Origin: Candidatus Doudnabacteria bacterium
GTDB taxonomy: Bacteria > Patescibacteriota > Doudnabacteria > UBA920
Direction of reading: 5' to 3'
Assembly (NCBI GenBank): GCA_016788665.1
Contig: JAEUSF010000006.1
Span: 4,401 to 68,400, forward strand
DNA: 64,000 nt
Both the position numbers and the translations under genes were made by a program. The notes beneath the pieces were generated by a model. It had not been told where the DNA came from. It made no database searches and saw nothing but the letters and a program-made list of their open reading frames with translations. Numbering within the stretch: the first letter of the stretch is position 1; every line of letters begins with the position of its first letter. Of the stretch, positions 1 through 64,000 are shown one piece after another.

Positions 1-2
1 CC

Positions 3-704
3 AGCAAACCGTTAAGCCTAAAAGAAATTGCCAAAATTCTACAAATCCCTGAAAGCGAAGCGAAAACGGCACTTCAAGAACTTTTTACTGACCGCAAAGA
101 TTCCGGCATTGTCCTACTAGACAGCAACGACCAATACCAGCTTGCCAGCCATGCGGAAAATACTGCTATAGTTAAAAACTTTCTTAACTCAGAACTCAGG
201 GAAAAACTAACCGAAGCGACAATTGAAGTCCTAGCCATAATTGCCTACAGACAACCCGTCTCAAAAGCCGAAGTCGAAGCCATTAGAGGAGTAAATTCGC
301 AGTATTCAATAAGACATCTGCTCATGAGAGGCCTAATTGAAAAGGTTTCCAACCCTACCGACGCCAGATCTTCCTTATACAAAACCACGACCGAATTCCT
401 CCAGCATCTTGGCCTGAACTCGGTAAACGACCTACCGGAGTTTGAAAAATTAGTCGGACAAATTCAGCTACCAGAAACACCTGCGGTTGCAGAAAACCCA
501 GTTGTCCACCCCCTAGACTCTGCGAAGACAGAATTACCACCAGAAACAACAAAGCCCTATCAAAGCCAAGATTCTTTAAACACCAAACCTATAGCACAAA
601 CAAACGAAACCCCTCTGCCCTCCCCCACTCCAGAAGAACCAAAAGAAGACGAATTCGATGAGGATGACGAGGATGAAGATGAAGACGAAGATGAACAAAA
701 ATAG
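3..704 (+). CDS. scpB: segregation and condensation protein B (ScpB), 5'-truncated by window edge
   Basis: Open frame from nt 3; translation ..LSLKEIAKILQIPESEAKTALQELF..TEATIEVLAIIAYRQPVSKAEVEAIRGVNSQYSIRHLLMRGLIEKV.. matches ScpB winged-helix repeats; acidic DE-repeat C-terminal tail; track ORF 324..704 is its C-terminal part. Confidence 0.8.
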   Translation, partial: SKPLSLKEIAKILQIPESEAKTALQELFTDRKDSGIVLLDSNDQYQLASHAENTAIVKNFLNSELREKLTEATIEVLAIIAYRQPVSKAEVEAIRGVNSQYSIRHLLMRGLIEKVSNPTDARSSLYKTTTEFLQHLGLNSVNDLPEFEKLVGQIQLPETPAVAENPVVHPLDSAKTELPPETTKPYQSQDSLNTKPIAQTNETPLPSPTPEEPKEDEFDEDDEDEDEDEDEQK

Positions 705-941
705 CAAATTAAAACTCCGAAAGCAAAAGCTTTCGGAGTTTTCGATCCTAACAATTTTATACCCGCACCTTCCTACTTCCTACTTAGGCAATTCCCCATA
801 CGACTCCCTTGGGCTCGACGGAGTTTCTCGGGGTAAATCCATAAGCTCACAACCGGCGGCCACAAAAAGAAGCAGCGCAAAACTTAAAATTATTTTTTTC
901 ATAAATTGCAATATATTACCTAAAAATAACTAAACCACTTT

Positions 942-1700
942 TCAACTCTTTAAAAGCAATGCGGCCCCTACCGCACCAGCGTTTTCCAAATTGGAAACAA
1001 AAACTTTAATTTGTATATTTTTGTTTATTAGAAGCTTTTGAGCATATAAAACAGCTGCCTCTAAAAACTTTTCGTGGTTTTTTACTGAAACACTGCCCCC
1101 CATAACCACCAATTCAACATCTATTAAATTATATATATTAGCCAAAAGGACTCCAACAATTTTAGCCAGACGCTTATAGTCCGAAGAATCCCTTGCTTTC
1201 TGGTAATAATATTCAATAGTATGGTCAGCGTCCATCATAACATGTCCCACTTCGCCCGCACTCCCATGCGAGCCCAAGTATAACTCGTCCATAAAAAATA
1301 ACGCACCTCCCACACCTGTACCTAAAGTTACAGCAAAAAAATTCTTTAAACTTTTACACTGTCCCAAAACTGCCTCGGCTCTGGCAAAACACTTAGCGTC
1401 ATTATCCAACCTTACTTTATATTTTGGGAAAAGTTCTTTGAAGTTAAAATTTTCTATAAATCTCAAATTCGGTGAATGTAAAACTGTATAATTTTTACGG
1501 TCAACTATACCCGCCATACCTACCCCCAAACCTTCTATTTTCACATTTAAAGAAAGTGTTTCAACCAGTTTTAACAAGCTAGCTTTAAAGCTTGGCAAAG
1601 ACTTAGGCGTTGGGATCGTTAATGACCGCAACTGCTTTTTTCCATCAAAAAGCACGCCTGTAATTTTTGTCCCGCCTATGTCTAGTCCAATTATGTTCAT
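942..1700 (-). CDS. ROK family sugar kinase/regulator (glucokinase-like)
   Basis: N-terminal IIGLDIGGTKI ATP-binding motif, LGTGVGGA and HxxxD..GHVMMD-type ROK signatures. Confidence 0.75.
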   Translation of the reverse strand: MNIIGLDIGGTKITGVLFDGKKQLRSLTIPTPKSLPSFKASLLKLVETLSLNVKIEGLGVGMAGIVDRKNYTVLHSPNLRFIENFNFKELFPKYKVRLDNDAKCFARAEAVLGQCKSLKNFFAVTLGTGVGGALFFMDELYLGSHGSAGEVGHVMMDADHTIEYYYQKARDSSDYKRLAKIVGVLLANIYNLIDVELVVMGGSVSVKNHEKFLEAAVLYAQKLLINKNIQIKVFVSNLENAGAVGAALLLKS

Positions 1701-1763
1701 TTATTTAAATTTAGAATGCAGAATTTAAAATTTATAGTTGCCTACCATTTGTATTCTACGTTT

Positions 1764-2768
1764 CTAATCACGCATTAGCCCTTTTGCTTTTTCCCAAAAT
1801 TCCGGATGGTTTTGCTTTTGCTTCATATAGTACCACCATTCTACTCCCCATAAATACTGAGGAGAAAGCCTTGTAGTTTCTGCAACGTCGAGTATTTTTT
1901 CAAACTTTTGCATACTCATGGTTTTAAACTGTTCTTCAACAGAAGTATTAAGTATGCCTTTAGTTGTCCATGGCTCTGCCTGTAGTTCAATTATAGCAAC
2001 TTGTTTACCCGGGTTCAAAAACCTCAAAAATCCCGCCTTAACTCTATAAACCCAAAACGGAATATAGTTAACCCAGTAACGGTTAAGCTTGTCGCTAAAT
2101 ACATATCTGTACAAAGTCGTACCAAATAAGTCGCCTCTCTTTCCGGAGCTTATCCACAGGGAAAGCTCTCCGCTGTCTGTAATTAACACCGGCCTTACGG
2201 GATCCAATTTTTTTACTAAAGCAATCTCACTGTCTAAAAGACCCGGATCTGGCTTCGGGCATTCGCCAAAGCTGGCTAGAAAAGGTTCGTTCTCAACCTG
2301 CCAAATTTCAACCGCCCGACTATTTTTATACCGCAAAACCACAGTTTCCACAAAAGACAATAAAGCATTTTTTAATTGCTGTTGATTTAAGTTTTTTATC
2401 CAAGCTGGGTCATGGCATTCCGGCCATCTGGGCAAACGCCTGCCTACAGACAAAACAATGCTGGTGTCTGTTTTTTCAGCTTCTGCAATCATATAATCCA
2501 AATCATCGAAATTAAAGTTCCCAGGTTCCGGCTCAACCTTATTCCAATAAGCGGAAAGCCGAACTTTTTTCACTCCCAAATCGCCCAGCATTTGTTTGTA
2601 GACTTCTTTCCAATCCAGTCCTAAATCCATAGCTTGAACCTGGCTAAAAGTTACCCCGTACTCAATTTGTTTGTGGGATCCTGAGTTTAAATACAGTAAA
2701 AATAATAAAACAAATAATACAAACAGCCCACTTAAAATTTTGTGATTTTTTATTAATTCAAAAAACAT
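1764..2768 (-). CDS. membrane-anchored glycoside hydrolase, clan GH-A (GH5/GH113-like TIM barrel)
   Basis: N-terminal TM helix; WNKVEPEPGNFNF and catalytic-type ENEP motif; family not assignable from sequence alone. Confidence 0.55.
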   Translation of the reverse strand: MFFELIKNHKILSGLFVLFVLLFLLYLNSGSHKQIEYGVTFSQVQAMDLGLDWKEVYKQMLGDLGVKKVRLSAYWNKVEPEPGNFNFDDLDYMIAEAEKTDTSIVLSVGRRLPRWPECHDPAWIKNLNQQQLKNALLSFVETVVLRYKNSRAVEIWQVENEPFLASFGECPKPDPGLLDSEIALVKKLDPVRPVLITDSGELSLWISSGKRGDLFGTTLYRYVFSDKLNRYWVNYIPFWVYRVKAGFLRFLNPGKQVAIIELQAEPWTTKGILNTSVEEQFKTMSMQKFEKILDVAETTRLSPQYLWGVEWWYYMKQKQNHPEFWEKAKGLMRD

Positions 2769-2891
2769 AAGTAAATGAAAGTGTTAAAATCAAAATGAAA
2801 AATAACAGTTTAAAATTTTAATTTTTTAATTCTGAATTGTCATTTTGATTTTTAATATTTAATCTTTACACTATAAAATCTAACTTATCTC

Positions 2892-3776
2892 CTAAACAAA
2901 CAAAATAATAGTGCCGCCGAAAATTAAACAAATAGCCGCAAATTTCTGCCAAATTACCTTTTTATTTAATTGCTCCTGCAGCAAATGCTGATGTGTATAT
3001 GACAAAATCAGAGCAAAGAGAAATAAGAATATGTACCTAAATCCCTGTAAACCGTTTACGACAGAAATTTTTGAAAAAACAAGTAAAAAACTTAAAAACA
3101 CAAAGCTTACCCCGCCTAATATTTGCTTTAAGAAAAAAAGCAAAGATGTCTGTTTCTTTTTTTCCACATTCTTTACTCCCAATATATTTCGGCGGGCAAC
3201 TGGTAAAGCTAAAAGCAAAACCACTGGCAGAGCAGCGCCCAACCTGTTCCACATAAGGTGGTTAAGCACATTGCCGCCGGTAGCAGAATATTGCCAGACA
3301 GCATAATAAATACTCCAAAGCAAAGCGCTTAAAACCTTAAGTAGAATGTGCCTGCTTGAAAACACCTCTTTTTTATAAGCTATTAAAAAAGCTCCAGGCA
3401 ACAGCAAGCAGAGCGCGGAAAACTCTTTTATACTTAACAAATTAGCGCCAGTGAAAACAGAAACCAACAAGTCGGTTAAAGGCACTACGGCAAAAATAAA
3501 CGGCACTACGCGGCTGACCTCGCCTTCTGACACAGCTTTAAAAAACAAATACATGGCGACCGAAAAAAGCACGCCGGAAAACACGTCTAACAATATTCGG
3601 CTAAAGCCCAACGGCTCATAGACCCAAGGCCAAGCGAGGAGCAAAATAAGCCCCATAACCACCGTAAAAAAAGTGTAAGTCAACGGCCTAATCTTTCTAG
3701 CCGAAAGCAGCACCTTGTCCATGACATCAACAACGGAGGAAATGAGATAGAAAAAAATTATTAATAAATATGTCAT
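2892..3776 (-). CDS. polytopic membrane protein (possibly DMT/EamA-like), function unknown
   Basis: 294-aa ORF with about 9 hydrophobic helices; no diagnostic motif. Confidence 0.4.
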   Translation of the reverse strand: MTYLLIIFFYLISSVVDVMDKVLLSARKIRPLTYTFFTVVMGLILLLAWPWVYEPLGFSRILLDVFSGVLFSVAMYLFFKAVSEGEVSRVVPFIFAVVPLTDLLVSVFTGANLLSIKEFSALCLLLPGAFLIAYKKEVFSSRHILLKVLSALLWSIYYAVWQYSATGGNVLNHLMWNRLGAALPVVLLLALPVARRNILGVKNVEKKKQTSLLFFLKQILGGVSFVFLSFLLVFSKISVVNGLQGFRYIFLFLFALILSYTHQHLLQEQLNKKVIWQKFAAICLIFGGTIILFV

Positions 3777-3858
3777 CTTGTTATACTGGAAATGTTATTG
3801 TGATTATCCGATCCGGATATACTAACACCATCCAGATCTGCAGATAAATACAGATACT

Positions 3859-4233
3859 TTATTTTCTTGTTTCTCTTAAAACTCTATGCGGTTTTATATA
3901 CCTATCTCTAAAATTATAAATAATACCCAACTCCAAATTTAAGGCTTGTAAGTATACCTGGGTCTGATAATAATCCTGTTTGATTATAAAAGGCTTAGCT
4001 TTCATTTCTAGCACAATTTTATCAAAAACTAAAAAGTCCAGTTTATTACCCGTATCTCCCACTATTAACTCCCTCTTATAAACAATATTTTTATTTTTTA
4101 GAGCCTTTTCATAAGCATCGCAATATTGTTTCTCCCTTCCAAACCGGCTTATTTGATTCTGCACATTAAAAGCAATCCCATTTAAAATGTAACTCTCTTC
4201 TTCAAACAATAACTTATTGTTACTATTTAACAT
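3859..4233 (-). CDS. GxxExxY family protein (PD-(D/E)xK-like fold)
   Basis: EEESYILNGIAFNVQNQISRFG..DFLVFDKIVLEMKAK..LGIIYNF matches GxxExxY family; start moved to internal ATG (MLNSNNKLL) to remove the 70-nt overlap with the bgl stop and match the usual ~125-aa family length. Confidence 0.6.
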   Translation of the reverse strand: MLNSNNKLLFEEESYILNGIAFNVQNQISRFGREKQYCDAYEKALKNKNIVYKRELIVGDTGNKLDFLVFDKIVLEMKAKPFIIKQDYYQTQVYLQALNLELGIIYNFRDRYIKPHRVLRETRK

Positions 4234-4285
4234 ATGTTTATCGGATAAGTAGTCATCCGCAGATCCGGATTGCAGTATCCGTATA

Positions 4286-5530
4286 TCAGGATCGGTGTGC
4301 GGACAAAGAAGCATCGGGTTCGTAAACCATCTCATTACTTCCGCATATTTCTCCAAACTTTAAAGCACTATAACGTACTTTACGCTTTAAAAGACCTTCG
4401 CGGTCTATTTCTACAAGCCCAAAACGTGGACCAAACCCCATGAGCCACTCGAAGTTGTCGGTCAGGCTCCAGTACAAATAGCCTTTTACATTTACTCCCT
4501 GTTTAATGGCTTTGTGAACAAAATACAAATGGTCCTTTATAAACTTTTCTCGCTTTTTGTCATGCCTGTCTGCTATGCCATTCTCGGTTATGTAAACAGG
4601 TTTCTTATATTTTTTTAACGACAAAAGTACTCTTTCTAAACCTTCCGGATGTATACCCCAACCCAAGTCCGTCTGCTCGTGACCCGAATGGCTTTTGCGT
4701 CTTTTTCCAAGCCAACCCACATGGTGATGAAAATAATAATTGACTCCGACAAAATCACAAAAGTCTATGGTACGGTTTAAAATGTATTCGTTAGCCAAAT
4801 AATGCGCCAAGTATGTAATTGGCTCGCTAAAAATATTTACCGCTTGAATATCGGACAGGTGAAAAGCCATACTAACAGGCTTTTGAGAATGCATCCTGAG
4901 TATTTTATAAGACCGGTTGTGTGCAGAAATTAAATTCTGTAAAACTCTAAAAGATTTAAAAAAACTTTTTTCCTGAGGCGGATACAAACCCAAAAAATAC
5001 GAGAAAGAAACATAAACTTCAGGCTCGTTAAATGTCAGCCAAAAATCCACCTCTTCGCCAAATCTTTTGGCTATCACTTCAACATAGCGTAAGAAAAATT
5101 GAATATTTTCTTTTTTCTCAAACGCCCTTTTTTCAGCAAACCAAACCGGATTAGTATAATGGTGCAAAGTTAAAAATACTTTCAGTCCATTAAACCTGGC
5201 GGACTGAAGCATTTTTTCGTAATGGTCTAAAACATGTTGGTCAAACTCCCCTTCTTTGGGCTCTACCCGTGCCCACTCTATGCCAATGCGAATAGAGTTA
5301 TGGTTTAAACTTTTTGCTAACGCAAAATCTTCTTCGTAACGGTTATAAAAGTCACAAGCTTGTCCGGACATAAAATCTTCAGGTTTCTTACCCGCAGACT
5401 CAAGTACCCCTTGGCGCCCCAAACTTTTTTCCCACTTATACCAATCACTGTAAATATTACCCCCTTCGGTTTGGTAAGCGCTATTTGCCGTGCCCCACAA
5501 AAATCCTTGGGGAAATTTTAATTTTTGCAT
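4286..5530 (-). CDS. GH1 family beta-glucosidase
   Basis: FPQGFLWGTANSAYQTEGG N-terminus, catalytic TFNEP and ITENG motifs of glycoside hydrolase family 1. Confidence 0.9.
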   Translation of the reverse strand: MQKLKFPQGFLWGTANSAYQTEGGNIYSDWYKWEKSLGRQGVLESAGKKPEDFMSGQACDFYNRYEEDFALAKSLNHNSIRIGIEWARVEPKEGEFDQHVLDHYEKMLQSARFNGLKVFLTLHHYTNPVWFAEKRAFEKKENIQFFLRYVEVIAKRFGEEVDFWLTFNEPEVYVSFSYFLGLYPPQEKSFFKSFRVLQNLISAHNRSYKILRMHSQKPVSMAFHLSDIQAVNIFSEPITYLAHYLANEYILNRTIDFCDFVGVNYYFHHHVGWLGKRRKSHSGHEQTDLGWGIHPEGLERVLLSLKKYKKPVYITENGIADRHDKKREKFIKDHLYFVHKAIKQGVNVKGYLYWSLTDNFEWLMGFGPRFGLVEIDREGLLKRKVRYSALKFGEICGSNEMVYEPDASLSAHRS

Positions 5531-5618
5531 GAAAGATTTTTTATTTGTGTTTCAACTTCCAGAGCTCACATTTATCTAAATAATTATACAATAAATCTTT
5601 TATATTTACTAATTTTTA

Positions 5619-5647
5619 TTGACAAAAAATAGTATTTAAGGTATAAT
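5619..5647 (+). promoter_or_regulatory. consensus sigma70 promoter TTGACA-17-TATAAT, followed by AAGGAGG SD at 5685-5691
   Basis: Read directly: TTGACA 5619-5624, 17-nt spacer, TATAAT 5642-5647; drives the GC-rich ORF at 5700. Confidence 0.6.
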
Positions 5648-5699
5648 TTGCAGGCGCTTTTTTCACGATGCGCATACTTCAAATAAGGAGGCACACCAG

Positions 5700-6230
5700 A
5701 TGCCTAAGTACAATATTGTTTCGCCCGAGAACCCCGACTGGTTTGTCAGGAGGGTAAACAGTCAACAGGCCGTTGTTAGGGCTAAGCTGCGGCTGGACGT
5801 GGAAACCGGAAATGTGGACTACGAGTTTCGCATGTACTACCTCTACCAAGGCAAGCTGTACGAAACTACGTTTGCCACCTGGGAGCAAAAGTCAGGTGGC
5901 CTGCCAGGTACGGCTACCACTTACTTTAACTTCCGCCAACCCAGCCACATCACACTGCCCGCCGCCGCAGAATTTGTTACCAACTTTTGGCAAGGCGTCC
6001 ATAACACACTATGGATGTACGACGCGGAAACTATTACCATCGACAACAAAGGACCGAACGGCTCCTACCGAGTACTCGAAGGCGAAGAGAAAAACCTTGT
6101 GCTTTCGAGCCTGCTAAGAGGGCTTGTGAACGAACTCCGACTGCTGCTGCACATGTCGGACAACGACATGCACAAGCATTGCTACCAATACGCAAAGCAG
6201 GTGGCCGAAAGCTGCCTTGCCAACCTCTAG
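5700..6230 (+). CDS. hypothetical protein, GC-rich foreign-looking gene (no signal peptide)
   Basis: 176-aa ORF with markedly higher GC than flanks, perfect SD and promoter; no recognisable domain. Confidence 0.6.
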   Translation: MPKYNIVSPENPDWFVRRVNSQQAVVRAKLRLDVETGNVDYEFRMYYLYQGKLYETTFATWEQKSGGLPGTATTYFNFRQPSHITLPAAAEFVTNFWQGVHNTLWMYDAETITIDNKGPNGSYRVLEGEEKNLVLSSLLRGLVNELRLLLHMSDNDMHKHCYQYAKQVAESCLANL

Positions 6231-6459
6231 CCTACACAAACAACGTCCGACTGTAAAAATTTTAAAACTTTAATCTGGTATTAATATAAACTATTTTTAA
6301 AAGAAAAAAGATTCAACGAAGACCCGCGTGCGCCAAATATATCTGCCGCGGGTCTTCTTCACACCTAGAGTTGAAAAAAAACCCTTAAAATGCTAAACTT
6401 TCAAAAGTTAACTACTGTATACAATTTGAAATTTGATATTTAAACTTTGATATTTCTAT

Positions 6460-6534
6460 GGCGCTATCGTCTAATGGTTAGGACAGGTGGTTCTCATCCA
6501 CCAAATCGGGGTTCGATTCCCCGTAGCGCTACCA
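6460..6534 (+). tRNA. tRNA-Glu (anticodon CUC)
   Basis: Cloverleaf folded by hand: acceptor GGCGCTA/TAGCGCT (G1-U72 wobble), D arm GTC..GAC, anticodon stem GGTGG/CCACC with loop TTCTCAT, T arm CGGGG-TTCGATT-CCCCG, encoded CCA. Confidence 0.8.
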
Positions 6535-6540
6535 ATTTTA

Positions 6541-6570
6541 AAAACCCAACCATAAGGTTGGGTTTTTAAA
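6541..6570 (+). terminator. rho-independent terminator after tRNA-Glu
   Basis: AAAACCCAACC-ATAA-GGTTGGGTTTTT hairpin plus T-run. Confidence 0.7.
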
Positions 6571-6666
6571 ATTGTCCCGAGCGAAGTCGAGGGGCACTAA
6601 ATTTGTTCCGAGCGCAGGCCCGCTCTGCGGGCTGTAGTCGAGAGACACAAATGTTATAATATAGAC

Positions 6667-6921
6667 ATGTTTTACTTTTATCTACTCCGCACTCCCAACA
6701 ACACCCTGTACACCGGCGTCACAAGTAATCTTAGAGACCGAGAAAACCGTCACAACACTGGCCGCGGTTCAATTTGGACAACTACGCACCACGGCGGAAA
6801 AATTGTCTACACCGAAACTTTTCCTACTTTATCTAAAGCCCGCCTCCGAGAAACCCAAGTCAAAAAATGGTCTCGGGTTAAAAAAGAAAATTTGATCAAA
6901 ATGTCAAAAGTCAAGACTTGA
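6667..6921 (+). CDS. GIY-YIG nuclease family protein (small, UPF0213-like)
   Basis: FYFYLLR..NTLYTGVTSNLRDRENRHN..KIVYTETF..SKARLRETQVKKWSRVKK matches GIY-YIG catalytic module; TATAAT 7 nt upstream of the ATG and no SD, suggesting a leaderless or very short leader. Confidence 0.8.
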   Translation: MFYFYLLRTPNNTLYTGVTSNLRDRENRHNTGRGSIWTTTHHGGKIVYTETFPTLSKARLRETQVKKWSRVKKENLIKMSKVKT

Positions 6922-7107
6922 TCCCCTGTACTCTACTTTACCAAAGCAAGAAAAGTTTTCCATCCCAACTTCGCTAAAGCTTCTTCGGGCAAGCTGTCTC
7001 GACTTGGTCTAAAATGCTTCACCCTCGTGGCGGAGCTTTTCTTTCGTTAACAAAGATCATCTTTGTTTAAAAATAAAAAAAGCCGCAAAGTTCGCGACTT
7101 AACAAAG

Positions 7108-7572
7108 TTAGTCCGTTAAGGACTCCACAATCCCGCCTATAACCGCTCCGCAAGCTTCCAAGGCCGCATCCACCGCTACCTCAAAAACTGTTTCAGCAAC
7201 AGCCCCAGCAAGGCTCCATCCGGCTTCGCCCAAATCGGTACCGGTTACGGTAGATGGGTTTACAACCGGCGCAACTGCCGGCAAGGCACTTAAGGCTTTA
7301 CCGACTGCCTTTTTCGGCAGTTTTTTTGCTACCCGAATTTTGAGACTTCCCTTCTTTTTTTGCAGGGTCCCCTCCTTTTCAGCAGTATTATATTTTAAAA
7401 CAGGGCTTTGTTCAAGCCTAATATAATTTAACAAATTCCAGTAAATAAAAAACCAAGACTTGTTTAAGTTCTTGGTAAAGAAATTTCCGACTCGAGTATC
7501 ACAAGCACCTTTTTCAGGTACTGGTGGTCTGGGTAGTCTGCCGACAACAGTTTCAGCAAAGGAGCCACCCAC
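7108..7572 (-). CDS. hypothetical Ala/Val/Gly-rich protein, GC-rich; true start unresolved
   Basis: Track ORF starts at GTG; an internal TATAAT plus AAGGAGGGG precedes an in-frame CTG at about 7360, with no ATG; overlaps the upstream ORF in another frame. Confidence 0.3.
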   Translation of the reverse strand: MGGSFAETVVGRLPRPPVPEKGACDTRVGNFFTKNLNKSWFFIYWNLLNYIRLEQSPVLKYNTAEKEGTLQKKKGSLKIRVAKKLPKKAVGKALSALPAVAPVVNPSTVTGTDLGEAGWSLAGAVAETVFEVAVDAALEACGAVIGGIVESLTD

Positions 7573-8039
7573 GGGTTCAGGCTTTCGGCCAGAATCTGAC
7601 GAAGGTCAGCTTCGTCCAGCATACAGCCCAGGACCGCCAAAGCAATAGCGGCCGCCTCGTCCAGGTCCGGACAGTAGCTTGCAACTGCCAGCGCAATGGG
7701 CGCACCGAGGTGCACAAAAAATATGCCGCCCGCCGGAGTGTATGCACAAAGGCTTGTACACTGATTTTGGTTCTCTGCAACTGCAGCTACCCTCCACTTT
7801 GCAGACCCGCTCCAGAGCTGGAGGTCGACGAAGGACCATTTACACTCTGGCGCCATTAAAAGCTCATTTAGCAATGGCGGAGCGTACTTCAACCGGTCCC
7901 TGCTTTCACCTCCGGCCGAAACAAGAGTTACGACGCATCCTCTAAAAGGCCTTTTGCGGCCTTCGTTGAATGCGTCGCCGGCTAGCGCCTTTATGACTGA
8001 GCGCGCGTAGTTCCGAGTTCTTCCAGAAAGGGACGCCAT
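7464..8039 (-). CDS. hypothetical protein, GC-rich foreign-looking gene
   Basis: 191-aa ORF with GGAGG 7 nt upstream of the ATG at 8039; no recognisable domain. Confidence 0.45.
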   Translation of the reverse strand: MASLSGRTRNYARSVIKALAGDAFNEGRKRPFRGCVVTLVSAGGESRDRLKYAPPLLNELLMAPECKWSFVDLQLWSGSAKWRVAAVAENQNQCTSLCAYTPAGGIFFVHLGAPIALAVASYCPDLDEAAAIALAVLGCMLDEADLRQILAESLNPWVAPLLKLLSADYPDHQYLKKVLVILESEISLPRT

Positions 8040-8115
8040 TTTCGCCCCTCCTTCCTTATTTTGAAATACATTATAATATAGTAATCAAGCTATGTCTATA
8101 AACTAAAAAACCCTT

Positions 8116-8469
8116 ATGAATTTAAAGCCAACCAGTTACCCCAAAGAAAACGAACTGCCGAAACTTGTTAGAGACAACATACCAACCCTGTACCAAAAAC
8201 GAGCTGGCAAAATTGCACAAACTAGAATTGCCAAAAGTGACACTGAGTACTTAAAATACCTGCTAAAAAAAGTTACTGAAGAGGCCACAGAAGTTAAACA
8301 CTCGCTTAAGCACAATAACCTGCTGGAAGAAATAGCTGACGTTTACGAAGTTATAGAGGCTATACTTAAACTAAAGGGCTGGTCTTTAAAAGATGTAAAA
8401 AAGATACAGAATTCAAAACGAGAAAAAAATGGCGGGTTTAACAAACGCATAATTCTGCTCACCAAATAA
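8116..8469 (+). CDS. MazG/HisE-like nucleotide pyrophosphohydrolase family protein
   Basis: LVRDNIP...EYLKYLLKKVTEEATEV...LLEEIADVYEVIEAIL..GWSLKDV...REKNGGFNKRIIL matches the small all-alpha NTP-PPase family. Confidence 0.6.
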   Translation: MNLKPTSYPKENELPKLVRDNIPTLYQKRAGKIAQTRIAKSDTEYLKYLLKKVTEEATEVKHSLKHNNLLEEIADVYEVIEAILKLKGWSLKDVKKIQNSKREKNGGFNKRIILLTK

Positions 8470-8517
8470 AATATGGTATAATATATTTATATTAAAAAGT
8501 AAAAAGAAACTAAAAAT

Positions 8518-8994
8518 ATGAACAAGAAAGTCGCAGCTTTGCTTTCAGGCGTTTTCGCATTAAGCATGGCTATGCCTGCCTTTGCAGCCGAAGGCATGTT
8601 AAGAACAAACAGTATGAGAGTAGCCTCCTCCTCTCCAACTACAGTAGACCAAACTCAAGCAATAGCCTGCGTAGGAGCCGCCGTTAGCACCCGAGAAGCA
8701 GCTTTAGCTTCAGCCTTCTCTACGCACAGCCAAAGTCTTCAAACAGCCTATACTAACAGAGCTTCCGCTTTAGCCGCCGCTTACAAAAAAACTACCACCA
8801 AAGAAGTTAAAGCAGACGTAAAAGCTGCTTGGTCTGCGTTTACCAAAGCAAAGAGAGAAGCTTCCTCTGCTTGGGTTAAGTCTAAGAACACAGCTTGGAC
8901 AAGCTTTAAAACCTCTGTTAGAGCCTGCAAGTCATCTGTAGCAAACTCTGTCTCTGACTCAGGCAATTCTTCTTCTGAAGCCCAAGGTCAATAA
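8518..8994 (+). CDS. secreted Ala/Ser/Thr-rich protein, unknown function
   Basis: Signal peptide MNKKVAALLSGVFALSMAMPAFAA; low-complexity mature region; followed by hairpin terminator 9008-9036. Confidence 0.6.
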   Translation: MNKKVAALLSGVFALSMAMPAFAAEGMLRTNSMRVASSSPTTVDQTQAIACVGAAVSTREAALASAFSTHSQSLQTAYTNRASALAAAYKKTTTKEVKADVKAAWSAFTKAKREASSAWVKSKNTAWTSFKTSVRACKSSVANSVSDSGNSSSEAQGQ

Positions 8995-9062
8995 AACTTT
9001 AAAAAACCCGTCACTTCAAAGTGACGGGTTTTTTGTAAGTAAAAAAAAGCTTCCTAATAGCT

Positions 9063-9428
9063 TTAGGAAGCAGAAGCGACTTTAACGCTTGGGTGAATGT
9101 TTTGCTGCTCAATTATCCACAAAAGAGAAGTAATAAGGGCATCCAAGCCTGTTACCGCACAGACCCCCCTCACATGTTCACCTACAGTTTCGTAAGCAAA
9201 ATACAGCGCTCTGGCTTGGTTTATGTCCAAAGCCAAAGCATCGGCGACATTCAGCCCCGGGTCCACACCTTCGCAGACTACCACTTGCACAGTATTCCAA
9301 AAAAAACTACTCCAGTCCCCTGTGTGATTGTGTGCAAATACACACTCTACTCCTCTAAAAGCGGAAAAAATCTCGCTCCACAATTTCTTCTCTGCGTCCA
9401 AACTCAGGCCCACAATCGCGATTTTCAT
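9063..9428 (-). CDS. hypothetical protein
   Basis: Start moved to MKIAIVG with GGAGGA SD 6 nt upstream; no confident family assignment. Confidence 0.45.
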   Translation of the reverse strand: MKIAIVGLSLDAEKKLWSEIFSAFRGVECVFAHNHTGDWSSFFWNTVQVVVCEGVDPGLNVADALALDINQARALYFAYETVGEHVRGVCAVTGLDALITSLLWIIEQQNIHPSVKVASAS

Positions 9429-9519
9429 ATTCCTCCGCTCAGGAGGAGATAATACCCTAACTTTACGAATTATGTCAACTAAATATTCCAAATAAAAAAG
9501 CGCTGGCAAAAGCCAAACG

Positions 9520-9867
9520 CTAAAAGTGTACCAAGGTAAAACGAACAAACTTCCTTATCCGGGGCGTAAGTAGGCTTACGTCGTAAAGCCTGATTTTTCC
9601 AGTAATCTTGTTTGCACGCCAACAAACTTTGGCGTAGCCCCAAGTTTGGTTGCGAATAACAACGCTCGCGACAAACCCTAAACCCTGCGAAGACCCTCCG
9701 CCCTTACAAGCGCTCTTTACAACGACTCTAACATCCCCGGCCTCACGGGCGCATGTCTTCTTACTACGCGCAAGTAGCGCTATCACTCCTTCAGCCACAA
9801 GCCTACTAGCCAAACTAAAATCCACCATTGAGGCCTTGTTCTTAAAATACCCCAGCTCTGGCTTCAT
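9520..9867 (-). CDS. hypothetical protein, GC-rich
   Basis: ATG (MKPELGYF) preceded by GAGGAGGG and TTATAAT on the minus strand; GC-rich segment 9560-9900; could instead be noncoding. Confidence 0.3.
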   Translation of the reverse strand: MKPELGYFKNKASMVDFSLASRLVAEGVIALLARSKKTCAREAGDVRVVVKSACKGGGSSQGLGFVASVVIRNQTWGYAKVCWRANKITGKIRLYDVSLLTPRIRKFVRFTLVHF

Positions 9868-9988
9868 AACCCTCCTCAAAATTATAACAACCAAGCATTA
9901 TACAAAACTTTAACCCTTTTTTCAAGCCCAAAATAAAATCCCCGCACCTCTAGGTGTGGGGCATGCAGAATGCAATTATGATTGGCTT

Positions 9989-11053
9989 TTATTGCTGAAA
10001 GAGCCTTCGAGCCGTTTCAACTTTCTCCCTTAGGCCTTCAGTCTCCTTCTCTTTAGCTTGGAGCAAGCTGCGAAGATTTTCGTTCTCCTGAAGCAGATGA
10101 GTGACCTGTGCGAGCAGATTCTCCATTGCCTGCTGGGAATCTGCAGTTGCCTTTTTGGCTGCCGTTACAGCTTCGGCAAAAGCCGCCGAGGCACTTTGCG
10201 CGAGAACCTGTTCAATTGTCGGGGTGGATGGTTTCGCACCTTTTACCGACCGTGGCATACGAAGCTGAATTCCGCGGCTTTTTTCCAACGTTTTAATCCT
10301 GCCGTACAAACTTGCGTCCGAAATACTACTCCTATTAAACCCCATCGAACGGATTTCGCGGATAACATCCCGCTTGCTGCCCATGTGCCGGTCGTAAATG
10401 GAGCTCAACCCTGCTAAAACATCTTCGAGCCGGGGCCTGCTCATGACGGCAGGCTTCGGTCCCTCTGTTGTTGGTTGCCCGACGGATGTTTCCGGACTTA
10501 GCAAGGCCGGATGCGGTTGTTTTTCATGGGCTTGGTTCAGTCTTTTAGCCCCAGACTGATCAGCCATTGCTACGGTAACGGGCGCGGGTGTATGTTGAAG
10601 TTTCTCAGCATCAGGCTTAGGCAAGCCTACTGTCTTTGTGACCCCACCCAAACTTAAGCAGATGACACCTTTTTTGTCGCCTTGGAAAGATTCGACCATC
10701 CTATGCAAGAACGACGCAGCGTCAACCACCAACATTACGCAACCGGTCTTCTTACTACTAACCAATTTTTCAATGCTGGAAAGGATCTCGTCGCCAAGCC
10801 TCCCATTAACAGCAACAAACTTTGCGTTTGGCGAAAGCTGCGTTACATGCTTAGCCTGGTATACATTCCAGAAGACAACACGCCCATCAAGCTGGGCCTT
10901 GGACTTCTCTACCGCTGAATCATTTGCTCCGACTACTACCATATTTTCGCCGGGCTCGAGTCTGAATTCGAAGGACGTACCCTCGACTGCGGACGTTGCG
11001 ACAGCACTCATATACGTTCCTTGCAAAAAAGACACAAAGCCCGTAAAAGCCAT
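9989..11053 (-). CDS. hypothetical protein, possibly NYN/LabA-like nuclease domain with C-terminal coiled coil; GC-rich
   Basis: N-terminal MVVVGANDS...VMLVVDAASFLHRMV..GVICLSLGG loosely resembles the NYN fold; C-terminal heptad coiled coil; alternative start MSAVATS at 11011 has an AAGGA SD; terminator hairpin 9938-9965 on the minus strand. Confidence 0.4.
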   Translation of the reverse strand: MAFTGFVSFLQGTYMSAVATSAVEGTSFEFRLEPGENMVVVGANDSAVEKSKAQLDGRVVFWNVYQAKHVTQLSPNAKFVAVNGRLGDEILSSIEKLVSSKKTGCVMLVVDAASFLHRMVESFQGDKKGVICLSLGGVTKTVGLPKPDAEKLQHTPAPVTVAMADQSGAKRLNQAHEKQPHPALLSPETSVGQPTTEGPKPAVMSRPRLEDVLAGLSSIYDRHMGSKRDVIREIRSMGFNRSSISDASLYGRIKTLEKSRGIQLRMPRSVKGAKPSTPTIEQVLAQSASAAFAEAVTAAKKATADSQQAMENLLAQVTHLLQENENLRSLLQAKEKETEGLREKVETARRLFQQ

Positions 11054-11447
11054 GCATCCTCTTTAAGATTTAGCAGGTTTACCCTGCCAGTTAATACGTA
11101 TTATAGCAACCAAACGCTTTTAGGCAAACCAAAATTTTAAAAATTAAAAAACCACCTTTCGGCAAGCCTTAGGTGGTTTTTTATAAAGTTTTTATGCCCA
11201 TAACATTCCTTTGAATTCGCTATTTACGACTAGCGGAACGCCTCGCAAAGACTGGATTCTTAAAGAAATTTCTTTTACAGGACACCTATGATTGCGATTA
11301 TTTCCACACGCACAGTGTGCGCACAAACCCTGCAGCTGAGAAATAATGCTTAGTTTTGTTTGTTGTATTTCAGACATAAAATTTGAATTATCTTTTTAAA
11401 TCAAAATGTAAAAATCAAAAATCAAAGTTGCAATAAAAAATTTAAAA

Positions 11448-11819
11448 TTATTTTCTTCCCTTAAGTGTTAAAATACTCGAAGCTAAAATATTAGACACCT
11501 CAATCAATTCCTTTAATAGCCAATCTTGCTCTTTTGGCTCACCTTTTTCCAAATCCCTAAACAAAGTAATCCAGACTTTTGACTCATTAGAGGACTTAAG
11601 CGAATAAGTAAAAAAATTTATAAAATCTTTTTTGGAAGAAGCAGAGTTGGCTTCAACGTAGTTTGCCAAAACGCTTGTCCCGCTTCTTAAAAGCTGTTTA
11701 CCCATTACATCGTTTACAGAACTTTTAGGTAACGAGTCGATAAACTTAATTAGCCTTAGTACCCAAGAATACAACCGCTTTTTGAATTCAAATTTAAATT
11801 TTGAATTATCATTTTCCAT
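11448..11819 (-). CDS. four-helix-bundle protein (23S rRNA intervening-sequence protein family)
   Basis: KFEFKKRLYSWVLRLIKFIDSLPK..MGKQLLRSGTSVLANYVEANSASSKKDFINFF matches the TIGR02436-type four-helix-bundle family. Confidence 0.75.
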   Translation of the reverse strand: MENDNSKFKFEFKKRLYSWVLRLIKFIDSLPKSSVNDVMGKQLLRSGTSVLANYVEANSASSKKDFINFFTYSLKSSNESKVWITLFRDLEKGEPKEQDWLLKELIEVSNILASSILTLKGRK

Positions 11820-11861
11820 TTTGATTTTTCAATTTTAATTTTTGCGGCTTCGTACTACCAG

Positions 11862-12479
11862 CTATTCTAGGTTCCTAATAACCCCAACCACCTTCCCCTG
11901 CACCATCCACTCTTCTTTCGGATAAATGTCTTTATATTCCGGGTTTTCGGCTTTTAAGTACGCGCGGTTTTTAATTTGGATAAAACGTTTAACCGTTGCC
12001 TCGTCGTGTAACAGCGCTACTACTATGTCGTTATGCTTAGCTTCACGAGTAGGCCTAACAATAACCAAGTCACCCTCATAAATTCCCGCGTTTATCATAC
12101 TGTCACCTCTAACTTTAAGAAGAAAAACATCTCGCCGGCCTTTTACTAACGAAGAGGGTAAATTTATCCACTCTTCTATTTGTTGTTCTGCCATATGAGG
12201 ACTTCCGGCCTGAACCCTACCCATAAGCGGTACCGCTATAAGACCCTTTTCCAAACTTTCGCCTAGAGCGTTTAAAACTTCTATACCCCTAGCCTTACCA
12301 GAAATTTTTATATATTTGGCATCTTCCAAAGACTTAAGCAGCTTGGCAACAGCATTTTTGGAACTGACTTTTAAAAATTCGGCCATTTCTGAAATACTAG
12401 GAGGAAGATTGTGTTCGCGAACTTGTTTTACAATGAATTTTAAGAGCTCCTTTTGCCTAGAAGTAATTTCGTTTTCCAT
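11862..12479 (-). CDS. lexA: LexA repressor
   Basis: N-terminal wHTH, Ala-Gly cleavage region, S24 peptidase motifs VRGDSM (Ser) and KRF (Lys). Confidence 0.9.
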   Translation of the reverse strand: MENEITSRQKELLKFIVKQVREHNLPPSISEMAEFLKVSSKNAVAKLLKSLEDAKYIKISGKARGIEVLNALGESLEKGLIAVPLMGRVQAGSPHMAEQQIEEWINLPSSLVKGRRDVFLLKVRGDSMINAGIYEGDLVIVRPTREAKHNDIVVALLHDEATVKRFIQIKNRAYLKAENPEYKDIYPKEEWMVQGKVVGVIRNLE

Positions 12480-12600
12480 ATAATTTAGTTTAATGCTCTG
12501 TATTGGAATAATATACGAACGTACACCTCAAGTCAAAGGCAAAGAAAAACAGGGTAAACACCCGTTTACCCTGAAGTTATCCACAAGCCTATTTAAAAAA

Positions 12601-12837
12601 CTATTTTGTGTTGAGTAAAAATTTAACAATACTTACCAGCGCCGACCAAACATTTTTTAATATGGGCACAGAAGCCGGCAATAAAACAACCAACCCGACT
12701 AAAAATATCCAATCTTTTTTTAAAACTTTTATTGCTGAGTATACTAAAAAGACAGCCAAAGCAATAGACACGACCGGCCTGGTACTTTCTGGAAAATTGC
12801 CCAAAAACTGTAAATATATGTTTTGAATTTGCTCCAT
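12601..12837 (-). CDS. small two-TM membrane protein
   Basis: 78-aa ORF with two hydrophobic helices; terminator hairpin downstream on the minus strand at about 12545-12580. Confidence 0.4.
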   Translation of the reverse strand: MEQIQNIYLQFLGNFPESTRPVVSIALAVFLVYSAIKVLKKDWIFLVGLVVLLPASVPILKNVWSALVSIVKFLLNTK

Positions 12838-12888
12838 ATTTTTTAGTTAATCATAAATCAATATTGAATCCAACCTAAACCGGCATTT

Positions 12889-13449
12889 CTACTTAGTAAT
12901 ACTGTCACACACAACTAAATGTCTATAGTCAAAAATATCTTTTATAAACTTGTCGAAAGTATTGCGACGAGTTTTGAATTCAGCTTCAGACATAAGACTA
13001 TAATTTATTTCTTGGCCCATTAAGGTTTCCAAACGCTTTAAAAAATCTTCAAGCTTTTCGGCCTTAACCTTTCCAACTAACAGCAAATCCACCGGTAAGC
13101 CAGGCTCCCCTACAAACAACCCGCTCAAAAAGGCAGCCCTTACCTCTCCCAAATTCTTAATTGCAGAAAAAAGTTCATCCTGATATCTAGAACCATTTTT
13201 CAACAAATAGTCCCGTATTAACGGGAGTAGTTTATAACGAGGATTTACTAAATAATATTTTTTACCCTTTTTGCTAAAACTTTTAAGCTGTCCATGCAAA
13301 ACAAGCTTATTTAAAGTATGGGTAGTTTTCAAATAAGAGAGTTTAAGTCGCTTAGATATTTCGAAAGGCGAAAAGCTTCTTTCCGGCGCTGTCAAAAAGA
13401 AACTCAAGACCGATGCGTCGGCTTTGGAATTCAATATTTCTTCAAGCAT
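12889..13449 (-). CDS. winged-helix DNA-binding domain protein, unknown function
   Basis: N-terminal HTH-like segment (SPFEISKRLKLSYLKTTHTLNKLVLHGQL); C-terminal domain unassigned. Confidence 0.45.
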   Translation of the reverse strand: MLEEILNSKADASVLSFFLTAPERSFSPFEISKRLKLSYLKTTHTLNKLVLHGQLKSFSKKGKKYYLVNPRYKLLPLIRDYLLKNGSRYQDELFSAIKNLGEVRAAFLSGLFVGEPGLPVDLLLVGKVKAEKLEDFLKRLETLMGQEINYSLMSEAEFKTRRNTFDKFIKDIFDYRHLVVCDSITK

Positions 13450-13558
13450 TCAAAATGGCCTAATATTAAGCTAATTATAGCATACTACCTAAATGACTTA
13501 AAATGTTGTATAATTATATATATTGAATTTAAGAAAAACTCTGGAAAAAAGTCAAAAT

Positions 13559-15583
13559 ATGGACAAGCTAGAATCCCAAATAGCCAGAATTCAGCTATTT
13601 AGCCCCAAGCAAGCAGGAAATTTTGTTTTTGTTTCGGCCGAAAAAGCTACAGGCTCGGAAGCCGAGCTCTACATGGTTGCCGAACTTCCTCTATTTAACC
13701 CTGCGGCGGCAGACCAATGTGCCAAAATATGCCAAGCGGTGTGGGGAGTTTTAAAAAGAAGTTATAAAAAACCTCTAGAAGAGAGTTCTTTTGAAAACAT
13801 GGTGGCGCAAGTTAACGAAGAACTTGGTCACATGGCTGAAACCGGCCAGAATTATTGGATAAACAAATTCAACTGTATACTTGCTGTTAAACATCAGGAA
13901 ACATTTTCTATAACCACCTGTGGCAAAACCACGGCTTTTTTGCTAAGAGAAGGCAGTTTTGCTGACATCTCCACCGCAAACGGACAAAACCACCCGCTAA
14001 AAACTTTCGACAGTTTTGCCAACGGAAAAATTAAATTAAATGACATATTAATACTTTCCAATACTCAGCTTTTAAATTTTATTTCTGTTGACCGTTTAAA
14101 AGAGGTATTAAAAAAAGACAATTTTCTAGCTGCTGCACAAACTGTTATAGAACTTTTAAAAGAAACAGCTGGTCCTGCCGTTGCTTTCGGCACCATTTTT
14201 AACCTCCAACTGCCTTACGGGCAAGGAGTTTCAGAGGAAGTTGACTTAGAAAACTATATAGTCGAAAACCCTTACCATAAAACCGTGCTAAGCAAAGTCA
14301 CTGAGTTTATAAAAAGCATGACAGCAACAGACAAAAGCTTAAGGCAAAACAAAGCGGACTTACCCAAAATTTCTGCGAGCGAAAGATTCGCCATGCTAAA
14401 AAAAGCTAGCAAGCAAATGCTTTCAGGAACAAGGGAAGGCCTTACAGGAATTACCGGCAAAATTATAAATGCCGGACAAGCAGTCTCGCCCAGACAAATA
14501 AAAAAATTCTCTCCAGGCAAAAAATATTTACTGGGGTCAATTGCCATATTTTTAATTGCGGCAGTCCTAAGCGTAAGCGCTGCGGTCTACAACAAAAATA
14601 TAAAGCAAAAACAACAGAACGCCGCGGCACAGTTTGAACTTGTCACTCAAAACTTAAGCCTCGCTGAATCAGCTTTATTGTACAAAGACGAAAAATTAGC
14701 CAAGGAATATCTGGCCTTAGTTGAACAAAATTTGCCGACTGCTGAAAATATATCCAAGGACCAAAAAGAGCAACTTACGCAGGCTTCCCAACGATTAGAA
14801 AACTTAAAAAATCAATTCGAAAAGAAAAACAAAGTAGAAGCTGTTTCTTTAGGCAACCTTGCTTCGACAAATGAACTGTTAGACCTAAATGAATTTTTGG
14901 CCGTTACTTCCGGCCAAAGCATAATAACCTACGAAAAATCTTCGGGAAAAATTGAGGACGGCAGGCTAAAAACCGAGCAACCCATTTTAAATGCATACGC
15001 TTTTAAATCTGGACAAGCCGCCGTGTACAACGGCGAGGCACTTAGTATATGGAACTATCAAACCGGACAAACGGGTTCACCGCTAATATCTTCCGTACCG
15101 CCCAAAGACACTATTGCTGGCCTAGCTTTTTACCCCACGAACAACCGCATATATTTAATAGACAGGCAAAAAAGCCAAATAATTAGCTTTCAAATAAACC
15201 AGAACACTCTTCAAAAACCTGTGGTTTCTATAAGCGAACCCGGTTTGTCAGCGGCCGAGGACCTTGCAATAGACAGTAGTATTTACGTTTTAAAGCCAAC
15301 AGGTATAGTAAAATTCAGCGCAGGAAAACTGGCAGCCTTTGAAATGCCTTTCTTGTTTGACAGTTACACCGGTGGCGGTAAAATCTACACCCAAGTCGGC
15401 TGGAAAAACCTTTACCTCCTAGATATAGCAAAAAAGCGTTTGCTCATTATGGACAAGCAAGGCAACATGATTAATATGCTTGTAAGTGACAAATTCACAG
15501 ACCTTAAAGATTTTGTAATAGACGAAGAAAATAAAACAATATATTTACTTAACGGCACCGAACTTTTGAAAGTAAATTTTTAA
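13559..15583 (+). CDS. large membrane-anchored hypothetical protein (N-terminal cytoplasmic domain, one TM, C-terminal domain)
   Basis: Track start 13523 is TTG; first ATG at 13559 (MDKLESQ); TM helix YLLGSIAIFLIAAVLSVSAAVY near residue 335; the N-terminal domain is faintly PP2C/SpoIIE-like. Confidence 0.5.
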   Translation: MDKLESQIARIQLFSPKQAGNFVFVSAEKATGSEAELYMVAELPLFNPAAADQCAKICQAVWGVLKRSYKKPLEESSFENMVAQVNEELGHMAETGQNYWINKFNCILAVKHQETFSITTCGKTTAFLLREGSFADISTANGQNHPLKTFDSFANGKIKLNDILILSNTQLLNFISVDRLKEVLKKDNFLAAAQTVIELLKETAGPAVAFGTIFNLQLPYGQGVSEEVDLENYIVENPYHKTVLSKVTEFIKSMTATDKSLRQNKADLPKISASERFAMLKKASKQMLSGTREGLTGITGKIINAGQAVSPRQIKKFSPGKKYLLGSIAIFLIAAVLSVSAAVYNKNIKQKQQNAAAQFELVTQNLSLAESALLYKDEKLAKEYLALVEQNLPTAENISKDQKEQLTQASQRLENLKNQFEKKNKVEAVSLGNLASTNELLDLNEFLAVTSGQSIITYEKSSGKIEDGRLKTEQPILNAYAFKSGQAAVYNGEALSIWNYQTGQTGSPLISSVPPKDTIAGLAFYPTNNRIYLIDRQKSQIISFQINQNTLQKPVVSISEPGLSAAEDLAIDSSIYVLKPTGIVKFSAGKLAAFEMPFLFDSYTGGGKIYTQVGWKNLYLLDIAKKRLLIMDKQGNMINMLVSDKFTDLKDFVIDEENKTIYLLNGTELLKVNF

Positions 15584-15619
15584 TCTTTTACTTCTGAAGG
15601 ACAAAGCCCCCCTTTGTTA

Positions 15620-16684
15620 CTATTTTCCAAACTGTCTAACCACCTCTTCTGCTTCGGAGAGGTTTTTAGTTTCCAATAATTTAGCTCTCAGCTCAGAGCT
15701 TCCCTCAAACCCAGTTGCATACGCTTTAAAATGCTTGCGCATAATATAAAAACTTTTTTTTCCACCCAACTTTTCTTCAAACAACTTTGCATGCTCCAGC
15801 ATTATTTTAAGCCTTTCCTCCGCTTGAGGCATATAGCCATCCGGCCGAAAAAGCCAAGGGGTGCCAAAAGCACCTCTGGCTATCATAACGCCGTCGCACC
15901 CAGTCTCCCGAACCCGCCTTAAACCTTCCTCTCGTGTTTTAACATCCCCATTACCTATTATTAAAGTTTTATCTGCTCTTTCTGCCTGCAGTGCATTTCT
16001 TACTTCCACAGCTTTTTTAATTTCTTCCCAGTGGGCAGGGACCTTACTTTTCTCTTGCTTAGTTCTAGCGTGCAAAGTTATAGCAGGTAAATTGTGCTTT
16101 AATAAATACCCAATCCAACTCTCCGTTTCCGGCTTAGTATAACCAATTCTGGTTTTTACGCTGACCGGCAAACTGCCCGCACCCTTTTGTGTAGCTTTTA
16201 TTATTTCACTAGCAAGTTTTGGGTTTCTTATAAGCGCAGCACATGCACCAATACCTATTTCCTTATCCTGCGGACAACCCATATTTATATCTATACCGTC
16301 AAAACCCATACCCGCGACCAACTGGGCCGCCTTATAAAATTTTTCAGGATTCGTCCCCCATAGTTGCACAACTATTGGCCTCTGGTTTTCTGTAAATTCC
16401 AAATCTATTTTAAGCTTTTCAAAACCCACCGGATGCAATAGCCCGTCAACATTTATAAACTCTGTAAACATAACGAAAGGATTGTTACGAGTTACGTGTG
16501 ACGAGTTACGTGTTACATGAGTACTATGCAATGCAAACATTTCACGGAACACAACGTCGGTAACTTCTTCCATAGGAGCAAGAGCAAATAAAGGCTTTTC
16601 CATTCCGGCCCAAAAACCAGGGTTTACGGGTCCTGTTTTGATGCGGAATATAGGAATTATAAAACGGCGCAAAAATTCGAACAT
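15620..16684 (-). CDS. tRNA-dihydrouridine synthase (Dus family)
   Basis: FALAPMEEVTD, VQLWGTNP, FDGIDINMGCP and catalytic-region motifs of the Dus TIM barrel; contains an in-frame heptad-repeat duplication (SHVTRN x2) at 16485-16518. Confidence 0.85.
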   Translation of the reverse strand: MFEFLRRFIIPIFRIKTGPVNPGFWAGMEKPLFALAPMEEVTDVVFREMFALHSTHVTRNSSHVTRNNPFVMFTEFINVDGLLHPVGFEKLKIDLEFTENQRPIVVQLWGTNPEKFYKAAQLVAGMGFDGIDINMGCPQDKEIGIGACAALIRNPKLASEIIKATQKGAGSLPVSVKTRIGYTKPETESWIGYLLKHNLPAITLHARTKQEKSKVPAHWEEIKKAVEVRNALQAERADKTLIIGNGDVKTREEGLRRVRETGCDGVMIARGAFGTPWLFRPDGYMPQAEERLKIMLEHAKLFEEKLGGKKSFYIMRKHFKAYATGFEGSSELRAKLLETKNLSEAEEVVRQFGK

Positions 16685-16722
16685 AGTCTGTATTATAAAA
16701 AAAAGAGCCGAACTTGTCGACT

Positions 16723-17019
16723 CTAGTCGCGGGGAGTAACGTAAGTTATATGTTCTAACGCGCTATCCGCACAATAGACCATTATAGGAACACCTGGGGC
16801 AATCCCGGTGGGTCCGAAATTAACGTACTTTTCCGGCCCCCGTTTGGGAGCGAAACCTTGGACATGAGACCCTAGGAAAAAGTGTGCCGGCGTCCCAGCA
16901 CCGCTCCCTTTTGGCCTGAAATCTGCCGGGTAACTATATCTCACTTCAGTTGCGCCGAACAAACCAGCGCATTGAACAACTTCTGTCACCACAGCTGGTA
17001 ACTTGTGTCTTTTTGGCAT
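16723..17019 (-). CDS. hypothetical protein, GC-rich foreign-looking gene
   Basis: ATG (MPKRHKLPAVV) at 17019 with AGGAGG 4 nt upstream; about 98 aa; no recognisable domain. Confidence 0.45.
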   Translation of the reverse strand: MPKRHKLPAVVTEVVQCAGLFGATEVRYSYPADFRPKGSGAGTPAHFFLGSHVQGFAPKRGPEKYVNFGPTGIAPGVPIMVYCADSALEHITYVTPRD

Positions 17020-17216
17020 CGTGCCTCCTGGAGAAATTCTAACAAAAAACCAAAAACACAACAAACAAGTTTTTCCTCTCATTTCTAGAAAGAGTCTATG
17101 TGAGACTAGAATCTGCCCAAGACTCAGACGCGTGGTAAGGTTATTTTTCAACACACAAAAACACCGCCCCAAAAAGGCGGATAATATATTACATATCAGC
17201 TAAGTTAAACAAATTC

Positions 17217-17459
17217 TTACTTCAAAATACTTTCTATTTCCTTCATGTTAAAATGTTCAGCTAAGAACTTAAATACTCGTTCATGTTTTTCAACTTTGTC
17301 TTTTACATCAAAACGTTCGCGCATATCTTTAAAGCCATCGGCCACCATTCTAGCCAACTCGTCCTGACTTTCATCTATTCTATGGATAATATCCTTTTTG
17401 GTATTACTTAGTTGTTTCTCAAGAATTTTTTCAAATTCTTCTTTTGTAAGTTCTGACAT
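17217..17459 (-). CDS. small hypothetical protein (about 80 aa, charged, helical)
   Basis: ATG MSELTKEEF at 17459 lies downstream of TTGACA (17510-17505, minus strand); the longer track ORF would run through the rplL terminator. Confidence 0.4.
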   Translation of the reverse strand: MSELTKEEFEKILEKQLSNTKKDIIHRIDESQDELARMVADGFKDMRERFDVKDKVEKHERVFKFLAEHFNMKEIESILK

Positions 17460-17511
17460 AAATTTTTGCTTACTTATATTCAGAATATACCCTAAAAAAC
17501 CGAGTGTCAAA

Positions 17512-17541
17512 CGAACAAAAACACCACCCTGACGGGTGGTG
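17512..17541 (-). terminator. rho-independent terminator downstream of rplL
   Basis: Minus strand CACCACCC-GTCA-GGGTGGTG followed by TTTTTG. Confidence 0.7.
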
Positions 17542-17685
17542 TTTAGAAAGCTTGATGTTTTTATAGTAGTTGCCTCATTTATGAGGCCTTTGACTCGATT
17601 AATGCAACTTCGCATAAAGCTACGTCGCACAAGTCAAGCAGCTATATTTACCCCACTTTCATGAGGATGCTTTGAAATAAAGCTA

Positions 17686-18090
17686 TTATTTCAAAGCTAC
17701 CTTAGCTCCAGCTTCTTCCATTTTCTTCTTCATTTCTTCAGCCTGGGCTTTAGCAACGTTTTCCTTAACAACTTTTGGAGCACCGTCTACAATGTCCTTG
17801 GCTTCTTTAAGACCAAGACCGGTGATTTCGCGAACAACTTTAATTACATTAATTTTGTTTGCACCTGCTTCTGTTAATTCAACATTGAATTCGGACTTTT
17901 CTTCAGCGGCCGGAGCAGCAGCACCAGCGGCCGGCATTGCACCCATCATCATAGGAGCAGCGGCAGAAACACCGAACTTACCTTCTAATACTTTAACCAA
18001 TTCGGAAAGTTCCAAAACGGACAATTTTTCAATTTGTTCTACCAAAGCTTTAAATTTCTCTGGTACTTCAACTTTTACTTCGTCTGACAT
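17686..18090 (-). CDS. rplL: 50S ribosomal protein L7/L12
   Basis: Typical N-terminal dimerisation helix, Ala/Gly-rich hinge, C-terminal domain ..[31 protein letters not shown]. Confidence 0.95.
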
Positions 18091-18149
18091 ATGTTTATAG
18101 TTATTAGTTATTATTTATAAAATATTTACAATCCATGAGCAAGCCAAAT

Positions 18150-18665
18150 TTATTTGGTTGCTATGGCATTCAGCACATTAACCAAACCACGTAGGTTTGC
18201 TGCAAGTACGTTAACGAATCCGGAAACCGGAGCATTAATAGTACCCACAAGCTGTGCTCTAAGCTGGTCTTTAGAAGGCAAGTCTGCCAAAGCTTCCACC
18301 TGGGACTTGGCAATAACCGCTTTGTCTACAACACCTTCCAAAATTTTTATAGTCTTTATTTCTTTAGCCAAAGACTTAATAGCGCGCGCAGGAGAAGTTT
18401 CGTCTTCCTCGGAAAGAGAAAGAATAACAGGCGTCTTGTAGTCAGACACCTGGCCACTAACTCCGGCTTCTGCCAAAGCTTTTTTTACCAAAGTCAGTTT
18501 ATAAACTTTAGAGAAAACATTTTCTTTTCTTAAAGCTGCCCTAAACTTGGTTATGTCTTTTACAGTCGTGCCACGATATTCTGTAAAAACTATAGACTTG
18601 GCAGCTTTTACCTTGTCGGTAAGCTCACCTAAATCTGTAGTTTTTTGGGATTTTGATTTTGCCAT
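18150..18665 (-). CDS. rplJ: 50S ribosomal protein L10
   Basis: L10 family sequence immediately upstream of rplL, the conserved rplJL arrangement. Confidence 0.9.
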   Translation of the reverse strand: MAKSKSQKTTDLGELTDKVKAAKSIVFTEYRGTTVKDITKFRAALRKENVFSKVYKLTLVKKALAEAGVSGQVSDYKTPVILSLSEEDETSPARAIKSLAKEIKTIKILEGVVDKAVIAKSQVEALADLPSKDQLRAQLVGTINAPVSGFVNVLAANLRGLVNVLNAIATK

Positions 18666-18950
18666 AATGTAATTTATTTACTAATTTCTCGCTATCGGTT
18701 TCGACCTTTTTTGGTTAATACCCTGACTACCATCCTTTTTCTTGCCCAATTTAATTGGGCTCAAAAGAGGATTGTTTTCTTTAAAAGATTATAAAGCAAA
18801 CAAAAACTCGGGCAGACCCGAGTAAAAATACACTAGCTTGCATGCTTATTAACTTAATAAGCCTACGAGCTTTATATACTTCCTCGGTGGGCTTCCCAAT
18901 AAAGGAAATTTAACCCGCCGATTAGGCGGGACCAACTGTCATTGGATAAT
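18666..18950 (-). ncRNA. candidate ribosomal protein L10 leader (structured 5' UTR)
   Basis: About 285-nt untranslated region upstream of rplJ with hairpins (GGTCCCGCC-TAATC-GGCGGGTT; ACTCGGGTCTGCCCGAGTTTTT attenuator-like); assignment is by position only. Confidence 0.35.
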
Positions 18951-19064
18951 TAACTTAAAGCTATTATACCATGTTTAAAGTTACTGTCAACTGTAAATAT
19001 TGTGTTCAATTTGTTACAAAAACCGCTTGTATGCAATAATACAGGCTTCCAAGGGAGGAGAAAA

Positions 19065-19415
19065 ATGGGCCCCTTGCTCATACACCCCAAACCACCACGA
19101 CTCCAGCTCGTAAAAATGCTGGGCGTCTCTGCGGTCATCTGGATACTATCATTTTCACCCGCGGTCGCTTTCGCCCTCGCAGGGTCTGCTTTAGCAGACA
19201 AATATGAAGACGATACCCTGCCTCTACTGTTTTCAGTTTGCCTGCTCGTAATATTCCTTTGCTGGTTCGCCTTATCGCATGTGGTGTTCCACGTAAGCTA
19301 CCTGTACCAACACGTAGCTTACTACGAAAAGGCCGGCCACATACCACAAGCGTCTAGGGCAGAAAAAATGAAGGCGGCGTGGCAGCTGTATAAACAGCCC
19401 ATGAGATACGACTAG
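19065..19415 (+). CDS. small two-TM membrane protein, GC-rich foreign-looking gene
   Basis: ATG at 19065 with GGGAGG SD; hydrophobic helices; terminator hairpin at 19430-19465. Confidence 0.5.
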   Translation: MGPLLIHPKPPRLQLVKMLGVSAVIWILSFSPAVAFALAGSALADKYEDDTLPLLFSVCLLVIFLCWFALSHVVFHVSYLYQHVAYYEKAGHIPQASRAEKMKAAWQLYKQPMRYD

Positions 19416-19596
19416 CCTGAAAAGGCTACGACTTTCCGAAGACTAAACCCTTCGGCTTTTTATTTTTCATTCTTGTGTGTTTTGTGTTTTTGAAATTTGT
19501 CCTTTACGAAGAATCCAAAAAAAAGATAAAGGACGAACTACAAACTCCCCCTCGAGCTACTAGCTTCCGCCTACCAGCTACTAGCTAATTTGTAAA

Positions 19597-20178
19597 TCAT
19601 CCAAATAGAAATTTAGGCAAATAACTTACCATAGCTGCCATTTCCCGAAAATAATGAAAGACTAGCTCCCCTGGCTTATAGTAACTTGAAGTTTTAGGTG
19701 AGCTCCAATACACGTTTTTAAAACCTTGAGACTTAGCCATAAAAAAACCTCTAGCCAGATGGTAAGAATCGCTCACTACAATTATACTACTGGCCTTAGG
19801 CAACTTTTCTCTTGTGTTCTTTAAATTCTCATATGTACTACCCGAATGTTCTTCTAAAATAACATTAATGGGATTTTTAGAATTCTTGTCCATAACTCTT
19901 AACATATAAGTTGCTTCGGAAATATCTTTGTCGGAAATCCTCCCACCCGAAAGCACAACCACCGGGGCAAAACCTTCCTCGTACAGTCTTAGGGCTTCCA
20001 AGGTGCGGTTATAAAGCGCGGGAGTATTTATAGCGGCTCCAAGTATAACTATCGCGTCCGCTTTTTTTACATGAGGCGAGGTTAAGGCAAACCCAAAAAC
20101 CAGGCACGCATCTAGCAGAAAAGCGCCAACAAAAACAAATGCTCCTATTTTTACAGCTTTAAAAACTCGTCTTCTCAT
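19597..20178 (-). CDS. DUF218 (YdcF/SanA/ElyC-like) domain protein
   Basis: N-terminal TM anchor; DAIVILGAA...VVLSGG...SGSTYENL...IVVSDSYHLAR motifs of the DUF218 Rossmann-like family. Confidence 0.7.
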   Translation of the reverse strand: MRRRVFKAVKIGAFVFVGAFLLDACLVFGFALTSPHVKKADAIVILGAAINTPALYNRTLEALRLYEEGFAPVVVLSGGRISDKDISEATYMLRVMDKNSKNPINVILEEHSGSTYENLKNTREKLPKASSIIVVSDSYHLARGFFMAKSQGFKNVYWSSPKTSSYYKPGELVFHYFREMAAMVSYLPKFLFG

Positions 20179-20241
20179 AATTTTATTGTATCACAAAACA
20201 AGGGGGTCCTTATATAAAAAAGAATCTCCCCTTATAAAAAC

Positions 20242-21750
20242 TTATGCTAGGCCAGGAAAAAAGTCGGTCTTTATTTTACTGCGTTTAACACCCATTTCAA
20301 ACAAAGCCTCTTTCGCTCCTTCAACCATACGCTGAGAACCAGAAATATAGAAGACCCGGTCTTTATAGTCAGGCACTGCCTTTAAAATATTTTCTCTGCT
20401 TATGTACCCACTAAGCCCCGACCAACTTTTTGAAGGATTGGCAAGCGAATACCAAATTGTAATCCCTAACTTTCTACCTGCCTCGTCCCAAATTTCTCTG
20501 TAAGCAATTTCTTCTTCGCTACCTGTGCCGTATAACATAACAATATTGCGTCTCTCATTTTTATCTACCAAATACTTAAGCATGCTCCTAAAGGGCGTAA
20601 CCCCTATGCCGCCAGCCAAAAAAGCCAGCTTAATATTTTTATTCTCTGGCAACACAAACTCGCCCGCAAGTTGACCAGCCAAAACCGAAGCGCCGGGCAG
20701 CAAGCTGAGTAAAGAACTTTTAAAGGCACTCGGGTTTTCGTAAAATCTAACTCCTATTAAAGTTTTTTGCTCTGTCGGGGAAGATGCAATGGTTAAAAAC
20801 CTTCTATTACCCCTGCTGTCAAACCTCTTTACCCGCAAAGTCCACTCCATATATTGTCCCGGTAAAAACTTAAAAGCCCTACCCGAAAAGGAAAATTGCT
20901 TTATACCTTTTGCCAAATCTTCAATACTATTAAGCCGCAGCGAATATCGGAATTTAGGACTAACCAAGAAAGAAAAAATATTACCCAAAAGCAAAGCTAT
21001 TTCAGGCGTAAAATATAAGTTTCCCACATGAACCACCGGAGAAAAAAACACTCCAGTTACCATGCCATACAAAATTTGTTTAATTTTGGTTGGCGGAGTA
21101 GTTACAGGCTCGGTTAACATAACGCCCAAAAAAAACAAAAACGAAGAAGAAAGAAACAATTGCCTAGTTACCAAAAATACCGAAGCCCCAGATACAAACC
21201 AGGTTATACCAAAAGTTGCCCCCAAAAAACCTGCTGCCAACAAAAATTTCTTCAGCTTTCTTAATATAAGAAAACAGCCCACCAACAATGGCAAAAATAA
21301 AGGGGTGCTACCTACCCACCAAACTGCTGGCTGTGCTACAAACAATGCCACCGCAAAAATACCAAACGCAGCTGGGTTAAATATATGCTTACCCTTATAA
21401 TTTATGGCGTACTTGGAAATTTGGGCAAAGCCCGCTGCTCCTAAAAGTACCCACAATACACTCAAATATTGCCCGCTTACCGGCGGAACCAAAACTAAAC
21501 TTAAAATTAGTGCTGTAATATATACCGACTCAAAATTTTCAGATACGCGAAAAAATTTGGCCGAAATTCTATTGGTAATAAAAGAAGCGACAAGCAAAAC
21601 CGCTAGCGAATAAAGTAACCCAAAAGCGTCTATATGCAAGAGGCCAAAAAGCGCTAAAACTACGGACAAGCAATAAATAAAAACCAAAAAATACAGCACT
21701 AGCCTGTACATGGTTACGCGGTCCAGAACATGGTCAATATATTTAAACAT
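20242..21750 (-). CDS. membrane oxidoreductase with C-terminal ferredoxin-NADP+ reductase-like FAD/NAD(P)-binding domain
   Basis: About 330-aa polytopic N-terminal domain plus a C-terminal RFLTIASSP..GGIGVTPF..YISGS FNR module; track start 21828 is TTG and would overlap apbE; ATG at 21750 is preferred. Confidence 0.65.
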   Translation of the reverse strand: MFKYIDHVLDRVTMYRLVLYFLVFIYCLSVVLALFGLLHIDAFGLLYSLAVLLVASFITNRISAKFFRVSENFESVYITALILSLVLVPPVSGQYLSVLWVLLGAAGFAQISKYAINYKGKHIFNPAAFGIFAVALFVAQPAVWWVGSTPLFLPLLVGCFLILRKLKKFLLAAGFLGATFGITWFVSGASVFLVTRQLFLSSSFLFFLGVMLTEPVTTPPTKIKQILYGMVTGVFFSPVVHVGNLYFTPEIALLLGNIFSFLVSPKFRYSLRLNSIEDLAKGIKQFSFSGRAFKFLPGQYMEWTLRVKRFDSRGNRRFLTIASSPTEQKTLIGVRFYENPSAFKSSLLSLLPGASVLAGQLAGEFVLPENKNIKLAFLAGGIGVTPFRSMLKYLVDKNERRNIVMLYGTGSEEEIAYREIWDEAGRKLGITIWYSLANPSKSWSGLSGYISRENILKAVPDYKDRVFYISGSQRMVEGAKEALFEMGVKRSKIKTDFFPGLA

Positions 21751-22480
21751 AGTTTGTAAATTTTTCCGTAAATATTGTCTTTTTTTCAGATGTAATAAAA
21801 AATGCTGCCAGTGCTTTTTTTCGGGCAAATTCTATGCCGTACTCCCCCATTGCAAACAATGCTGTTGCAAACCGATCAGCCTCATAAACATTTTCCGCCA
21901 CCACGGTTACACTCGCCAGACCACCTAGGTCGTCTTTAACATTATGCGGATTATATATATGAGCTCCTCTTATATAGTTACCTGAGGTGGCCACGCCATG
22001 ATTTTGTAGGTTTAAAACTTTTACAAATTCCTTGCCGCCAAACGGGTTTTTCACACCAACTCTCCAAAACCTGTTTCCTTCGTAAGCGGTTTGTATATCA
22101 CCCCCGGCTTCGATATAAAAATTTCTAAAACCTTTTTTTTCCAACATCAGGCTTGCATTATAAACCGCCCATCCTTTTACAATCCCAGAGGGGTCAAACT
22201 TCTTGTCGGGCGTCTGAATGTTAAAATATCCTTCTGTTTCCGTTTTGGTACGCTCGGAAAGCGAAAAAATTTGCTGTACTTCCAAGCTATAATCCGCGGG
22301 TAAAATCTCACCTCTGTTTATTTTACTAATTTCGCTGTTTAACTTATAAGTACTAAACCTGCTATCTACTGCTAAAAAATATTCAAAAACGTCTTCCAAA
22401 TCTCTTTGAGTTGCGACTGCGTCTAAAACCTGCAATTCAACTGGCATACCCATTATTAACCTAACAGATTTTAAAGACAT
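21743..22480 (-). CDS. apbE: FAD:protein FMN transferase (ApbE family)
   Basis: IMGMPVELQV...FDPSGIVKGWAV...EAGGDIQ... ApbE motifs; adjacent to its likely FMN-accepting partners. Confidence 0.75.
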   Translation of the reverse strand: MSLKSVRLIMGMPVELQVLDAVATQRDLEDVFEYFLAVDSRFSTYKLNSEISKINRGEILPADYSLEVQQIFSLSERTKTETEGYFNIQTPDKKFDPSGIVKGWAVYNASLMLEKKGFRNFYIEAGGDIQTAYEGNRFWRVGVKNPFGGKEFVKVLNLQNHGVATSGNYIRGAHIYNPHNVKDDLGGLASVTVVAENVYEADRFATALFAMGEYGIEFARKKALAAFFITSEKKTIFTEKFTNYV

Positions 22481-22482
22481 AT

Positions 22483-22905
22483 TTATTCAGCCGCCTTCTG
22501 CAGAGCAGAACGCAAAGATTCCTTAAATGCCAAACTTGTATCGGTTGCACCTGTTATTATATCTACCTCGGCACTCTGAACATTCAATGCTTCTTCTATT
22601 AAGCCTGAAAGCGCTTGTCCGTTTACTACTTCCGAGGTTAAGCGAGATTTCGGAGAATCTTTTATAATAACCTCGGCCAGCTTCCCATCCAAAACAGAAA
22701 TAAAGACCTGCACATAGCCGTAAAATGCAAAACTAGTTTTACCCGTGTAATCCCCATCCTTTAAAACTGACGTTGTTAAAGACGTTTGTCCGGGCGCTCT
22801 AAAATTTAAAACCGGAGAATAAACCTGACTTATATTTCTGCCAAAAAAAACATACAGAGCAGCAAATGCAGAGGCAACAACAGAATAAATAATCTTCTTA
22901 AGCAT
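22483..22905 (-). CDS. FMN-binding domain protein (flavin acceptor with TGATxTS motif)
   Basis: N-terminal TM; C-terminal ..DIITGATDTSLAF.. FMN_bind signature with a candidate flavinylated Thr. Confidence 0.7.
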   Translation of the reverse strand: MLKKIIYSVVASAFAALYVFFGRNISQVYSPVLNFRAPGQTSLTTSVLKDGDYTGKTSFAFYGYVQVFISVLDGKLAEVIIKDSPKSRLTSEVVNGQALSGLIEEALNVQSAEVDIITGATDTSLAFKESLRSALQKAAE

Positions 22906-23061
22906 AATTAGATTTGGTTTAAAGTTACTACATATTTATTGGCTAAATATTTCCTCTAAATAAAGAGTTTTTGTCTAGAGATTGTAATATTTATGCCCTT
23001 TTACTGTATTATATAGTATGTTGGGCGAATATTAAAAAACAGTTGCTAGAGCTCAAAAGAA

Positions 23062-23622
23062 ATGCCGGAAAATACTGACGAAAAAATTGCAGAAGATGTA
23101 CAAGCGGGAAAAACCCAGGCCTTTGGCGAACTGGTTACACGCTATGAAAAAAAACTTTCCCGTTACGCAAAAAAGTTTTTATTTGACCACTTAGAAAGTG
23201 AAGATTTAGTGCAAGAAATTTTCTTAAAAGCTTTTTTAAACATACAAAGTTTTGACACCAAACGGTCCTTTAATTCGTGGGTTTATCGGATTGCACATAA
23301 CCTATTTATTAACGAAATTAAAAAGAAAGGCAAAGAACCTCTGCCTTTCTTTGACCCAGACACTCTTTTTCCACATCCCACTGAACCCAAAAAAGCCGAC
23401 GACGCAATAAAGGAAGAAGAGCTGCAAAAAATGATGAATGCGTGCCTAAGTAAGCTTAGCCCTAAATACAGAGAGGTAATGATCCTATTTTACGCAGAAG
23501 AACTTAGTTACGAACAAATATCGGACATTTTACGCATACCGGCTTCTACAGTCGGAGTCCGGCTAAGCCGGGCAAAAAAAGCATTAAAAGAAAATTATGA
23601 CAAACTCTACCAAGGAAAATAA
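23062..23622 (+). CDS. ECF-subfamily RNA polymerase sigma-70 factor
   Basis: Region 2 (LVQEIFLKAF..SWVYRIAHNLFINEIKK) and region 4 HTH (YREVMILFYAEELSYEQISDILRIPASTVGVRLSRAKKAL). Confidence 0.9.
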   Translation: MPENTDEKIAEDVQAGKTQAFGELVTRYEKKLSRYAKKFLFDHLESEDLVQEIFLKAFLNIQSFDTKRSFNSWVYRIAHNLFINEIKKKGKEPLPFFDPDTLFPHPTEPKKADDAIKEEELQKMMNACLSKLSPKYREVMILFYAEELSYEQISDILRIPASTVGVRLSRAKKALKENYDKLYQGK

Positions 23623-23635
23623 CTCCGAAGCTTCC

Positions 23636-24325
23636 ATGGAAAAAAAAGTTTTGGAAACCATTGAAAAAAACCGCCTTAAACCGCTTTCGCGCTGGTACTT
23701 TATAGCACAAAGTTCAGCCTTGGGCATAGGGCTTGTTGTAGTCGCCCTGCTTATTTTATTTTTTGCCAGCCTAATACTTTTTAACCTTAGAGAAAACAGG
23801 ACGTACATGGCGCCAGGCTTCGGCTTTTATGGCTTTGGCGTATTTTTTCTTTCACTTCCATGGCTACTTATTGCACTTGTGGCCGGACTACTTATTTTGT
23901 TGGAATATATTTTAAGACGCTACAAATTTACCTACCAAAGACCGATCCTATACTCCTTTGTAGCCATGGCTTTACTGGTTTCCGTAGGGTCAATTTTTAT
24001 TTCTCAAAGCAAAATGCACGAATCTCTTATGGCCAAATCCCGCCTTAAGCCTAAATTTTTTGGCAGCCCAATTTATAGACGACTAGGTCTCCCAAAAACC
24101 GACCAGCTGACAATAGGCAAAGTTTTCGAAACCAACGCACAAGGTTGCAGGCTAAATACTAAAGGGGGCGAAAGCTGGCAGGTATATATAAACGACGAAA
24201 CCCATCTGCCTCACGACTATAGTATTTCAAACGGAGACATAATAATGGTTATAGGGCCAAAATCTGAAAACAGCATAAAGGCCGTGGGAGTTAAGCCACT
24301 TCCGGGCTTGCCCATGAGAAAATAA
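23636..24325 (+). CDS. membrane protein, putative anti-sigma factor (by position)
   Basis: Immediately downstream of and overlapping the ECF sigma gene; several TM helices; no conserved anti-sigma motif recognised. Confidence 0.45.
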   Translation: MEKKVLETIEKNRLKPLSRWYFIAQSSALGIGLVVVALLILFFASLILFNLRENRTYMAPGFGFYGFGVFFLSLPWLLIALVAGLLILLEYILRRYKFTYQRPILYSFVAMALLVSVGSIFISQSKMHESLMAKSRLKPKFFGSPIYRRLGLPKTDQLTIGKVFETNAQGCRLNTKGGESWQVYINDETHLPHDYSISNGDIIMVIGPKSENSIKAVGVKPLPGLPMRK

Positions 24326-24399
24326 ACTAAATTGAAATACATTTGAAGTTTAATTGTAGTAATAGTCGAGGACCTCAAAAAATATTAATAAAAAAACTT

Positions 24400-24849
24400 A
24401 TGAGAAAAAAACTCGTTTCTTATGCAATCATCCCCGCCTTCGCTCTTACCTTAGTAGGAGCAGGCCTTGCTTCTGCTCACGGCTTTGGGTCAGGTTTTAA
24501 CAAAAACTTAAGCCCTGAAGAAATTGCCCAAAGCCAACAGGACCGTTTTACCGAGCAAGCAAACCTTCTTGGTATAAGTGTAGACGAAATAAAAAACGCT
24601 TGGGCGCAAGGCAAAACCTTGCAACAGCTAGCTACCGAAAAAGGCATTAGCACTGACCAGCTTAAAGAAAAAATGAAAGCACGGGCTCAAGAAAAAATGA
24701 AGTCCATGCTCCAGACATTAGTTCAAAAAGGAGTTATAACCCAAGCTCAAGCCGACCAGCGCTTACAACACATGCAAACCCAAATGCAAAATGCTGAAAC
24801 CAAGGGTTTTGGCGGACACAAAGGCAGCATGAAAATGATGGGACTTTAA
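24400..24849 (+). CDS. secreted Gln/Lys-rich helical protein
   Basis: Track start is TTG; ATG at 24400 gives signal peptide MRKKLVSYAIIPAFALTLVGAGLASA; bidirectional terminator hairpin 24875-24915. Confidence 0.5.
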   Translation: MRKKLVSYAIIPAFALTLVGAGLASAHGFGSGFNKNLSPEEIAQSQQDRFTEQANLLGISVDEIKNAWAQGKTLQQLATEKGISTDQLKEKMKARAQEKMKSMLQTLVQKGVITQAQADQRLQHMQTQMQNAETKGFGGHKGSMKMMGL

Positions 24850-24899
24850 TAGTTTAAAATTTAAAGATCAAAGTTAAAAATTTAAAACTCTCAAAGGCA

Positions 24900-25337
24900 T
24901 TATGCGTCTTTGAGAGTTTTTAGTTTAGTAATATATTCAGGCGGCAACATACACCTTTCCGCACCCTCTATAAGTTCTTCTAAATACGAACTGCTTGGCC
25001 GCGTTTCCAAAAACCCGTCTCTTAAATATATAACGACACTTTGAGCTCCGTGCGTGGTGTGGTTTACTAAAATTTCTTTTCTTTGGTAGTACTGAGGCAC
25101 ACCCTCGTACTCATCTAAAAATTTTAAATCAGGTTCAGAAATTTCAAACACAGCACCCCAAACTCTTCCACCCTCTTGCTTAATTACATTTGCCGTACCT
25201 CCACCTCGAATTTTTGACTGCCCGTCAAAAACTAACTTGTAATTCTCCAAGAGTGCAGGGTATAAAAACTTGGGACTCATACCTAACCTTGCCCAAGTTT
25301 TTTCGTTTAACAAAACCCCATAACAGAATAACTTCAT
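24900..25337 (-). CDS. gamma-glutamylcyclotransferase-like (AIG2/GGCT fold) protein
   Basis: MKLFCYGVLLN..YPALLENYKLVF..GGGTANVI..GRVWGAVFEISEPDLKFLDEYEGV matches the GGCT/AIG2 family. Confidence 0.6.
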   Translation of the reverse strand: MKLFCYGVLLNEKTWARLGMSPKFLYPALLENYKLVFDGQSKIRGGGTANVIKQEGGRVWGAVFEISEPDLKFLDEYEGVPQYYQRKEILVNHTTHGAQSVVIYLRDGFLETRPSSSYLEELIEGAERCMLPPEYITKLKTLKDA

Positions 25338-25344
25338 AAGTTAC

Positions 25345-25767
25345 CTATTTTGCCATTAAACTAAAAACCGCAGCAATAATAAGCATGTTACCCAAAGCCG
25401 CACCGCTCATAATGCCAATTTTAGACATTACCCATTCCGGTTTAGTCCCACCAAAAATTACAGCACTAACCTGGGTTGGCAATATAAAACCAAGCCAGAA
25501 AAAACCAGCCAAACCATATATATTCCAATCACTTGGAAACCCATTTATCAACAAGGCAAAAACAAAAGTTGTAACAAAAGTAAAAATAAGCTGCGTGCTT
25601 AAAGGCTTCCACATATTACGCATCATCTCTTTTTGCTTTTCCGGCGAAACCTTGTCGAACTCATGTATTCGACCCCACGTTTTACCAAAAATTGGCGTAT
25701 ACCAAATTGCGCTAAACACAAACTGCGCAATACTAGCCACTAACACTGCCCAATAATTTATAGACAT
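25345..25767 (-). CDS. DUF1761-like small membrane protein
   Basis: 140-aa, four-TM ORF; assigned from recalled family similarity only. Confidence 0.4.
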   Translation of the reverse strand: MSINYWAVLVASIAQFVFSAIWYTPIFGKTWGRIHEFDKVSPEKQKEMMRNMWKPLSTQLIFTFVTTFVFALLINGFPSDWNIYGLAGFFWLGFILPTQVSAVIFGGTKPEWVMSKIGIMSGAALGNMLIIAAVFSLMAK

Positions 25768-25856
25768 ATTTGTTAACTAATTAATTAGTTTAGTTATTAT
25801 AGCATTATTTTTTATATAAAAAAGTTCCGACCATCTGGTCAGAACAAAAGCGAAAC

Positions 25857-26270
25857 CTACAGCAAGCAGTACCTGCCTTCTTCGTAGTGCTGTGGCGACA
25901 TGGTCAGAATTAGCTCCTTTACCACGCCGTCCTTACCCAGCATTCTAAATCGTGGGCCTTGGGCCTTTTTGTCGAGGACGACCGTAACCACCCTGGGTCT
26001 TACAGCAAAAGTCCTGAAGACTGGCTTTCTGTCCTTGTCAACAAACGCGAGCTGAAAATACAGCTCTGCTCCTTCGCGGATTATGTAGTCCCCGCAGCGC
26101 ACCTGCGACGGAGATAGCTTTGTTAAAACCGGCAGCTTAGCCGGAAAAAGGTCGAAGCCCTTTTCAAAGGCCTCAGAAATCACGGCATTGATCTTGCCCG
26201 TGACCTCGTCTATTTCCTGCTCCTGGCCAGCAAACGCAGCCAACACCAAGCACGCAATAAGCAACTGCAT
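25857..26270 (-). CDS. small secreted protein, GC-rich foreign-looking gene
   Basis: ATG at 26270 with AGGAGG 4 nt upstream; signal peptide MQLLIACLVLAAFAGQ; the 40-nt palindrome lies just upstream. Confidence 0.5.
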   Translation of the reverse strand: MQLLIACLVLAAFAGQEQEIDEVTGKINAVISEAFEKGFDLFPAKLPVLTKLSPSQVRCGDYIIREGAELYFQLAFVDKDRKPVFRTFAVRPRVVTVVLDKKAQGPRFRMLGKDGVVKELILTMSPQHYEEGRYCLL

Positions 26271-26338
26271 ACAGCCTCCTGGACAAAAGCCTACCACAAA
26301 CCTTACACCTAGGTCAAAAAAATTCAAATTCAAAAAAG

Positions 26339-26378
26339 GCAAAATACCTCAATACTAGCTAGTATTGAGGTATTTTGC
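26339..26378. repeat. 40-nt perfect palindrome GCAAAATACCTCAATACTAG|CTAGTATTGAGGTATTTTGC (copy 1)
   Basis: Read directly; the second copy at 35078-35117 matches at 39 of 40 positions. Confidence 0.9.
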
Positions 26379-26701
26379 TAATTTAAGAAACCTTTGTTAA
26401 AACGCTAAATTTATAACTACAAACCAAACTCAAAATAAATAATTATATAAATTCTTAGTTATTTAAAATATCCCGTCACATCTATTACTTTTACAGCAAT
26501 TTGTAAACAATCGAAGCCTATTTTTACTTTACCAATTTTATACAATACACTCATAACTTACAAATTCTACATAAATTTACTTTTATTATATAACTTTGGA
26601 TCGGAAGACTTTTAATAAAACAAGGTGCCACTTATTAATCAATATGTCATATTGAAAATTTCTGCTGAATGCTCTATACTGTATTGGATTTGCTTTATAC
26701 G

Positions 26702-26728
26702 TTGGGGTGTCGTCCCGACTAGCCGGGA
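26702..26728 (+). repeat. direct repeat copy L: tRNA-Gln 5' fragment (TTGGGGTGTCG) fused to the GTCCCGACTAGCCGGGA hairpin
   Basis: 11 nt identical to tRNA-Gln positions 27003-27013, followed by a near-palindrome; copy R at 27111-27145. Confidence 0.85.
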
Positions 26729-26744
26729 TAAGGAGCCGCACAAC

Positions 26745-26983
26745 ATGTACACGACTTATATATTACAAAACCCTTTGGGAAAGCTTTATATAGGTTACTC
26801 CAGTAATCTTGATGTTCGGATTAGTTGGCATAATTCGGTAAATCAAAATTTACCAGAAATAAAGGTCCATGGAAGTTGTTTTATAGTAAAGAATTTCTGA
26901 CAAAATCTGAAGCTATCAAATACGAATATTATCTTAAATCTTTAAAAAGTCCGGAGTATATTAAAAAACTTATTGTGAAATAA
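26745..26983 (+). pseudogene. GIY-YIG nuclease gene with a 1-nt frameshift
   Basis: MYTTYILQNPLGKLYIGYSSNLDVRISWHNS then, after a single-base frame change at about 26833-26837, GKSKFTRNKGPWKLFYSKEFLTKSEAIKYEYYLKSLKSPEYIKKLIVK*; the joined product is a canonical about 80-aa GIY-YIG protein; AAGGAG SD at 26730. Confidence 0.75.
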
Positions 26984-27098
26984 TTTTTTCCTTTCACCTT
27001 CATTGGGGTGTCGCCAAGTGGTAAGGCAGGGGCCTTTGAAGCCCCCATTCGTAGGTTCGAATCCTACCACCCCAGCCAGGTGAAAGGAAAAAATTATT
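26979..27098. repeat. 20-bp perfect inverted repeat enclosing tRNA-Gln
   Basis: AATAATTTTTTCCTTTCACC (26979-26998) is the exact reverse complement of GGTGAAAGGAAAAAATTATT (27079-27098); the tRNA sits in the 80-nt loop. Confidence 0.9.
27004..27078 (+). tRNA. tRNA-Gln (anticodon UUG)
   Basis: Acceptor TGGGGTG/CACCCCA with U1-A72 as in bacterial tRNA-Gln, D arm GCC..GGC, anticodon stem GGGGC/GCCCC with loop CTTTGAA, T arm GTAGG-TTCGAAT-CCTAC, discriminator G, encoded CCA. Confidence 0.8.
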
Positions 27099-27110
27099 TT
27101 ATAATAGTAA

Positions 27111-27145
27111 GGTGTCGTCCCGACTAGTCGGGACCACCCCAGCCA
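27111..27145 (+). repeat. direct repeat copy R: GGTGTCG + perfect palindrome GTCCCGACTAGTCGGGAC + duplicated tRNA-Gln 3' end ACCACCCCAGCCA
   Basis: 13 nt identical to the tRNA 3' end (27066-27078); followed by terminator hairpin CACCAATAAACATTGGTG plus T8 (27154-27179). Confidence 0.85.
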
Positions 27146-27318
27146 AAAGAATTCACCAATAAACATTGGTGTTTTTTTTATGGTATAAATTATTTTGAAC
27201 CAAACTTTCAACACTTTCTAGGGGTGGACGTTTTTCTACATTTTTGCTAAAATACAAGGTCTCTTGTCAATGCTGCGGCAGTAGGAAGACTAGAGTGAAT
27301 GTAAAGGAGGTGAGAAGA

Positions 27319-27753
27319 ATGCAAAGTATTCGCGCGTTTGTACCGTGGACGTTTTTTAGAAAGCTGCATCCGTTCAATGCGGAGCTGCTGAAAAGCAACG
27401 CTATGCTTGTCAGAGCATGCGGCGCTAAACCCGCAGACGGCAGCATTTTACGGTCTAGGGGTTATTTGCTTTTTGGAAACGGAGTGGCCACACTCCTTCC
27501 TCAAGCAGAGACACTCGCACAAGGACTGAACGGCGTAAAAGGTTACGTTATGGAATTCGTCCAAAAGCGTGACCCTCGTAATGTCGCCTACTGGGAAGTC
27601 CAAATCTCAGTAGACCAGACGCGGGTCGAGCGGGATTGGAGAATTGAAGCGTCCTGCTTGCCGCCAGATTCGGACGAGGGCATCCACTTCACGCCCCTCG
27701 TCGAACAGCAAGGCAAACCCGGACAGTATTTCTACCTTACTTGCGTAGCTTAG
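27319..27753 (+). CDS. hypothetical protein, GC-rich (gene A of islet)
   Basis: ATG at 27319 with AAGGAGG at 27304-27310; 144 aa; no recognisable domain. Confidence 0.5.
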   Translation: MQSIRAFVPWTFFRKLHPFNAELLKSNAMLVRACGAKPADGSILRSRGYLLFGNGVATLLPQAETLAQGLNGVKGYVMEFVQKRDPRNVAYWEVQISVDQTRVERDWRIEASCLPPDSDEGIHFTPLVEQQGKPGQYFYLTCVA

Positions 27754-27868
27754 GGCGGACAGCAATGTTCGCTAAACCGTAACTTGGGGTTTGTTGTCCA
27801 AATGCGGCCACCTTGTGTGGCTTTCCATAATGTGACAAACCCTCCTTAACCCCAAAAGGAGATTTGTC

Positions 27869-28354
27869 GTGAGAAACTTAGTCTACGTATCCGGGGCATT
27901 GAGCGATGTCCCCTCGGCCATTCGGCCTCTGTACCTCGACTTTTACGAGTTGATCGGACGGAAAGTCGAGACTCTCGGACTTGCTTCATATGTCCCGCAC
28001 CTCAACACAGACCCGGTGCGGCACAAAAACGTAACTCCGAAACAGGTCGACCTCATCGACCGGACAGCAGTCACCTCAGCTATGCTGGTCGTAGCCGTGG
28101 CAGACAATCCGTCGCTCGGTGTCGGTATTGAGGTCGAGATGGCCTTCCATGCTAACAAGCCGGTTGTACTTCTCTGCCAACGAGAACGAATCGAGCAGCG
28201 GCTCATTAGCCGCCTAATCCGCGGCAACCCTGCAGTCATCCACGAGATTGTTTATGTGGATTTCGCCGATGCGCTCTCTTTACTTGAAACGTTCATTCTT
28301 TCATTCCTGAAAGAACAGGCGGAGAGTATTCTTCCAAAGACGCTCAAAGTCTAG
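27869..28354 (+). CDS. DNPH1/Rcl-like 2'-deoxynucleoside-5'-phosphate N-glycosidase family protein (nucleoside 2-deoxyribosyltransferase fold)
   Basis: GTG start with AAGGAG SD; VYVSGALSDV N-terminal phosphate-loop-like segment and VAVADNPSLGVGIEVEMAFHANKPVVLL..ISRLIRGN closely parallel the DNPH1 motif PSLGVGYELG..A..NK (recalled from memory, not searched). Confidence 0.6.
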   Translation: MRNLVYVSGALSDVPSAIRPLYLDFYELIGRKVETLGLASYVPHLNTDPVRHKNVTPKQVDLIDRTAVTSAMLVVAVADNPSLGVGIEVEMAFHANKPVVLLCQRERIEQRLISRLIRGNPAVIHEIVYVDFADALSLLETFILSFLKEQAESILPKTLKV

Positions 28355-28487
28355 CAATCAGGCGGTGTCGCATACAGCGATGCCGTTTTTTTTGGTAATA
28401 AATCCACGTCTCAGTTTAGCGTATTATAACTTTCTAAACTCGCCTAACACCCTAAGCTTCAAATAATTGTATATACAGCTAACACTG

Positions 28488-28540
28488 AGTAAAAATTAAA
28501 AAAACCGCGGGGCAGACTGGTTGGTCTGCTCCGCGGCTGG
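28488..28540 (-). terminator. rho-independent terminator for the secreted beta-helix-like gene
   Basis: CCGCGGAGCAGACC..GGTCTGCCCCGCGG hairpin followed by a U-run on the minus strand. Confidence 0.6.
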
Positions 28541-28551
28541 ATTACTTCTTG

Positions 28552-29808
28552 TTATTGGTTGCCGTACAGCTTCGCTTCACACTCCACCTTACCGGTAGAA
28601 GCCGCGTTGGTTTGCGCGGTAAACTTAACGGTAAAGCCGGTGTAAGTCTTGTTGCTAAACGACACCGAAGGCGCTGCGTAGCCTGCAAACTCCTGCACGC
28701 CACACCCCGACAGCGAGTAGTTGGCTACCCCCGGGAGAAAAGGCGTGAGGAAATTGACCACGTAGGTGCAGGTGGATCCTGCGACTGCCGCGGTCGTACA
28801 GTTACTCTGCGGGTCGGCGGCGGTAACCATACGCACGCTACTAAGTTTGGTTAGAACCCCGGTAGCCGTGCGTGTGTTGATGATGCTGCAATCCTTACAG
28901 GGCGTAACGCCGTCAGGACTTGAACCATTCGAGATGGTTGTGTTGTAAGCGGGAGTTTCCCCATTAGGACCCGCCGTATCTTCCGCAACAACGCCGCCAG
29001 CTCCGTTTCCGGAAGTCTGGACTCCATCCACAACGTGGTCAAGCCCTCGCAAACTCAGCCCCCTACTTCCATTCGTAACCCTGAGGCTGCGAAATGTGAA
29101 ATAGGTTGAACCCATAACGTAAGCACCGTAACCACTTCCGGAGAGGTTTATGTAACCTCCCCACACGTTTACGCGCACAAAGTTAGAGTTCGAAGACGGA
29201 TTTGATGGCACCGTTACCAACCCGTAGGTGAACACTCCGGTCCACACAACCTCGTGTAGGTCAATATCGCCGGTATAGCAAGGAGCGCTACCACCCTCCA
29301 CCGTGCAGAGCCCAGCAGGGCTCCAATAGGTATTCTTAAGCACCAAGCCATCGGTGCGGTAGCGGGTAGTATTTCTGTTCGCGAATATCACGTTCCGGAG
29401 TTTCGCCCGGATCATGTTGTCGAGCACCACAGCATTCGCAGTGTTACTGTTTGAGGTAGTCAAGTCGAAGATGATATCCTCGAACTGCACCCCGTAGGAA
29501 AACATGCCCGGAAAGCCCATTGTGAAGATGGTGCTGCAACCATTGCAGCTGAGCCTTACCATCCCGCCGTTCTTGGGCCGAAACCGCACAACCACCTCTG
29601 AGGGAATGGTATTCCAAAGCCCGACCGAGATTTTACAATCGGACTCGAACAGAACCTCGCCTCCCCCAGACAAGACAATCAGGGGGTAATTCTGTTGCAG
29701 CGACAACGACGCAGTACCATCTGCGCATGACGCTGCGGTTACCACGTAGCTTGTGGCAGCCTGTGTACTGGCTACGAGAGCCAGAAACAGGACAAGAAGT
29801 CTAAACAT
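28552..29808 (-). CDS. secreted Cys-containing Gly/Ser/Thr/Asn-rich protein, possible right-handed beta-helix; GC-rich
   Basis: ATG at 29808 with AAGGAGGAG SD; signal peptide MFRLLVLFLALVASTQA; repetitive N/G/S/T-rich segments typical of beta-helix adhesin/lyase folds; fold not proven. Confidence 0.55.
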   Translation of the reverse strand: MFRLLVLFLALVASTQAATSYVVTAASCADGTASLSLQQNYPLIVLSGGGEVLFESDCKISVGLWNTIPSEVVVRFRPKNGGMVRLSCNGCSTIFTMGFPGMFSYGVQFEDIIFDLTTSNSNTANAVVLDNMIRAKLRNVIFANRNTTRYRTDGLVLKNTYWSPAGLCTVEGGSAPCYTGDIDLHEVVWTGVFTYGLVTVPSNPSSNSNFVRVNVWGGYINLSGSGYGAYVMGSTYFTFRSLRVTNGSRGLSLRGLDHVVDGVQTSGNGAGGVVAEDTAGPNGETPAYNTTISNGSSPDGVTPCKDCSIINTRTATGVLTKLSSVRMVTAADPQSNCTTAAVAGSTCTYVVNFLTPFLPGVANYSLSGCGVQEFAGYAAPSVSFSNKTYTGFTVKFTAQTNAASTGKVECEAKLYGNQ

Positions 29809-30246
29809 TAACTCCTCCTTATGGGAGCTAGTGCCCGCACCTATAGCAAGGCGCAGATTTCCGAAATTATGACAGATTCCAGAGTGCACATTGAGGTCTC
29901 AGCGCAAATGACAAGCGCTTTATTTTGACCAGTGCCCGTTGGCACCTCTGTTGGCACAGAGGGTAATTATATTAAATATTCATTAAATTGTAAATAGTGC
30001 CCATATCCTAGCGGACAATTTACGCGAATTACCCACTAGGAAAATACTATAAATTAACTATACATGTAATAGCTTTTTAAAAGGTTGTTTGGTATTATTA
30101 CTAAAGTTAATAACAACTTTAGAATACCTTTTTAAACAAAAAATGTGTAATAAAATTACTAATGTAAAATAATTTTTAATATATTTATATTCTAAACATA
30201 AGCAAAACAATTTTATTTCATAATATACTTAGTTCAATACTCCCAT

Positions 30247-30636
30247 ATGACCAAAGACATAAAACAATACAATTCAAAACTAAAGGGCGAGGACAAAAAG
30301 ATTTGTAATATATTAGTAAAAGAAATATATGCAAATTTAAAAGAAGCGGAAAGCAAAGTCTGGCACGGGCATCCGGTGTGGTTTTTGGACGGAAACCCTA
30401 TAGTTGGCTACGGAAAGCTTAAGGCTTCAGTGCAATTGCTTTTCTGGAGCGGACAGACGTTTAAAGAAAAAGGGCTTAAGCCTGAAGGCAGTTTTAAAGC
30501 TGCCGAGGTACGCTATACTAAAGCAGAAGAAATAAGCACTACACACTTAACCAAGTGGTTAAAAAAAGCGAAAAAAATTCAATGGGATTATCAAAATATA
30601 GTCAAAAGAAAAGGTAAGCTAATTCGACTAAAATAA
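30247..30636 (+). CDS. DUF1801 (YdhG-like) domain protein
   Basis: ..VWHGHPVWFLDGNPIVGYGKLKASVQLLFWSGQTF.. matches the DUF1801 family; native AT-rich composition; bidirectional terminator 30643-30677. Confidence 0.6.
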   Translation: MTKDIKQYNSKLKGEDKKICNILVKEIYANLKEAESKVWHGHPVWFLDGNPIVGYGKLKASVQLLFWSGQTFKEKGLKPEGSFKAAEVRYTKAEEISTTHLTKWLKKAKKIQWDYQNIVKRKGKLIRLK

Positions 30637-30770
30637 CCTTGTTTACAAAACGCCTCTATGCCCATAGAGGCGTTTTGTATTTGTATGTATTAGCCTTCTA
30701 AATTTTTTTAGTTTATAATCTTAACATAGCGGGAAGTTGCCGCTCATCTTACCATGGTTCCAGGAGGACT

Positions 30771-31112
30771 ATGCTTCGCGCCAAAATCGCATTGGCCGCA
30801 ATGGCGGCCATGTCACTTGGTCTCTCAGCTCCCGCTGTTGAGACAACCCCCGAGCTCATTCCCGAGCTCGGAAAACAACAGCCCAAGTTCGCACCCGCTA
30901 CGGTCGAAGACGATACGGTCTGCGCCGTCGCCTACCAAGACGGCCCCAACCAAATTTTGGCACGTGAAAAAGACGTGCCGAAAGGGGCGAAGATTGTGGC
31001 AGTGTACACGGCCACAAAAAAAGAGTGCGCGCGCCTGGGACGACTCCCAAGCGTCAAAGCGCAAAAACGGGGTACGGTCATTCACTTTACAGCCCCCGCC
31101 CAGCCAAAGTAG
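30771..31112 (+). CDS. small secreted protein, GC-rich
   Basis: AGGAGG 5 nt upstream; signal peptide MLRAKIALAAMAAMSLGLSAPA; own terminator 31112-31137. Confidence 0.55.
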   Translation: MLRAKIALAAMAAMSLGLSAPAVETTPELIPELGKQQPKFAPATVEDDTVCAVAYQDGPNQILAREKDVPKGAKIVAVYTATKKECARLGRLPSVKAQKRGTVIHFTAPAQPK

Positions 31113-31195
31113 AGCACCTTGCTCTACTATTTTTTTGACCCTTTTTGTTTTTCTATTTATAATTCTCACACCAAGTTTAAGCCAGAGGAGGCCGA

Positions 31196-31612
31196 ATGCT
31201 GAGAATTCTGATTGTTCTATATTTCCTTTCTTGGGGCACATTCGAAGCCGCTGTGTGGCACCAAGAAGAAGTGGCGTCCGTAAAAACCCAAGGCCAAACC
31301 AAAAGCAAAGTGATCTTCCCCAGAGTCACGCTCGGAGAAAACTACCAAAGCGAAGTCGCTGTTATAAACACTTCACAAGCTGTTGGCTCATGTAGCCTGT
31401 CGGAGTACAGCCCAGAGCTATCACGGGTAGTGCGGGTAAGCCACACGCCAGTCATTGGCCCAGGAAAGCAGTTTAGTCTTCGGCTTGTGCCTGTCAAAAG
31501 CTTACAAAAGGCGTACATTGTAATAATTGCCAATTGTAACTTTGCAAGCACGGGCGTGCTCACAACGACTAACCTTCAAAAAAAACTCGCCACTGTAGAA
31601 CTGGCCTACTAA
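31196..31612 (+). CDS. small secreted protein, GC-rich (paralog pair with 31696)
   Basis: TTGACC-17-TATAAT promoter at about 31127-31155, GAGGAGG SD, signal peptide; shares the FP..x..S..N....C motif with the next gene. Confidence 0.55.
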   Translation: MLRILIVLYFLSWGTFEAAVWHQEEVASVKTQGQTKSKVIFPRVTLGENYQSEVAVINTSQAVGSCSLSEYSPELSRVVRVSHTPVIGPGKQFSLRLVPVKSLQKAYIVIIANCNFASTGVLTTTNLQKKLATVELAY

Positions 31613-31695
31613 AAGCACCTAAAGTTTCGGGTGCTTATTTTATTGACGAAAATGCTTTTATAAAGTAAGCTTTCAAGTTAACAAGGAGAGACGAA

Positions 31696-32124
31696 ATGAA
31701 GAAAGTAACAGGACTGTTTTGGGTCCTATTTTGGCTCTTTCTAATGACCAATGTTGTGGGTTTCTTGCGGAGCAACCTGTCTGAGTACACCGTGGTCAGA
31801 AAAAACTCAAAGAAAAAACGGGTTAAACTGGTATTTCCGAGCCTTAGCCAGGCGGAAAGCTACATGTCTACAATATGGCTCACCAACTACGGCAGAGCCA
31901 CCGCAAAGTGCCAAACGGACTACTACCTGGCCCACGGAAACGGGGAAAGATACTGGAGAGTGACCTCTACAATCTCCCCCCACTTCACCCACGTAGAGCC
32001 TCCTCCAGGCTATTCCGCCAAACAAACCGAGTACTCGGCCGTTTCTACGTGCGATGCCGGAGTTAGAGGCTACGCCATAGTCTACGGACCCAGTGGCGCC
32101 GTAGCTCTGTACGACGCCAAATAG
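31696..32124 (+). CDS. small secreted protein, GC-rich (paralog of 31196)
   Basis: AAGGAGAG SD, signal peptide MKKVTGLFWVLFWLFLMTNVVG; LVFPSLSQAESYMSTIWLTNYGRATAKC aligns with VIFPRVTLGENYQSEVAVINTSQAVGSC of the previous gene. Confidence 0.55.
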   Translation: MKKVTGLFWVLFWLFLMTNVVGFLRSNLSEYTVVRKNSKKKRVKLVFPSLSQAESYMSTIWLTNYGRATAKCQTDYYLAHGNGERYWRVTSTISPHFTHVEPPPGYSAKQTEYSAVSTCDAGVRGYAIVYGPSGAVALYDAK

Positions 32125-32215
32125 ACCGCCCCACCAAAGCAGATTTCTCTGCTTTTTTTATTTTTCCCAAATTATATAAAGTGCTATAATTAAGCATTAT
32201 TAAACATAAAATTTC

Positions 32216-33307
32216 ATGATAATTGTAGGCTTCCTTAGCTTTGTCCAGCTAACCCTGTTTTTCGGACATTTCATAGTGTATAAAACTTTTGTTAAATTTT
32301 TTCAAATTACCCATCCACAAAATCTTTTATACACACGCTTGGTTTTCCTTTTGCTTTCTATAAGTTTTTTGGTAGCCTCTGCACTTGCTTACAAGTTTTA
32401 TGGCAGTTTTGGCCGCACAGCATACGCCAGCGCAGCGGTATGGCTTGGAACTTTGTATTGGTTAGTCTGGGCAAGCCTTTTTGCCTGGATACTCTATTTC
32501 CTTCTCCCCCACTCCATCTCGCTCAAACTTGGTCAAAGTTTGTTTATTTTAGCCTTGTTAGTCAGCGCCTACGGTGTTTGGAATTCTTACCAAACCAAAG
32601 TTAAACATATAACCATCACAATTCCTAACTTACCATCTGAATGGCAGGGTAAAAAAGCAGTCCTTGTTTCCGACACTCACTTAGGCAACGTAAGAAGCTT
32701 AAATTTTTCAAAGCGGATAGCTGAACTAGTTAGCGCTCAAAATCCGGACATAGTATTGGTGCCTGGTGATTTTTACGACGGACCTCCCGCTAATTACGAG
32801 GAACTTGCCGAGCCTTTCGGAAAAATAAAATCGACCTATGGTGTTTATTTTGCTGCCGGCAACCACGAGGAGTTTGGCGATGCGGGACCTTTGTTGTCAG
32901 CCATAGCTAAATCCGGTGTTAAAGTTTTAAACAACCAAATAGAAAACGTAAATGGCCTGCAAATTATTGGAGTAGGTTACGGAGCCACTGTAAATAAGAC
33001 TTCGGAAAAAAGTATATTAGACGGATTAAACATAAACCGCGACCTTCCCAGCATCCTTCTTAAACATGCGCCTACGAACATAGAAACCGCAGAAGCTGCC
33101 GGAATCTCCCTGCAAGTTTCCGGACATACCCATTTAGGCCAAGTTTACCCGTTTAGATATTTAACTAAAAAAATCTACGGAAAGTTCCACTATGGAGCTT
33201 CGGCTTTAAACAACACGCAGGTCGTAACCACCAGTGGAGTCGGCACTTGGGGCCCGCCGCAAAGAGTCGGCACCAATTCAGAAATAGTTGTTATAACTTT
33301 TAGGTAA
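32216..33307 (+). CDS. membrane-anchored metallophosphoesterase (calcineurin-like)
   Basis: N-terminal TM helices; VSDTHLG, GDFYDG, GNHE, GHTHLGQ metallophosphatase motifs. Confidence 0.85.
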   Translation: MIIVGFLSFVQLTLFFGHFIVYKTFVKFFQITHPQNLLYTRLVFLLLSISFLVASALAYKFYGSFGRTAYASAAVWLGTLYWLVWASLFAWILYFLLPHSISLKLGQSLFILALLVSAYGVWNSYQTKVKHITITIPNLPSEWQGKKAVLVSDTHLGNVRSLNFSKRIAELVSAQNPDIVLVPGDFYDGPPANYEELAEPFGKIKSTYGVYFAAGNHEEFGDAGPLLSAIAKSGVKVLNNQIENVNGLQIIGVGYGATVNKTSEKSILDGLNINRDLPSILLKHAPTNIETAEAAGISLQVSGHTHLGQVYPFRYLTKKIYGKFHYGASALNNTQVVTTSGVGTWGPPQRVGTNSEIVVITFR

Positions 33308-34182
33308 TGACCGAAACAAAAAAAGGCGAATCTTATATTTTGGCAGAAACCCTGCTCTGGAGCTTGTTCCCGGTAATTACAGTTATATCTTTAAACCAAC
33401 TAAGGCCAATGTTTTCATTGGCCTTAAGCTCTTTTTTTGCTGCTATTTTTTTTGCTTGTGTAATTACTTATAAAAAACTTTGGCATGAACTCAAAGAGAG
33501 AAAAGCACTTTGGGACGTACTGTGGGGAACCTTGCTTTTAGGAATAATATATTACTTACTTCAATTCGCCGGATTGTCGCTCTCCACCCCAGGAAACGCT
33601 GCCCTCGTTTCGCAAATGGAAATACTTTTTAGTTTTTTATTGTTCAATGTGTGGAAAAAAGAACGCATAGATTTTTTGCACCTCACTGGCTCTGGCTTAA
33701 TGCTAATGGGTGCCGCTGTCGTGCTCTTACCCAAAGGTTCCGGCGTTGCCTTAGGCGACCTACTCATATTAATTTCAGCTGCCGTAGCTCCGTTTGGCAA
33801 CCTGTTCCAAGGCCGCGCAAGGAAACAAATTAGCAGCTATACCATAATGTTTCTGCGCAACGCAATAAGTTTTCCGGTCATACTTTTTATTGCTTTTTTG
33901 CTTGGACAAACGCACAGCGAAGTCAACACTTTCAAATCTTTATGGCCAGTTATTATTAACGGCATTTTTCTTCTAGGCATCTCAAAAATATTATGGCTGG
34001 AAGCAATTCACCGCATTCCGGTAGTAAAAGCAAACGCTTTCAACTGCATAGGACCTGCCTTCACTCTAATTTATGCTTATTTGCTTTTGGGTCAGCGCCC
34101 GAATGCCTTTCAAATTTTTTCCTTAGTACCAATATCGATAGGTATATATTTGCTTACCCGACCAGCCAAACAAACTCCATAA
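33307..34182 (+). CDS. DMT superfamily (EamA-like) transporter
   Basis: About 10 TM helices in two repeats typical of EamA; overlaps the upstream stop (ATGA). Confidence 0.7.
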   Translation: MTETKKGESYILAETLLWSLFPVITVISLNQLRPMFSLALSSFFAAIFFACVITYKKLWHELKERKALWDVLWGTLLLGIIYYLLQFAGLSLSTPGNAALVSQMEILFSFLLFNVWKKERIDFLHLTGSGLMLMGAAVVLLPKGSGVALGDLLILISAAVAPFGNLFQGRARKQISSYTIMFLRNAISFPVILFIAFLLGQTHSEVNTFKSLWPVIINGIFLLGISKILWLEAIHRIPVVKANAFNCIGPAFTLIYAYLLLGQRPNAFQIFSLVPISIGIYLLTRPAKQTP

Positions 34183-34315
34183 ATTAAACGAGTAATACAA
34201 ACCAAATAGCCGCTTACCAATCTTCCCTGGGAAGATTTTTTATTTAATTACTTCTTAAGTTTTTTTAGCTATGGTGTACTTAGTCAATAAAATTTTAAAC
34301 TAATTGCACAAACTT

Positions 34316-35035
34316 ATGCCACAAAATTACAAGAAAGACTTAAGTCCGCCCAAAAAAACACTAACCCAACAACAGCTCGAACTTATTCGTAATACCGTAG
34401 CCAAAGGTGCCACGCCTGACGAGCTAAAACTGTTTTTAATAGTAGCCAACAGAGCCGGTCTCGACCCTTTTACAAGACAAATACACTTTGTAAAGAGGGG
34501 TGGCAGAGCCACAGTACAGACTGGTATAGACGGCTATAGAGCCATAGCAGAAAGAAGCGGGAGCCTGGCGGGCATAGAAGACGCATTATACGACGCCGAA
34601 GACCAAGTCCACCCGAACAAAGCCACGGTGACAGTTTATAGAATGGTGAGTGGGCAAAGAGTTCCGTTTAGTGCTTCTGCCAGATGGGATGAATACGTGC
34701 CCCAAAGCGGACAAGACTTTATGTGGCGGAAAATGCCCTACTTTATGCTCGGTAAAGTTGCGGAAGCATTAGCTTTAAGAAAAGCATTCCCAAACGACTT
34801 AAGCGGACTTTACATTCACGAGGAAATGCAACGTGACGACAACAGTACGGAAAATGATTCAGAAGCGCTAATAAATCACAACAGCACCTCTCAAGAAAAA
34901 GAAAGTTCTTTAGACCCCACATTAACTGCCGCAAAAGATTACTCAAAAAAATTCTGGTCCCGCGCCGAACAACAAACACCTGCCTCAGAAAAACAAGCGC
35001 CTGTTTACCAAAAAGAAGCACTAGACGAGCCCTAA
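34316..35035 (+). CDS. recT: RecT/Bet-family phage single-strand annealing recombinase
   Basis: LTQQQLELIRNTVAKGATPDELKLFLIVANRAGLDPFTRQIHFVKRGGRATVQTGIDGYRAIAERSG is a textbook RecT (PF03837) core; track start is TTG, ATG at 34316. Confidence 0.8.
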   Translation: MPQNYKKDLSPPKKTLTQQQLELIRNTVAKGATPDELKLFLIVANRAGLDPFTRQIHFVKRGGRATVQTGIDGYRAIAERSGSLAGIEDALYDAEDQVHPNKATVTVYRMVSGQRVPFSASARWDEYVPQSGQDFMWRKMPYFMLGKVAEALALRKAFPNDLSGLYIHEEMQRDDNSTENDSEALINHNSTSQEKESSLDPTLTAAKDYSKKFWSRAEQQTPASEKQAPVYQKEALDEP

Positions 35036-35077
35036 AAAAAGCTTGTAAAGAGTAAGGGTTAACAAAACAACAAAGCA

Positions 35078-35117
35078 GCAAAATACCTCAATACTAGCTA
35101 GTATTAAGGTATTTTGC
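35078..35117. repeat. 40-nt palindrome, copy 2 (39 of 40 palindromic)
   Basis: GCAAAATACCTCAATACTAGCTAGTATTAAGGTATTTTGC; the single mismatch is at 35106. Confidence 0.9.
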
Positions 35118-35177
35118 TAAATAACACGCAGTGACAGACTAATGGATACATGCTAAAATTCTCTGCAAGGAGGCCGC

Positions 35178-35555
35178 ATGCTTGTACTTCTAGCACTGGT
35201 CACGACGATTTTCGCCGCTGAACCCACGCAAAAAAATCTAGACGCGAGTCCAGGCTTCGTCTGGGGCTACATAGCCCGCGAAGTTAGTTGGATAACGCGG
35301 TCAGAAAGCGGGTACCTGGAACTCGTTCGTGCAGACTTGGTCTGCACCGACAAAACCGAGCGGCGCTGTGCTGCTCTTAGGCAGTACCTTATTCCACTGC
35401 CGAAGACCAACTACATGATATTTACGAAAAAGGACTTCCCACTGGGAAGTCCGAAACAACCCCGCGACGAAAACCCTGCGAGGTTAGTAAGTCCGGGGGT
35501 TGTAATCCCCCTGCTTCAAAAGCTCCAACAAGAGCCCGGGCATTCTAATCAATAG
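35178..35555 (+). CDS. small secreted protein, GC-rich
   Basis: AAGGAGG SD, signal peptide MLVLLALVTTIFAAEP; terminator hairpin about 35528-35578. Confidence 0.55.
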   Translation: MLVLLALVTTIFAAEPTQKNLDASPGFVWGYIAREVSWITRSESGYLELVRADLVCTDKTERRCAALRQYLIPLPKTNYMIFTKKDFPLGSPKQPRDENPARLVSPGVVIPLLQKLQQEPGHSNQ

Positions 35556-35567
35556 AAATGCCAGGGC

Positions 35568-36560
35568 TTATTTTTTTATAAAGCTAGCCTCAAAAGCCCA
35601 AGCCGTACACTTGCTTAATTGCTCTTCAGACATAATACCGTGCTTTTTCAAAAATTCTTCTTCATGCACGATATTGCTTTTATACATTTCTGGCCCGTCT
35701 GTATTTATTGTGAACTTAACTTTATTTTGCAATAAAGTTTTTACTACCAAAGCTAATTCGCCAATATTTTTTAAAACGCTATTTCTTAAATTTGAAGTCG
35801 GACAAATCTCCAAAGTTATATTATTCTTTACGATATCAGCCATAACCTTTTTGTCTTTCACGCACAAAATTCCATGGCCAATTCTGTCAGGTTTTATCTG
35901 CCTCACAACATACCTTAACTCTTCTAAACTCCCTGCCTCACCCGTATGTATGGTTACTCCCAAACCAGCCGCTCTGGCTTTTTTAAAAAGGGGAGCATGT
36001 TTTTTCATAGAAAAAGTTTTTCTCTCCGGGTCAGCTATGTCAATGCCAATAACTCCTTGAGATTTATACTTTATGGCTTTATCGAGAATTATAGAATTCT
36101 GCTCAAAAGACAAAGATCTTCCCATCATAAGAATAATCCCAGCTCTAACTTGAGGATATTCAAGCATGGCCCTTTCCGTTCCCCACAAAGCTGAATAAAT
36201 AATGTGGTCCAAATCCCGCTCTCCTCCTCTGTTTCTTTTCATGGGATTAAACCTCAGCTCATGGAGCACGATATTGCTTTTCCTATAACCTCCAGCGATC
36301 GTACCTTTTACTGACTCTTCTATCGCTTCCGGGGAAGACTGAATAAGTTCGGTCCAATGGTAAAATTGCTTATCCATTTGGTCAAGGTTTTTATTTTTTT
36401 CCTCACCAGTCATGGTTATAAGGTCCTCAAATTCCCAATAATTTTTGGTCGGTAACTTAATCCCCTGCCGGTGAGCAATCGCCCAAAGTATAGAAGGATG
36501 CACAGCCGCTCCTAAATGAGAATGAAGTTCAACATGTTGTTTGAATATTTTTTGTGGCAA
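35568..36560 (-). CDS. adenosine/AMP deaminase family protein
   Basis: HVELHSHL metal-binding HxH, THTGE and NTDGP motifs of the adenosine deaminase TIM barrel; TTG start. Confidence 0.7.
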   Translation of the reverse strand: MPQKIFKQHVELHSHLGAAVHPSILWAIAHRQGIKLPTKNYWEFEDLITMTGEEKNKNLDQMDKQFYHWTELIQSSPEAIEESVKGTIAGGYRKSNIVLHELRFNPMKRNRGGERDLDHIIYSALWGTERAMLEYPQVRAGIILMMGRSLSFEQNSIILDKAIKYKSQGVIGIDIADPERKTFSMKKHAPLFKKARAAGLGVTIHTGEAGSLEELRYVVRQIKPDRIGHGILCVKDKKVMADIVKNNITLEICPTSNLRNSVLKNIGELALVVKTLLQNKVKFTINTDGPEMYKSNIVHEEEFLKKHGIMSEEQLSKCTAWAFEASFIKK

Positions 36561-36664
36561 GTGTTTAATTAGCTGTTAATACTTAAAAGTTAGTAGGTGA
36601 TAGTTTGTAGCCGAACAAAATTTGCTAATTGCTTACTACCAGCCCCTAAGGGGCCCCTTCGGGG

Positions 36665-38389
36665 CTATCTGGTTGGGGCAACCTGATAATAGTTTAATAT
36701 AAATTTAGCAATTTCGCCAAATGCTGGGGCAGCGGTACTCTCGGCATATTGCACAGTTTTTGGCTCGTCTATTCTCACAAGCATTAAAAATTTTGGATCC
36801 TCTACAGGACCAAATCCTATAAAACTTCCAATTGTAGCATGCTCCTCATAGCCTAAACCATTTTGTTTTGAAATCTGCGCAGTGCCGGTCTTACCCGCAA
36901 TATAATACCCCGGAACTCCAGCCCTTTTACCATGACCATTCTCAACTACATTTACCATCATGGCTGTAACCGTATTGGAAGTTTGAGCAGAAATAATATC
37001 TTTTAATATGGATACTTTTGTATCCTGCCTGTTACCAAACGGATCTATTTTAGAAGCCACAATATATGGTTTAAGCATCTTACCCCCATTTGCAATAGCT
37101 GTAAAAGCCTGAATCATTTGAATGGGCGTTACAGAAATACCCTGGCCAAAACTTGCGGTAGCATAGTTAATTTTGATTTTAAACTTTAAATTATCCAAGC
37201 TACCTTTTTTTTCTGGAAGCTCTATGCCAGTCTTTTCTCCAAAACCAAAATCTTTCAAATACCGCAAAAAAATATCGTCCCCAATTTGGTCTTTTGCAAA
37301 AATAACACCTGTATTCAATGATTGCTCAAGCACCTGCGTCATAGTCTGCACACCTCGGGGTTTAGGATCCGAATTCTTTATTACCTTGTCATCTATTTTT
37401 ATCTGACCTTCGTCAACATAAGTAGTATCTGCCTTAATTTTTCCCTCATTTAAGGCAGCGGCTAAAGTAAGAGGTTTAAAAATCGAGCCCGGTTCATAAA
37501 CCCCCGTAACTGTTTCATTATTAAAAGCAGCCGGATCAACAACCTTATTAAACTGGTTAGGGTCAAAAGTAGGATACGAAGCCATAGCTAAAATTTTGCC
37601 AGTCTTAGGGTCGGCAACTATAACTGAACCGCCAGTTGCCCCATGCTTTACTACAGCATCCGCCAAAATCTCCTCGGCTTTATACTGAATATTTTTATCT
37701 ATTGTGAGAATTAAAGAATCACCATCCTTTACCGGCTCTGTCTGTCTTTTGCCTCCAAATATCCATGCCCCACTTATATCGCCCTCCTGTTTGACCACAC
37801 CCTCTTTACCAGCCAAAGCTTCTTCTTCATATCCTTCTAAACCATAAATACCTTGTCTTAAATCACCCTTATAACCAACAAATCCTAGCACGTGGGCAAG
37901 TAACTGACCTTGAGGGTAATATCTGGCACCCTCATTGTCAAAATATATTCCACTTAAATTCAAAGTTCGAATTTTTTCCTGGTCTTCTTCCGTCAACTGC
38001 TTTTTTAAAATTATATATTTTTTATCCTTATTAACAAGCTTGGGTAATAAATCCTCTTCTGGTAGTCTCAAAACTCCCGACAGGCTTGCCGCAACAAGAT
38101 TAGGATTTTGTATTTCTCCTGGAACCGTATACACCAAAGGCTTTTGAATATTGGTAGCCACCGGTAATAATTGTTGAGTTGAACGGTCAATTATACTAAT
38201 TTGCCCTCGGCTTGGCAATAACCTTAGTACCATACTTCGCTGATTTTCTGCTTTTTGCCTATTTTCGTTCCCATTAACTATTTGTAACTGAGCTAATCTA
38301 GCTATTATTGCCAGAAAGCCAAATACGAAAAAAGCAGCTAACAAACTGCTTCTTTCCAAATTTAAACTTTTATTTTTTTTACTAACCAT
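36665..38389 (-). CDS. ftsI: penicillin-binding protein 2/FtsI-type transpeptidase
   Basis: N-terminal TM, dimerisation domain, SxxK (GSIFKP), SLN and KTGT motifs; position in the dcw cluster. Confidence 0.85.
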   Translation of the reverse strand: MVSKKNKSLNLERSSLLAAFFVFGFLAIIARLAQLQIVNGNENRQKAENQRSMVLRLLPSRGQISIIDRSTQQLLPVATNIQKPLVYTVPGEIQNPNLVAASLSGVLRLPEEDLLPKLVNKDKKYIILKKQLTEEDQEKIRTLNLSGIYFDNEGARYYPQGQLLAHVLGFVGYKGDLRQGIYGLEGYEEEALAGKEGVVKQEGDISGAWIFGGKRQTEPVKDGDSLILTIDKNIQYKAEEILADAVVKHGATGGSVIVADPKTGKILAMASYPTFDPNQFNKVVDPAAFNNETVTGVYEPGSIFKPLTLAAALNEGKIKADTTYVDEGQIKIDDKVIKNSDPKPRGVQTMTQVLEQSLNTGVIFAKDQIGDDIFLRYLKDFGFGEKTGIELPEKKGSLDNLKFKIKINYATASFGQGISVTPIQMIQAFTAIANGGKMLKPYIVASKIDPFGNRQDTKVSILKDIISAQTSNTVTAMMVNVVENGHGKRAGVPGYYIAGKTGTAQISKQNGLGYEEHATIGSFIGFGPVEDPKFLMLVRIDEPKTVQYAESTAAPAFGEIAKFILNYYQVAPTR

Positions 38390-38479
38390 GAATGCGGTAC
38401 CTTACTTGGTAAATCTTAGTAAAAATTATACTAAAAAAGCCCTAAATTTAAACTTCATAATATACAAGCTCAACTGTAC

Positions 38480-38851
38480 TTATTTTAGCATAGCCGTATT
38501 TTCAGAGCCCACTTTTATATATTTAGGCGCATCAGCAGACACAAAGCCGGCATTTTCAAAGTCCTGACTAAGAACCGAAATAGCTGTAACTTCCGAAAGC
38601 TTTAAGTTCAAAAGCCTTTGCTCTTCACCTAGCTTTACTGTCTGTTTTTCCAACTGCTTTATTTCATACCCCGTAGAAGCCTGCGTATTAACACCCAGCA
38701 AGTAACTTAAAAGCAAGGCAGTGTTTACAGCAAATAATGCATAGACCAAGAAAAAATTTTTCGTTTCCCCTTCCACCGAGAATGTCTTACGAGTTAAGAA
38801 AGCATTTGAACGAACAGAAAAAATATTTGTAATAGCGTCAACTTTTAACAT
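38480..38851 (-). CDS. ftsL: cell division protein FtsL-like (single TM plus coiled coil)
   Basis: Small bitopic protein between rsmH and ftsI; assigned by position and architecture. Confidence 0.55.
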   Translation of the reverse strand: MLKVDAITNIFSVRSNAFLTRKTFSVEGETKNFFLVYALFAVNTALLLSYLLGVNTQASTGYEIKQLEKQTVKLGEEQRLLNLKLSEVTAISVLSQDFENAGFVSADAPKYIKVGSENTAMLK

Positions 38852-38863
38852 TGTTTTTTTGTT

Positions 38864-39811
38864 TTAATTTTTGACAATTGCCCTAAGTTTAGCGGGCTTA
38901 GATCGAGAGTTTTTTTCAAGTTCTGCCTCGGAAGGAATAACAGGCTTTTTGGTAAGAATTTTTGCCTGGGGATTTTGACCACATATGCACATTGGAAACT
39001 CCGGCGGACAAACACAGCCTTTACTTAGCCCATTAAAATATTGTTTAACTATCCTGTCCTCTAATGAGTGAAAACTTACTACTACAAGCCTGCCTCCAGG
39101 TCTTAAAATATTAAATGCTTTGGGCAAAAACTCTTGCAAATTTTCCAACTCATGGTTTACTGCTATTCTTAAGGCTTGAAAAATTCTTCGGGCACTGTCG
39201 TCGGCTTTATGCTTAAAAGGTTTTGGCAAAGCGTCTTTTATTACCTCATAGAGTTCCCTGGTCTGCTTCAAACTTAATTTATTTAACTTATACTGTGTAA
39301 TCTTTTTAGCTATTAGGCCAGCAAACTTTTCCTCACCAAAATCTTCAAATATTTTTCTAAGCTCCGCTTCAGTTTTCGAATGTAAATAAAAAGCGGCATC
39401 TTCGGGCTGACTCTGGTTAAAACGCATATCTAACGGCTCAGACTTCTGAAAACTAAACCCTCTACCCGATTGATCGAGCTCAAAACTCGAAAGTCCTATA
39501 TCGGCAACTATTCCTGAAATGTTTTCAAAATTATGACTTTTTACAATTTTGTCTATATGTTGGAAATTTCCATGATGCAATACAACCCTATCTGCATTAA
39601 TTTTGTAATTTTGAATTTGTAATTTGAAATTCTCAAGAGCAACCGTATCCAAATCTATACCCAAAACTTTTCCATTCGCTTCCGTATGTTTTAAAATCTC
39701 TAAACTATAACCACCTCCGCCCAAAGTAGCATCTACAAAATTTTCGTCTGAACCAGGCTTAAGGTACGAAATAACCTCTTGTAAAAGGACAGGAATATGA
39801 TCATATAACAT
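38864..39811 (-). CDS. rsmH: 16S rRNA (cytosine1402-N4)-methyltransferase RsmH (MraW)
   Basis: MLYDHIPVLL.. N-terminus, SAM-binding DATLGGGG, and other RsmH family motifs. Confidence 0.9.
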   Translation of the reverse strand: MLYDHIPVLLQEVISYLKPGSDENFVDATLGGGGYSLEILKHTEANGKVLGIDLDTVALENFKLQIQNYKINADRVVLHHGNFQHIDKIVKSHNFENISGIVADIGLSSFELDQSGRGFSFQKSEPLDMRFNQSQPEDAAFYLHSKTEAELRKIFEDFGEEKFAGLIAKKITQYKLNKLSLKQTRELYEVIKDALPKPFKHKADDSARRIFQALRIAVNHELENLQEFLPKAFNILRPGGRLVVVSFHSLEDRIVKQYFNGLSKGCVCPPEFPMCICGQNPQAKILTKKPVIPSEAELEKNSRSKPAKLRAIVKN

Positions 39812-39896
39812 TTTTTAATTAAATCTTTCTTCCCTCTAAAGGCGGATATATCTCTAGCACACGGTTCGCAAATTTTACTTAATTTTAATTTATTCC

Positions 39897-40328
39897 TTAA
39901 ACTCCCAAACTTCCAAGCTGTTCAGCGATACTATTACTTGCGGCTTCTGTTTGTTGCTTATAAGCCACCCATAGCTCTTCACTCCATATTTCTATACGAT
40001 TATACAAACCGGCCAAAACAGCCTTTTTATTTATTTTGGCAAATTCCTTTAAGTAACTTGGTAAAATAATTCTTCCTTGCTTATCTATCTCACAATCCAT
40101 TGCTCCAGCTAACATAAGACGACTAAAAGCTCTAGTATTAGCAGTAGCTATTGGTAAAGTTGAAAGCTTCTCAGCCAACTTTTTCCACTCTTCCATGGAA
40201 TACAAAAACAGAGAATTATCCAAGCCCCTGGTAACCACAACCTTGTTTTTTAATGCCGTTCTAAACTTCACGGGAATTAAGACCCTACCCTTTTCGTCTA
40301 TACTTGCCTGATATTCACCAATAAACAT
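39897..40328 (-). CDS. mraZ: transcriptional regulator MraZ
   Basis: Tandem MraZ/SpoVT-AbrB domains (MFIGEYQASIDEKGRVLIPVKFR.. and ..IDKQGRIILPSYLKEFA). Confidence 0.9.
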   Translation of the reverse strand: MFIGEYQASIDEKGRVLIPVKFRTALKNKVVVTRGLDNSLFLYSMEEWKKLAEKLSTLPIATANTRAFSRLMLAGAMDCEIDKQGRIILPSYLKEFAKINKKAVLAGLYNRIEIWSEELWVAYKQQTEAASNSIAEQLGSLGV

Positions 40329-40404
40329 ATTGTAATTAGCTTTTAAACGAAGTGCTGTGATTTTTTTATAAACAATTAGGCAAAGCCTAGTAAAAAACAG
40401 ATAT

Positions 40405-40480
40405 CCACGAGTCTACCCACTTTTTCCCACTTTCAACCACTTTTTGACATCTAAGTGAATTATATACCACCCTAAACCAC
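40405..40480 (-). promoter_or_regulatory. array of GTGG(G) direct repeats at about 10-bp spacing upstream of mraZ (candidate MraZ operator)
   Basis: Plus-strand CCAC/CCCAC at 40405, 40416, 40426, 40437, 40467 and 40477, i.e. GTGG(G) on the coding strand. Confidence 0.55.
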
Positions 40481-40636
40481 TTGGTCAAAGATATACAAAC
40501 AACAAAAAAACCCCTTTTTAAAGCGGTTTTATAGCTAACTATGTTGCAAATTACTAGCTACCTACAAACTATCCACAGCTTTTAATTCAAATGCGTAAAA
40601 TTTAGCAAAAACAATTCCAAGTTTAGCAAACAGAAA

Positions 40637-41161
40637 TTATTTCAACACATTTTTTAAATTTTGCGAAATAACGTAAGCAGCCACACCAAAAGCCACACTA
40701 ACATTTAAGCTTTCTTTTTTCCCATACATAGGAATTTCCACAATTTTGTCGCATGATTTCAAAATTTTTTTATCCACACCCCCCACCTCTTCGCCCAAAA
40801 CCAGCGCAATTGGATCTGCACACTTAAACCTATTCAATTTAGTAGACATTTTAAAACCTGGGCCCAGGTTATTTTCCAAAGCAACAACCTTTAATTTTTT
40901 ATACTTTAATCTTAAATTTTTAATGGCTTTTATTGCCGAGTTATTATATTCCCACAAAACAAACTCCTCAGCTCCCAAAGCGGTTTTATTGATTTTTATT
41001 TTGTGCTTTACGTTATCTAACGTAGGAGTATAACCTGTTAAAAATATTTTTGACACCGCAAAAGCATCGGCTGTCCTAAAAATCGCTCCCACATTAAAGA
41101 GGGAGCGAATATTATGAGCTATGACAAAGAATTCGTTTTGTTGACGCTTATAAACTTTCAC
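40637..41161 (-). CDS. SpoU/TrmH-class RNA 2'-O-methyltransferase
   Basis: SPOUT knot motifs ..ALENNLGPG.., ..LVLGEEVGGV.., ..IPMYGKKESLNVSVAFGVAAY. Confidence 0.8.
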   Translation of the reverse strand: MKVYKRQQNEFFVIAHNIRSLFNVGAIFRTADAFAVSKIFLTGYTPTLDNVKHKIKINKTALGAEEFVLWEYNNSAIKAIKNLRLKYKKLKVVALENNLGPGFKMSTKLNRFKCADPIALVLGEEVGGVDKKILKSCDKIVEIPMYGKKESLNVSVAFGVAAYVISQNLKNVLK

Positions 41162-41170
41162 AGATTCAAA

Positions 41171-41539
41171 TTAATATACCACTTCCTTTTCCAGTTCACA
41201 ATTATTTTTCACCCAATCTCGGTCAAACTCAGACAATTCTTTCCTTTGACCCTTGTATACATAGTACTCGTTTGGCTCCGAGCTGTCGCTCATACCAGGC
41301 ATTTTATTTTCGTACCAATTTTCAGGGCAAGACTTCATGGCGCCTTTATGTCTTAGTTTAAAATTTACTCCCGGCATCAAACTGTTTATTTCCTCTTCTA
41401 CACTTTGATTGTACAACGCCCAAACCAAAGACCCACCAACTAAAGCAGAAACTAATGCCACAACCACCATTGGCCAAAACGACTTAAGGCGCTTAATTTT
41501 AGATTCATTTTCTGACAAACTTGTACTTTTGTTTTCCAT
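41171..41539 (-). CDS. membrane-anchored hypothetical protein
   Basis: Single TM near the N-terminus (FWPMVVVALVSALVGGSLVWALY); no domain recognised. Confidence 0.4.
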   Translation of the reverse strand: MENKSTSLSENESKIKRLKSFWPMVVVALVSALVGGSLVWALYNQSVEEEINSLMPGVNFKLRHKGAMKSCPENWYENKMPGMSDSSEPNEYYVYKGQRKELSEFDRDWVKNNCELEKEVVY

Positions 41540-41586
41540 TTTGTTATTACCTTAAATTATATAAAAATTTAAAAATTTTCCCAATA

Positions 41587-42006
41587 TCACTCCAGCAATT
41601 TAAGATTAGTCTCCTGGTCAAGCTTTCGCTCCATTTTACCTTCAAGTTTTGTTAAAAATATTTCGCAGGTCACAGAAATCACGAGCTTAAACACATGCCC
41701 ACCTAAACACGAAAAATCTGTTCGGGAAAACATACCATGCGCATGTATAAAGGGTTTATTATCCACCAAGCAGCCATTACCCAGAAACGATACAAGTTCC
41801 AATTCCTCATAAAAAGGCTTTTTTCTATAGTCTTTTAGATGAGTGTTATAATAACCTATTTCCACCTCACTAGTTGCGCCTATGCCAGTAAACACACAAG
41901 CCGAAATACCTTCTGATTGCATAAACTTTTCTACCTCAGAAAAAACTTCTTCACCTCTACTGAAACGAAGTATATATTGGCCTCGATCTGTTACCACCAC
42001 TTTCAT
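41587..42006 (-). CDS. DUF296/PPC-domain (predicted DNA-binding) protein
   Basis: About 139-aa beta-rich ORF with GxEV..E...FM...G.....F.GIG..S.V.IG pattern recalled for PPC/DUF296. Confidence 0.5.
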   Translation of the reverse strand: MKVVVTDRGQYILRFSRGEEVFSEVEKFMQSEGISACVFTGIGATSEVEIGYYNTHLKDYRKKPFYEELELVSFLGNGCLVDNKPFIHAHGMFSRTDFSCLGGHVFKLVISVTCEIFLTKLEGKMERKLDQETNLKLLE

Positions 42007-42098
42007 ACACCAAATGAGTTAAAATAATAAGCAAATTTCCCGAATCTTCTAGCTATAATTCCTGTTGTTTTAAACTTTGATATTTAACTTAGAAGCAA

Positions 42099-42482
42099 CT
42101 AAGACAGTTTTATATCTCTGCTCAGGACGTCCCTAACCTTCTTCATAACCTCATCTATAGACTGGTCACTCTTAAGCAAATAATCTGTCGCCCCCGCTTC
42201 CAGAATTTTACTTATGGTTTCCATATCACCCATGTTTGTAAGAACTATGACCGCCACACCTTTAGTTTCTGGATTGCTTTTCAATTCCCACAAAACAGAA
42301 ATGCCGTCTAATTTGGGCATCATTATATCAAGCAATAAAAGATCCGGCTTTATTTCCTTAGCTTTTGCCACTGCATCTTCACCATCATAAGCAGGCGTTG
42401 CTTCATGACCCTGACTCTTTAAAGCGTCACACAAAGAAGCTGAAATTAACTTATCGTCTTCTGCTACCAATATTTTTGCCAT
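42099..42482 (-). CDS. single-domain response regulator (CheY-like receiver)
   Basis: ILVAEDD..., phospho-acceptor LLLLDIMMP, ..VIVLT.., K in DYLLKS. Confidence 0.9.
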   Translation of the reverse strand: MAKILVAEDDKLISASLCDALKSQGHEATPAYDGEDAVAKAKEIKPDLLLLDIMMPKLDGISVLWELKSNPETKGVAVIVLTNMGDMETISKILEAGATDYLLKSDQSIDEVMKKVRDVLSRDIKLS

Positions 42483-42573
42483 ATATTTATAAACTATTTA
42501 TTAAAATTGCTTGTAACTATTATAGTAAATATACCAAAAAAGTAAACTTTAACTCACAATACGGACAAATCCG

Positions 42574-44247
42574 TCAATTGGGCAAAGAAAAATAAAAAGT
42601 AGACCCTAGGTTCTCCCCTGGGCTTTCTACCCAGATCTGTCCACCATGGGATTCGATAATTCCTTTAGAAACCACCAGTCCAAGTCCTGTACCCTTTTTA
42701 GACCTGTCCCCACTTTTTAGTTGTTTAAACTTAGAAAATAAAACAGGCAAATCTTCCCTCGAAATCCCAATACCAGTGTCTTTTACCCCCACCACAACCC
42801 GTTTATTTGCCTCATCAACCAACAAACTTACAACTATTTCACCGCTGTCAGAATATTTTATTGCATTGCTAATAAGGTTACCCAAAACCTGCGAAACACG
42901 TATTCTGTCAAACTTGGCCTTAAGTTTTTCAGGCGAACTTAAACTTAAAGCCAAATGTTTAACTTCGGCCTGAGGCTTAAATACTTCGACCTGTTGCTTT
43001 GCCACTTCGGCCAAATCGTATTCCTGAGAATTCAATTCAAACTTACCTGCTTCAATTTTTGCGACGTCTAGCAGGTCGTTAACCAACTCCAGCATATTAT
43101 TGGAAGCAGTTTCTATTGTTACCAAAGTATCCTTAACCTTGCCCGGTTCTGAACCTGTTGCCTGGGCTAAGTTTTTAAGCATAGACTCGCTTGACCACCT
43201 AACAGCAGTTAAAGGCGCCCTCAGTTCATGTACCATCATTGCCGTAAACTCTTGCCGCAATTTTTCCAAAGACTTCTCCGTAGTAATATCATGAAAAACC
43301 ACATTAGCACCAACTTTTTCACCGATTTCGTTCTTTACTGGTGTAATATTTATTTCCAAAGCTCTATTTTTCAAAACCACATCTGGAACAAAAATGCGCT
43401 TGTCTTCAGCCAAAGCTTGATCGATTTTCGTCCTTAAATCAGTTTTACCTGCCAAAGCATCTACAATATCGAACATTGTTATGTCGCTTACTTCAGAACT
43501 CTTTGCAGGTGCAATTTCCAGAATCTCCCTCACAGAAGGATTGGCAACCAAAAGCTGGTGGCTTAAGTCTACAGATATTATACCGTCAGTTATAGAATCT
43601 ATAACTGCCTTCAGTTTACCTCTTTCACTTCTCAAAACCCCTTGTAAGCGAGTAACAGCCAAAGCAGCCTGGTTAGTAATAGTGTACAAAATGGAAGCCT
43701 CGTTTTCCCCAAAACGACCAAATTGACCAGAAGCGACATTTATAACCCCCACTAACTTCTCTCCAATAAATACAGGTAAATTAAAATACGACTTCACCCC
43801 CACCCGTACATTGTCATCCAATAAATTTCCAGTCACACTTTCATCAAAACGACTCGGCTTAACGTCTAGGTTTAAAATGCCGGAAAAAGCCATTAGAATT
43901 TTATCCTTTACTTCTTCTATAAATTCATGACTAACGCTATTTTCCACATGGCATTTAAAAACTGCTGAGTTGTCAGTTATCAACATGTAGGAAACAGTAT
44001 CGTAGGGCAGTAAATTCCCCAGACTATTGGTAATAATTTCTACCACTTTTGTCGTATCCAAAGAATACCCAATACGCTCGCTTATTTCCTTTAACACCTG
44101 AGCCTGATAAACTTTTTGCTGTAACTGCATGCTTTGACTTAGACGTGTGCGCAAATAAGCCCTTTCCCTAAGGGTACGAAAAATATACCAAGCCATAACA
44201 ATGGCAAGGACAATAAAATCTGCAACCAAAAGTATGTTTATTATCAT
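42574..44247 (-). CDS. sensor histidine kinase (TM, GAF/PAS-like sensor, HisKA, HATPase_c)
   Basis: H-box MMVHELRAPLTAV, N box LISNAIKYS, G boxes DTGIGI and GTGLGL. Confidence 0.9.
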   Translation of the reverse strand: MIINILLVADFIVLAIVMAWYIFRTLRERAYLRTRLSQSMQLQQKVYQAQVLKEISERIGYSLDTTKVVEIITNSLGNLLPYDTVSYMLITDNSAVFKCHVENSVSHEFIEEVKDKILMAFSGILNLDVKPSRFDESVTGNLLDDNVRVGVKSYFNLPVFIGEKLVGVINVASGQFGRFGENEASILYTITNQAALAVTRLQGVLRSERGKLKAVIDSITDGIISVDLSHQLLVANPSVREILEIAPAKSSEVSDITMFDIVDALAGKTDLRTKIDQALAEDKRIFVPDVVLKNRALEINITPVKNEIGEKVGANVVFHDITTEKSLEKLRQEFTAMMVHELRAPLTAVRWSSESMLKNLAQATGSEPGKVKDTLVTIETASNNMLELVNDLLDVAKIEAGKFELNSQEYDLAEVAKQQVEVFKPQAEVKHLALSLSSPEKLKAKFDRIRVSQVLGNLISNAIKYSDSGEIVVSLLVDEANKRVVVGVKDTGIGISREDLPVLFSKFKQLKSGDRSKKGTGLGLVVSKGIIESHGGQIWVESPGENLGSTFYFSLPN

Positions 44248-44259
44248 AAGCTTAAAGGC

Positions 44260-44523
44260 TTAATAAGCCATACTTGGGTACTTTTGTTTTAAAACATTTA
44301 ATGCCATTTGAGTAACATAACTAGAAAGAACGGTATATTCTTGAGCAACGCTTCTCAAAACCATAACCGGATCACCTATTATTTCCAAAACCACGCCGTC
44401 ACCAGCAATTCTAATTCCCGGAACCTTTCTCGCTGTATCCAAGGCAATATTCGGACCCAGAATCACCATTTGTTTTTGTATAAGTTCAGTTAAAAGTTTT
44501 TTATAATCTGCCTGCTCGGACAT
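44260..44523 (-). CDS. small hypothetical protein adjacent to the two-component pair
   Basis: Track start is TTG; ATG MSEQADYKK at 44523; no family recognised. Confidence 0.35.
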   Translation of the reverse strand: MSEQADYKKLLTELIQKQMVILGPNIALDTARKVPGIRIAGDGVVLEIIGDPVMVLRSVAQEYTVLSSYVTQMALNVLKQKYPSMAY

Positions 44524-44690
44524 CGAACTTTTTCTCCTTATTATCTGCTCAGGGTTTGAAAAAAAAGTTTTCAAAAATGAGCTTAAAACTATTTTTTAAT
44601 TTTTATTTCATGTCAATTTTTTTGATACTTTATTATACCACATTTTTTACGCACCTCAAAAATTAAACACCCAATCTCATTTCTTACCAT

Positions 44691-46103
44691 TTACACCTCC
44701 TTAACCCTTCCAAACCCCACACTGTCCCTAAATACCTTCCCCGCCTTAAGCACAGGGGTATAAGAAACCGTAAATTTGCCATATTTAGCATTTATAACAT
44801 CTATAGCTATCATAAGAGCGCCTTTAGATGTATGCTTTTTAAACAAAGCCTGTTGAAACACATAAGGCTTTAAATTATCCACAGTAACCCCCACTAGCTT
44901 ACAATTAGCAATAACTTTTTCTGCTTCGAGAAAATTTCTCAAAATTTTCCGGCTTTCACAAAACAAGTCCCTTGCATCAAAAATAGGTTCACCCAAAGTT
45001 ACAGAGTTGCCATAAGAGTTATACTCTCCATCTCTTACATAAGCAACCAAAACATTACCCCACAGCTTCTTCCGCCTAAGCCTTTCAGCCACCATTTCGC
45101 AAAGCTTATACAAAACCGGTTCAAAAAAATCCCGGCCCCTATACTCTTTAGGTAAGGTATACATATGACCAATGGACTTAATAGTTTGGTCATGATGAAC
45201 TTTGGACTTCCAGCTACCATCTAATTTACCCATATGGTGAAGATGATACCCGCTTATACCAAACACTCTCACAAGTCGGCTTAAAGGAAAATCTCGCAAA
45301 TCTTTTAAAGTCCTAATCCCCAACTCATTAAGCCTCTTCTCCTGCCTCCTAGCTATTCCAGGAATATCAGTAAGTTTAAGTTTTTCATATAAATCTTCTT
45401 TAGTAAAATTTAAGAATTTAGAATGACAAATGCAGAATACAGAATTTTTACAAAAACATTCTAAATTCTTAATTCTCAATTCTGCATTACTTATAATTAC
45501 CAACCCATCAGGTTTCTGCATATCACTGGCTATTTTAGCCAAAAGTTTATTGTCCGCAACCCCAATACCGCAGGTTAAATAGTCTCCCACCTCTCTTTTT
45601 ATTCTCTGCTTTATTTCCCAAGCCACCCTCACGGCCTCTTCAAATGGATTAACTGATAGATAATAATCCAACTTTGCCTTATGGAAGTATTTTAGTTGAT
45701 CATTTTTAGATTTTGTAATTTGTATTATTTTTTGAAACTTGTAATTTGGAATTTGTAATTTAATATTACAGCTTGCTGTAATGTCTACGTACGCTTCATC
45801 TATACTTGCAGGCTCAACAAAACTACTATAGTCCCTTAAAACTTTTAAAAACAATCGGTGATAATGCCTATAAGCTTCTGCCCTGGTGTGGGTTAAAATA
45901 ATTTTAGGATAAAGCTTTTTAGCCTCCCACACAGGTGTACCGGTTTTTATACCCCAACGTTTTGCCTCTATACTTGCAGCTATTATTATGCCACCTAAAT
46001 GCTCGCACACACCTAAAGGCTTGCCTCGCCACAACAAATTATCCTGTTGTTCAACCGAAGCAAAATAACTATTCATATCCAAATGAAGAATAACGGGGGT
46101 CAT
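44691..46103 (-). CDS. dinB: DNA polymerase IV (Y-family, DinB)
   Basis: ILHLDMNSYFASVEQ, catalytic SIDEAYVDIT, little-finger domain; contains an in-frame heptad-repeat-derived insertion (LQIPNYKFQKIIQITKS) at 45711-45775. Confidence 0.85.
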   Translation of the reverse strand: MTPVILHLDMNSYFASVEQQDNLLWRGKPLGVCEHLGGIIIAASIEAKRWGIKTGTPVWEAKKLYPKIILTHTRAEAYRHYHRLFLKVLRDYSSFVEPASIDEAYVDITASCNIKLQIPNYKFQKIIQITKSKNDQLKYFHKAKLDYYLSVNPFEEAVRVAWEIKQRIKREVGDYLTCGIGVADNKLLAKIASDMQKPDGLVIISNAELRIKNLECFCKNSVFCICHSKFLNFTKEDLYEKLKLTDIPGIARRQEKRLNELGIRTLKDLRDFPLSRLVRVFGISGYHLHHMGKLDGSWKSKVHHDQTIKSIGHMYTLPKEYRGRDFFEPVLYKLCEMVAERLRRKKLWGNVLVAYVRDGEYNSYGNSVTLGEPIFDARDLFCESRKILRNFLEAEKVIANCKLVGVTVDNLKPYVFQQALFKKHTSKGALMIAIDVINAKYGKFTVSYTPVLKAGKVFRDSVGFGRVKEV

Positions 46104-46106
46104 AGG

Positions 46107-46155
46107 AGTAGTGAGTAGTGAGTAGTGAGTAGTGAGTAGTGAGTAGTGAGTAGTG
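46107..46155. repeat. (AGTAGTG)x7 perfect heptanucleotide tandem array abutting the dinB start codon
   Basis: Counted directly: seven exact copies 46107-46155, immediately 5' of the ATG at 46103 (minus strand). Confidence 0.95.
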
Positions 46156-46212
46156 CTACGGATCCCGTTACTACCGTCAACTACCCGCTACTTATTACCT
46201 GCTTTTTTAGCT

Positions 46213-46261
46213 AAACGTTCGTTCACCTTGTTATTTTATGACTATAATAAAAATTGTGCAA
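46213..46261 (-). promoter_or_regulatory. dinB promoter (TTGCAC-17-TAAAAT) with a GAACGAACGTTT LexA-box candidate just downstream of the -10
   Basis: Minus strand -35 at 46261-46256, -10 at 46238-46233, box at 46224-46213; same ACGAACGT core as upstream of lexA. Confidence 0.45.
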
Positions 46262-46390
46262 ATCAAAAAAACCACATTCACCATATAACAAAAAAGCCTA
46301 TTTTAAAAACAAGCGATTGTCTTCAAAAAAGGTCTTTAAATATGCTATTAATACTGGGCTTACTGCTTTATATGCTCTCTCAAGCATTAT

Positions 46391-46780
46391 TTAATGATGC
46401 CCATGATGATGAGCGTGCTGTTCCTTGCGTATATGAATATGTCTTTTTTTATGCAGCAAAAATACCACTGCCAACATTACAAAATAGCCAATCCATAATT
46501 CCCATCTTAGAAAAATCCCCGTGCCTAAAATCGCCGAGGTAACAATTAAGTCTAAAAACAGGTCAAACCCCAACCAAAATATACAAACAAAAATTGCTTC
46601 AAAATAACTAATAACCCCAAAACGCCTGACCAAAACCAAAGTAACAAAAGCAATAAGGAGGAAGTACAAATAAAAAGCAAAATTCCCCTGCCCCAAGTAC
46701 CCGTCGAAATAAAAAAATCTAAGTAACAATAAAAAAAGCCATTGGAAAAAAGTTATAAGAAAGAAACGGCTTAAATTCAT
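46391..46780 (-). CDS. polytopic membrane protein with His-rich C-terminus
   Basis: 129 aa, 3-4 TM, C-terminal HAHHHGHH; overlaps the upstream gene by ATGA. Confidence 0.45.
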   Translation of the reverse strand: MNLSRFFLITFFQWLFLLLLRFFYFDGYLGQGNFAFYLYFLLIAFVTLVLVRRFGVISYFEAIFVCIFWLGFDLFLDLIVTSAILGTGIFLRWELWIGYFVMLAVVFLLHKKRHIHIRKEQHAHHHGHH

Positions 46781-47361
46781 ATTTTCTTACGAGCTTTTGG
46801 GGACCTAACGACTTTCTCTTTTAACTCCAAATTTGACCTCAGAGCCGTCCGTCTCGTCTTTAATGGCTTAACAGAAGTTTTTTGTCTTAAAAATGCCGGG
46901 GCCTGTTTTGCTAAAGCTTCCAGATCATTTAAATTATTTTCTAACCTTAGCGCCACATGCTCCAACTTATTTTCAAAAATTTCTGGCTTGCTTTTTGACT
47001 TTCCAGTAAAAAAACTTCCTATGTGGTCTATTAAACCATTGTGAGTATTTTCATGATACACAACTTTATACCAATACTCACCTATCCACATGCCATAGAC
47101 CAAACCAACCACCATCGAGAAAGAAAGAGTTATATAATCCCAAAGTAAAAAAGTATTATATTCAAAAAATACATCAGCGGAAGTAACTATTAATAAATAT
47201 AAAAATATTGCAATTCTGTGCAATATAAAAAATATCAACAAACCCATAAGGCCTGAAAGAATAAGGTAAATGGACCTCCTGAATACGTTTATCATTTTAG
47301 TTTCTAAAGTTTGTTTATTTCTACTATTATAAAATAAATTCAAACCTAAAGCAAACAGCAT
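46777..47361 (-). CDS. membrane protein, unknown function
   Basis: 194 aa with N-terminal TM helices and a charged C-terminal tail. Confidence 0.45.
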   Translation of the reverse strand: MLFALGLNLFYNSRNKQTLETKMINVFRRSIYLILSGLMGLLIFFILHRIAIFLYLLIVTSADVFFEYNTFLLWDYITLSFSMVVGLVYGMWIGEYWYKVVYHENTHNGLIDHIGSFFTGKSKSKPEIFENKLEHVALRLENNLNDLEALAKQAPAFLRQKTSVKPLKTRRTALRSNLELKEKVVRSPKARKKI

Positions 47362-47462
47362 TTGTCCACAGATTTATATATTAACGTTTAAGCATCTCAA
47401 CACGCTAAAAAAGCTTTTAGCTTAAACGCATGGAATTTTACCCAAATAAAATTATCGAGAAG

Positions 47463-48470
47463 CTATCTAACACTCAAAATGCTCCTCTTATAACTATCTA
47501 AGTTATCGAGCGCCACTCCCGTACCCTTCGCCACACAAAGAAGAGCGTCCTCTGCCACATAACAAGGAACACCGACACTTTGAGCAATATATTTATCTAA
47601 ATTTCTTAGCAAGGCCGTACCTCCAGTCATAACCATTCCCTTATCTATAATGTCCGATGCGAGCTCAGGTGGAGTTTCTTGCAAGACAACCTTAACCGCC
47701 TTTGCTATTTCATATAAATCTTCATTAATAGCATCTACTATTTCGTTAGTTGTAACACTTACGGTTTTAGGCAGACCAGATACCATGTCGCGCCCTTTAA
47801 CCTCCATAACCTCTTCCTCTTTTAAATGCAAAGCGCTACCAATAGTAATTTTTATTTCCTCTGCCGTCCTATCGCCAATAGCAATTCCATGTTTTTTTCT
47901 GACGTAGTCAATTATGGACTGATCAAGCCTGTTACCTGCAACGCGAACCGAAGTAGAGTTAACAATACCCCCTAAAGACAAAACGGCGACATCGGTAGTA
48001 CCCCCGCCTATATCTATAATTAAATTACCGCGTGCCTCTGCGATTGGTATACCAGCGCCTATGGCCGCAGCCACAGTCTCTTTTATTACATAAGCCGCCC
48101 TTGCTCCAGCCGCCTGTGCTGCTTCTATTACCGCGCGCCTTTCGGTAGAAGTTATGCCACCAGGGACAGATATCATTACCTCCGGCCTAAAAAATCTTAC
48201 TTTGCCCAAAGCTTTGTTAATAAAATATCTCAACATGGCTTCCGTTACCCTATAATCAGCAATTACCCCATCTTTCATCGGCCTGCTGGCAACAATAGTT
48301 TCAGGTGTCCTTCCCAACATCTCTTTAGCCTCCTGTCCTACTGCCAAAACGTGGTTATCGCTTATAGAAATAGCAACCACGGTAGGTTCATTTATAATTA
48401 TCCCTCTTTTAGGTAAAAAGACCAAGGTGTTAGCAGTGCCCAGATCTATGCCCACTTTTGAATCAAACAT
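47463..48470 (-). CDS. mreB: rod-shape-determining protein MreB
   Basis: Actin-fold motifs GIDLGTANT, DIGGGTTDVAV, GGTALL. Confidence 0.95.
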   Translation of the reverse strand: MFDSKVGIDLGTANTLVFLPKRGIIINEPTVVAISISDNHVLAVGQEAKEMLGRTPETIVASRPMKDGVIADYRVTEAMLRYFINKALGKVRFFRPEVMISVPGGITSTERRAVIEAAQAAGARAAYVIKETVAAAIGAGIPIAEARGNLIIDIGGGTTDVAVLSLGGIVNSTSVRVAGNRLDQSIIDYVRKKHGIAIGDRTAEEIKITIGSALHLKEEEVMEVKGRDMVSGLPKTVSVTTNEIVDAINEDLYEIAKAVKVVLQETPPELASDIIDKGMVMTGGTALLRNLDKYIAQSVGVPCYVAEDALLCVAKGTGVALDNLDSYKRSILSVR

Positions 48471-48622
48471 ATGGGTTAATTTCGGCTTTTTTTAGTAAAA
48501 TAGTCAGACCATTATATCAAATAGTAACAATTGAAACAACTCCATTAATACTGTAAAATATGGATATTCCCTTAAATAATTTAAGCTACCCTAAAAAATA
48601 GCACGCCCCCTGGAAAAAAATA

Positions 48623-49906
48623 ATGACCAAACGATCACGCTACTTATTAATAGCCTTAGGCGCCTGTATTTTTGCCGTACTAGCTCCAGCCATTGTAATA
48701 TACTCAGCCGGCTTATCAATAGATTGGAAAAATAAAAAAATTACCCGAACGGGAATAATTGCTTTTAAAGTTGAACCTAAAAATCCCAATATTTTTTTGA
48801 ACGAACAAGATAAAACCGGTAGCGGCGAAAATATAAAATTTTTAAAATCCCAAGATTACGAACTTCGTTTTGAAGCAGAAAGTTATTGCTACTGGCAAAA
48901 AAAACTACTTGTCACTCCCGGGGAAGTTACGTGGGCCAGCCCATACGGGGGCAAAATTCATTTACTAAAAAACAGTCCCCCGGCAAAAATTATTTCAGAA
49001 TCAGTAGATGATTTTTTCTATTACGGCAACACTCTTTACTCTGTAAAAGAAAATTTATTTTCGACTCTTGACCTAGGTAATAATTCTACACATACTTTAA
49101 CGTTACCAAAAGACGTAAAAAATATAAGCCATATTTCCGGCTCCGACAAATTTTTAGTTTACAACAGCTCCGAAATGACATCTGGTATTTTTTTGGTGGA
49201 CGGAAAAAACACAACTCTTTACGACTTAAGCAAAAACTTCTCCGAACTTCCGAAAATCTTATATTCAGGCACTTCGATCTTTGCCCTGGAAAACAAAACG
49301 CTGTACAAAGTTAGTTCCGACTTTTCTACAAAAACAGAATTTAAATCAAATGTACTTGACTACAATATTCTAAATGACTCCTTATACTATATATCGTCCA
49401 ATGCTTCTACGACTGAATTAATTGCTTTTTCCCTAAACGAAAATCAAGAAACCTTGATTTCCACCCTACCTCAGTTATTAACCGCCAAAGTGTTAGTCAC
49501 AGGGCAAAAACAAATTTTTGTTGAGGGCGACAACCAGCTTTATCAAATTGGCTTTAATCAAAAAAACCTAGGCCCCATAACCACAAAAGACTTCGAAGCC
49601 TCTTCACCCAAACTAATATATATTGGTGGCGGGGAAGCTAATTTCTACGACTTTAACAAGAACGAGACACGCCTAATCTCGAGAAGCAGCCAAAACCTTC
49701 AAAATCCCATCCTTGCCACCAACATTGGCTATGCTATTTGGCAAAAAGGCAACATAATAGAAGCTGTAGAACTAGATACCCGCGACCATCAAAATTCTTG
49801 CGAACTTTTCAAAAGCCCGACAATACAAAAGTTTCAAACCGACGAAGAAAATCGCCGGTTACTTATTTTGGACAACAATCAAATAAAAATAATTGATATC
49901 CAGTAA
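48623..49906 (+). CDS. membrane-anchored hypothetical protein (N-terminal TM, large extracytoplasmic domain)
   Basis: 427 aa; TM YLLIALGACIFAVLAPAIVIY; Asn/Ser/Thr-rich; no domain recognised. Confidence 0.5.
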   Translation: MTKRSRYLLIALGACIFAVLAPAIVIYSAGLSIDWKNKKITRTGIIAFKVEPKNPNIFLNEQDKTGSGENIKFLKSQDYELRFEAESYCYWQKKLLVTPGEVTWASPYGGKIHLLKNSPPAKIISESVDDFFYYGNTLYSVKENLFSTLDLGNNSTHTLTLPKDVKNISHISGSDKFLVYNSSEMTSGIFLVDGKNTTLYDLSKNFSELPKILYSGTSIFALENKTLYKVSSDFSTKTEFKSNVLDYNILNDSLYYISSNASTTELIAFSLNENQETLISTLPQLLTAKVLVTGQKQIFVEGDNQLYQIGFNQKNLGPITTKDFEASSPKLIYIGGGEANFYDFNKNETRLISRSSQNLQNPILATNIGYAIWQKGNIIEAVELDTRDHQNSCELFKSPTIQKFQTDEENRRLLILDNNQIKIIDIQ

Positions 49907-49941
49907 AATCCATCTTTATCAGACAAGAGACAAAACTACGG

Positions 49942-50364
49942 TTATACTTTTAAAGCCGCGTCCAAAGCCATGTTTACCAACTTGTCAGCTTCTTTGTTTT
50001 GCTCCCTTGGGACGTGAGAAAAATTTACACTTCGAAAATTTTTGCACAGTTTTAGCACCTCTTCCGCTACAGGCTTGAGCCCCAGATCTTTTATTTTATA
50101 ACGCCCTTGCATTTGCCTAACAATTAGCTCTGAATCCATTCTTATTTCCAAATCCAAACTACTGGTCTCTAAGTCTGCAATTTCAGACACACCTTTTAAA
50201 GCTCGCAGCAGTGCTCTATACTCGGCTTGATTATTGGTTGTCTCACCTATAAATTCCCCAATTTCAAGCAGTATACTCCCCTTCTCATCTTTGACAATCG
50301 CACCTATCCCTGCCGGTCCAGGATTCCCCCTTGACCCACCGTCTGTATTTATAAATAGTTTCAT
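49942..50364 (-). CDS. rnhA: ribonuclease HI
   Basis: DGGSRGNPGPAGIGAIV..., catalytic D/E/D residues in an RNase H-like fold. Confidence 0.85.
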   Translation of the reverse strand: MKLFINTDGGSRGNPGPAGIGAIVKDEKGSILLEIGEFIGETTNNQAEYRALLRALKGVSEIADLETSSLDLEIRMDSELIVRQMQGRYKIKDLGLKPVAEEVLKLCKNFRSVNFSHVPREQNKEADKLVNMALDAALKV

Positions 50365-50371
50365 TTAATTA

Positions 50372-52084
50372 TTATTGGATTTTGATATCCAAAATTTTTA
50401 ATTTTAATTTTTTTTGACCATTCCAACTATCTTCCAATAGCTCGCACACGGCTTGAACTTTTGACCCATTTAAAATATTAGCAATTTTTGACCCCATGTT
50501 AAACCCAATGGCTGAAAAAGTTTTATTTTCTTTTTGCAACTGAAGCTGAACATGCTTACTCCCTTGTCCTACAATTTTATGCGAAACCACATCCAAATCC
50601 CTTATTAAAAATTTAGGAGCCGGATTTCCTACACCATAAGGCTCCAAAATCATAAGAGCAGATGCCGTATATAAATCAAGCTCAGAGACCAAAAGCTCTG
50701 CTTCTATTTCAACCGAAGCAATCAAGTCATCGGGTCGTAAATTACTTTTGGTAAACTCCAGCACTTTAAGATAAAAATTTTCAAAATTACCCGCGTGAAG
50801 CGTTAAACCTGCTGCCTGCTTATGACCCCCAAACCTTACCAAATTTTCTGACGCATACTTTAAAGCATCAATAATACTAAACTCGCCTACAGTTCGAGCA
50901 GAACCCGTGGCATAATCCCCTTCTTTAGACAAAACTATTGTTGGTTTGTTAAATTCTTCTGCAATTTTACCCGCTGCCAGACCCACCACGCCCTTGCTCC
51001 ACCCTTCTCCCATAAGTACCAAAAAATTTCTGTCAGCAATTTTCTGCGCCTCCTCTCGCGCTTCACTCATAATCCGCTCAGTCAATTCCTGTCTTCTCTT
51101 GTTTACAGTTTCCAAATACTCCGCCTTTTCACCTGCAGCAATTGGATCCTCTTCCAACAAGACACCCAAAGCCACGTCTGCATGTTCTAGCCTTCCTGCG
51201 GCATTCAAACGAGGTGCCAGAACGAAACCCAAAGTATACGCATCGGGTTTTTTTGTTTTAAAATCCAAACCCGCCTTGTTACATAGAGCCTTCAGACCTT
51301 GCCATTTGGTTTTTTCCAAAACCTTCAAGCCATACTTCACCAAAATCCTGTTTTCCCCTAACAGCTCGTGACAATCCGCAACTGTGCCTATGGCCACCAA
51401 ATCCAAAAGCCACTTTTCCCAACCCGGTTTTAATTTAGGATTTAAAATTTCAGATTTAAGATTTTGCAAAACCGCAGAAGCGAGTTTAAAGGCCACACCC
51501 ACGCCGGTTATGTCCCTATACGGATAGGTGTCCGAAGGATTTTTCGGGTTTATGAGGGCAAAAGCCTGGGGGGTAGGACCAATAATTTCGTGATGATCGG
51601 TAATAATAAAATCAACACCATTCTCCAAACACCAATCCGCCACATCACAAGAATTAGTTCCGCAATCTACAGTTATTATTATTTTTGTCCCGCTCTCTTT
51701 TATTTTTAAAACAGCATCCAAATTTACTCCATAACCCTCCGTAAACCTGTCAGGTATATAGCTATAAACATTTGCCCCCAATTCTTTAAATGCCAGCCGT
51801 AAAACCGCATTAGCTGTTACCGCATCAGCATCGTAGTCACCATAAATACAAATTTTTTCGCCCAGTTCGATGGCTTTCCAAATTCGATTTACCGCTTTTT
51901 CCATATCCAAAAATAAAAACGGAGCATTAAGCCCCTCGTACTTCGGATCCAAAAATTCTTTTACTGCCTCCTCGTCGCGTATTTTACGATTATACAAAAT
52001 TTTCGCAAGTACAGAAGGAAGATTTTCATAAACTTTTAAATCTTCTGCAGAAACATTTTCTTTTAATTTCCAGATTTTTTGCAT
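50372..52084 (-). CDS. recJ: single-stranded-DNA-specific exonuclease RecJ
   Basis: DHH motifs (IYGDYDADAV..., TDHHEI) and DHHA1 GGHKQAAG. Confidence 0.9.
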   Translation of the reverse strand: MQKIWKLKENVSAEDLKVYENLPSVLAKILYNRKIRDEEAVKEFLDPKYEGLNAPFLFLDMEKAVNRIWKAIELGEKICIYGDYDADAVTANAVLRLAFKELGANVYSYIPDRFTEGYGVNLDAVLKIKESGTKIIITVDCGTNSCDVADWCLENGVDFIITDHHEIIGPTPQAFALINPKNPSDTYPYRDITGVGVAFKLASAVLQNLKSEILNPKLKPGWEKWLLDLVAIGTVADCHELLGENRILVKYGLKVLEKTKWQGLKALCNKAGLDFKTKKPDAYTLGFVLAPRLNAAGRLEHADVALGVLLEEDPIAAGEKAEYLETVNKRRQELTERIMSEAREEAQKIADRNFLVLMGEGWSKGVVGLAAGKIAEEFNKPTIVLSKEGDYATGSARTVGEFSIIDALKYASENLVRFGGHKQAAGLTLHAGNFENFYLKVLEFTKSNLRPDDLIASVEIEAELLVSELDLYTASALMILEPYGVGNPAPKFLIRDLDVVSHKIVGQGSKHVQLQLQKENKTFSAIGFNMGSKIANILNGSKVQAVCELLEDSWNGQKKLKLKILDIKIQ

Positions 52085-52124
52085 TTCTCAAAAATCAACG
52101 AATTAAAACCAGTCCATTTTACTA

Positions 52125-53723
52125 CTACATATTCTCCAGTAAATTTATACCTGTCATTTCCTCAGGTCTTGGGAGATTTAGCAACGAGAGTATGGTAGGA
52201 GCAATATCTGAAATTACACCACCCGGCATTTCCGAAGCCAAATCTTCATACCTTTTATTTGCCGGGATTTTAAACTTCCACTCATTACTTATAAACAAAC
52301 AAGGTACGGGATTAGTCGTATGATCCTTATCTATTTCTCCAGTTTTCACCGAAATCATCTCCTCTACATTACCGTGGTCAGCAGTAATTAGCAAGGCTGC
52401 GCCAGCCGCCAAAGCAGCGTCCGCAACACGTCTTAAATAGGTGTCTATAAACTCGACCGCCTTTATACTGGCTTGCAAATTGCCGGTATGACCTACCATA
52501 TCACAGTTTGCATAATTAGCCACAAAAAAATTAGTATTAGTACTGATTATTTTCTGCGTCAAAACATCAGTCATTTCATCTCCAGCCATCTGAGGACTAT
52601 CTACATAATTCTTTGAATTGTTAGGACTTGTAACTATTTGCCTCTCTTCACCCGGATAAGGGTCGGTTTTCCCGCAGTTAAAAAACGAAGTTACATGGGC
52701 ATATTTTTCGCTTTCGGCTATATGATACTGCGTAAACTTATTTTGTGACAAAACTTCTGCCAAATTATTTTTTAAGTCCGATGGTGGAAATGCCACATGA
52801 ACCCGAGTCAGGTTCTGTGAATACTCTGTCATGGTGCAAAAGTATACATTTTGCAAAACCGGCCTTCTAAAGCTTTCCGGCACCTGCTCAGGGGCTGTAA
52901 ATATCTGAGCAAGTTGCAAAGCTCTATCCTGCCTGAAGTTAAAAAACACCACGCCGTCGCCGTCTTCTATTTTTGCCATGGGCTTTTGCTCAAAATTAGT
53001 CAAAACAGTTGGGGGTATCATTTCATCAAAAATCTGTTTTTCGTAATTTTGCCTCACCACCTCTTCTGCAGAGGTTCCAACCGGACCTTCGCCCTTAACC
53101 AAAACTTTATAAGTATCAAAAGTCTGGTTCCAATGTCCACCACGATCCATAGTATAAAACCTTCCGCCAATTGAAGCGACAACCCCAACCCCTATACGCA
53201 TTATCCTTTCTTTGATCTTATCTATTGCCTGAAGAGCAACTCGTTCAGCTGTATCACGACCGTCAGTAAACATATGAATAAATACCTCCTTCAAACCCAT
53301 CTCGGCAGATAACCCGAGTAAAGCAAACATATGCTCGTCTAAACTGTGCACGCCGCCGTCTGAAACCATGCCCACCAAATGCAACTTTGATTTATTTTTT
53401 ATACAATGCTCAACCGCGTCCCTCAAAACAGAATTTTTAAAAAACTCTCCATTCTGTATAGCCATGGTTATACGAGGCAAATCTTCTCCTACAATCCTAC
53501 CCGCACCTATGTTCAAATGCCCGCTTTCACTGTTACCCATTTGCCCCCAAGGCAAGCCGACCAGAGGACCACTGGCCTGCAAGGTCGTTGAAGGATAATT
53601 GTTAACCAAACTGTTTAAAGTTGGTATACGTGCCCGCAAAACTGCATTGCCAGTAGAAGGGCCAGCGACGCCGAAACCATCCAGAATCACCAGGACAACT
53701 TTTTTGTAAATTTTATTTTGCAT
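52125..53723 (-). CDS. gpmI: 2,3-bisphosphoglycerate-independent phosphoglycerate mutase
   Basis: LVILDGFG N-terminus, catalytic Ser region, ITADHGN near the C-terminus. Confidence 0.9.
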   Translation of the reverse strand: MQNKIYKKVVLVILDGFGVAGPSTGNAVLRARIPTLNSLVNNYPSTTLQASGPLVGLPWGQMGNSESGHLNIGAGRIVGEDLPRITMAIQNGEFFKNSVLRDAVEHCIKNKSKLHLVGMVSDGGVHSLDEHMFALLGLSAEMGLKEVFIHMFTDGRDTAERVALQAIDKIKERIMRIGVGVVASIGGRFYTMDRGGHWNQTFDTYKVLVKGEGPVGTSAEEVVRQNYEKQIFDEMIPPTVLTNFEQKPMAKIEDGDGVVFFNFRQDRALQLAQIFTAPEQVPESFRRPVLQNVYFCTMTEYSQNLTRVHVAFPPSDLKNNLAEVLSQNKFTQYHIAESEKYAHVTSFFNCGKTDPYPGEERQIVTSPNNSKNYVDSPQMAGDEMTDVLTQKIISTNTNFFVANYANCDMVGHTGNLQASIKAVEFIDTYLRRVADAALAAGAALLITADHGNVEEMISVKTGEIDKDHTTNPVPCLFISNEWKFKIPANKRYEDLASEMPGGVISDIAPTILSLLNLPRPEEMTGINLLENM

Positions 53724-53849
53724 GTTTTAAGCCAAACATTTTTACTATATCCAGCTTCCTAAATTATAACACAAAAAACACCTCTTAACGCCAGAGGTGC
53801 TTTAAACTAATCCAGATAGTTATTTATATAAGCATGTGATAAAAACCAA

Positions 53850-54155
53850 CTATCTTGGTTCATCAATTTCCCGATGAACCAAAGCGTATACTATTAAAGA
53901 AAAATATGGAGCAGTTAAAAAGAATAAATAAAGCTCCAGTGGCAACCCATAAAAATATACACCTACCATGCCTTTACCCGGATAAAGCCAAGCTTTAAAA
54001 AACCAAAAATTTATAAACTCCCACCCCATTAATACAATAAAAATAAATCCTAAGACTAATAGCCTGGTCTTTAAACTCGAAAAGAGTTTTATTTTATACT
54101 TAATTTCTAAGGACACGGCTGCTAATAAAAAAATTATATCTATTAATAGATTCAT
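53850..54155 (-). CDS. lycopene-cyclase-domain protein (CrtYd-like half)
   Basis: About 101-aa three-TM protein with W...G.W.F and GLPLELYLFF (PxE-type motif). Confidence 0.5.
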   Translation of the reverse strand: MNLLIDIIFLLAAVSLEIKYKIKLFSSLKTRLLVLGFIFIVLMGWEFINFWFFKAWLYPGKGMVGVYFYGLPLELYLFFLTAPYFSLIVYALVHREIDEPR

Positions 54156-54457
54156 CTTGTTTTTCTGTCGACTTCGACGGCCCTATAAATAGTTAAACAA
54201 AAATAAGGGACTATTAGAAACCACATAAATTCTTCAATTGGAATAACTCCCACGTATATTCCCAGAATGCCCTTACCGGTAAATACCCAGTGGCCGTTAG
54301 GGATTGCATACTGATCCCATAAAGTTCCAATAAATAAAAATACCAACGCCCAAACCAGCCTTGCCTTTAAATGCTTAAACAAATGTTCCCGATAAATAAA
54401 TTCAACTATCAACCCAAAGACCAACAATATCAAAGCAGAAACGAAATAAAAATACAT
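54152..54457 (-). CDS. lycopene-cyclase-domain protein (CrtYc-like half)
   Basis: Paralog of the previous ORF; WDQYAIPNGHWVF..GVIPIEEFMWF matches the lycopene cyclase domain PxEE signature; overlaps by ATGA. Confidence 0.55.
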   Translation of the reverse strand: MYFYFVSALILLVFGLIVEFIYREHLFKHLKARLVWALVFLFIGTLWDQYAIPNGHWVFTGKGILGIYVGVIPIEEFMWFLIVPYFCLTIYRAVEVDRKTR

Positions 54458-54461
54458 AAGC

Positions 54462-55679
54462 TTATTTTAATGCTTCTATTCCTGGCAATTTTTTGCCTGC
54501 TAAATACTCAAGCATGGCTCCCCCACCAGTAGATACATGATCTATATGACTAAACTGGTGAGCAAGTCTTACGGCATCTACAGTCTCACCGCCACCCACA
54601 ACAATAAAGGCCTTTCCTTTTCCCCGACCGCCTATCAGTCTTGCTAAGGCCATTGTTGAATGATGAAAAGGTTTTGTCTCAAACTTACCCAAAGGTCCGT
54701 TCCAGACCAAAGTATTGGCAAGTTTAATATACTTTGACCATTCCAAAATAGTTTTTGGCCCAGCGTCCAAAATAACTTCTCTTTTACCCACTTCATAAGG
54801 AGCGACACATCTTATTGAACTCGGGTCCATGTCTTTATTTGCCACTACCAAATCTAAAGGCAGTAAAATTTTGTTTTTAAAATTTTTCTCCAATTGCCAC
54901 GCTATCTTAACCCCGGCTTCTTCAACTTTTGACAGACCAGTCTCATAACCCTTGGCTTTAAAAAATAAACTCGCAATTCCCCCTCCTAGCAGCAAATGGT
55001 CAGCTTTCTCGCCAATATTCATAAGAGTCGCAACTTTATCTACAAGTTTTATACCACCCATCATTATTACAAAAGGTTTTTTTGGTTTTTTTAGCAACAC
55101 ATCCAAATTTTTTATTTCCGATTCCAGCAACAGCCCTGCATAAGAGTTCAAATATTTATTAACGCCGACCAAAGAAGCTGCTTCCCTGTGATCAACCCCA
55201 AAAGCATCGTTCACATAAACATCTGCCAGCAAAGAAAGCTGTTTGGCAAAATAGGCGTCGTTTTCATCCTCGCCCTTATAAAATCTTAAGTTTTCCAAAA
55301 ATACCAAATCCTTACTTGGCACATTTTTTATTTGTCTCTCATGCTTCTCCTGCCTTATATCACCAGTATAAAAAATTAAGTGCGGTACATGGTAATCGGG
55401 CACCCTGTGCTCGGTTTCGACAAACTTCATTTTCAATATATCCGCCAATAAGGATGCAACCGGTTTCAATGATAACTTCTCTTCACGCCTGCCTTCTGGT
55501 CTACCTAAATGTCCGCAAATAATAACTTTATTTTTATTCCCCAACAAACACTTTACAGTCGGAACAATTTGCTCAATTCGAAAAGCATCCATAACTTTCC
55601 CATTCTCAACCGGCACATTCACATCTACCCTTAAAAGTACGGTTTTATTTTTAATTGAACTGTTTTTTAAATACTTCAT
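54462..55679 (-). CDS. pgk: phosphoglycerate kinase
   Basis: RVDVNVP, GHLGRPEG, hinge and C-terminal ATP-binding motifs; track start 55706 is TTG, ATG at 55679 (MKYLKN) is preferred. Confidence 0.9.
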   Translation of the reverse strand: MKYLKNSSIKNKTVLLRVDVNVPVENGKVMDAFRIEQIVPTVKCLLGNKNKVIICGHLGRPEGRREEKLSLKPVASLLADILKMKFVETEHRVPDYHVPHLIFYTGDIRQEKHERQIKNVPSKDLVFLENLRFYKGEDENDAYFAKQLSLLADVYVNDAFGVDHREAASLVGVNKYLNSYAGLLLESEIKNLDVLLKKPKKPFVIMMGGIKLVDKVATLMNIGEKADHLLLGGGIASLFFKAKGYETGLSKVEEAGVKIAWQLEKNFKNKILLPLDLVVANKDMDPSSIRCVAPYEVGKREVILDAGPKTILEWSKYIKLANTLVWNGPLGKFETKPFHHSTMALARLIGGRGKGKAFIVVGGGETVDAVRLAHQFSHIDHVSTGGGAMLEYLAGKKLPGIEALK

Positions 55680-55931
55680 AAATGATACTAATATAACTTT
55701 TTCCAATTATCTATTCTAACTTAGGGAATAAATTTTATTTTCCTTTCATCGAAAATCCTTTTGGCTACATCACAATACTGTTTTTCCCTTGCACAACACC
55801 CAAGTTCGTTATGAGTCGAAAAGAGCACACCTCTAATTTCATAGTTAAATCTTTGTAAATTAACTCATTGTTTTTTATATCTGTATTATTAGTATCATCA
55901 GCATGCATTCGCATATTAGTATCTCATACAG

Positions 55932-56948
55932 TTAGCCGATCAAACTAACCATTTCTACCAACCTGTTACTATAGCCAAACTCGTTGTCATACCAAGCCAC
56001 TACCTTCACAAAATTCCCGTCCACAACCTGGGTTAAGGACAAATCTACAATTGAAGATGCCGGGTTACCTACTATGTCTTGCAAAACTAAAGGCTCTTTT
56101 GAAACTTCTAAAATTCCTTTATACCTTACCTCTTTTGAAGCTTCTATAAATGCCTCATTAACTTCGTCTTTAGTTACATTCTTTTTTAAAAGTAAAGTAA
56201 AATCTGACAAACTGCCCACCGGAGTCGGTACTCGAAAAGAAACTCCGTCAAACTTACCTTTTAGACTCGGTATAGCCTGTGTTGCGGAAATTGCTGCACC
56301 TGTTGTTGTCGGTATTATATTCACTGCCGCTGCTCTTGCACGACGCAGGTCGTTTGACTTACCGCCCGGCGGAGGCCCGTCCACTAAATTCTGTTCCGCA
56401 GTATAACTGTGAATAGTAGACATTAGCGCCTTTTCCACTCCAAATATTCTATGCATTATTTCTAGAACCGGCGCAATACAATTGGTAGTACAAGAGGCGT
56501 TGCTTATTATTGCCTGTTTATGATATTCCTGGTTATTTACCCCCAAAACTATTGTCGGGGTTATGCCCTCATCTTTAGCAGGAGCACTTATAATAACTTT
56601 TTTGGCGCCTGCCTTAATATGTGCGCTAGCCTTTTCACTGTCCGTAAACCTGCCAGTCGACTCTATAACCACATCTACAGAAAGCTGCCCCCAAGGCAGT
56701 GCGGTCGGATCTTTCTCTGCAAAAACTTGGTACTTTTTTCCGTCAACAATTATATTATGAGCGTCAAAAGAAATATCATATGAAGACCTGCCGTAGTTAC
56801 TGTCATACTTAAGCAAATGAGCCAAAACGTCCGTTCCTGTCAGGTCATTTATCCCAACGACTTCAATATCTGGTTTTTCCAAGGCAATCTTAAACGCCTG
56901 TCTTCCAATACGACCAAAACCGTTAATAGCTAATCTAATCTGACTCAT
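55932..56948 (-). CDS. gap: glyceraldehyde-3-phosphate dehydrogenase
   Basis: INGFGRIGR NAD-binding, catalytic SNASCTTNCIAP. Confidence 0.95.
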   Translation of the reverse strand: MSQIRLAINGFGRIGRQAFKIALEKPDIEVVGINDLTGTDVLAHLLKYDSNYGRSSYDISFDAHNIIVDGKKYQVFAEKDPTALPWGQLSVDVVIESTGRFTDSEKASAHIKAGAKKVIISAPAKDEGITPTIVLGVNNQEYHKQAIISNASCTTNCIAPVLEIMHRIFGVEKALMSTIHSYTAEQNLVDGPPPGGKSNDLRRARAAAVNIIPTTTGAAISATQAIPSLKGKFDGVSFRVPTPVGSLSDFTLLLKKNVTKDEVNEAFIEASKEVRYKGILEVSKEPLVLQDIVGNPASSIVDLSLTQVVDGNFVKVVAWYDNEFGYSNRLVEMVSLIG

Positions 56949-57001
56949 ATTTTTAAAAGTTAATTATTCGTATTCTTACCGCAAACTTTAAATAAAGTTT
57001 G

Positions 57002-57036
57002 TAATTTCTAATTTGAAATTTTGAATTTGACATTCC
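57002..57036. repeat. heptad array TAATTTC-TAATTTG-AAATTTT-GAATTTG-ACATTCC between gap and the pfkB-family gene, preceded by palindrome CAAACTTTAAATAAAGTTTG (56982-57001)
   Basis: Read directly; the array abuts the pfkB-family stop codon. Confidence 0.8.
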
Positions 57037-58073
57037 TAGTCATTCTTCTTACTAACTAAATTTAAAACCTCTTGCTTTATTTTTTCACTGCTTATTACCA
57101 CAATCTTAAAGCTTTTCATTTTCTTTAGCCTTGTCTCTATTTCATGCATAGTAAGCAAACCTGCCTGCGGTCCAACTTGCTGTACCACACTGCCAGCATT
57201 TACCGGACCCCAAGTCAGCGCCTCCTTATGAGACTTGCCGTGCACCAACCCTGCAATATAGGCAGTAGTAAAACTATCCCCAGCTCCGGTAGCTTCAAGC
57301 CTAGGCCCTGGATATTCCGGACAATAATAAAACCCTTCTTGGCTAAAACTATACGCCCCTTTTCTCCCATCAGTTAAAGCAATAGCTTTAGGACCCAATT
57401 CCATTAAAGCCTGGCATAACTTTTCCGGATCTCTACCCAAATCGCCTACCCAGCTTTGAGCTTCCTCTACATTTAATGATAGCACGGTGGTCCTCTTAAG
57501 CATTTCGGAGTTAAACTTTGGGCCCTTCCTTAGTTGAAAAGTGCCTGGATTGAAACCGAGGCTTACCTTATATTTGTCCAAATATTTTGCCAAATCTTTA
57601 TAAATTTTTTCAAAACCTTCGCCCATGCTAGTTAAATACACCCAGTGAGCCGGAACTAAATTCGGCAGCTTGTAATTTCTGTGCTCATGGTGAACCAAGA
57701 TTGTTCGTTCCCCGTCATAACTTATAACAAAAGATGCATTAGTCCCCTGCTTTTCGTCTATTACAATATACCTGTCAGATACACCTTCTTTTTTCAATTT
57801 ATAAATTATTTCCCTACCGCCTGCGTCATGCGCCAAAACAGTATAATAAGCCGCCTTAAGCCCTAAACGGGCACTCCCCACCGCATTGTTCGCCGCATTT
57901 CCCGCCACTGTTCTATACATTTTATCTACAGGCAGTTTATCACCCCAATTCAAAATAGCTTTTTGCTTACCCTCGATATTTTTAATTTCAATATCGTGAA
58001 TAAATAAAAAGGTATCTATAGTTGCGTCACCAATTGAGATAATGTCAAGCATTTTTTCGCTTATATAAGTCAC
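57036..58073 (-). CDS. PfkB-family carbohydrate kinase (ribokinase-like)
   Basis: N-terminal sugar-binding segment, GG dipeptide region, C-terminal GAGDSF anion hole; GTG start, or ATG at 58052. Confidence 0.75.
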   Translation of the reverse strand: MTYISEKMLDIISIGDATIDTFLFIHDIEIKNIEGKQKAILNWGDKLPVDKMYRTVAGNAANNAVGSARLGLKAAYYTVLAHDAGGREIIYKLKKEGVSDRYIVIDEKQGTNASFVISYDGERTILVHHEHRNYKLPNLVPAHWVYLTSMGEGFEKIYKDLAKYLDKYKVSLGFNPGTFQLRKGPKFNSEMLKRTTVLSLNVEEAQSWVGDLGRDPEKLCQALMELGPKAIALTDGRKGAYSFSQEGFYYCPEYPGPRLEATGAGDSFTTAYIAGLVHGKSHKEALTWGPVNAGSVVQQVGPQAGLLTMHEIETRLKKMKSFKIVVISSEKIKQEVLNLVSKKND

Positions 58074-58093
58074 AGAGGACGGCCCTCTATAAT

Positions 58094-58128
58094 TATTTGA
58101 AATTTGTTATTTGTTATTTGGAATTTTT
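58094..58128. repeat. heptad array TATTTGA-AATTTGT-TATTTGT-TATTTGG-AATTTTT overlapping the tkt C-subunit stop, upstream of the pfkB-family gene
   Basis: Read directly. Confidence 0.8.
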
Positions 58129-59094
58129 TCTAGATATTACTTTTCTGATAGCAGCTTTTATTGACTTAATTCCCATACAATACTTTTCTATTAACTCCTC
58201 AGGCTGACCAGACTCTCCAAATGAATTAGGCATGCCTACCATTTCAACCGGCACAGGAAAATTTTGGGCCAATACTTCACACACAGCGCTACCACACCCA
58301 GCCATCGTTTGATGCTCTTCCACAGTTACCACGGCCTTACATTTTTTCGCAGCTTCAATAATTGTTTCCGAATCTATAGGCTTTATTGTGTGGTTATTTA
58401 TAACCATGCAACTTACGTTTTCCTTTTCCATTTCCGCCGCAGCAACCAGCGCATTGTAAAGCACTGGCCCGCTCCCAATAATTACCACATCCGAACCGTC
58501 CTTGAAAACCTCAGCTTTTCCTACAGTAAATGAAGAACTGTTTGTCGTAATAATTGGCGTCTTAGAACGACCGAGACGAAAGTAAGCTGGACCGGCCATC
58601 TTTCCCAAAGCAACCGTTGCTTTTCTGGCTTCCAGGGCATCACAAGGCACAACAACAGTCAAATTGGGCAACACTCGGGTAATAGCAACATCTTCTAAAG
58701 CTTGATGAGTGGCTCCATCGGGCCCAACCGTAACACCTGTATGAGCTCCAGCTATTTTTACATTTGCCATACTATAACAAACACTTACCCTTAATTGGTC
58801 CCAATTCCGTCCCGGGGAAAAAGTAGCGTAAGAAGAAACAAATGGCACTTTACCATATAAAGCCAGACCTGCTGCAACACCCATCATGTTCTGCTCAGCT
58901 ACACCGCATTCCACAAACCTTTCGGGATACTTTTTAGCAAAATCTAATACCATAGTGCTTTCAGCCAAGTCAGCCGTTAAAACTACAACATTTTCATCTA
59001 TTGCTGCCAAATCTAAAAGCCCTAAGCCGTAACCTTTGCGCGTTGGCTCTTGCTCAATATCACTATTTCCAATTTTGGGATTCAAATAAGTCAT
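58114..59094 (-). CDS. transketolase, C-terminal (pyrimidine-binding plus C-terminal) subunit
   Basis: Split-transketolase C half with conserved Pyr-domain motifs. Confidence 0.85.
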   Translation of the reverse strand: MTYLNPKIGNSDIEQEPTRKGYGLGLLDLAAIDENVVVLTADLAESTMVLDFAKKYPERFVECGVAEQNMMGVAAGLALYGKVPFVSSYATFSPGRNWDQLRVSVCYSMANVKIAGAHTGVTVGPDGATHQALEDVAITRVLPNLTVVVPCDALEARKATVALGKMAGPAYFRLGRSKTPIITTNSSSFTVGKAEVFKDGSDVVIIGSGPVLYNALVAAAEMEKENVSCMVINNHTIKPIDSETIIEAAKKCKAVVTVEEHQTMAGCGSAVCEVLAQNFPVPVEMVGMPNSFGESGQPEELIEKYCMGIKSIKAAIRKVISRKNSK

Positions 59095-59336
59095 TTCCTT
59101 TTATATTGATTTTCTCCTGTCACCATTTTACGTCTCACCACCATCTGCCTATTAAACTCAGGCTCCTTTAAACCATACCCTTCTGCTAATATCAAATAAT
59201 CCACCCGTGAATTGCATTGTCTTAACTCTTCTTCTAATTTGGTCAAAGCCTCTTCGGGTTCTTTTGCTCTTGCAGAAACCCACTCGACTATAATACTTTC
59301 TGCGTACGAGCTATTAAAATTTTCTTCTTCAGTCAT
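59091..59336 (-). CDS. small acidic hypothetical protein between the two tkt halves
   Basis: 81 aa; overlaps tktC by ATGA; no family recognised. Confidence 0.35.
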   Translation of the reverse strand: MTEEENFNSSYAESIIVEWVSARAKEPEEALTKLEEELRQCNSRVDYLILAEGYGLKEPEFNRQMVVRRKMVTGENQYKRK

Positions 59337-59380
59337 AATTCCTAATTCCTAATTCTAAATCTTACATCTTACATCTTACA
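59337..59380. repeat. two adjacent heptad arrays, (AATTCCT)x2.5 then (ATCTTAC)x3, filling the intergenic gap between the tkt N-subunit stop and the small ORF start
   Basis: Read directly. Confidence 0.9.
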
Positions 59381-60232
59381 TTACTTATGCTCGCTATCTA
59401 TCTGACCTCTTAAAGTCCTTAATTCCTCTAGAGCTACTTTTGCCTGCTCCTTATTTGGCGGACTACCGTGCCATTTAAAATCACCTTCCATAAAATCCAC
59501 GCCCTTCCCAGGTATAGTATGCGCAATTATCACCGTTGGTTTTTCATAAATGGCTTTTGCTTCCATACATGCGTTTATAATAGCTTGATGATTATGTCCA
59601 TCCACCTCCAAAACATGCCAATTAAAAGCTTCGTATTTGGCTTTTAAATTATCTAAAGGCATAACATCCTCTGTGTAACCGTCTATTTGTATATTATTGC
59701 GATCAATTATTGCCGTAAGATTATGAAGTTTGTACTTTCCTGCAAACATAATCGCTTCCCAAACCTGACCTTCCTGCTGCTCGCCGTCAGACATAATTAA
59801 ATAAACCCTCTGAGACTTTTTTCTGTCCATATAAAGTCCGTAGGCCATACCAACCGCCTGACTTGCTCCTTGTGCTAAGGGTCCTGAAGAAGTTTCTATC
59901 CCAGGCAAGCTTAAATTATGCGGGTGGCCGTGCAAACGGGTTCCAAATTTTCTTAAAGTTTTAAGTTCATCTTTCATAAAATAACCTGCCTCCGCCAAAC
60001 TTGCATATAAAACGGGACATATATGCCCACACGACAAAACTAACCTATCACGTTCTTCTAGCTTGGGTCTTTTTGGGTCATGATTCAGGACACTAAAATA
60101 CAAACAAGCAAAAATATCGGCCATACCTAAAGGCCCGGCACTATGTCCGCTACCTGCTTCTAAAAGCATTTGCACTATATCTTGCCGTATATCGTTGGCT
60201 TTGTATTTTATTTCGTTTATAGATAACTTCAT
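59381..60232 (-). CDS. transketolase, N-terminal (TPP-binding) subunit
   Basis: GSGHSAGPLGMADI..., GDG-type TPP/metal-binding region. Confidence 0.85.
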   Translation of the reverse strand: MKLSINEIKYKANDIRQDIVQMLLEAGSGHSAGPLGMADIFACLYFSVLNHDPKRPKLEERDRLVLSCGHICPVLYASLAEAGYFMKDELKTLRKFGTRLHGHPHNLSLPGIETSSGPLAQGASQAVGMAYGLYMDRKKSQRVYLIMSDGEQQEGQVWEAIMFAGKYKLHNLTAIIDRNNIQIDGYTEDVMPLDNLKAKYEAFNWHVLEVDGHNHQAIINACMEAKAIYEKPTVIIAHTIPGKGVDFMEGDFKWHGSPPNKEQAKVALEELRTLRGQIDSEHK

Positions 60233-60354
60233 AATATTGAAGCAACCTCTCCCTGCCCTCTCCTAAAAAGGAGAGGGAAAGGCTACAACTGCATTCCTCT
60301 CCCCTCCTAGAATAGGAGGGGTGTCCCGATTTATCGGGACGGGGTGGTAGAGAC

Positions 60355-60689
60355 CTACGATAAATACCTTTTTATTTCTTGAACAACTCCATTTAAATCA
60401 CTTAATACTTCTTTATTTTGGAATCTAATTATTTTAATACCCTGACTCTCTATAAACCCTGCGCGTTTTATATCATTCTGATAGCTTACAGCATTATCAT
60501 GAGTAGAGCCATCTAGCTCAATTCCCAAACGTAACTCTGGGCAATAAAAATCTAAAGAATAAATTCCTACACCATATTGCCTTCTAAACTTTTTACCTAG
60601 TTTATTACCTTTTAATTGTCTCCAAAGTATAATTTCCGGAAGGCCAAGGTTGTTTCTGAGTTTTTGCCTTAGGCCTTTTTAATTAGCAT
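60355..60689 (-). pseudogene. DUF559 (Vsr-like restriction-endonuclease-fold) gene with an N-terminal frameshift
   Basis: Minus-strand translation LRNNLGLPEIILWRQLKGNKLGKKFRRQYGVGIYSLDFYCPELRLGIELDGSTHDNAVSYQNDIKRAGFIESQGIKIIRFQNKEVL matches DUF559; the only ATG (MLIKKA, 60689) is in another frame and hits a stop after 6 codons; one frame change would restore a ~113-aa protein. Confidence 0.65.
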
Positions 60690-60846
60690 TGTTGTATAAG
60701 TAGTCCATACTCTACCACCTCCCGTCGCTAGCGCGACGTACTCCTCCTGTTCCAAGAGGAGAATACTGCAACAGCTTTCTTTCTAATACAGAATTCCAAT
60801 TTTACTTTACTTAATAAAATACTTCTTTTTTATCTTTTAGGTTACA

Positions 60847-61482
60847 TTAATTGGCATTCAACTTTTCAAAAGCCTCTTTTGGGTTTTCAGTTTTTACAAT
60901 AGCACTACCCACAACAATTAAATCTGCACCTGCCTCTTTTATACTTTTTATATTAGTTTCATTGACGCCACCGTCTATTTCTATTATAGCATGCGGCAGT
61001 AAAGCTTTAAGCTCTTTGATTCGTTCGAGAGTTTCCGGAAAAAAAGGAGAGCCTTGAAACCCAGGCTTAATTCCCATTAACTGAAAATTTTTCAAAAATA
61101 CGTAATCCGTCAAATATGACACAGGAGTGTCTAAATTCAAACAAACAGCAGGCTCTAACCCTAAATCTTGAATTTGCTTTAGGGCTTGGGTTAATAAATT
61201 CTTATTGGAATAAGCCTCATAATGCAAAACTACCTTTTTGAATCCACAAATCTTGTAATCTAAAAAATCTTTAGGCTCTTCGCACATAATATGAGCTTCC
61301 CAAATAAAGGCAGGATTTAACGCATCAATTTCAGCTACGGGAAGTAAGGTGTTGGGAACAAATTTTCCATCAGCAAAGTCCACCTGGATTCTTTCGACAC
61401 CAGGAATTTTTGTAACCAAAGAAGAGGTGGCAGAAAATTTTTCTTTAGTTTGCTCTAAAATTGCCGGAATAATAATAGCCAT
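60847..61482 (-). CDS. rpe: ribulose-phosphate 3-epimerase
   Basis: VDFADGKFVPN, ..HIMCE.., IEIDGGVN TIM-barrel motifs. Confidence 0.85.
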   Translation of the reverse strand: MAIIIPAILEQTKEKFSATSSLVTKIPGVERIQVDFADGKFVPNTLLPVAEIDALNPAFIWEAHIMCEEPKDFLDYKICGFKKVVLHYEAYSNKNLLTQALKQIQDLGLEPAVCLNLDTPVSYLTDYVFLKNFQLMGIKPGFQGSPFFPETLERIKELKALLPHAIIEIDGGVNETNIKSIKEAGADLIVVGSAIVKTENPKEAFEKLNAN

Positions 61483-61487
61483 ATTTC

Positions 61488-61943
61488 CTAATTCCTATTT
61501 TCTAATTCTATAGAATTAATCTTTTCTATTCTCTTCACATGTCTGGCACCTTCAAAACCCGTCTCAATCCATAAATCCACAGCTCTCATAGCTTCTTCGG
61601 CTGTTATAAAATGCGCGCCCAAAGAAATCACATTAGCATTGTTATGCTGGCGAGAAAGCTTAACAACTTCCTCCGGACCTCCATAAAAGACCGCAGCTCT
61701 TACACCCTTTGCTTTATTAGCAACTACGGCTTCTCCCTGCCCGCTATAACCTATGACAATACCCATACTACCAGCTTTGTGCCCAACTTTTACCGCACAC
61801 GGATAAACAAAGTCAGGGTAATCGTCTTCGTGTTTGTATTCAAAAGGCCCGCAGTCTTCTACAGACTGCCCCGACGTCTTTAAATGGTCAATTAACTTGT
61901 TTTTCAATTCAAATCCTGCGTGGTCTGAGGCGATATAGATCAT
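61488..61943 (-). CDS. rpiB: ribose-5-phosphate isomerase B
   Basis: MIYIASDHAGFELK.., GIVIGYSGQG.., RpiB/LacAB family. Confidence 0.85.
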   Translation of the reverse strand: MIYIASDHAGFELKNKLIDHLKTSGQSVEDCGPFEYKHEDDYPDFVYPCAVKVGHKAGSMGIVIGYSGQGEAVVANKAKGVRAAVFYGGPEEVVKLSRQHNNANVISLGAHFITAEEAMRAVDLWIETGFEGARHVKRIEKINSIELENRN

Positions 61944-61997
61944 TTTAGCTATTAGCTAGTAGCAAGTAGCGTGTAGCACTGCTAGCTACTAGCTACT
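61944..61997. repeat. heptad array TTTAGCT-ATTAGCT-AGTAGCA-AGTAGCG-TGTAGCA followed by inverted copy GCTAGCTACTAGCTACT, abutting the rpiB start
   Basis: Read directly; AGTAGC units are related to the AGTAGTR family. Confidence 0.85.
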
Positions 61998-62006
61998 CCC
62001 TACAAA

Positions 62007-62690
62007 CTATAGATTAATAATTTTATTAAAATAACTTGGAACCAAGCTGGCACCACCCACCAATAAACCATCCACATTCCTTTGTGCCAAGAACCCTTGG
62101 GCATTACTTGGGTTAACACTACCTCCATAAAGAACTTTTTCTACACCATAGCGGTTTTTTATAAACAAAGCAATTTTTTCAGTATGATCTGGCGTAGCCG
62201 TTTTACCACTCCCAATTGCCCATACCGGTTCATACGCAACCACAACTTTTTCGGCCTCCAGCCCTGCCAAACCTAAGTCTAACTGATTTTTTATAATATC
62301 GGTCACCTCCATGTCGTCCTGCAAAACAGTTGTTTTGTACCCAACACATAAAACAGGAACAATATTGTTCGCCAAAGCAAGCCTAATCTTGGCGTTTACC
62401 ATATGATCATCATCACCCGCAAAACGTCTTTCACTATGCCCAACCAAAACATACTTAATTTTAAAATTTTTAAGTTGTAAGGGGCTGACCTGCCCGGTGA
62501 AAGCACCTTTCTCTTCCCAAAAACAATCTTGCGCACCTAAATTTGGATACTTCACCGAAGACAAAAAGACATGAGGCGGACACAATACCACAGTATTTTT
62601 TTTTGTCTTTTCTATTAAAGAAGTAAGCTTAACAGCTTCTTTTAAACTTACCGGATTTAATTTCCAATTTCCAATTATTAATTTTTTCAT
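62007..62690 (-). CDS. tpiA: triosephosphate isomerase
   Basis: IIGNWKLN, catalytic VGHSERR and AYEPVWAIGSG motifs. Confidence 0.9.
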   Translation of the reverse strand: MKKLIIGNWKLNPVSLKEAVKLTSLIEKTKKNTVVLCPPHVFLSSVKYPNLGAQDCFWEEKGAFTGQVSPLQLKNFKIKYVLVGHSERRFAGDDDHMVNAKIRLALANNIVPVLCVGYKTTVLQDDMEVTDIIKNQLDLGLAGLEAEKVVVAYEPVWAIGSGKTATPDHTEKIALFIKNRYGVEKVLYGGSVNPSNAQGFLAQRNVDGLLVGGASLVPSYFNKIINL

Positions 62691-62785
62691 TTTTTATTCT
62701 TTAACTGTTTTAAAAACATTTTTATTTTGCAAGCAGATACTACAATATTTTACTAACTTTGACCACGTAAACTTAATCTTGTTAA

Positions 62786-62820
62786 CTTACTTCTTACTTC
62801 CTAATTCTTCATTTACCTAA
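62786..62820. repeat. heptad array CTTACTT-CTTACTT-CCTAATT-CTTCATT-TACCTAA overlapping the galT stop codon
   Basis: Read directly. Confidence 0.85.
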
Positions 62821-63827
62821 TCCCCTCTCAAAAACTTTGCAGTTACTTCAGGCGGTATGGGGTTAACAGGAATCCCTGTCGCATACTCAAAACCTGCCCA
62901 TGTGGTAATACGAGGAAATATAGTCAAATGCCACCTGAAAGCCTGTTCATTATAAGTCTTACTCTCTTTTCTTAGAGGCATATTGTGAACATAAAAATTC
63001 AAAGGTGGATCTGAAAGTTTTGTATACAGCTGTCCCAAAGTCACCTTTAAAACAAAGGATAAATGTTTTATTTCATCTTCCGTCATATCTTCAAACCTGG
63101 CTGACTGCCTTTTTGGAATTATCCAAGTTTCAAACGGCTGACGCGAAGCATAAGCAGACAAAATAACAAAATGATCGCTCTCGTGCAAAATTCTATCTTT
63201 AACTTTTAATTCTTCCTTTAAAATATCTCCGTAAATATCCGTACCGTGAATACCGTAATAATGCTGACAGCCCATTATTTCGTTATGAATGTGGGGTGGC
63301 ACTATAGGGGTTGCTAAAAGTTGGTAGTGCGGATGCACAATCGAAGCGCCTGCGTCGCGCCCATGGTTATGAAATAACTGCACATAAGCCAATTCCCCAT
63401 GCCTCGAAAGCTCATTAATTCTTCTTATAAAAACTTTTAAAGTACTTTCGACTATTGAAATAGACTGCAGAGCAACAGGCTCGTTGTGTTTTCTTGTTAT
63501 TATAACTTCATGGTCTCCGTCACCCGAATGAGAAAAATAAAATTCTTTATGACTATAAGCAGTTGCGTGCTCTAAAGCCGCAAACTTATTAGGAATTATG
63601 CGAATCTCCCACTGATCAGATCTTAAATCGAGCAAATTTCCCTCCTGGTCAAACCTTTCTATTTCCGGATTTAGACTTTCATTACCAGGACAAAACACGC
63701 AAGTCTTATCATGCTCAGGTACACCATGCATTACGCTATATGTTTTGTACTCATCAGGCCTCTTATTCCTACCAGGAGCTATAAGCACCCAAGATTTGGT
63801 TATTGGATTTTGCCGAAATTCTGACAT
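62817..63827 (-). CDS. galT: galactose-1-phosphate uridylyltransferase (HIT superfamily)
   Basis: Zn-binding Cys/His N-terminal region and HPHYQ (HxHxQ-type) active-site motif. Confidence 0.7.
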   Translation of the reverse strand: MSEFRQNPITKSWVLIAPGRNKRPDEYKTYSVMHGVPEHDKTCVFCPGNESLNPEIERFDQEGNLLDLRSDQWEIRIIPNKFAALEHATAYSHKEFYFSHSGDGDHEVIITRKHNEPVALQSISIVESTLKVFIRRINELSRHGELAYVQLFHNHGRDAGASIVHPHYQLLATPIVPPHIHNEIMGCQHYYGIHGTDIYGDILKEELKVKDRILHESDHFVILSAYASRQPFETWIIPKRQSARFEDMTEDEIKHLSFVLKVTLGQLYTKLSDPPLNFYVHNMPLRKESKTYNEQAFRWHLTIFPRITTWAGFEYATGIPVNPIPPEVTAKFLRGD

Positions 63828-63830
63828 ATA

Positions 63831-63880
63831 AGTAGTAAGTAGTAAGTAGTAAGTAGTAAGTTTGATACCTACTACTTACT
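63831..63880. repeat. (AGTAGTA)x4 heptad array abutting the galT start, with inverted copy TACTACTTACTA (63868-63880) forming a potential hairpin over the ruvX stop
   Basis: Read directly. Confidence 0.9.
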
Positions 63881-64000
63881 ATTTATTTCTGTCTAAATAA
63901 TTTTGTAAAAATATTTGCGCCGCTAAACTATCAACTTGTTTTTTTCCACCAGGTAATTTTTTTGCCATGGAGGAGCTAAGTCTCTCGTCTTGCGTTTTAA
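63879..64000 (-). CDS. ruvX: Holliday-junction resolvase-like YqgF/RuvX, C-terminal fragment (gene start beyond window)
   Basis: Minus-strand ..MAKKLPGGKKQVDSLAAQIFLQNYLDRNK* resembles the RuvX C-terminus (..KKEVDSEAAVIILESY.. in E. coli, recalled from memory). Confidence 0.45.
   Translation of the reverse strand, partial: KTQDERLSSSMAKKLPGGKKQVDSLAAQIFLQNYLDRNK

Follow-up and report, generated by a model that had tools for sequence, protein, structure and literature searches.

Heptamer repeats enriched in intergenic DNA have been described in cyanobacteria, Xanthomonas and Beggiatoaceae, and in many bacteria heptamers are the commonest long simple-sequence repeats, an abundance that one proposal puts down to the polymerase footprint (Mrazek 2007, as cited in PMC4679880 and PMC4692102). 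In Coxiella, two to three tandem GACAGAT heptamers lie in the 23S rRNA intervening sequence (IVS), on the stem arm that precedes S23p; their copy number differs among strains, and the first repeat is where RNase III cleaves (PMC4990558). An earlier note on the DNA analysed here, a 64-kb stretch from Candidatus Doudnabacteria (the window), had presented heptad arrays at gene junctions as an unrecognised feature, a status that this literature removes. The arrays appear to belong to the same repeat class (STRR) as the cyanobacterial heptamers, long known there and unexplained, they share the positional and structural properties of the Beggiatoa repeats, and complete heptad-S23p cassettes match the layout of the Coxiella rRNA IVS. 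We consider it probable, though well short of certain, that the heptanucleotide repeats at the junctions are STRR-like and represent the arms of IVS-type cassettes, paired or orphaned.

Pfam matches identify the genes of the minus-strand cluster as pgk, gap, pfkB, tktC, tktN, rpe, rpiB, tpiA and galT. All five arrays listed in the earlier note were found by TRF (Table 1), adjoining or overlapping stop and start codons and changing in unit from one junction to another, as it had described. Said to occupy nearly every junction, heptads are present at 7 of the 10 between the upstream side of galT and pgk and absent at rpe–tktN, small ORF–tktC and gap–pgk; two of the best arrays, both inverted (tpiA–rpiB and upstream of galT), had gone unlisted. 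The supposed fixed downstream hairpin is really two unrelated small hairpins, at 56982–57001 and ~58066–58096. Nor are the arrays specific to the glycolysis/pentose-phosphate cluster: 33 are spread over the whole window, one upstream of tRNA-Glu and some in convergent spacers, and dinB, rsmH, dus and recJ each contain in-frame heptads.

Period 7 is the sole over-represented repeat length in the window. A sliding match count set against 100 dinucleotide-preserving shuffles gave 29 clusters vs ~2 expected, comprising 17 intergenic (0.81 in shuffles, maximum 3) and 12 coding clusters (1.46, maximum 4); periods 4–6 and 8–12 showed no excess in the same count. Cluster density is 1.9 per kb in intergenic vs 0.22 per kb in coding DNA, a roughly ninefold difference. 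The arrays are neither due to chance nor explained by base composition; the excess over shuffles and the intergenic density therefore dispose, within the window, of the concern that period-7 repeats might be no more frequent at junctions than AT-richness predicts. At least three unrelated unit families coexist in these 64 kb. One, CAAATTN, occupies five loci, all in minus orientation (0.62 expected in a family search of the window), and near-identical arrays occur at the non-homologous loci dinB and rsmH.

Table 1. Heptad arrays, hairpins, cassettes and relics in the window, with TRF calls for the previously listed arrays
Feature	Position	Strand	Basis	TRF call
GxxExxY (PDDEXK_3) gene, intact (~3859-4233), with arms	3800-4295	-	Pfam, tblastn, sequence	
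Complete four-helix-bundle/23S_rRNA_IVP cassette	11398-11841	-	Pfam PF05635 (E = 4e-18), repeat search	
Orphan array, AATAACT type, no G, rplJ–rplL spacer	18092-18121	-	TRF, Pfam	
Two in-frame heptad insertions within dinB	45404-45763	-	translation, alignment, fold	
Hairpin up to dinB ATG	46106-46192	-	TRF (score 100), sequence	
Decayed GxxExxY cassette, gap–pgk spacer	55707-55931	-	tblastn (E = 5e-7)	
8-bp hairpin CAAACTTT/AAAGTTTG, 3' of pfkB–gap array	56982-57001	-	sequence, fold	
Orphan array, CAAATTN family, ~5 copies, pfkB–gap spacer	56996-57038	-	TRF, family search	56998-57034, period 7, 5.3 copies
Orphan array, CAAATAA/CAAATTT type, tktC stop	58093-58127	-	TRF, family search, translation, fold	58093-58126, 4-4.6 copies
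Two abutting perfect arrays, entire 44-nt tktN–small ORF spacer	59337-59381	-	TRF, family search	59336-59355, TAATTCC x2.9, perfect; 59359-59381, ATCTTAC x3.3, perfect
DUF559 endonuclease-like remnant (60370-60660), rpe–tktN spacer	60233-60846	-	tblastn (E = 1e-14), NCBIfam	
AGGAATT/AGGAAAT-type array, rpiB–rpe	61482-61512	-	TRF, translation, relatives' loci	61485-61508, x3.4
Inverted arrays, TAGCTAG/CTAGCTA type, filling tpiA–rpiB spacer	61943-62005	-	repeat search, fold	
Orphan array immediately 3' of galT stop, sense strand AAGAATTAGGAAGTAAGAAGTAAGT	62785-62816	-	TRF	62786-62809, x3.4
Hairpin, upstream gene's stop to galT ATG	63828-63895	-	TRF, inverted-repeat search, fold	

The arrays take two structural forms: inverted pairs that make stop-to-start hairpins, and orphans, in which shuffled sequence has the greater structure of the two. 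Among the former, the tpiA–rpiB pair has 27-nt arms, 78% complementary, with a predicted fold of -28.8 kcal/mol (z = -2.6). The hairpin upstream of galT joins a short 5' arm, ATAGTAAGTAGTAGGTA, to an expanded perfect 3' arm, (CTTACTA)x4.7, ending 2 nt before the ATG (predicted -20.3 kcal/mol, z = -4.8; 0/200 shuffles as good), and that upstream of dinB joins a degenerate 5' arm to a perfect (CACTACT)x7.1 (predicted -23.7 kcal/mol, z = -2.4). Of the orphan arrays, that between pfkB and gap begins 5 nt past the pfkB stop codon (57036–57038) and is unstructured in the predicted fold, the whole spacer giving a non-significant z of -0.9. The tktC array spans the final codons and stop (58114–58116; protein end ...KNSK*), and the small hairpin after it is unrelated to the repeat. 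The tktN–small ORF spacer reads, on the sense strand, (GTAAGAT)x3.3 then (AGGAATT)x2.9 up to the ATG, devoid of C; its z is +1.4, with 186 of 200 shuffles folding equally well or better. The galT–tpiA spacer has a z of +1.7 and is therefore unstructured, and the rplL array, ending 1 nt before the ATG, has a z of +1.5. The rpiB–rpe array encodes the final eight rpiB residues and the stop, and its end is the rpe ATG. Within dinB, a hairpin, (NNAGAAT)x4/(ATTCTNN)x5 at 45404–45488, and a direct CAAATTN array at 45704–45763 are inserted in frame (predicted fold of the region, z = -2.5). In an alignment with PDB 7yll the extra residues fall exactly at both sites, where dinB orthologues are hypervariable.

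What are these arrays part of? A complete copy consists of a purine-rich heptad array, a gene for a four-helix-bundle S23p/23S-rRNA-IVS protein, and a complementary pyrimidine-rich heptad array. In the copy directly downstream of lexA, the gene (11448–11819) lies between 52-nt inverted arrays (11398–11449 and 11790–11841) that are 75% complementary, and across CPR hairpin or cassette junctions the purine-rich arm is the 5' arm in 24 of 27. ORFs found at junctions encode four-helix-bundle (TIGR02436/PF05635), GxxExxY, DUF559 and GIY-YIG proteins; flanking inverted-repeat scores of at least 14 accompany 3/7 four-helix-bundle and 9/16 GxxExxY genes, vs 0.2–0.3% of ~2000 control ORFs. The intact GxxExxY gene has inverted, CGGAT-type, short-period arms, the 5' one overlapping the end of the upstream gene. 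The gap–pgk relic keeps its 5' arm and an ORF remnant (55712–55849) and has lost its 3' arm; the relative L001 has a homologous spacer (score 56.5), and the arm family recurs at rpiB–rpe in L006 (score 36). In the heptad-free rpe–tktN spacer, clusters of GC-rich short hairpins flank the DUF559-like remnant.

None of the five originally listed arrays brackets an ORF, and most are without an inverted partner. Descent from a cassette is directly supported for two sites only, the rpiB–rpe array and the non-heptad gap–pgk relic; for every other orphan array we infer it. At rpiB–rpe, three relatives (L013, L015 and L161, in a comparison that also took in L162 and L163) have a four-helix-bundle gene bracketed by AGGAATT-type arms, and the residual array, being of that type, appears from its sequence to be a solo 5' arm of cassette origin.

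Period-7 clusters number 27 per 100 kb across 16 near-clade loci, whose junction medians are 57–470 nt, vs 6.3 per 100 kb in 18 syntenic sister-clade loci, where most junctions measure 0–15 nt or overlap. Since the same operon is compact in the sister lineages and has no arrays at its junctions, the arrays are secondary insertions, and they turn over rapidly. Conservation in related genomes, on which the earlier note had proposed to judge them, is lacking: the closest relative has unrelated sequences at the same junctions, and the arrays at orthologous junctions are unrelated, even those of L001 with its 93% identical tktN protein. A strain-level relative sought among metagenomes was not found (best match 84%). 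Near-clade tpiA–rpiB spacers nevertheless fold with z < -2 in 13/15, and arm families common to different junctions are ten times as frequent within one genome as between genomes (3.5% vs 0.3%). Regular punctuation needed by the operon, as once suggested, is thus not what these arrays provide, being found also within coding genes and elsewhere, absent in sisters and replaced in the closest relative.

The heptad association is specific to S23p genes, in samples (six CPR and 16 plasmid genes) that are small and not phylogenetically independent. At period 7, flank autocorrelation is 0.431 for the six CPR four-helix-bundle genes vs 0.297 +/- 0.069 in controls, and 20,000 random subsets of the controls yielded no value as high; at period 8 these flanks show no rise. 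GxxExxY flanks in CPR are 8-periodic, not 7-periodic, a link that did not replicate in three non-CPR plasmids. The 16 plasmid genes come from cyanobacteria and Riemerella (Nostoc, Calothrix, Stanieria, Geminocystis, Pseudanabaena and Anabaena among the former). Period 7 dominates a flank in 13 of the 16, vs 5/30 control genes, all from a single Nostoc plasmid (Fisher p = 3e-5). Mean autocorrelation in the plasmid flanks is 0.52 at period 7 vs 0.27–0.35 at other periods, mostly in purine-rich/pyrimidine-rich inverted pairs. In the cyanobacterial copy L172 the flanking arrays are direct, so the stem is not obligatory.

Could the arrays instead be simple repeats grown in situ from chance seeds, through a polymerase favouring 7-nt slips, with neither element identity nor any relation to cassettes? 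The general abundance of heptamers in bacteria fits such slippage, as do the perfect expanded arrays adjoining degenerate ones (GAGTAGT x7.1, TAAGTAG x4.7) and the unequal copy number of a hairpin's two arms. Arrays also far outnumber four-helix-bundle genes, by ~25:1 in the window and ~10:1 on the Nostoc plasmid, and could therefore arise alone, merely attracting or retaining the gene. Slippage alone, however, leaves unexplained the inverted pairs with their consistent purine-first polarity, the near-identical families at non-homologous loci, the sharing of arms within genomes, and the period-specific four-helix-bundle association in at least three phyla. We regard it as an unlikely full account, best seen as the process expanding arrays rather than creating them.

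That the arrays serve translation, either as structure-free standby or enhancer sites or as coupling devices, in place of Shine-Dalgarno motifs before the next cistron, is improbable. A translational role has been proposed for the TAACTGA repeats of Beggiatoaceae, alike in position and structure, and for Nostoc heptamers. The SD-less system invoked in the earlier note is borne out, ~80% of the window's genes having no such motif; arrays end 0–4 nt before the ATG of galT, dinB, rplL, rpe, rpiB and the small ORF, start-adjacent arms are without G, and orphan arrays fold less well than shuffles do (z +1.4 to +1.7). Yet sister lineages, like some close relatives, express this operon across 0–15-nt junctions devoid of arrays, the galT–tpiA and pfkB–gap arrays lie only after stops, far from the next start, others fall within coding regions or, in antisense orientation, upstream of a tRNA, the units are heterogeneous, and the hairpin forms tie up part of the leader.

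We find it very improbable that the arrays, instead of being selfish DNA, form a regulatory network of DNA or RNA sites for one dedicated repeat-binding protein, for which the Avd-like four-helix bundle is a candidate. The specific co-occurrence with four-helix-bundle genes would suit this, the family profile hits 2gsc and 2rld, both pentameric S23p structures, some members also match models of Avd, a DGR accessory protein, and of bAvd, and a heptamer-binding protein was postulated in a Nostoc study. But the window holds a single four-helix-bundle gene, units differ in every genome, and with at least three unrelated unit families in these 64 kb, iterons for one protein, another earlier suggestion, are unlikely at the level of the cluster. 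Contingency (phase-variation) loci, in which one 7-nt unit more or less would shift the frame and switch genes such as dinB and recJ or retune junction spacing, are scarcely credible: arrays do lie within dinB, recJ, rsmH and dus, and a perfect x7 array immediately upstream of dinB, but the coding arrays are degenerate (66–80% matches), hence poor slippage substrates, and stay in frame across orthologues, and the junction genes are housekeeping genes.

Taking the arrays as arms of IVS-type cassettes, we propose the following model. In one subclade of Candidatus Doudnabacteria (CPR/Patescibacteria), the spacers of a once-compact galT-tpiA-rpiB-rpe-tkt-pfkB-gap-pgk operon would have received such cassettes, and related ones with GxxExxY or DUF559 genes, in sense orientation, as would tolerant loops of coding genes. 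Cassette genes would then decay and be deleted, leaving ORF-less hairpins or single arms whose copy number drifts by slipped-strand mispairing. The manner in which the elements spread and the near-neutrality of the arrays are both inferred. Paired arms on the polycistronic mRNA would form stems from stop codon to next start codon, which the analogy of rRNA IVSs makes likely RNase III substrates (PMC4990558); the RNA-processing role suggested earlier is thus plausible for the paired arrays. Orphan arms, composed of three of the four bases and free of structure, would be tolerated and perhaps mildly favourable upstream of starts in an organism where most genes have no Shine-Dalgarno motif. The link between heptamers and S23p genes may be new.

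The tandem 7-nt repeats (heptad arrays) of the window form an excess that composition does not explain. A sliding match count gives 29 clusters at period 7, with periods 14 and 21 next as harmonics of 7; the remaining periods from 2 to 20 give one to five clusters each, and period 1 (homopolymer-like runs) gives 21. From dinucleotide-preserving shuffles, performed inside each coding or intergenic segment, about 2.3 clusters are expected (0.8 intergenic and 1.5 coding), and array density is 8.7-fold greater in intergenic than in coding sequence, so that AT-richness is excluded as the source. The window belongs to Candidatus Doudnabacteria (CPR/Patescibacteria), and its dinB product is matched at 100% identity by a protein of an NCBI Doudnabacteria MAG. 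In the minus-strand cluster whose genes Pfam identifies as pgk, gap, pfkB, tktC, tktN, rpe, rpiB, tpiA and galT, the closest relatives of its tktN being Doudnabacteria MAGs, Tandem Repeats Finder recovered all five arrays that the earlier note had placed at gene junctions, and the contact or overlap of arrays with stop and start codons was borne out. An apparent AATTTCC array (see table) falls in the conserved N-terminal GNWK motif of triose-phosphate isomerase and is taken to be a codon coincidence.

The earlier note had read these arrays as the punctuation of one operon, with heptads at every junction and a fixed hairpin downstream. Seven of the ten junctions do carry heptads and the other three do not; the fixed hairpin is really two small hairpins unrelated to each other, and the two best junctions, those with inverted arrays, had been overlooked. 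Nor are the arrays specific to junctions or to the cluster, as a punctuation code would have it: 33 are distributed across the 64 kb, one stopping 1 nt short of the rplL start codon, one lying antisense upstream of tRNA-Glu and several others lying within genes, and about half adjoin no start codon. Unit families that recur at unrelated loci (at least three) are CAAATTN (5 loci), AGGAATT and CTACTNA.

Are the arrays an old or a late component of the operon? The gene cluster is syntenic across about 35 fetched loci of related genomes, of which the 16 closest carry 27 period-7 clusters per 100 kb and have median junctions of 57-470 nt. At 18 sister-clade loci with identical gene order, period-7 clusters do not rise above background (6.3 per 100 kb) and the junctions are mostly 0-15 nt long or overlapping; a compact operon has therefore been filled secondarily by the arrays. 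From genome to genome, orthologous junctions hold unrelated sequences, even in locus L001, whose tktN protein is 93% identical. L001 is also the best genome match (93%), the best metagenome match in a single scan reached 84% identity, an exact-protein look-up gave no contig, and no strain-level relative was found. Of 15 tpiA–rpiB spacers, 13 nevertheless have a predicted fold at z < -2. Arm families are common to non-homologous junctions ten times more often within one genome than between genomes, and relative L006 has at rpiB–rpe the arm family that the window has at gap–pgk, observations that point to dispersal or copying. The arrays are a lineage-specific repeat class, secondarily acquired and subject to rapid turnover. 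Locus L059, from a distantly related Patescibacteria lineage, is also heptad-rich, which makes the trait a sporadic one in CPR; its TAACT-like units are reminiscent of the Beggiatoa TAACTGA repeat.

Arrays make up hairpins, orphan arms and the arms of cassettes around a four-helix-bundle gene, and their polarity is consistent, the purine-rich arm being at the 5' side. This holds in 24 of 27 hairpin or cassette junctions, and it is the only polarity that does: in the same sample stops are commoner in the 5' arm at 11 junctions and in the 3' arm at another 11, and the idea that a stop triplet recurring every 7 nt would shut all three frames beyond the host gene was thus dropped as a general rule. 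Paired arrays, inverted copies that fold into hairpins, reach -28.8 kcal/mol (z = -2.6) at tpiA–rpiB, -20.3 kcal/mol (z = -4.8) upstream of galT and -23.7 kcal/mol (z = -2.4) upstream of dinB, and a hairpin within dinB reaches -20.7 kcal/mol (z = -2.5). Orphan arrays are single arms, and at the five tabulated no stem-forming inverted partner was found; they fold worse than shuffles (z of +1.4 to +1.7) and are poorly structured because each is without G or without C.

Other signals were looked for. Rfam, at its gathering thresholds, reports two tRNAs alone in the window and no rRNA; the array hairpins are without the trailing U-run of intrinsic terminators; the cluster junctions are without the TGnTATAAT-like promoter boxes that precede many other window genes; and integron attC sites were rejected by inspection, there being no GTTRRRY cores, no integrase seen and housekeeping genes. 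A Shine-Dalgarno-like motif accompanies 16 of 78 gene calls, leaving about 80% of window genes without one. Several starts (e.g., 6667, 13523, 16684 and 9894) have a TATAAT-like box just ~6-10 nt upstream, which suggests leaderless or very-short-leader mRNAs. REP, BIME and REPIN sequences are palindromic selfish DNA between operon genes, in genome-specific families, and Rickettsia palindromic elements (RPE) insert in frame into protein-coding genes; elements of these types have a conserved 20-150-nt consensus, not arms of tandem 7-nt units, and REPINs require a RAYT transposase. Here no conserved 20-40-nt palindrome unit is present, the arms being tandem 7-mers of several families, and no RAYT transposase was seen among the window ORFs, which are annotated in part.

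What do the paired arms enclose? Small ORFs in many expanded junctions encode four-helix-bundle (S23p, or 23S_rRNA_IVP; TIGR02436, PF05635), GxxExxY (TIGR04256, PDDEXK_3), DUF559 or GIY-YIG proteins, and they are bracketed by inverted repeats far more often than ~2000 control ORFs. The window contains a complete four-helix-bundle cassette (arm, gene, arm), whose terminal inverted-repeat stem is shared by the ORF-less window hairpins, as well as an intact GxxExxY cassette; decayed genes comprise a GxxExxY relic at gap–pgk and a DUF559 relic at rpe–tktN. In the rpiB–rpe spacers of relatives L013, L015 and L161-163, a four-helix-bundle gene stands between AGGAATT-type and AATTCCT-type arrays. The same spacer of the window retains the AGGAATT-type 5' arm alone, and none of the junctions named in the earlier finding contains a four-helix-bundle ORF. 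Across the CPR loci, the period of the arms varies with the gene bracketed. Flanks of four-helix-bundle genes are 7-periodic, not 8-periodic (autocorrelation 0.431 vs 0.297 in controls, with 0 of 20,000 random control subsets attaining 0.431 at period 7), GxxExxY flanks are 8-periodic, not 7-periodic, and DUF559 and GIY-YIG flanks have no periodicity. Outside CPR, none of three plasmid homologues of GxxExxY has periodic flanks, and the period-8 association is limited to the CPR loci.

Several further elements occupy these and other parts of the window. The decayed DUF559 (Vsr-like endonuclease) gene lies amid short GC-rich hairpin clusters (CTCTCC...GGAGAG types) and is intact at rpe–tktN in L001, L002 and L004; this spacer element is of a different family, without 7-nt periodicity. 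An 81-aa ORF between the split transketolase halves overlaps the tktC start by 4 nt and has no Pfam or NCBIfam match; L001 has a conserved counterpart (62% identity), and L002 and L015 have ORFs of comparable size in this position. Several relatives have a small membrane-protein ORF (MKIFSLETKKHLAGWS...) in their tktC–pfkB or rpe–tktN spacer; behind the copies of L001 and L015, NACTA-type heptads continue as far as the following start codon. A small GIY-YIG ORF directly downstream of tRNA-Glu is preceded by GC-rich hairpin-like repeats (gtcccgagcgaagtcgaggggcac / gttccgagcgcaggcc...). No Pfam match was obtained for a 445-aa ORF in a GC-rich island or for a 686-aa ORF.

Outside CPR, a tblastn search with a CPR four-helix-bundle protein found plasmid matches mostly in heterocystous cyanobacteria, the classical STRR taxa, and also in Riemerella, Gemmatirosa and Azospirillum. 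A period-7-dominated flank is present in 13 of the 16 plasmid contexts fetched (mean period-7 autocorrelation 0.52 vs 0.27-0.35 at other periods), and in most copies the upstream array is purine-rich and the downstream one is its complement. On a Nostoc plasmid serving as control, 5 of 30 other genes have a period-7 flank (Fisher p = 3e-5), two of the five being neighbours of the four-helix-bundle gene; the four-helix-bundle samples are small and phylogenetically non-independent, and the cyanobacterial control is this one plasmid. The plasmid genes are placed between co-oriented operon genes, heptad-flanked examples standing between cas6 and cas4 (Pseudanabaena, Anabaena sp. 90) and between cmr2 and cmr3 (Picosynechococcus; loci L172, L175 and L177). 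A 50-kb stretch of the Nostoc plasmid, alike to the window in array anatomy, contains heptad and octad hairpins without ORFs, sited in spacers and inside mobF and CyRepA1, and one of its array pairs encloses a four-helix-bundle gene. The period-8 hairpins of plasmid locus L182 lie in one spacer, mobF and CyRepA1, in parallel to the window's in-gene dinB hairpin.

Arrays also extend into proteins. In dinB, two in-frame insertions coincide with heptad arrays, one a direct CAAATTN array and the other a 75-nt hairpin, (NNAGAAT)4 / (ATTCTNN)5. Alignment to the Pol IV structure 7yll places ~42 and ~26 extra residues exactly at these sites, and among Doudnabacteria dinB orthologues both sites vary extremely in length and sequence, with repeat-like peptides there. 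In-frame arrays are likewise found in rsmH, dus and recJ. The rsmH and dinB arrays are almost identical as DNA sequence, and the gap (GAPDH) coding sequence contains a tandem duplication of another length.

Positions of arrays, cassettes and neighbouring elements in the window, in related loci and on plasmids
Feature	Locus (strand)	Position	Sequence or content
GIY-YIG region	window (+)	6560-6921	ORF 6667-6921
Complete four-helix-bundle cassette	window	11398-11841	52-nt inverted heptad arms; ORF 11448-11819
686-aa ORF	window (+)	13523-15583	
dus in-frame heptad array	window	16483-16519	HVTRNSSHVTRNN
GC-rich island	window	27200-30000	GC 0.52 vs ~0.40 elsewhere in window
445-aa ORF	window (-)	28552-29889	
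rsmH in-frame heptad array	window	39598-39631	NFKLQIQNYKIN
dinB	window (-)	44691-46103	
recJ in-frame heptad array	window	51433-51465	QNLKSEILNPKL
gap tandem duplication	window	56094-56171	36 nt, 2.2 copies, 79% matches
Orphan arrays	window	56996-57038, 58093-58127, 59337-59381, 61482-61512, 62785-62816	
81-aa ORF	window (-)	59091-59336	
rpe–tktN spacer element	window	60233-60846	decayed DUF559 gene
Inverted arrays	window	61943-62005, 63828-63895	
Apparent array (codon coincidence)	window	62659-62676	AATTTCC x2.6
Small membrane-protein ORF	L001	12170-12466	
Small membrane-protein ORF	L005	9151-9513	
Small membrane-protein ORF	L010	12682-13062	
Small membrane-protein ORF	L015	9566-9925	
Small membrane-protein ORF	L029	14471-14776	
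Heptad arrays (examples)	L059	860-885, 11547-11574, 15963-15997	TAACTTA, AACCAAC, AACTAAC
Period-8 inverted arrays	L182 (Nostoc sp. C052 plasmid)	19455-19539, 33769-33861, 44805-44915	GCAGAGGA / CCCCTCTG
Four-helix-bundle arm pairs	plasmids		GGGAGTA x8 / CCCTACT x4.5; GGGAACA / CTGTTCC x7; TAGGGTG / CACCCTA

How do these elements relate to known repeats? Heptamer repeats enriched between genes are known from the Mrazek 2007 survey, as summarised in PMC4679880 and PMC4692102, and inverted pairs of intergenic heptamers have already been described (PMC4692102). The STRR/heptanucleotide LSSR repeats of Calothrix PCC 7601, Nostoc/Anabaena and others resemble the window's arrays: their tandem 7-nt units strongly exceed other periods, fall into several unrelated families within one genome and lie mostly between genes, often within operons. 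Here, however, the host is a member of CPR/Patescibacteria with ~40% GC, not a heterocystous cyanobacterium, the AT-rich units bear no relation to the classical consensus units, which are absent, and the arrays are shorter (3-7 copies).

The Coxiella 23S rRNA intervening sequence (IVS) has an S23p ORF after two to three tandem heptamers within a terminal-inverted-repeat stem; its heptamer copy number differs among strains, and the first repeat is an RNase III cut site (PMC4990558). With the S23p IVSs of Coxiella and Leptospira, the cassettes of the window and of its relatives at rpiB–rpe share terminal inverted repeats forming a stem around a PF05635 ORF, tandem heptamers of variable copy number in the 5' arm just upstream of it, and an ORF under reductive evolution (PMC4990558). 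They differ in lying in mRNA spacers and protein-coding genes, not in 23S rRNA helix 9, 25 or 45; most copies in the finding are without an ORF, lost or never had, and often without one arm; and whereas RNase III cleaves the IVSs, the stems here are predicted alone. The TAACTGA repeats of marine Beggiatoaceae are 2-6-copy heptamer arrays that mostly end a few nt from a start codon, sometimes overlap the upstream ORF end or lie within ORFs, are predicted to be unstructured at places where Shine-Dalgarno motifs are rare, and occur in ribosomal-protein operons (PMC4679880), as does the array at rplJ–rplL here. In those genomes one unit dominates and is nearly always direct (PMC4679880), in contrast to the many units of the window, a large share of which are inverted pairs or cassette arms. 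The intergenic heptamers GGGAATC of Xanthomonas, with 70-75 convergent inverted pairs per genome, and GGGGAYT of Nostoc are conserved across species as single or paired type and variable in length and sequence (PMC4692102). Their units are G-rich and quadruplex-capable, unlike those of the window, and an S23p link is not reported in PMC4692102.

Since both heptamers and S23p-bearing IVSs are known, this kind of element is already known. What appears to be new is the occurrence of heptad arrays in CPR bacteria, sited in mRNA spacers and protein loops, and the period-specific, cross-phylum association of heptads with the four-helix-bundle gene. We found no publication joining heptamer repeats with Patescibacteria and very few mentions of GxxExxY or S23p; a link between STRR-type repeats and S23p was found for Coxiella alone and is not generalised there.

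We propose the following model. Cassettes may enter transcribed DNA in the sense orientation, and their genes would later decay, a step that the relics in the window show. Their arms probably lengthen and shorten through slippage; the hints are tracts of perfect repeats, paired arms of unequal copy number and the variation among Coxiella strains. Paired arms on mRNA would be putative RNase III substrates, by analogy with rRNA IVSs, and orphan arms may be kept as structure-free, three-letter sequence that is harmless before starts without a Shine-Dalgarno motif; each orphan array would then descend from a cassette. It is possible, if somewhat doubtful, that a single widespread selfish or mobile cassette family is at work, in which STRR-type heptamers (CPR, cyanobacteria, Bacteroidota, Coxiella IVS) would be the cis-elements, Avd-like pentameric S23p the trans factor that binds or propagates 7-nt arrays, and ORF-less arrays and hairpins non-autonomous, MITE-like derivatives, all invading transcribed spacers, rRNA helices and protein loops.

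Pure in-place slippage is an unlikely origin: it accounts for array expansion, but leaves the pairing, polarity, dispersal and link to the four-helix-bundle gene unexplained. That the arrays are translational enhancers, a role already proposed for the TAACTGA repeats (PMC4679880) and Nostoc heptamers, matches their position and unstructured state, but is decidedly improbable in view of the array-free compact operons of sister clades and the arrays within genes or far from start codons. Sites for one repeat-binding regulator would be at odds with the diversity of units, and we regard this reading as very unlikely. Phase-variation loci are hardly credible, the idea having no support and the tracts within coding sequence being degenerate repeats.

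The cassette model joins two old puzzles that have so far been handled apart, the nature of STRR and other bacterial heptamer repeats and the role of the conserved S23p. In at least three phyla the two appear within a single architecture, which makes both questions testable: S23p is the obvious candidate for the heptamer-binding protein postulated in the Nostoc study, and in mRNAs the heptad arms are candidate entry sites for RNase III. The idea of a new punctuation code for operons gives way to a more ordinary, checkable explanation. For CPR genomics, insertions have enlarged several-fold a central-metabolism operon that is streamlined and otherwise compact, and they extend into the coding genes dinB, recJ, rsmH and dus, with consequences for how genes are called, operons predicted and genome streamlining estimated.

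What the first reader, a model, noticed from the sequence alone, without database searches (positions are those of the whole stretch)
60233..60846. A 600-nt intergenic island between the tkt N-subunit gene and rpe: inverted-repeat-flanked DUF559 endonuclease pseudogene with GC-rich hairpin clusters
On the minus strand an almost complete DUF559 (Vsr-like endonuclease fold) ORF runs 60355-60678. Its only ATG (60689) is out of frame by one nucleotide. The ORF is bracketed by an imperfect inverted repeat, GGGGTGGTAGAG (60341-60352) against CTCTACCACCTCCC (60710-60723). Outside this lie GC-rich hairpins: CCCTCTCCT-AAAAA-GGAGAGGG, CCCCTCCT-AGAAT-AGGAGGG and the GTCCCGA hairpin on one side; CGTCGCTAGCGCGACG and CTCCTC..GAGGAG on the other. 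These contrast sharply with the AT-rich host. The whole looks like a decayed miniature selfish element inserted into an otherwise tight metabolic gene cluster.
Basis: seen in the sequence. Interest (0 to 1): 0.65.

Follow-up and report, generated by a model that had tools for sequence, protein, structure and literature searches.

The report
Nuclease gene framed by triplex-motif repeats
The rpe–tkt spacer holds a small DUF559 (Vsr-like) nuclease gene knocked out by one stop codon and framed by inverted "BoxC-like" triplex/hairpin DNA repeats; this gene–repeat pairing recurs across bacterial phyla and may give an orphan repeat family its first candidate protein partner.

Summary
The sequence features are real, but two readings need correction. 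The DUF559 gene (PF04480, E=2e-26) is a full 117-codon ORF (60708→60355, minus strand). It is not frameshifted: an in-frame ATG lies at 60708-60706, and codon 10 is TAA (60681-60679) where homologues have Q/K/R. The "inverted repeat plus GC hairpins" are three intrastrand purine-motif triplex motifs of the BoxC/PIT/TM kind known from E. coli. Two are inverted composite copies with a covarying hairpin in loop 2 (60297-60354, 60708-65). One is a simple copy (60246-77). No other copy occurs in the 64 kb, and none in 20 shuffles.

The cassette is not a decaying recent insert. Intact orthologues with the same repeats sit at the same rpe–tktN site in other Doudnabacteria (dN/dS <0.1). Two relatives have an empty 70-85-nt spacer. 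The closest relative carries a different DUF559 gene with other triplex motifs.

In 80 DUF559 loci from several phyla, triplex motifs are about 26-fold denser beside the gene (OR 10, p=7e-13). I found no report of this link.

My best reading is a REP/RAYT-like nuclease–repeat cassette, here freshly inactivated. The anatomy is shown; the enzyme–repeat mechanism is inferred.

The parts
60355..60708 (-). DUF559 (Vsr-like PD-(D/E)xK) nuclease gene of 117 codons. Start ATG at 60708-60706, premature TAA at codon 10 (60681-60679), natural stop TAG at 60357-60355. A pseudogene, or at best an N-terminally truncated product.
   Evidence: Pfam PF04480 E=2e-26. Homologues of 117 aa at 72-81% identity fix the start and show sense codons at position 10. 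The profile hits PDB 3HRL at 2e-18. NCBIfam PRK09767 (YcjD) scores 76 bits, below its cut-off.
60708..60765 (-). Upstream composite triplex-motif repeat ('type B'). Read on the minus strand: Y-block CTCCTCTT 60761-60754, R-block AGGAGGAG 60748-60741, loop 2 (60740-60722) holding the hairpin GTCGC/GCGAC, third block GAGGTGGT 60721-60714. The third block contains the GGAGG that serves as the likely ribosome-binding site of the DUF559 gene.
   Evidence: CM R1 hit of 64.8 bits, E=2e-16. Triplex-motif finder. DNA fold z=-3.5 to -4.5. The same module sits upstream of orthologues.
60297..60354 (+). Downstream composite triplex-motif repeat ('type A'), inverted relative to the upstream copy. Read on the plus strand: Y-block CCCCTCCT 60301-60308, R-block AGGAGGGG 60314-60321, loop-2 hairpin GTCCCGA/TCGGGAC 60323-60340, third block GGGGTGGT 60341-60348. 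It begins 3 nt after the gene's stop codon.
   Evidence: CM R1 hit of 64.1 bits. Triplex-motif finder. DNA fold -17.8 kcal/mol, z=-3.8.
60246..60277 (-). Simple BoxC/PIT-type triplex motif. On the minus strand: Y CCCTCTCC, R GGAGAGGG, third block GGGAGAGG, with loops of 6 and 2 nt. The extended palindrome spans about 60239-60292. It ends 13 nt before the tktN start codon.
   Evidence: Triplex-motif finder. [quoted passage not shown] The same type flanks other DUF559 genes (L081, L014, L032, L072).
60766..60846 (-). AT-rich (22% GC) spacer between the rpe stop codon and the cassette. No recognisable promoter or terminator.
   Evidence: Composition. Promoter and terminator scan found nothing in the spacer.
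59381..60232 (-). Context: transketolase N-terminal subunit gene, downstream neighbour.
   Evidence: ORF list. 100% match to a Doudnabacteria transketolase.
60847..61482 (-). Context: ribulose-phosphate 3-epimerase gene, upstream neighbour.
   Evidence: ORF list. Synteny with PF00834 genes in relatives.

Best explanation
The island is a nuclease-plus-repeat cassette. A DUF559 (Vsr-like PD-(D/E)xK) nuclease gene is set tightly between two inverted copies of a ~55-nt GC-rich repeat. A third, simpler repeat lies next to tktN. Each repeat is an intrastrand purine-motif triplex motif of the BoxC/PIT/TM kind: a pyrimidine block, a complementary purine block, and a mirror-image G/T third block. The two composite copies carry an extra covarying hairpin in the second loop.

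Shown:
- The gene and its repeats occur together as one unit. The same unit sits at the rpe-tktN site of many Doudnabacteria and is absent from others.
- Same-clade cassettes with the same repeats sit in at least three other genomic contexts.
- DUF559 genes of several phyla are flanked by such repeats far more often than their neighbours are.
- The repeats are constrained at the DNA level: stems are kept by double changes with almost no G-U pairs.

Inferred: the nuclease recognises or cuts the folded repeats (hairpin, cruciform or triplex DNA). This interaction would be what keeps gene and repeats together and occasionally moves or copies them. That parallels REP sequences with their RAYT transposase, and a homodimeric homing nuclease sitting between the halves of its palindromic site.

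In this genome the nuclease has just been lost to one C-to-T-type nonsense change at codon 10. The repeats, and the rest of the ORF, are still intact.
For: Gene identity and lesion.

Module is real and structured:
- CM R1 finds only the two flanking copies in the window.
- Hairpin 1 has compensatory changes at 5 of 5 pairs. 98.8% of cells are paired, 0 of 500 shuffles reach this, and only 4 of 1390 cells are G-U.
- The triplex architecture matches the published BoxC/TM_ECO architecture.
- The third block tracks the purine block through 33 block variants, and the type A/B difference changes all three strands together (128 of 144).

Linkage:
- 45 of 62 full R1 hits lie within 150 nt of the DUF559 gene.
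- 57 of 80 loci have an up/down inverted repeat above the 95th percentile of shifted controls.
- Triplex-motif density is 3.07/kb near the gene against 0.12/kb elsewhere.
- 61 of 136 gene-adjacent gaps carry a motif against 10 of 135 other gaps (OR 10, p=7e-13).
- Filled rpe-tktN sites have motifs; the empty sites L082 and L083 have none.

Unit behaviour:
- Orthologues at the same site have intact genes and dN/dS <0.1.
- Same-clade cassettes lie after dnaX (L002), before a tRNA and hisS (L004), and between glyS and pepP (L005).
- The closest genome (TktN 93%) has a different DUF559 gene with different triplex motifs at the same site.

E. coli parallel:
- ycjD (DUF559, 117 aa) has a BoxC-like element over its stop codon, and TM_ECO no. 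9 lies 167 nt away.
- O157:H7 lacks both ycjD and the motifs at that locus.
Against: - No biochemical link between any DUF559 protein and these repeats is known, so the association is correlational.
- In an unbiased metagenome scan for the composite module, only 4-5 of 120 loci had a DUF559 gene. Most were gene-less inverted pairs with a 42-57-nt spacer. The repeats therefore persist without a neighbouring nuclease.
- In this window the repeats are not dispersed: only the three copies at the gene.
- No target-site duplication or clean element boundary could be defined.
- A PD-(D/E)xK nuclease alone is not a transposase.
- E. coli O157:H7 lacks ycjD yet is reported to have 11 TM_ECO copies.
- Triplex formation in vivo was not supported by footprinting in E. 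coli (PMC4666352).
- Adjacent gaps are longer than other gaps, which inflates the per-gap comparison somewhat.
- The 15 phage-borne DUF559-like loci carry no such motifs.
Confidence: 0.5

Rival explanations
1. Housekeeping reading. The gene is (was) a solitary Vsr-like mismatch-repair nuclease kept for the cell's own benefit. The triplex/hairpin repeats are independent intergenic elements: instability hot spots, insulators or expression signals. They accumulate beside it without being its substrate. For example, small dispensable genes may survive preferentially at recombination-prone spacers, or the repeats may tune expression of a potentially toxic nuclease.
For: - Long-term purifying selection and fixed position among Doudnabacteria.
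- A DUF559 protein of Caulobacter (VsrA) behaves as a chromosomal Vsr-like nuclease causing DNA damage when its partner methylation is absent (PMC12907096).
- TM motifs are reported as hot spots of rearrangement.
- The rpe-tktN spacer also hosts other small genes in relatives (a 144-aa ORF in L066; a second ORF in L018).
- The third block of the upstream repeat supplies the GGAGG before the start codon.
Against: - This does not explain why the same repeat types travel with same-clade genes into four unrelated contexts.
- It does not explain why different DUF559 clades carry different but architecturally equal repeats in mirror arrangement, with the third block facing the gene on both sides.
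- It does not explain why non-DUF559 gaps in the same loci rarely have them.
- PIT elements showed no promoter or terminator activity in E. coli.
Confidence: 0.25
2. This is a decayed miniature selfish element (terminal inverted repeats plus a dead endonuclease gene) that inserted into a tight metabolic cluster and is on its way out.
For: - A premature stop codon.
- Eight lineage-specific replacements at otherwise conserved residues, against 3-4 in orthologues.
- Empty sites in two relatives.
- An independent in-frame TGA in the L003 orthologue.
Against: - Intact orthologues sit at the same site under strong purifying selection.
- Only one lesion in 117 codons.
- The repeats are fully intact and score as well as any family member.
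- No transposase and no target duplication.
Confidence: 0.15
3. RNA-level reading. The repeats act in the mRNA as 5' and 3' UTR structures that pair with each other and close the message into a panhandle. This would hide the ribosome-binding site of a toxic nuclease, comparable to fold-back inhibition in hok mRNA, or stabilise the neighbouring rpe and tkt messages as REP elements do.
For: - The minimum-energy RNA fold of 60233-60775(-) pairs the two modules over their whole length, including GGAGGUGGUAGAG with CUCUACCACC (-176.9 kcal/mol, z=-6.6).
- The 2-4 nt between each repeat and the ORF co-vary between left and right ends: AGAG/CTCT in the window, AGAC/GTCT in L001, AGAA/TTCT in L207.
Against: - G-U pairs are almost absent (4 of 1390 cells), which is unusual for RNA helices.
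- Any inverted repeat gives such a fold.
- Many gene-less copies exist in both orientations.
- Purine-motif triplexes do not form in RNA (statement in PMC4666352).
- No Rfam family matches.
Confidence: 0.1

Closest known systems
BoxC / PIT (potential intrastrand triplex) / TM_ECO repeats of E. coli and other bacteria (Bergler 1992 from memory; Hoyne & Maher 2000 and Holder et al. 2015 as cited in PMC4666352)
   Same: The three-block architecture is the same: a pyrimidine block, a short loop, a complementary purine block, a loop, and a G-rich third block that mirrors the purine block. Both are GC-rich and strictly intergenic. Both often occur as inverted pairs that combine two subtypes (A+B). 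Neither has promoter or terminator signals. Both are associated with variable loci.
   Different: The two copies around the gene carry an extra, covarying 5-7-bp hairpin inside loop 2 (loop 2 of about 19 nt instead of 3). The block sequences differ (AGGAGGRG/GRGGTGGT rather than GGGNGAGGG). The host is an AT-rich Patescibacterium rather than Proteobacteria or Cyanobacteria. The published work found no associated gene class or mobility gene, whereas here the repeats frame a DUF559 nuclease gene.
DUF559 / YcjD / Vsr-like PD-(D/E)xK nucleases (PF04480; PDB 3HRL; Caulobacter VsrA)
   Same: Clear profile match. Same size as E. coli YcjD (117 aa). The D..E-x-D-G..H core and the RFxN motif are kept.
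   Different: The ORF is interrupted by a stop at codon 10. No cytosine methyltransferase partner was examined. Function of this clade is untested.
REP/REPIN elements with their RAYT transposase ('REPtron')
   Same: A single-copy, largely vertically inherited gene is flanked by inverted copies of a short structured repeat. The repeat has an invariant single-stranded motif next to a covarying hairpin. Gene-less inverted doublets exist elsewhere. Two repeat subtypes alternate in orientation as in BIMEs (L009).
   Different: The enzyme is a PD-(D/E)xK nuclease, not an HUH Y1 transposase. Repeat copy number is low (three in 64 kb here). The repeat has triplex-type mirror symmetry. Cross-phylum sequence conservation is higher than for REPs.
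Free-standing homing endonuclease genes, including the Vsr-fold family of I-Bth0305I
   Same: A small nuclease gene shows presence/absence polymorphism at a fixed site. Inverted half-sites lie on both sides, as expected if a dimeric nuclease gene sits in the middle of its palindromic target. Different family members compete for the same site (window versus L081).
   Different: Empty sites in relatives lack the half-sites, so the repeats arrive with the gene. There is no intron or intein. There is long-term purifying selection at one site.
MITEs / IS elements with terminal inverted repeats
   Same: Inverted terminal repeats. Short gene-less derivatives occur (an inverted pair with a 42-57-nt spacer).
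   Different: No transposase. No target-site duplication found. The arms keep structure rather than sequence identity between left and right copies.

Membership tests
DUF559 (PF04480) Vsr-like nuclease | Significant match to the family profile over its full length | tested here: met
   E=2e-26, 92.4 bits against a cut-off of 20.6, profile positions 8-108 of 109.
DUF559 (PF04480) Vsr-like nuclease | Conserved catalytic core (D in hDFhC, E-x-D-G, H) retained | tested here: met
   D53, E64, D66, G67, H70, R95, Q97 and N98 are invariant in the 15-sequence alignment that includes the window copy. They align with 3HRL.
DUF559 (PF04480) Vsr-like nuclease | Uninterrupted ORF from the family's start codon | tested here: not met
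   TAA at codon 10 (60681-60679). NCBI annotates only a 92-aa product from a non-ATG start.
Vsr very-short-patch repair endonuclease (functional sense) | T:G mismatch nicking linked to a cytosine-5 methyltransferase | not testable with these tools
   There is no assay. Only the analogy to Caulobacter VsrA is available.
BoxC / PIT / TM intrastrand triplex motif | Three consecutive blocks: pyrimidine block, complementary purine block, and a third block giving G*G-C, A*A-T or T*A-T triads antiparallel to the purine block, with short loops | tested here: met
   60246-60277(-), 60301-60348(+) and 60714-60761(-) have 8-nt blocks with at most 1 mismatch. Twenty shuffles of the window gave 0 hits.
BoxC / PIT / TM intrastrand triplex motif | Match to the published TM_ECO consensus CCCTCNCCC-N3-6-GGGNGAGGG-N3-GGGNGAGGG | tested here: not met
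   Block sequences and the length of loop 2 differ. The simple copy at 60246-60277 is closest: CCCTCTCC/GGAGAGGG/GGGAGAGG with a loop 2 of 2 nt. These are relatives by architecture, not copies of the E. coli family.
BoxC / PIT / TM intrastrand triplex motif | Actual triplex formation | not testable with these tools
   Only sequence symmetry and three-strand covariation are available. The E. coli motif forms a triplex in vitro, but this was not shown in vivo.
REP/RAYT REPtron | HUH Y1 (RAYT) transposase gene | tested here: not met
   The enclosed gene is DUF559 and no other Pfam family matches at gathering score.
REP/RAYT REPtron | Gene flanked by inverted copies of the repeat | tested here: met
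REP/RAYT REPtron | Repeat dispersed in many copies in the same genome | tested here: not met
   Only the copies at the gene occur in this 64-kb window. The rest of the genome is not available.
IS / MITE transposable element | Terminal inverted repeats bounded by a target-site duplication, plus a transposase for the autonomous form | tested here: inconclusive
   Inverted repeats are present. No duplication was seen at the window, L204 or L130 borders. Filled and empty sites are too diverged to align. There is no transposase.
Intrinsic (rho-independent) terminator | GC-rich hairpin followed by a T-run | tested here: not met
   No terminator-like site was found in 60233-60846.
Any Rfam RNA family | Covariance-model match at or near gathering score | tested here: not met
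   Only sub-threshold chance hits in the region. Nothing at the modules in related loci.

The most novel reading that the evidence does not exclude
DUF559 nucleases are the dedicated protein partners of BoxC/PIT-type intrastrand triplex repeats. This would be a widespread nuclease–repeat system, analogous to RAYT–REPIN but built on a PD-(D/E)xK nuclease and triplex- or hairpin-forming DNA. In it the nuclease recognises the folded repeat and drives the repeat's spread, maintenance or the local instability reported for these motifs. The window would show a cassette caught just after loss of the enzyme.
Probability: 0.3. Interest if true: 0.8.

Novelty: new variant of a known kind. Interest (0 to 1): 0.6.

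Why it matters
BoxC/PIT/TM repeats have been known in E. coli since the 1990s. They occur in hundreds of genomes, yet they have no assigned function, no known binding protein and no known means of spread. The 2015 survey states that no mobility gene or gene class was found next to them. DUF559 is likewise one of the large "unknown function" nuclease families.

A tight, oriented link between the two, seen across phyla, would give each a testable partner. One could ask whether YcjD-type proteins bind or cut triplex or hairpin DNA, and whether they cause the instability seen at TM loci.

For genome annotation, the result also shows that such GC-rich hairpin clusters in AT-rich Patescibacteria are a definable repeat class rather than noise. 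It also shows that the gene here is a one-step pseudogene, or an assembly error, rather than a frameshifted relic.

Tried and rejected
- **Frameshift or programmed slippage at the A5 run (60682-60686).** Rejected once homologues showed the in-frame ATG and a sense codon at position 10.
- **Known structured RNA.** I ran Rfam at E≤10 on the region, gathering thresholds on the window and 18 loci, and E≤0.01 on 11 metagenome loci. That included a check of the Pedobacter loci for the Pedo-repair motif recalled from memory. No match.
- **Terminators or promoters.** None in the spacer.
- **A genome-wide REP family in this genome.** No further copy in 64 kb.
- **Exclusive association of the composite module with DUF559.** Rejected. 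Only 4-5 of 120 module-seeded metagenome loci have the gene.
- **Three-strand covariation from type A versus type B alone.** I judged this weak, because A and B are two linked haplotypes. It gains weight only with the many other block variants.
- **Similarity of TACCACCCC to the 3' end of the window's tRNA-Gln (27004-27075) and of GGUGGUA to the T-box core.** Treated as coincidence.
- **Phage carriage.** Fifteen distant viral DUF559-like loci carry no triplex motif.
- **E. coli strain correlation between ycjD and TM_ECO number.** Only suggestive. A/B1 strains have 19-30 copies and ycjD. O157:H7 lacks ycjD but is listed with 11 copies. B2 strains (1-2 copies) were not checked.
- **Target-site duplication or exact element ends.** Not found.
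- **Defence-system membership.** Only weak PADLOC hits to nuclease domains.

Full report
**What is at 60233-60846**

The region is the spacer between rpe (60847-61482) and the transketolase N-subunit gene (59381-60232). Both lie on the minus strand, inside a co-directional galT–tpi–rpiB–rpe–…–tktN–tktC–pfkB cluster. The closest database proteins are from Candidatus Doudnabacteria.

The minus-strand frame translates to MDYLYNNAN*KGLRQKLRNN…EIKRYLS*. The part after the internal stop matches Pfam DUF559 at E=2e-26 over nearly the whole profile.

**The lesion is a nonsense codon, not a frameshift**

- The best homologues are 117-aa proteins, 72-81% identical, that start MDYLYNN/MEYLYNN.
- This fixes the start at the in-frame ATG 60708-60706, 9 nt after GGAGG.
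- Codon 10 is TAA (60681-60679), where homologues have Q, K, R, Y, H or T.
- All residues invariant in the family are retained: D53, E64, D66, G67, H70, R95, Q97, N98.
- A family profile hits the structural-genomics entry 3HRL ('endonuclease-like protein') at 2e-18.
- The gene is therefore one point change away from intact. It could equally be an assembly error, which I cannot check.
- NCBI's own annotation calls a 92-aa product from a non-ATG start.

**The flanks are a defined repeat**

The same ~55-nt module brackets the gene in relatives, inverted on the two sides. It reads 5'-(CT)ACCACC[CT]C – hairpin 1 – AC[CT]CCTCCT – loop – AGGAGG[GA]G.

- A 24-sequence alignment gives hairpin 1 with compensatory changes at all five pairs.
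- The covariance model R1 finds exactly two hits in the window, at 60708-60765 and 60297-60354. Each scores about 64 bits.
- On 150 independent copies from metagenomes, 98.8% of cells pair and 0 of 500 shuffles reach this. All hairpin-1 pairs show double changes. Only 4 of 1390 cells are G-U.
- That pattern points to a constraint on DNA, or on both strands, rather than on one RNA.

**The repeats are triplex motifs**

Read on the G-rich strand, each module is a pyrimidine block, a loop, the complementary purine block, a second loop, and a third block. The third block mirrors the purine block, with G opposite G and T or A opposite A.

| Copy | Pyrimidine block | Purine block | Third block |
|---|---|---|---|
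| 60301-60348 (+) | CCCCTCCT | AGGAGGGG | GGGGTGGT |
| 60714-60761 (−) | CTCCTCTT | AGGAGGAG | GAGGTGGT |
| 60246-60277 (−), simple, before tktN | CCCTCTCC | GGAGAGGG | GGGAGAGG |

(All.)

This is the architecture of the BoxC / 'potential intrastrand triplex' / TM_ECO repeats of E. coli. The published pattern is CCCTCNCCC-N3-6-GGGNGAGGG-N3-GGGNGAGGG. Those repeats have 23 copies in MG1655. They often occur as inverted pairs combining a type A with a type B. They are reported to have no promoter or terminator activity, no associated gene class and no mobility genes, and to mark unstable loci (PMC4666352).

The two gene-flanking copies here are a variant with a covarying hairpin inserted in loop 2. 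They also come as an A/B pair.

My finder detects no such motif elsewhere in the 64 kb, and none in 20 shuffles. No Rfam family matches, and there is no T-tailed terminator.

**The cassette is conserved, polymorphic and relocatable**

- Intact orthologues with the same up- and downstream modules sit between rpe and tktN in L001, L204-L206 and L207.
- L003 has an independent in-frame TGA.
- Between orthologues, pS is 0.63-0.92, at or near saturation, while pN is 0.11-0.16. This indicates strong purifying selection.
- The window copy has 8 private changes at otherwise conserved residues, against 3-4 in the others. That is a mild sign of relaxation.
- The module sequences, even their loops, are more conserved than synonymous sites.
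- Two relatives (TktN 84% identical) have only a 70-85-nt rpe–tktN spacer and no triplex motif.
- The closest genome (TktN 93% identical) has a different DUF559 gene at this site, flanked by simple BoxC-like motifs.
- Same-clade cassettes (64-74% identical) with the composite modules also lie after dnaX (L002), before a tRNA and hisS (L004), and between glyS and an aminopeptidase gene (L005). These neighbour names are my reading of the ORFs.

So gene and repeats behave as one unit. It is mostly inherited vertically, but it has been gained, lost, replaced and relocated.

**The link is general**

| Test across 80 DUF559 loci (Patescibacteria, Bacteroidota, Planctomycetota, Proteobacteria) | Near the gene | Control |
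|---|---|---|
| Full R1 hits within 150 nt of the gene | 45 of 62 | – |
| Loci with an up/down inverted repeat above the 95th percentile of shifted controls | 57 of 80 (median score 41) | median score 19 |
| Generic triplex motifs per kb (within 200 nt versus elsewhere) | 3.07 | 0.12 |
| Intergenic gaps carrying a motif (gene-adjacent versus other) | 61 of 136 | 10 of 135 |

The last comparison gives an odds ratio of 10 and p=7e-13.

Different DUF559 clades carry different block sequences with the same layout, with the third block facing the gene on both sides.

E. coli ycjD fits the pattern. It encodes a DUF559 protein of 117 aa. A BoxC-like element overlaps its stop codon, and TM_ECO no. 9 lies 167 nt away. 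O157:H7 lacks ycjD and the motifs at this locus together.

I found no paper that notes this association. The 2015 survey explicitly reports none.

**Limits**

- The converse does not hold. In a metagenome scan seeded with the composite module, only 4-5 of 120 loci had a DUF559 gene.
- The common form there, mostly in gut Bacteroidales, is a gene-less inverted pair with a 42-57-nt AT-rich spacer. In L130, L158 and L168 the gene occupies the spacer's place.
- In a Cyclobacteriaceae contig the modules alternate in orientation like BIMEs, and a 237-nt doublet is repeated.
- I could not define element ends or a target duplication.
- There is no biochemical evidence.
- Within E. coli, ycjD status tracks TM_ECO copy number only loosely.

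**Mechanism**

Shown: the anatomy, conservation, covariation, co-occurrence, and gain and loss as a unit.

Inferred: the DUF559 nuclease recognises the folded repeats (hairpin, cruciform or triplex), as RAYT does with REPs. Alternatively, it sits as a dimeric nuclease gene between the halves of its palindromic site. Either way, this interaction would maintain or move the cassette. I put about 0.5 on this overall reading, and about 0.3 on the strong form of a dedicated nuclease–repeat system.

The rivals are:
- a housekeeping Vsr-like repair gene with independent neighbouring repeats (0.25);
- an mRNA panhandle that regulates translation (0.1). The whole-unit RNA fold does pair the two modules, with z=-6.6, but any inverted repeat would do so, and the near absence of G-U pairs argues against it.

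**Verdict**

The locus itself is an ordinary one-step pseudogene of a known family. Its frame of BoxC-like triplex repeats, and the family-wide link this exposes, are the interesting part.

Noticed in passing
window 27004-27145 (and 27600-36700): A tRNA (anticodon UUG by my reading, Gln) lies at 27004-27075 and ends …CCTACCACCCCAGCCA. About 35 nt later comes a partial repeat of its 3' end, GTCCCGACTAGTCGGGACCACCCCAGCCA (27117-27145). Many GC-rich (≥60%) stretches follow from about 27.6 to 36.7 kb. It looks like an att-type duplication at the border of an integrated element. The hairpin stem GTCCCGA/TCGGGAC is identical to hairpin 1 of the downstream module at 60323-60340.
   Followed up: no
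L001 ~2520-2830, L002 2437-2757, L003 ~2540-2870: A small predicted membrane protein gene (~105 aa, MKIFSLE.K…GWSV…RYF+KKN) sits immediately upstream of the DUF559 cassette in three genomes and in two different contexts (after rpe, and after dnaX). It may travel with the cassette. It is absent from the window, L204 and L207. No NCBIfam match.
   Followed up: partly
L081 1009-1386, L083 1531-1932, L207 202-1011 versus window 62691-62816: The galT–tpi spacer of relatives holds other small inserts: a PDDEXK_3 (PF13366) nuclease gene in two genomes and a Bro-N gene in one. The window has only a 126-nt spacer there. In L066 the rpe–tktN spacer holds a 144-aa ORF, and in L018 an extra 159-aa ORF. 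The spacers of this sugar-phosphate cluster appear to be recurrent landing sites for small accessory genes.
   Followed up: no
L086, L092, L094, L095, L105, L108 and about 30 further metagenome loci: Mostly in human-gut contigs (flanking genes look Bacteroidales), the composite module occurs as gene-less inverted pairs around a 42-57-nt AT-rich spacer. The spacer has a conserved core (AAATACCTAT.AATCA…AAGGAATT) that appears in either orientation relative to the arms. The palindrome extends outward (…AGTATCTCAATT). This suggests a MITE-like or possibly invertible unit.
   Followed up: partly
L009 750-3288: In a Cyclobacteriaceae contig, six modules of two subtypes (hairpin 1 GATTCTGC or GTCTCGAC) alternate in orientation around the DUF559 gene and around an unrelated 391-aa gene. 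A 237-nt doublet (1457-1687 versus 3047-3283) is 86% identical. This is a BIME/REPIN-like organisation.
   Followed up: partly
L208 (E. coli K-12 1351407-1351760 and flanks); ycjD is present in 3378 of 5426 complete E. coli genomes and is split by IS1 in some (H13, H22). Just downstream of ycjD in K-12 lies a ~70-nt partial duplicate of its 3' end, followed by TM_ECO no. 9. A perfect 15-bp hairpin (CACCTCATTCTGACA…TGTCAGAATGAGGTG) overlaps its GTG start.
   Followed up: partly
window 59091-59336: An 81-aa ORF with no Pfam match lies between tktN and tktC, overlapping the tktC start by 4 nt. It has counterparts of 72-81 aa at the same place in relatives (L081, L082). It is possibly a conserved small protein of the split-transketolase operon.
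   Followed up: no
L204 2912-2997: In this orthologue, hairpin 1 of the upstream module is expanded to a ~19-bp stem with a long loop (CCAGCACCACTTTTTTG…CAAAAAAGTGGTGCTGG), while the triplex blocks are unchanged. Loop 2 of the motif therefore tolerates large structured insertions.
   Followed up: no
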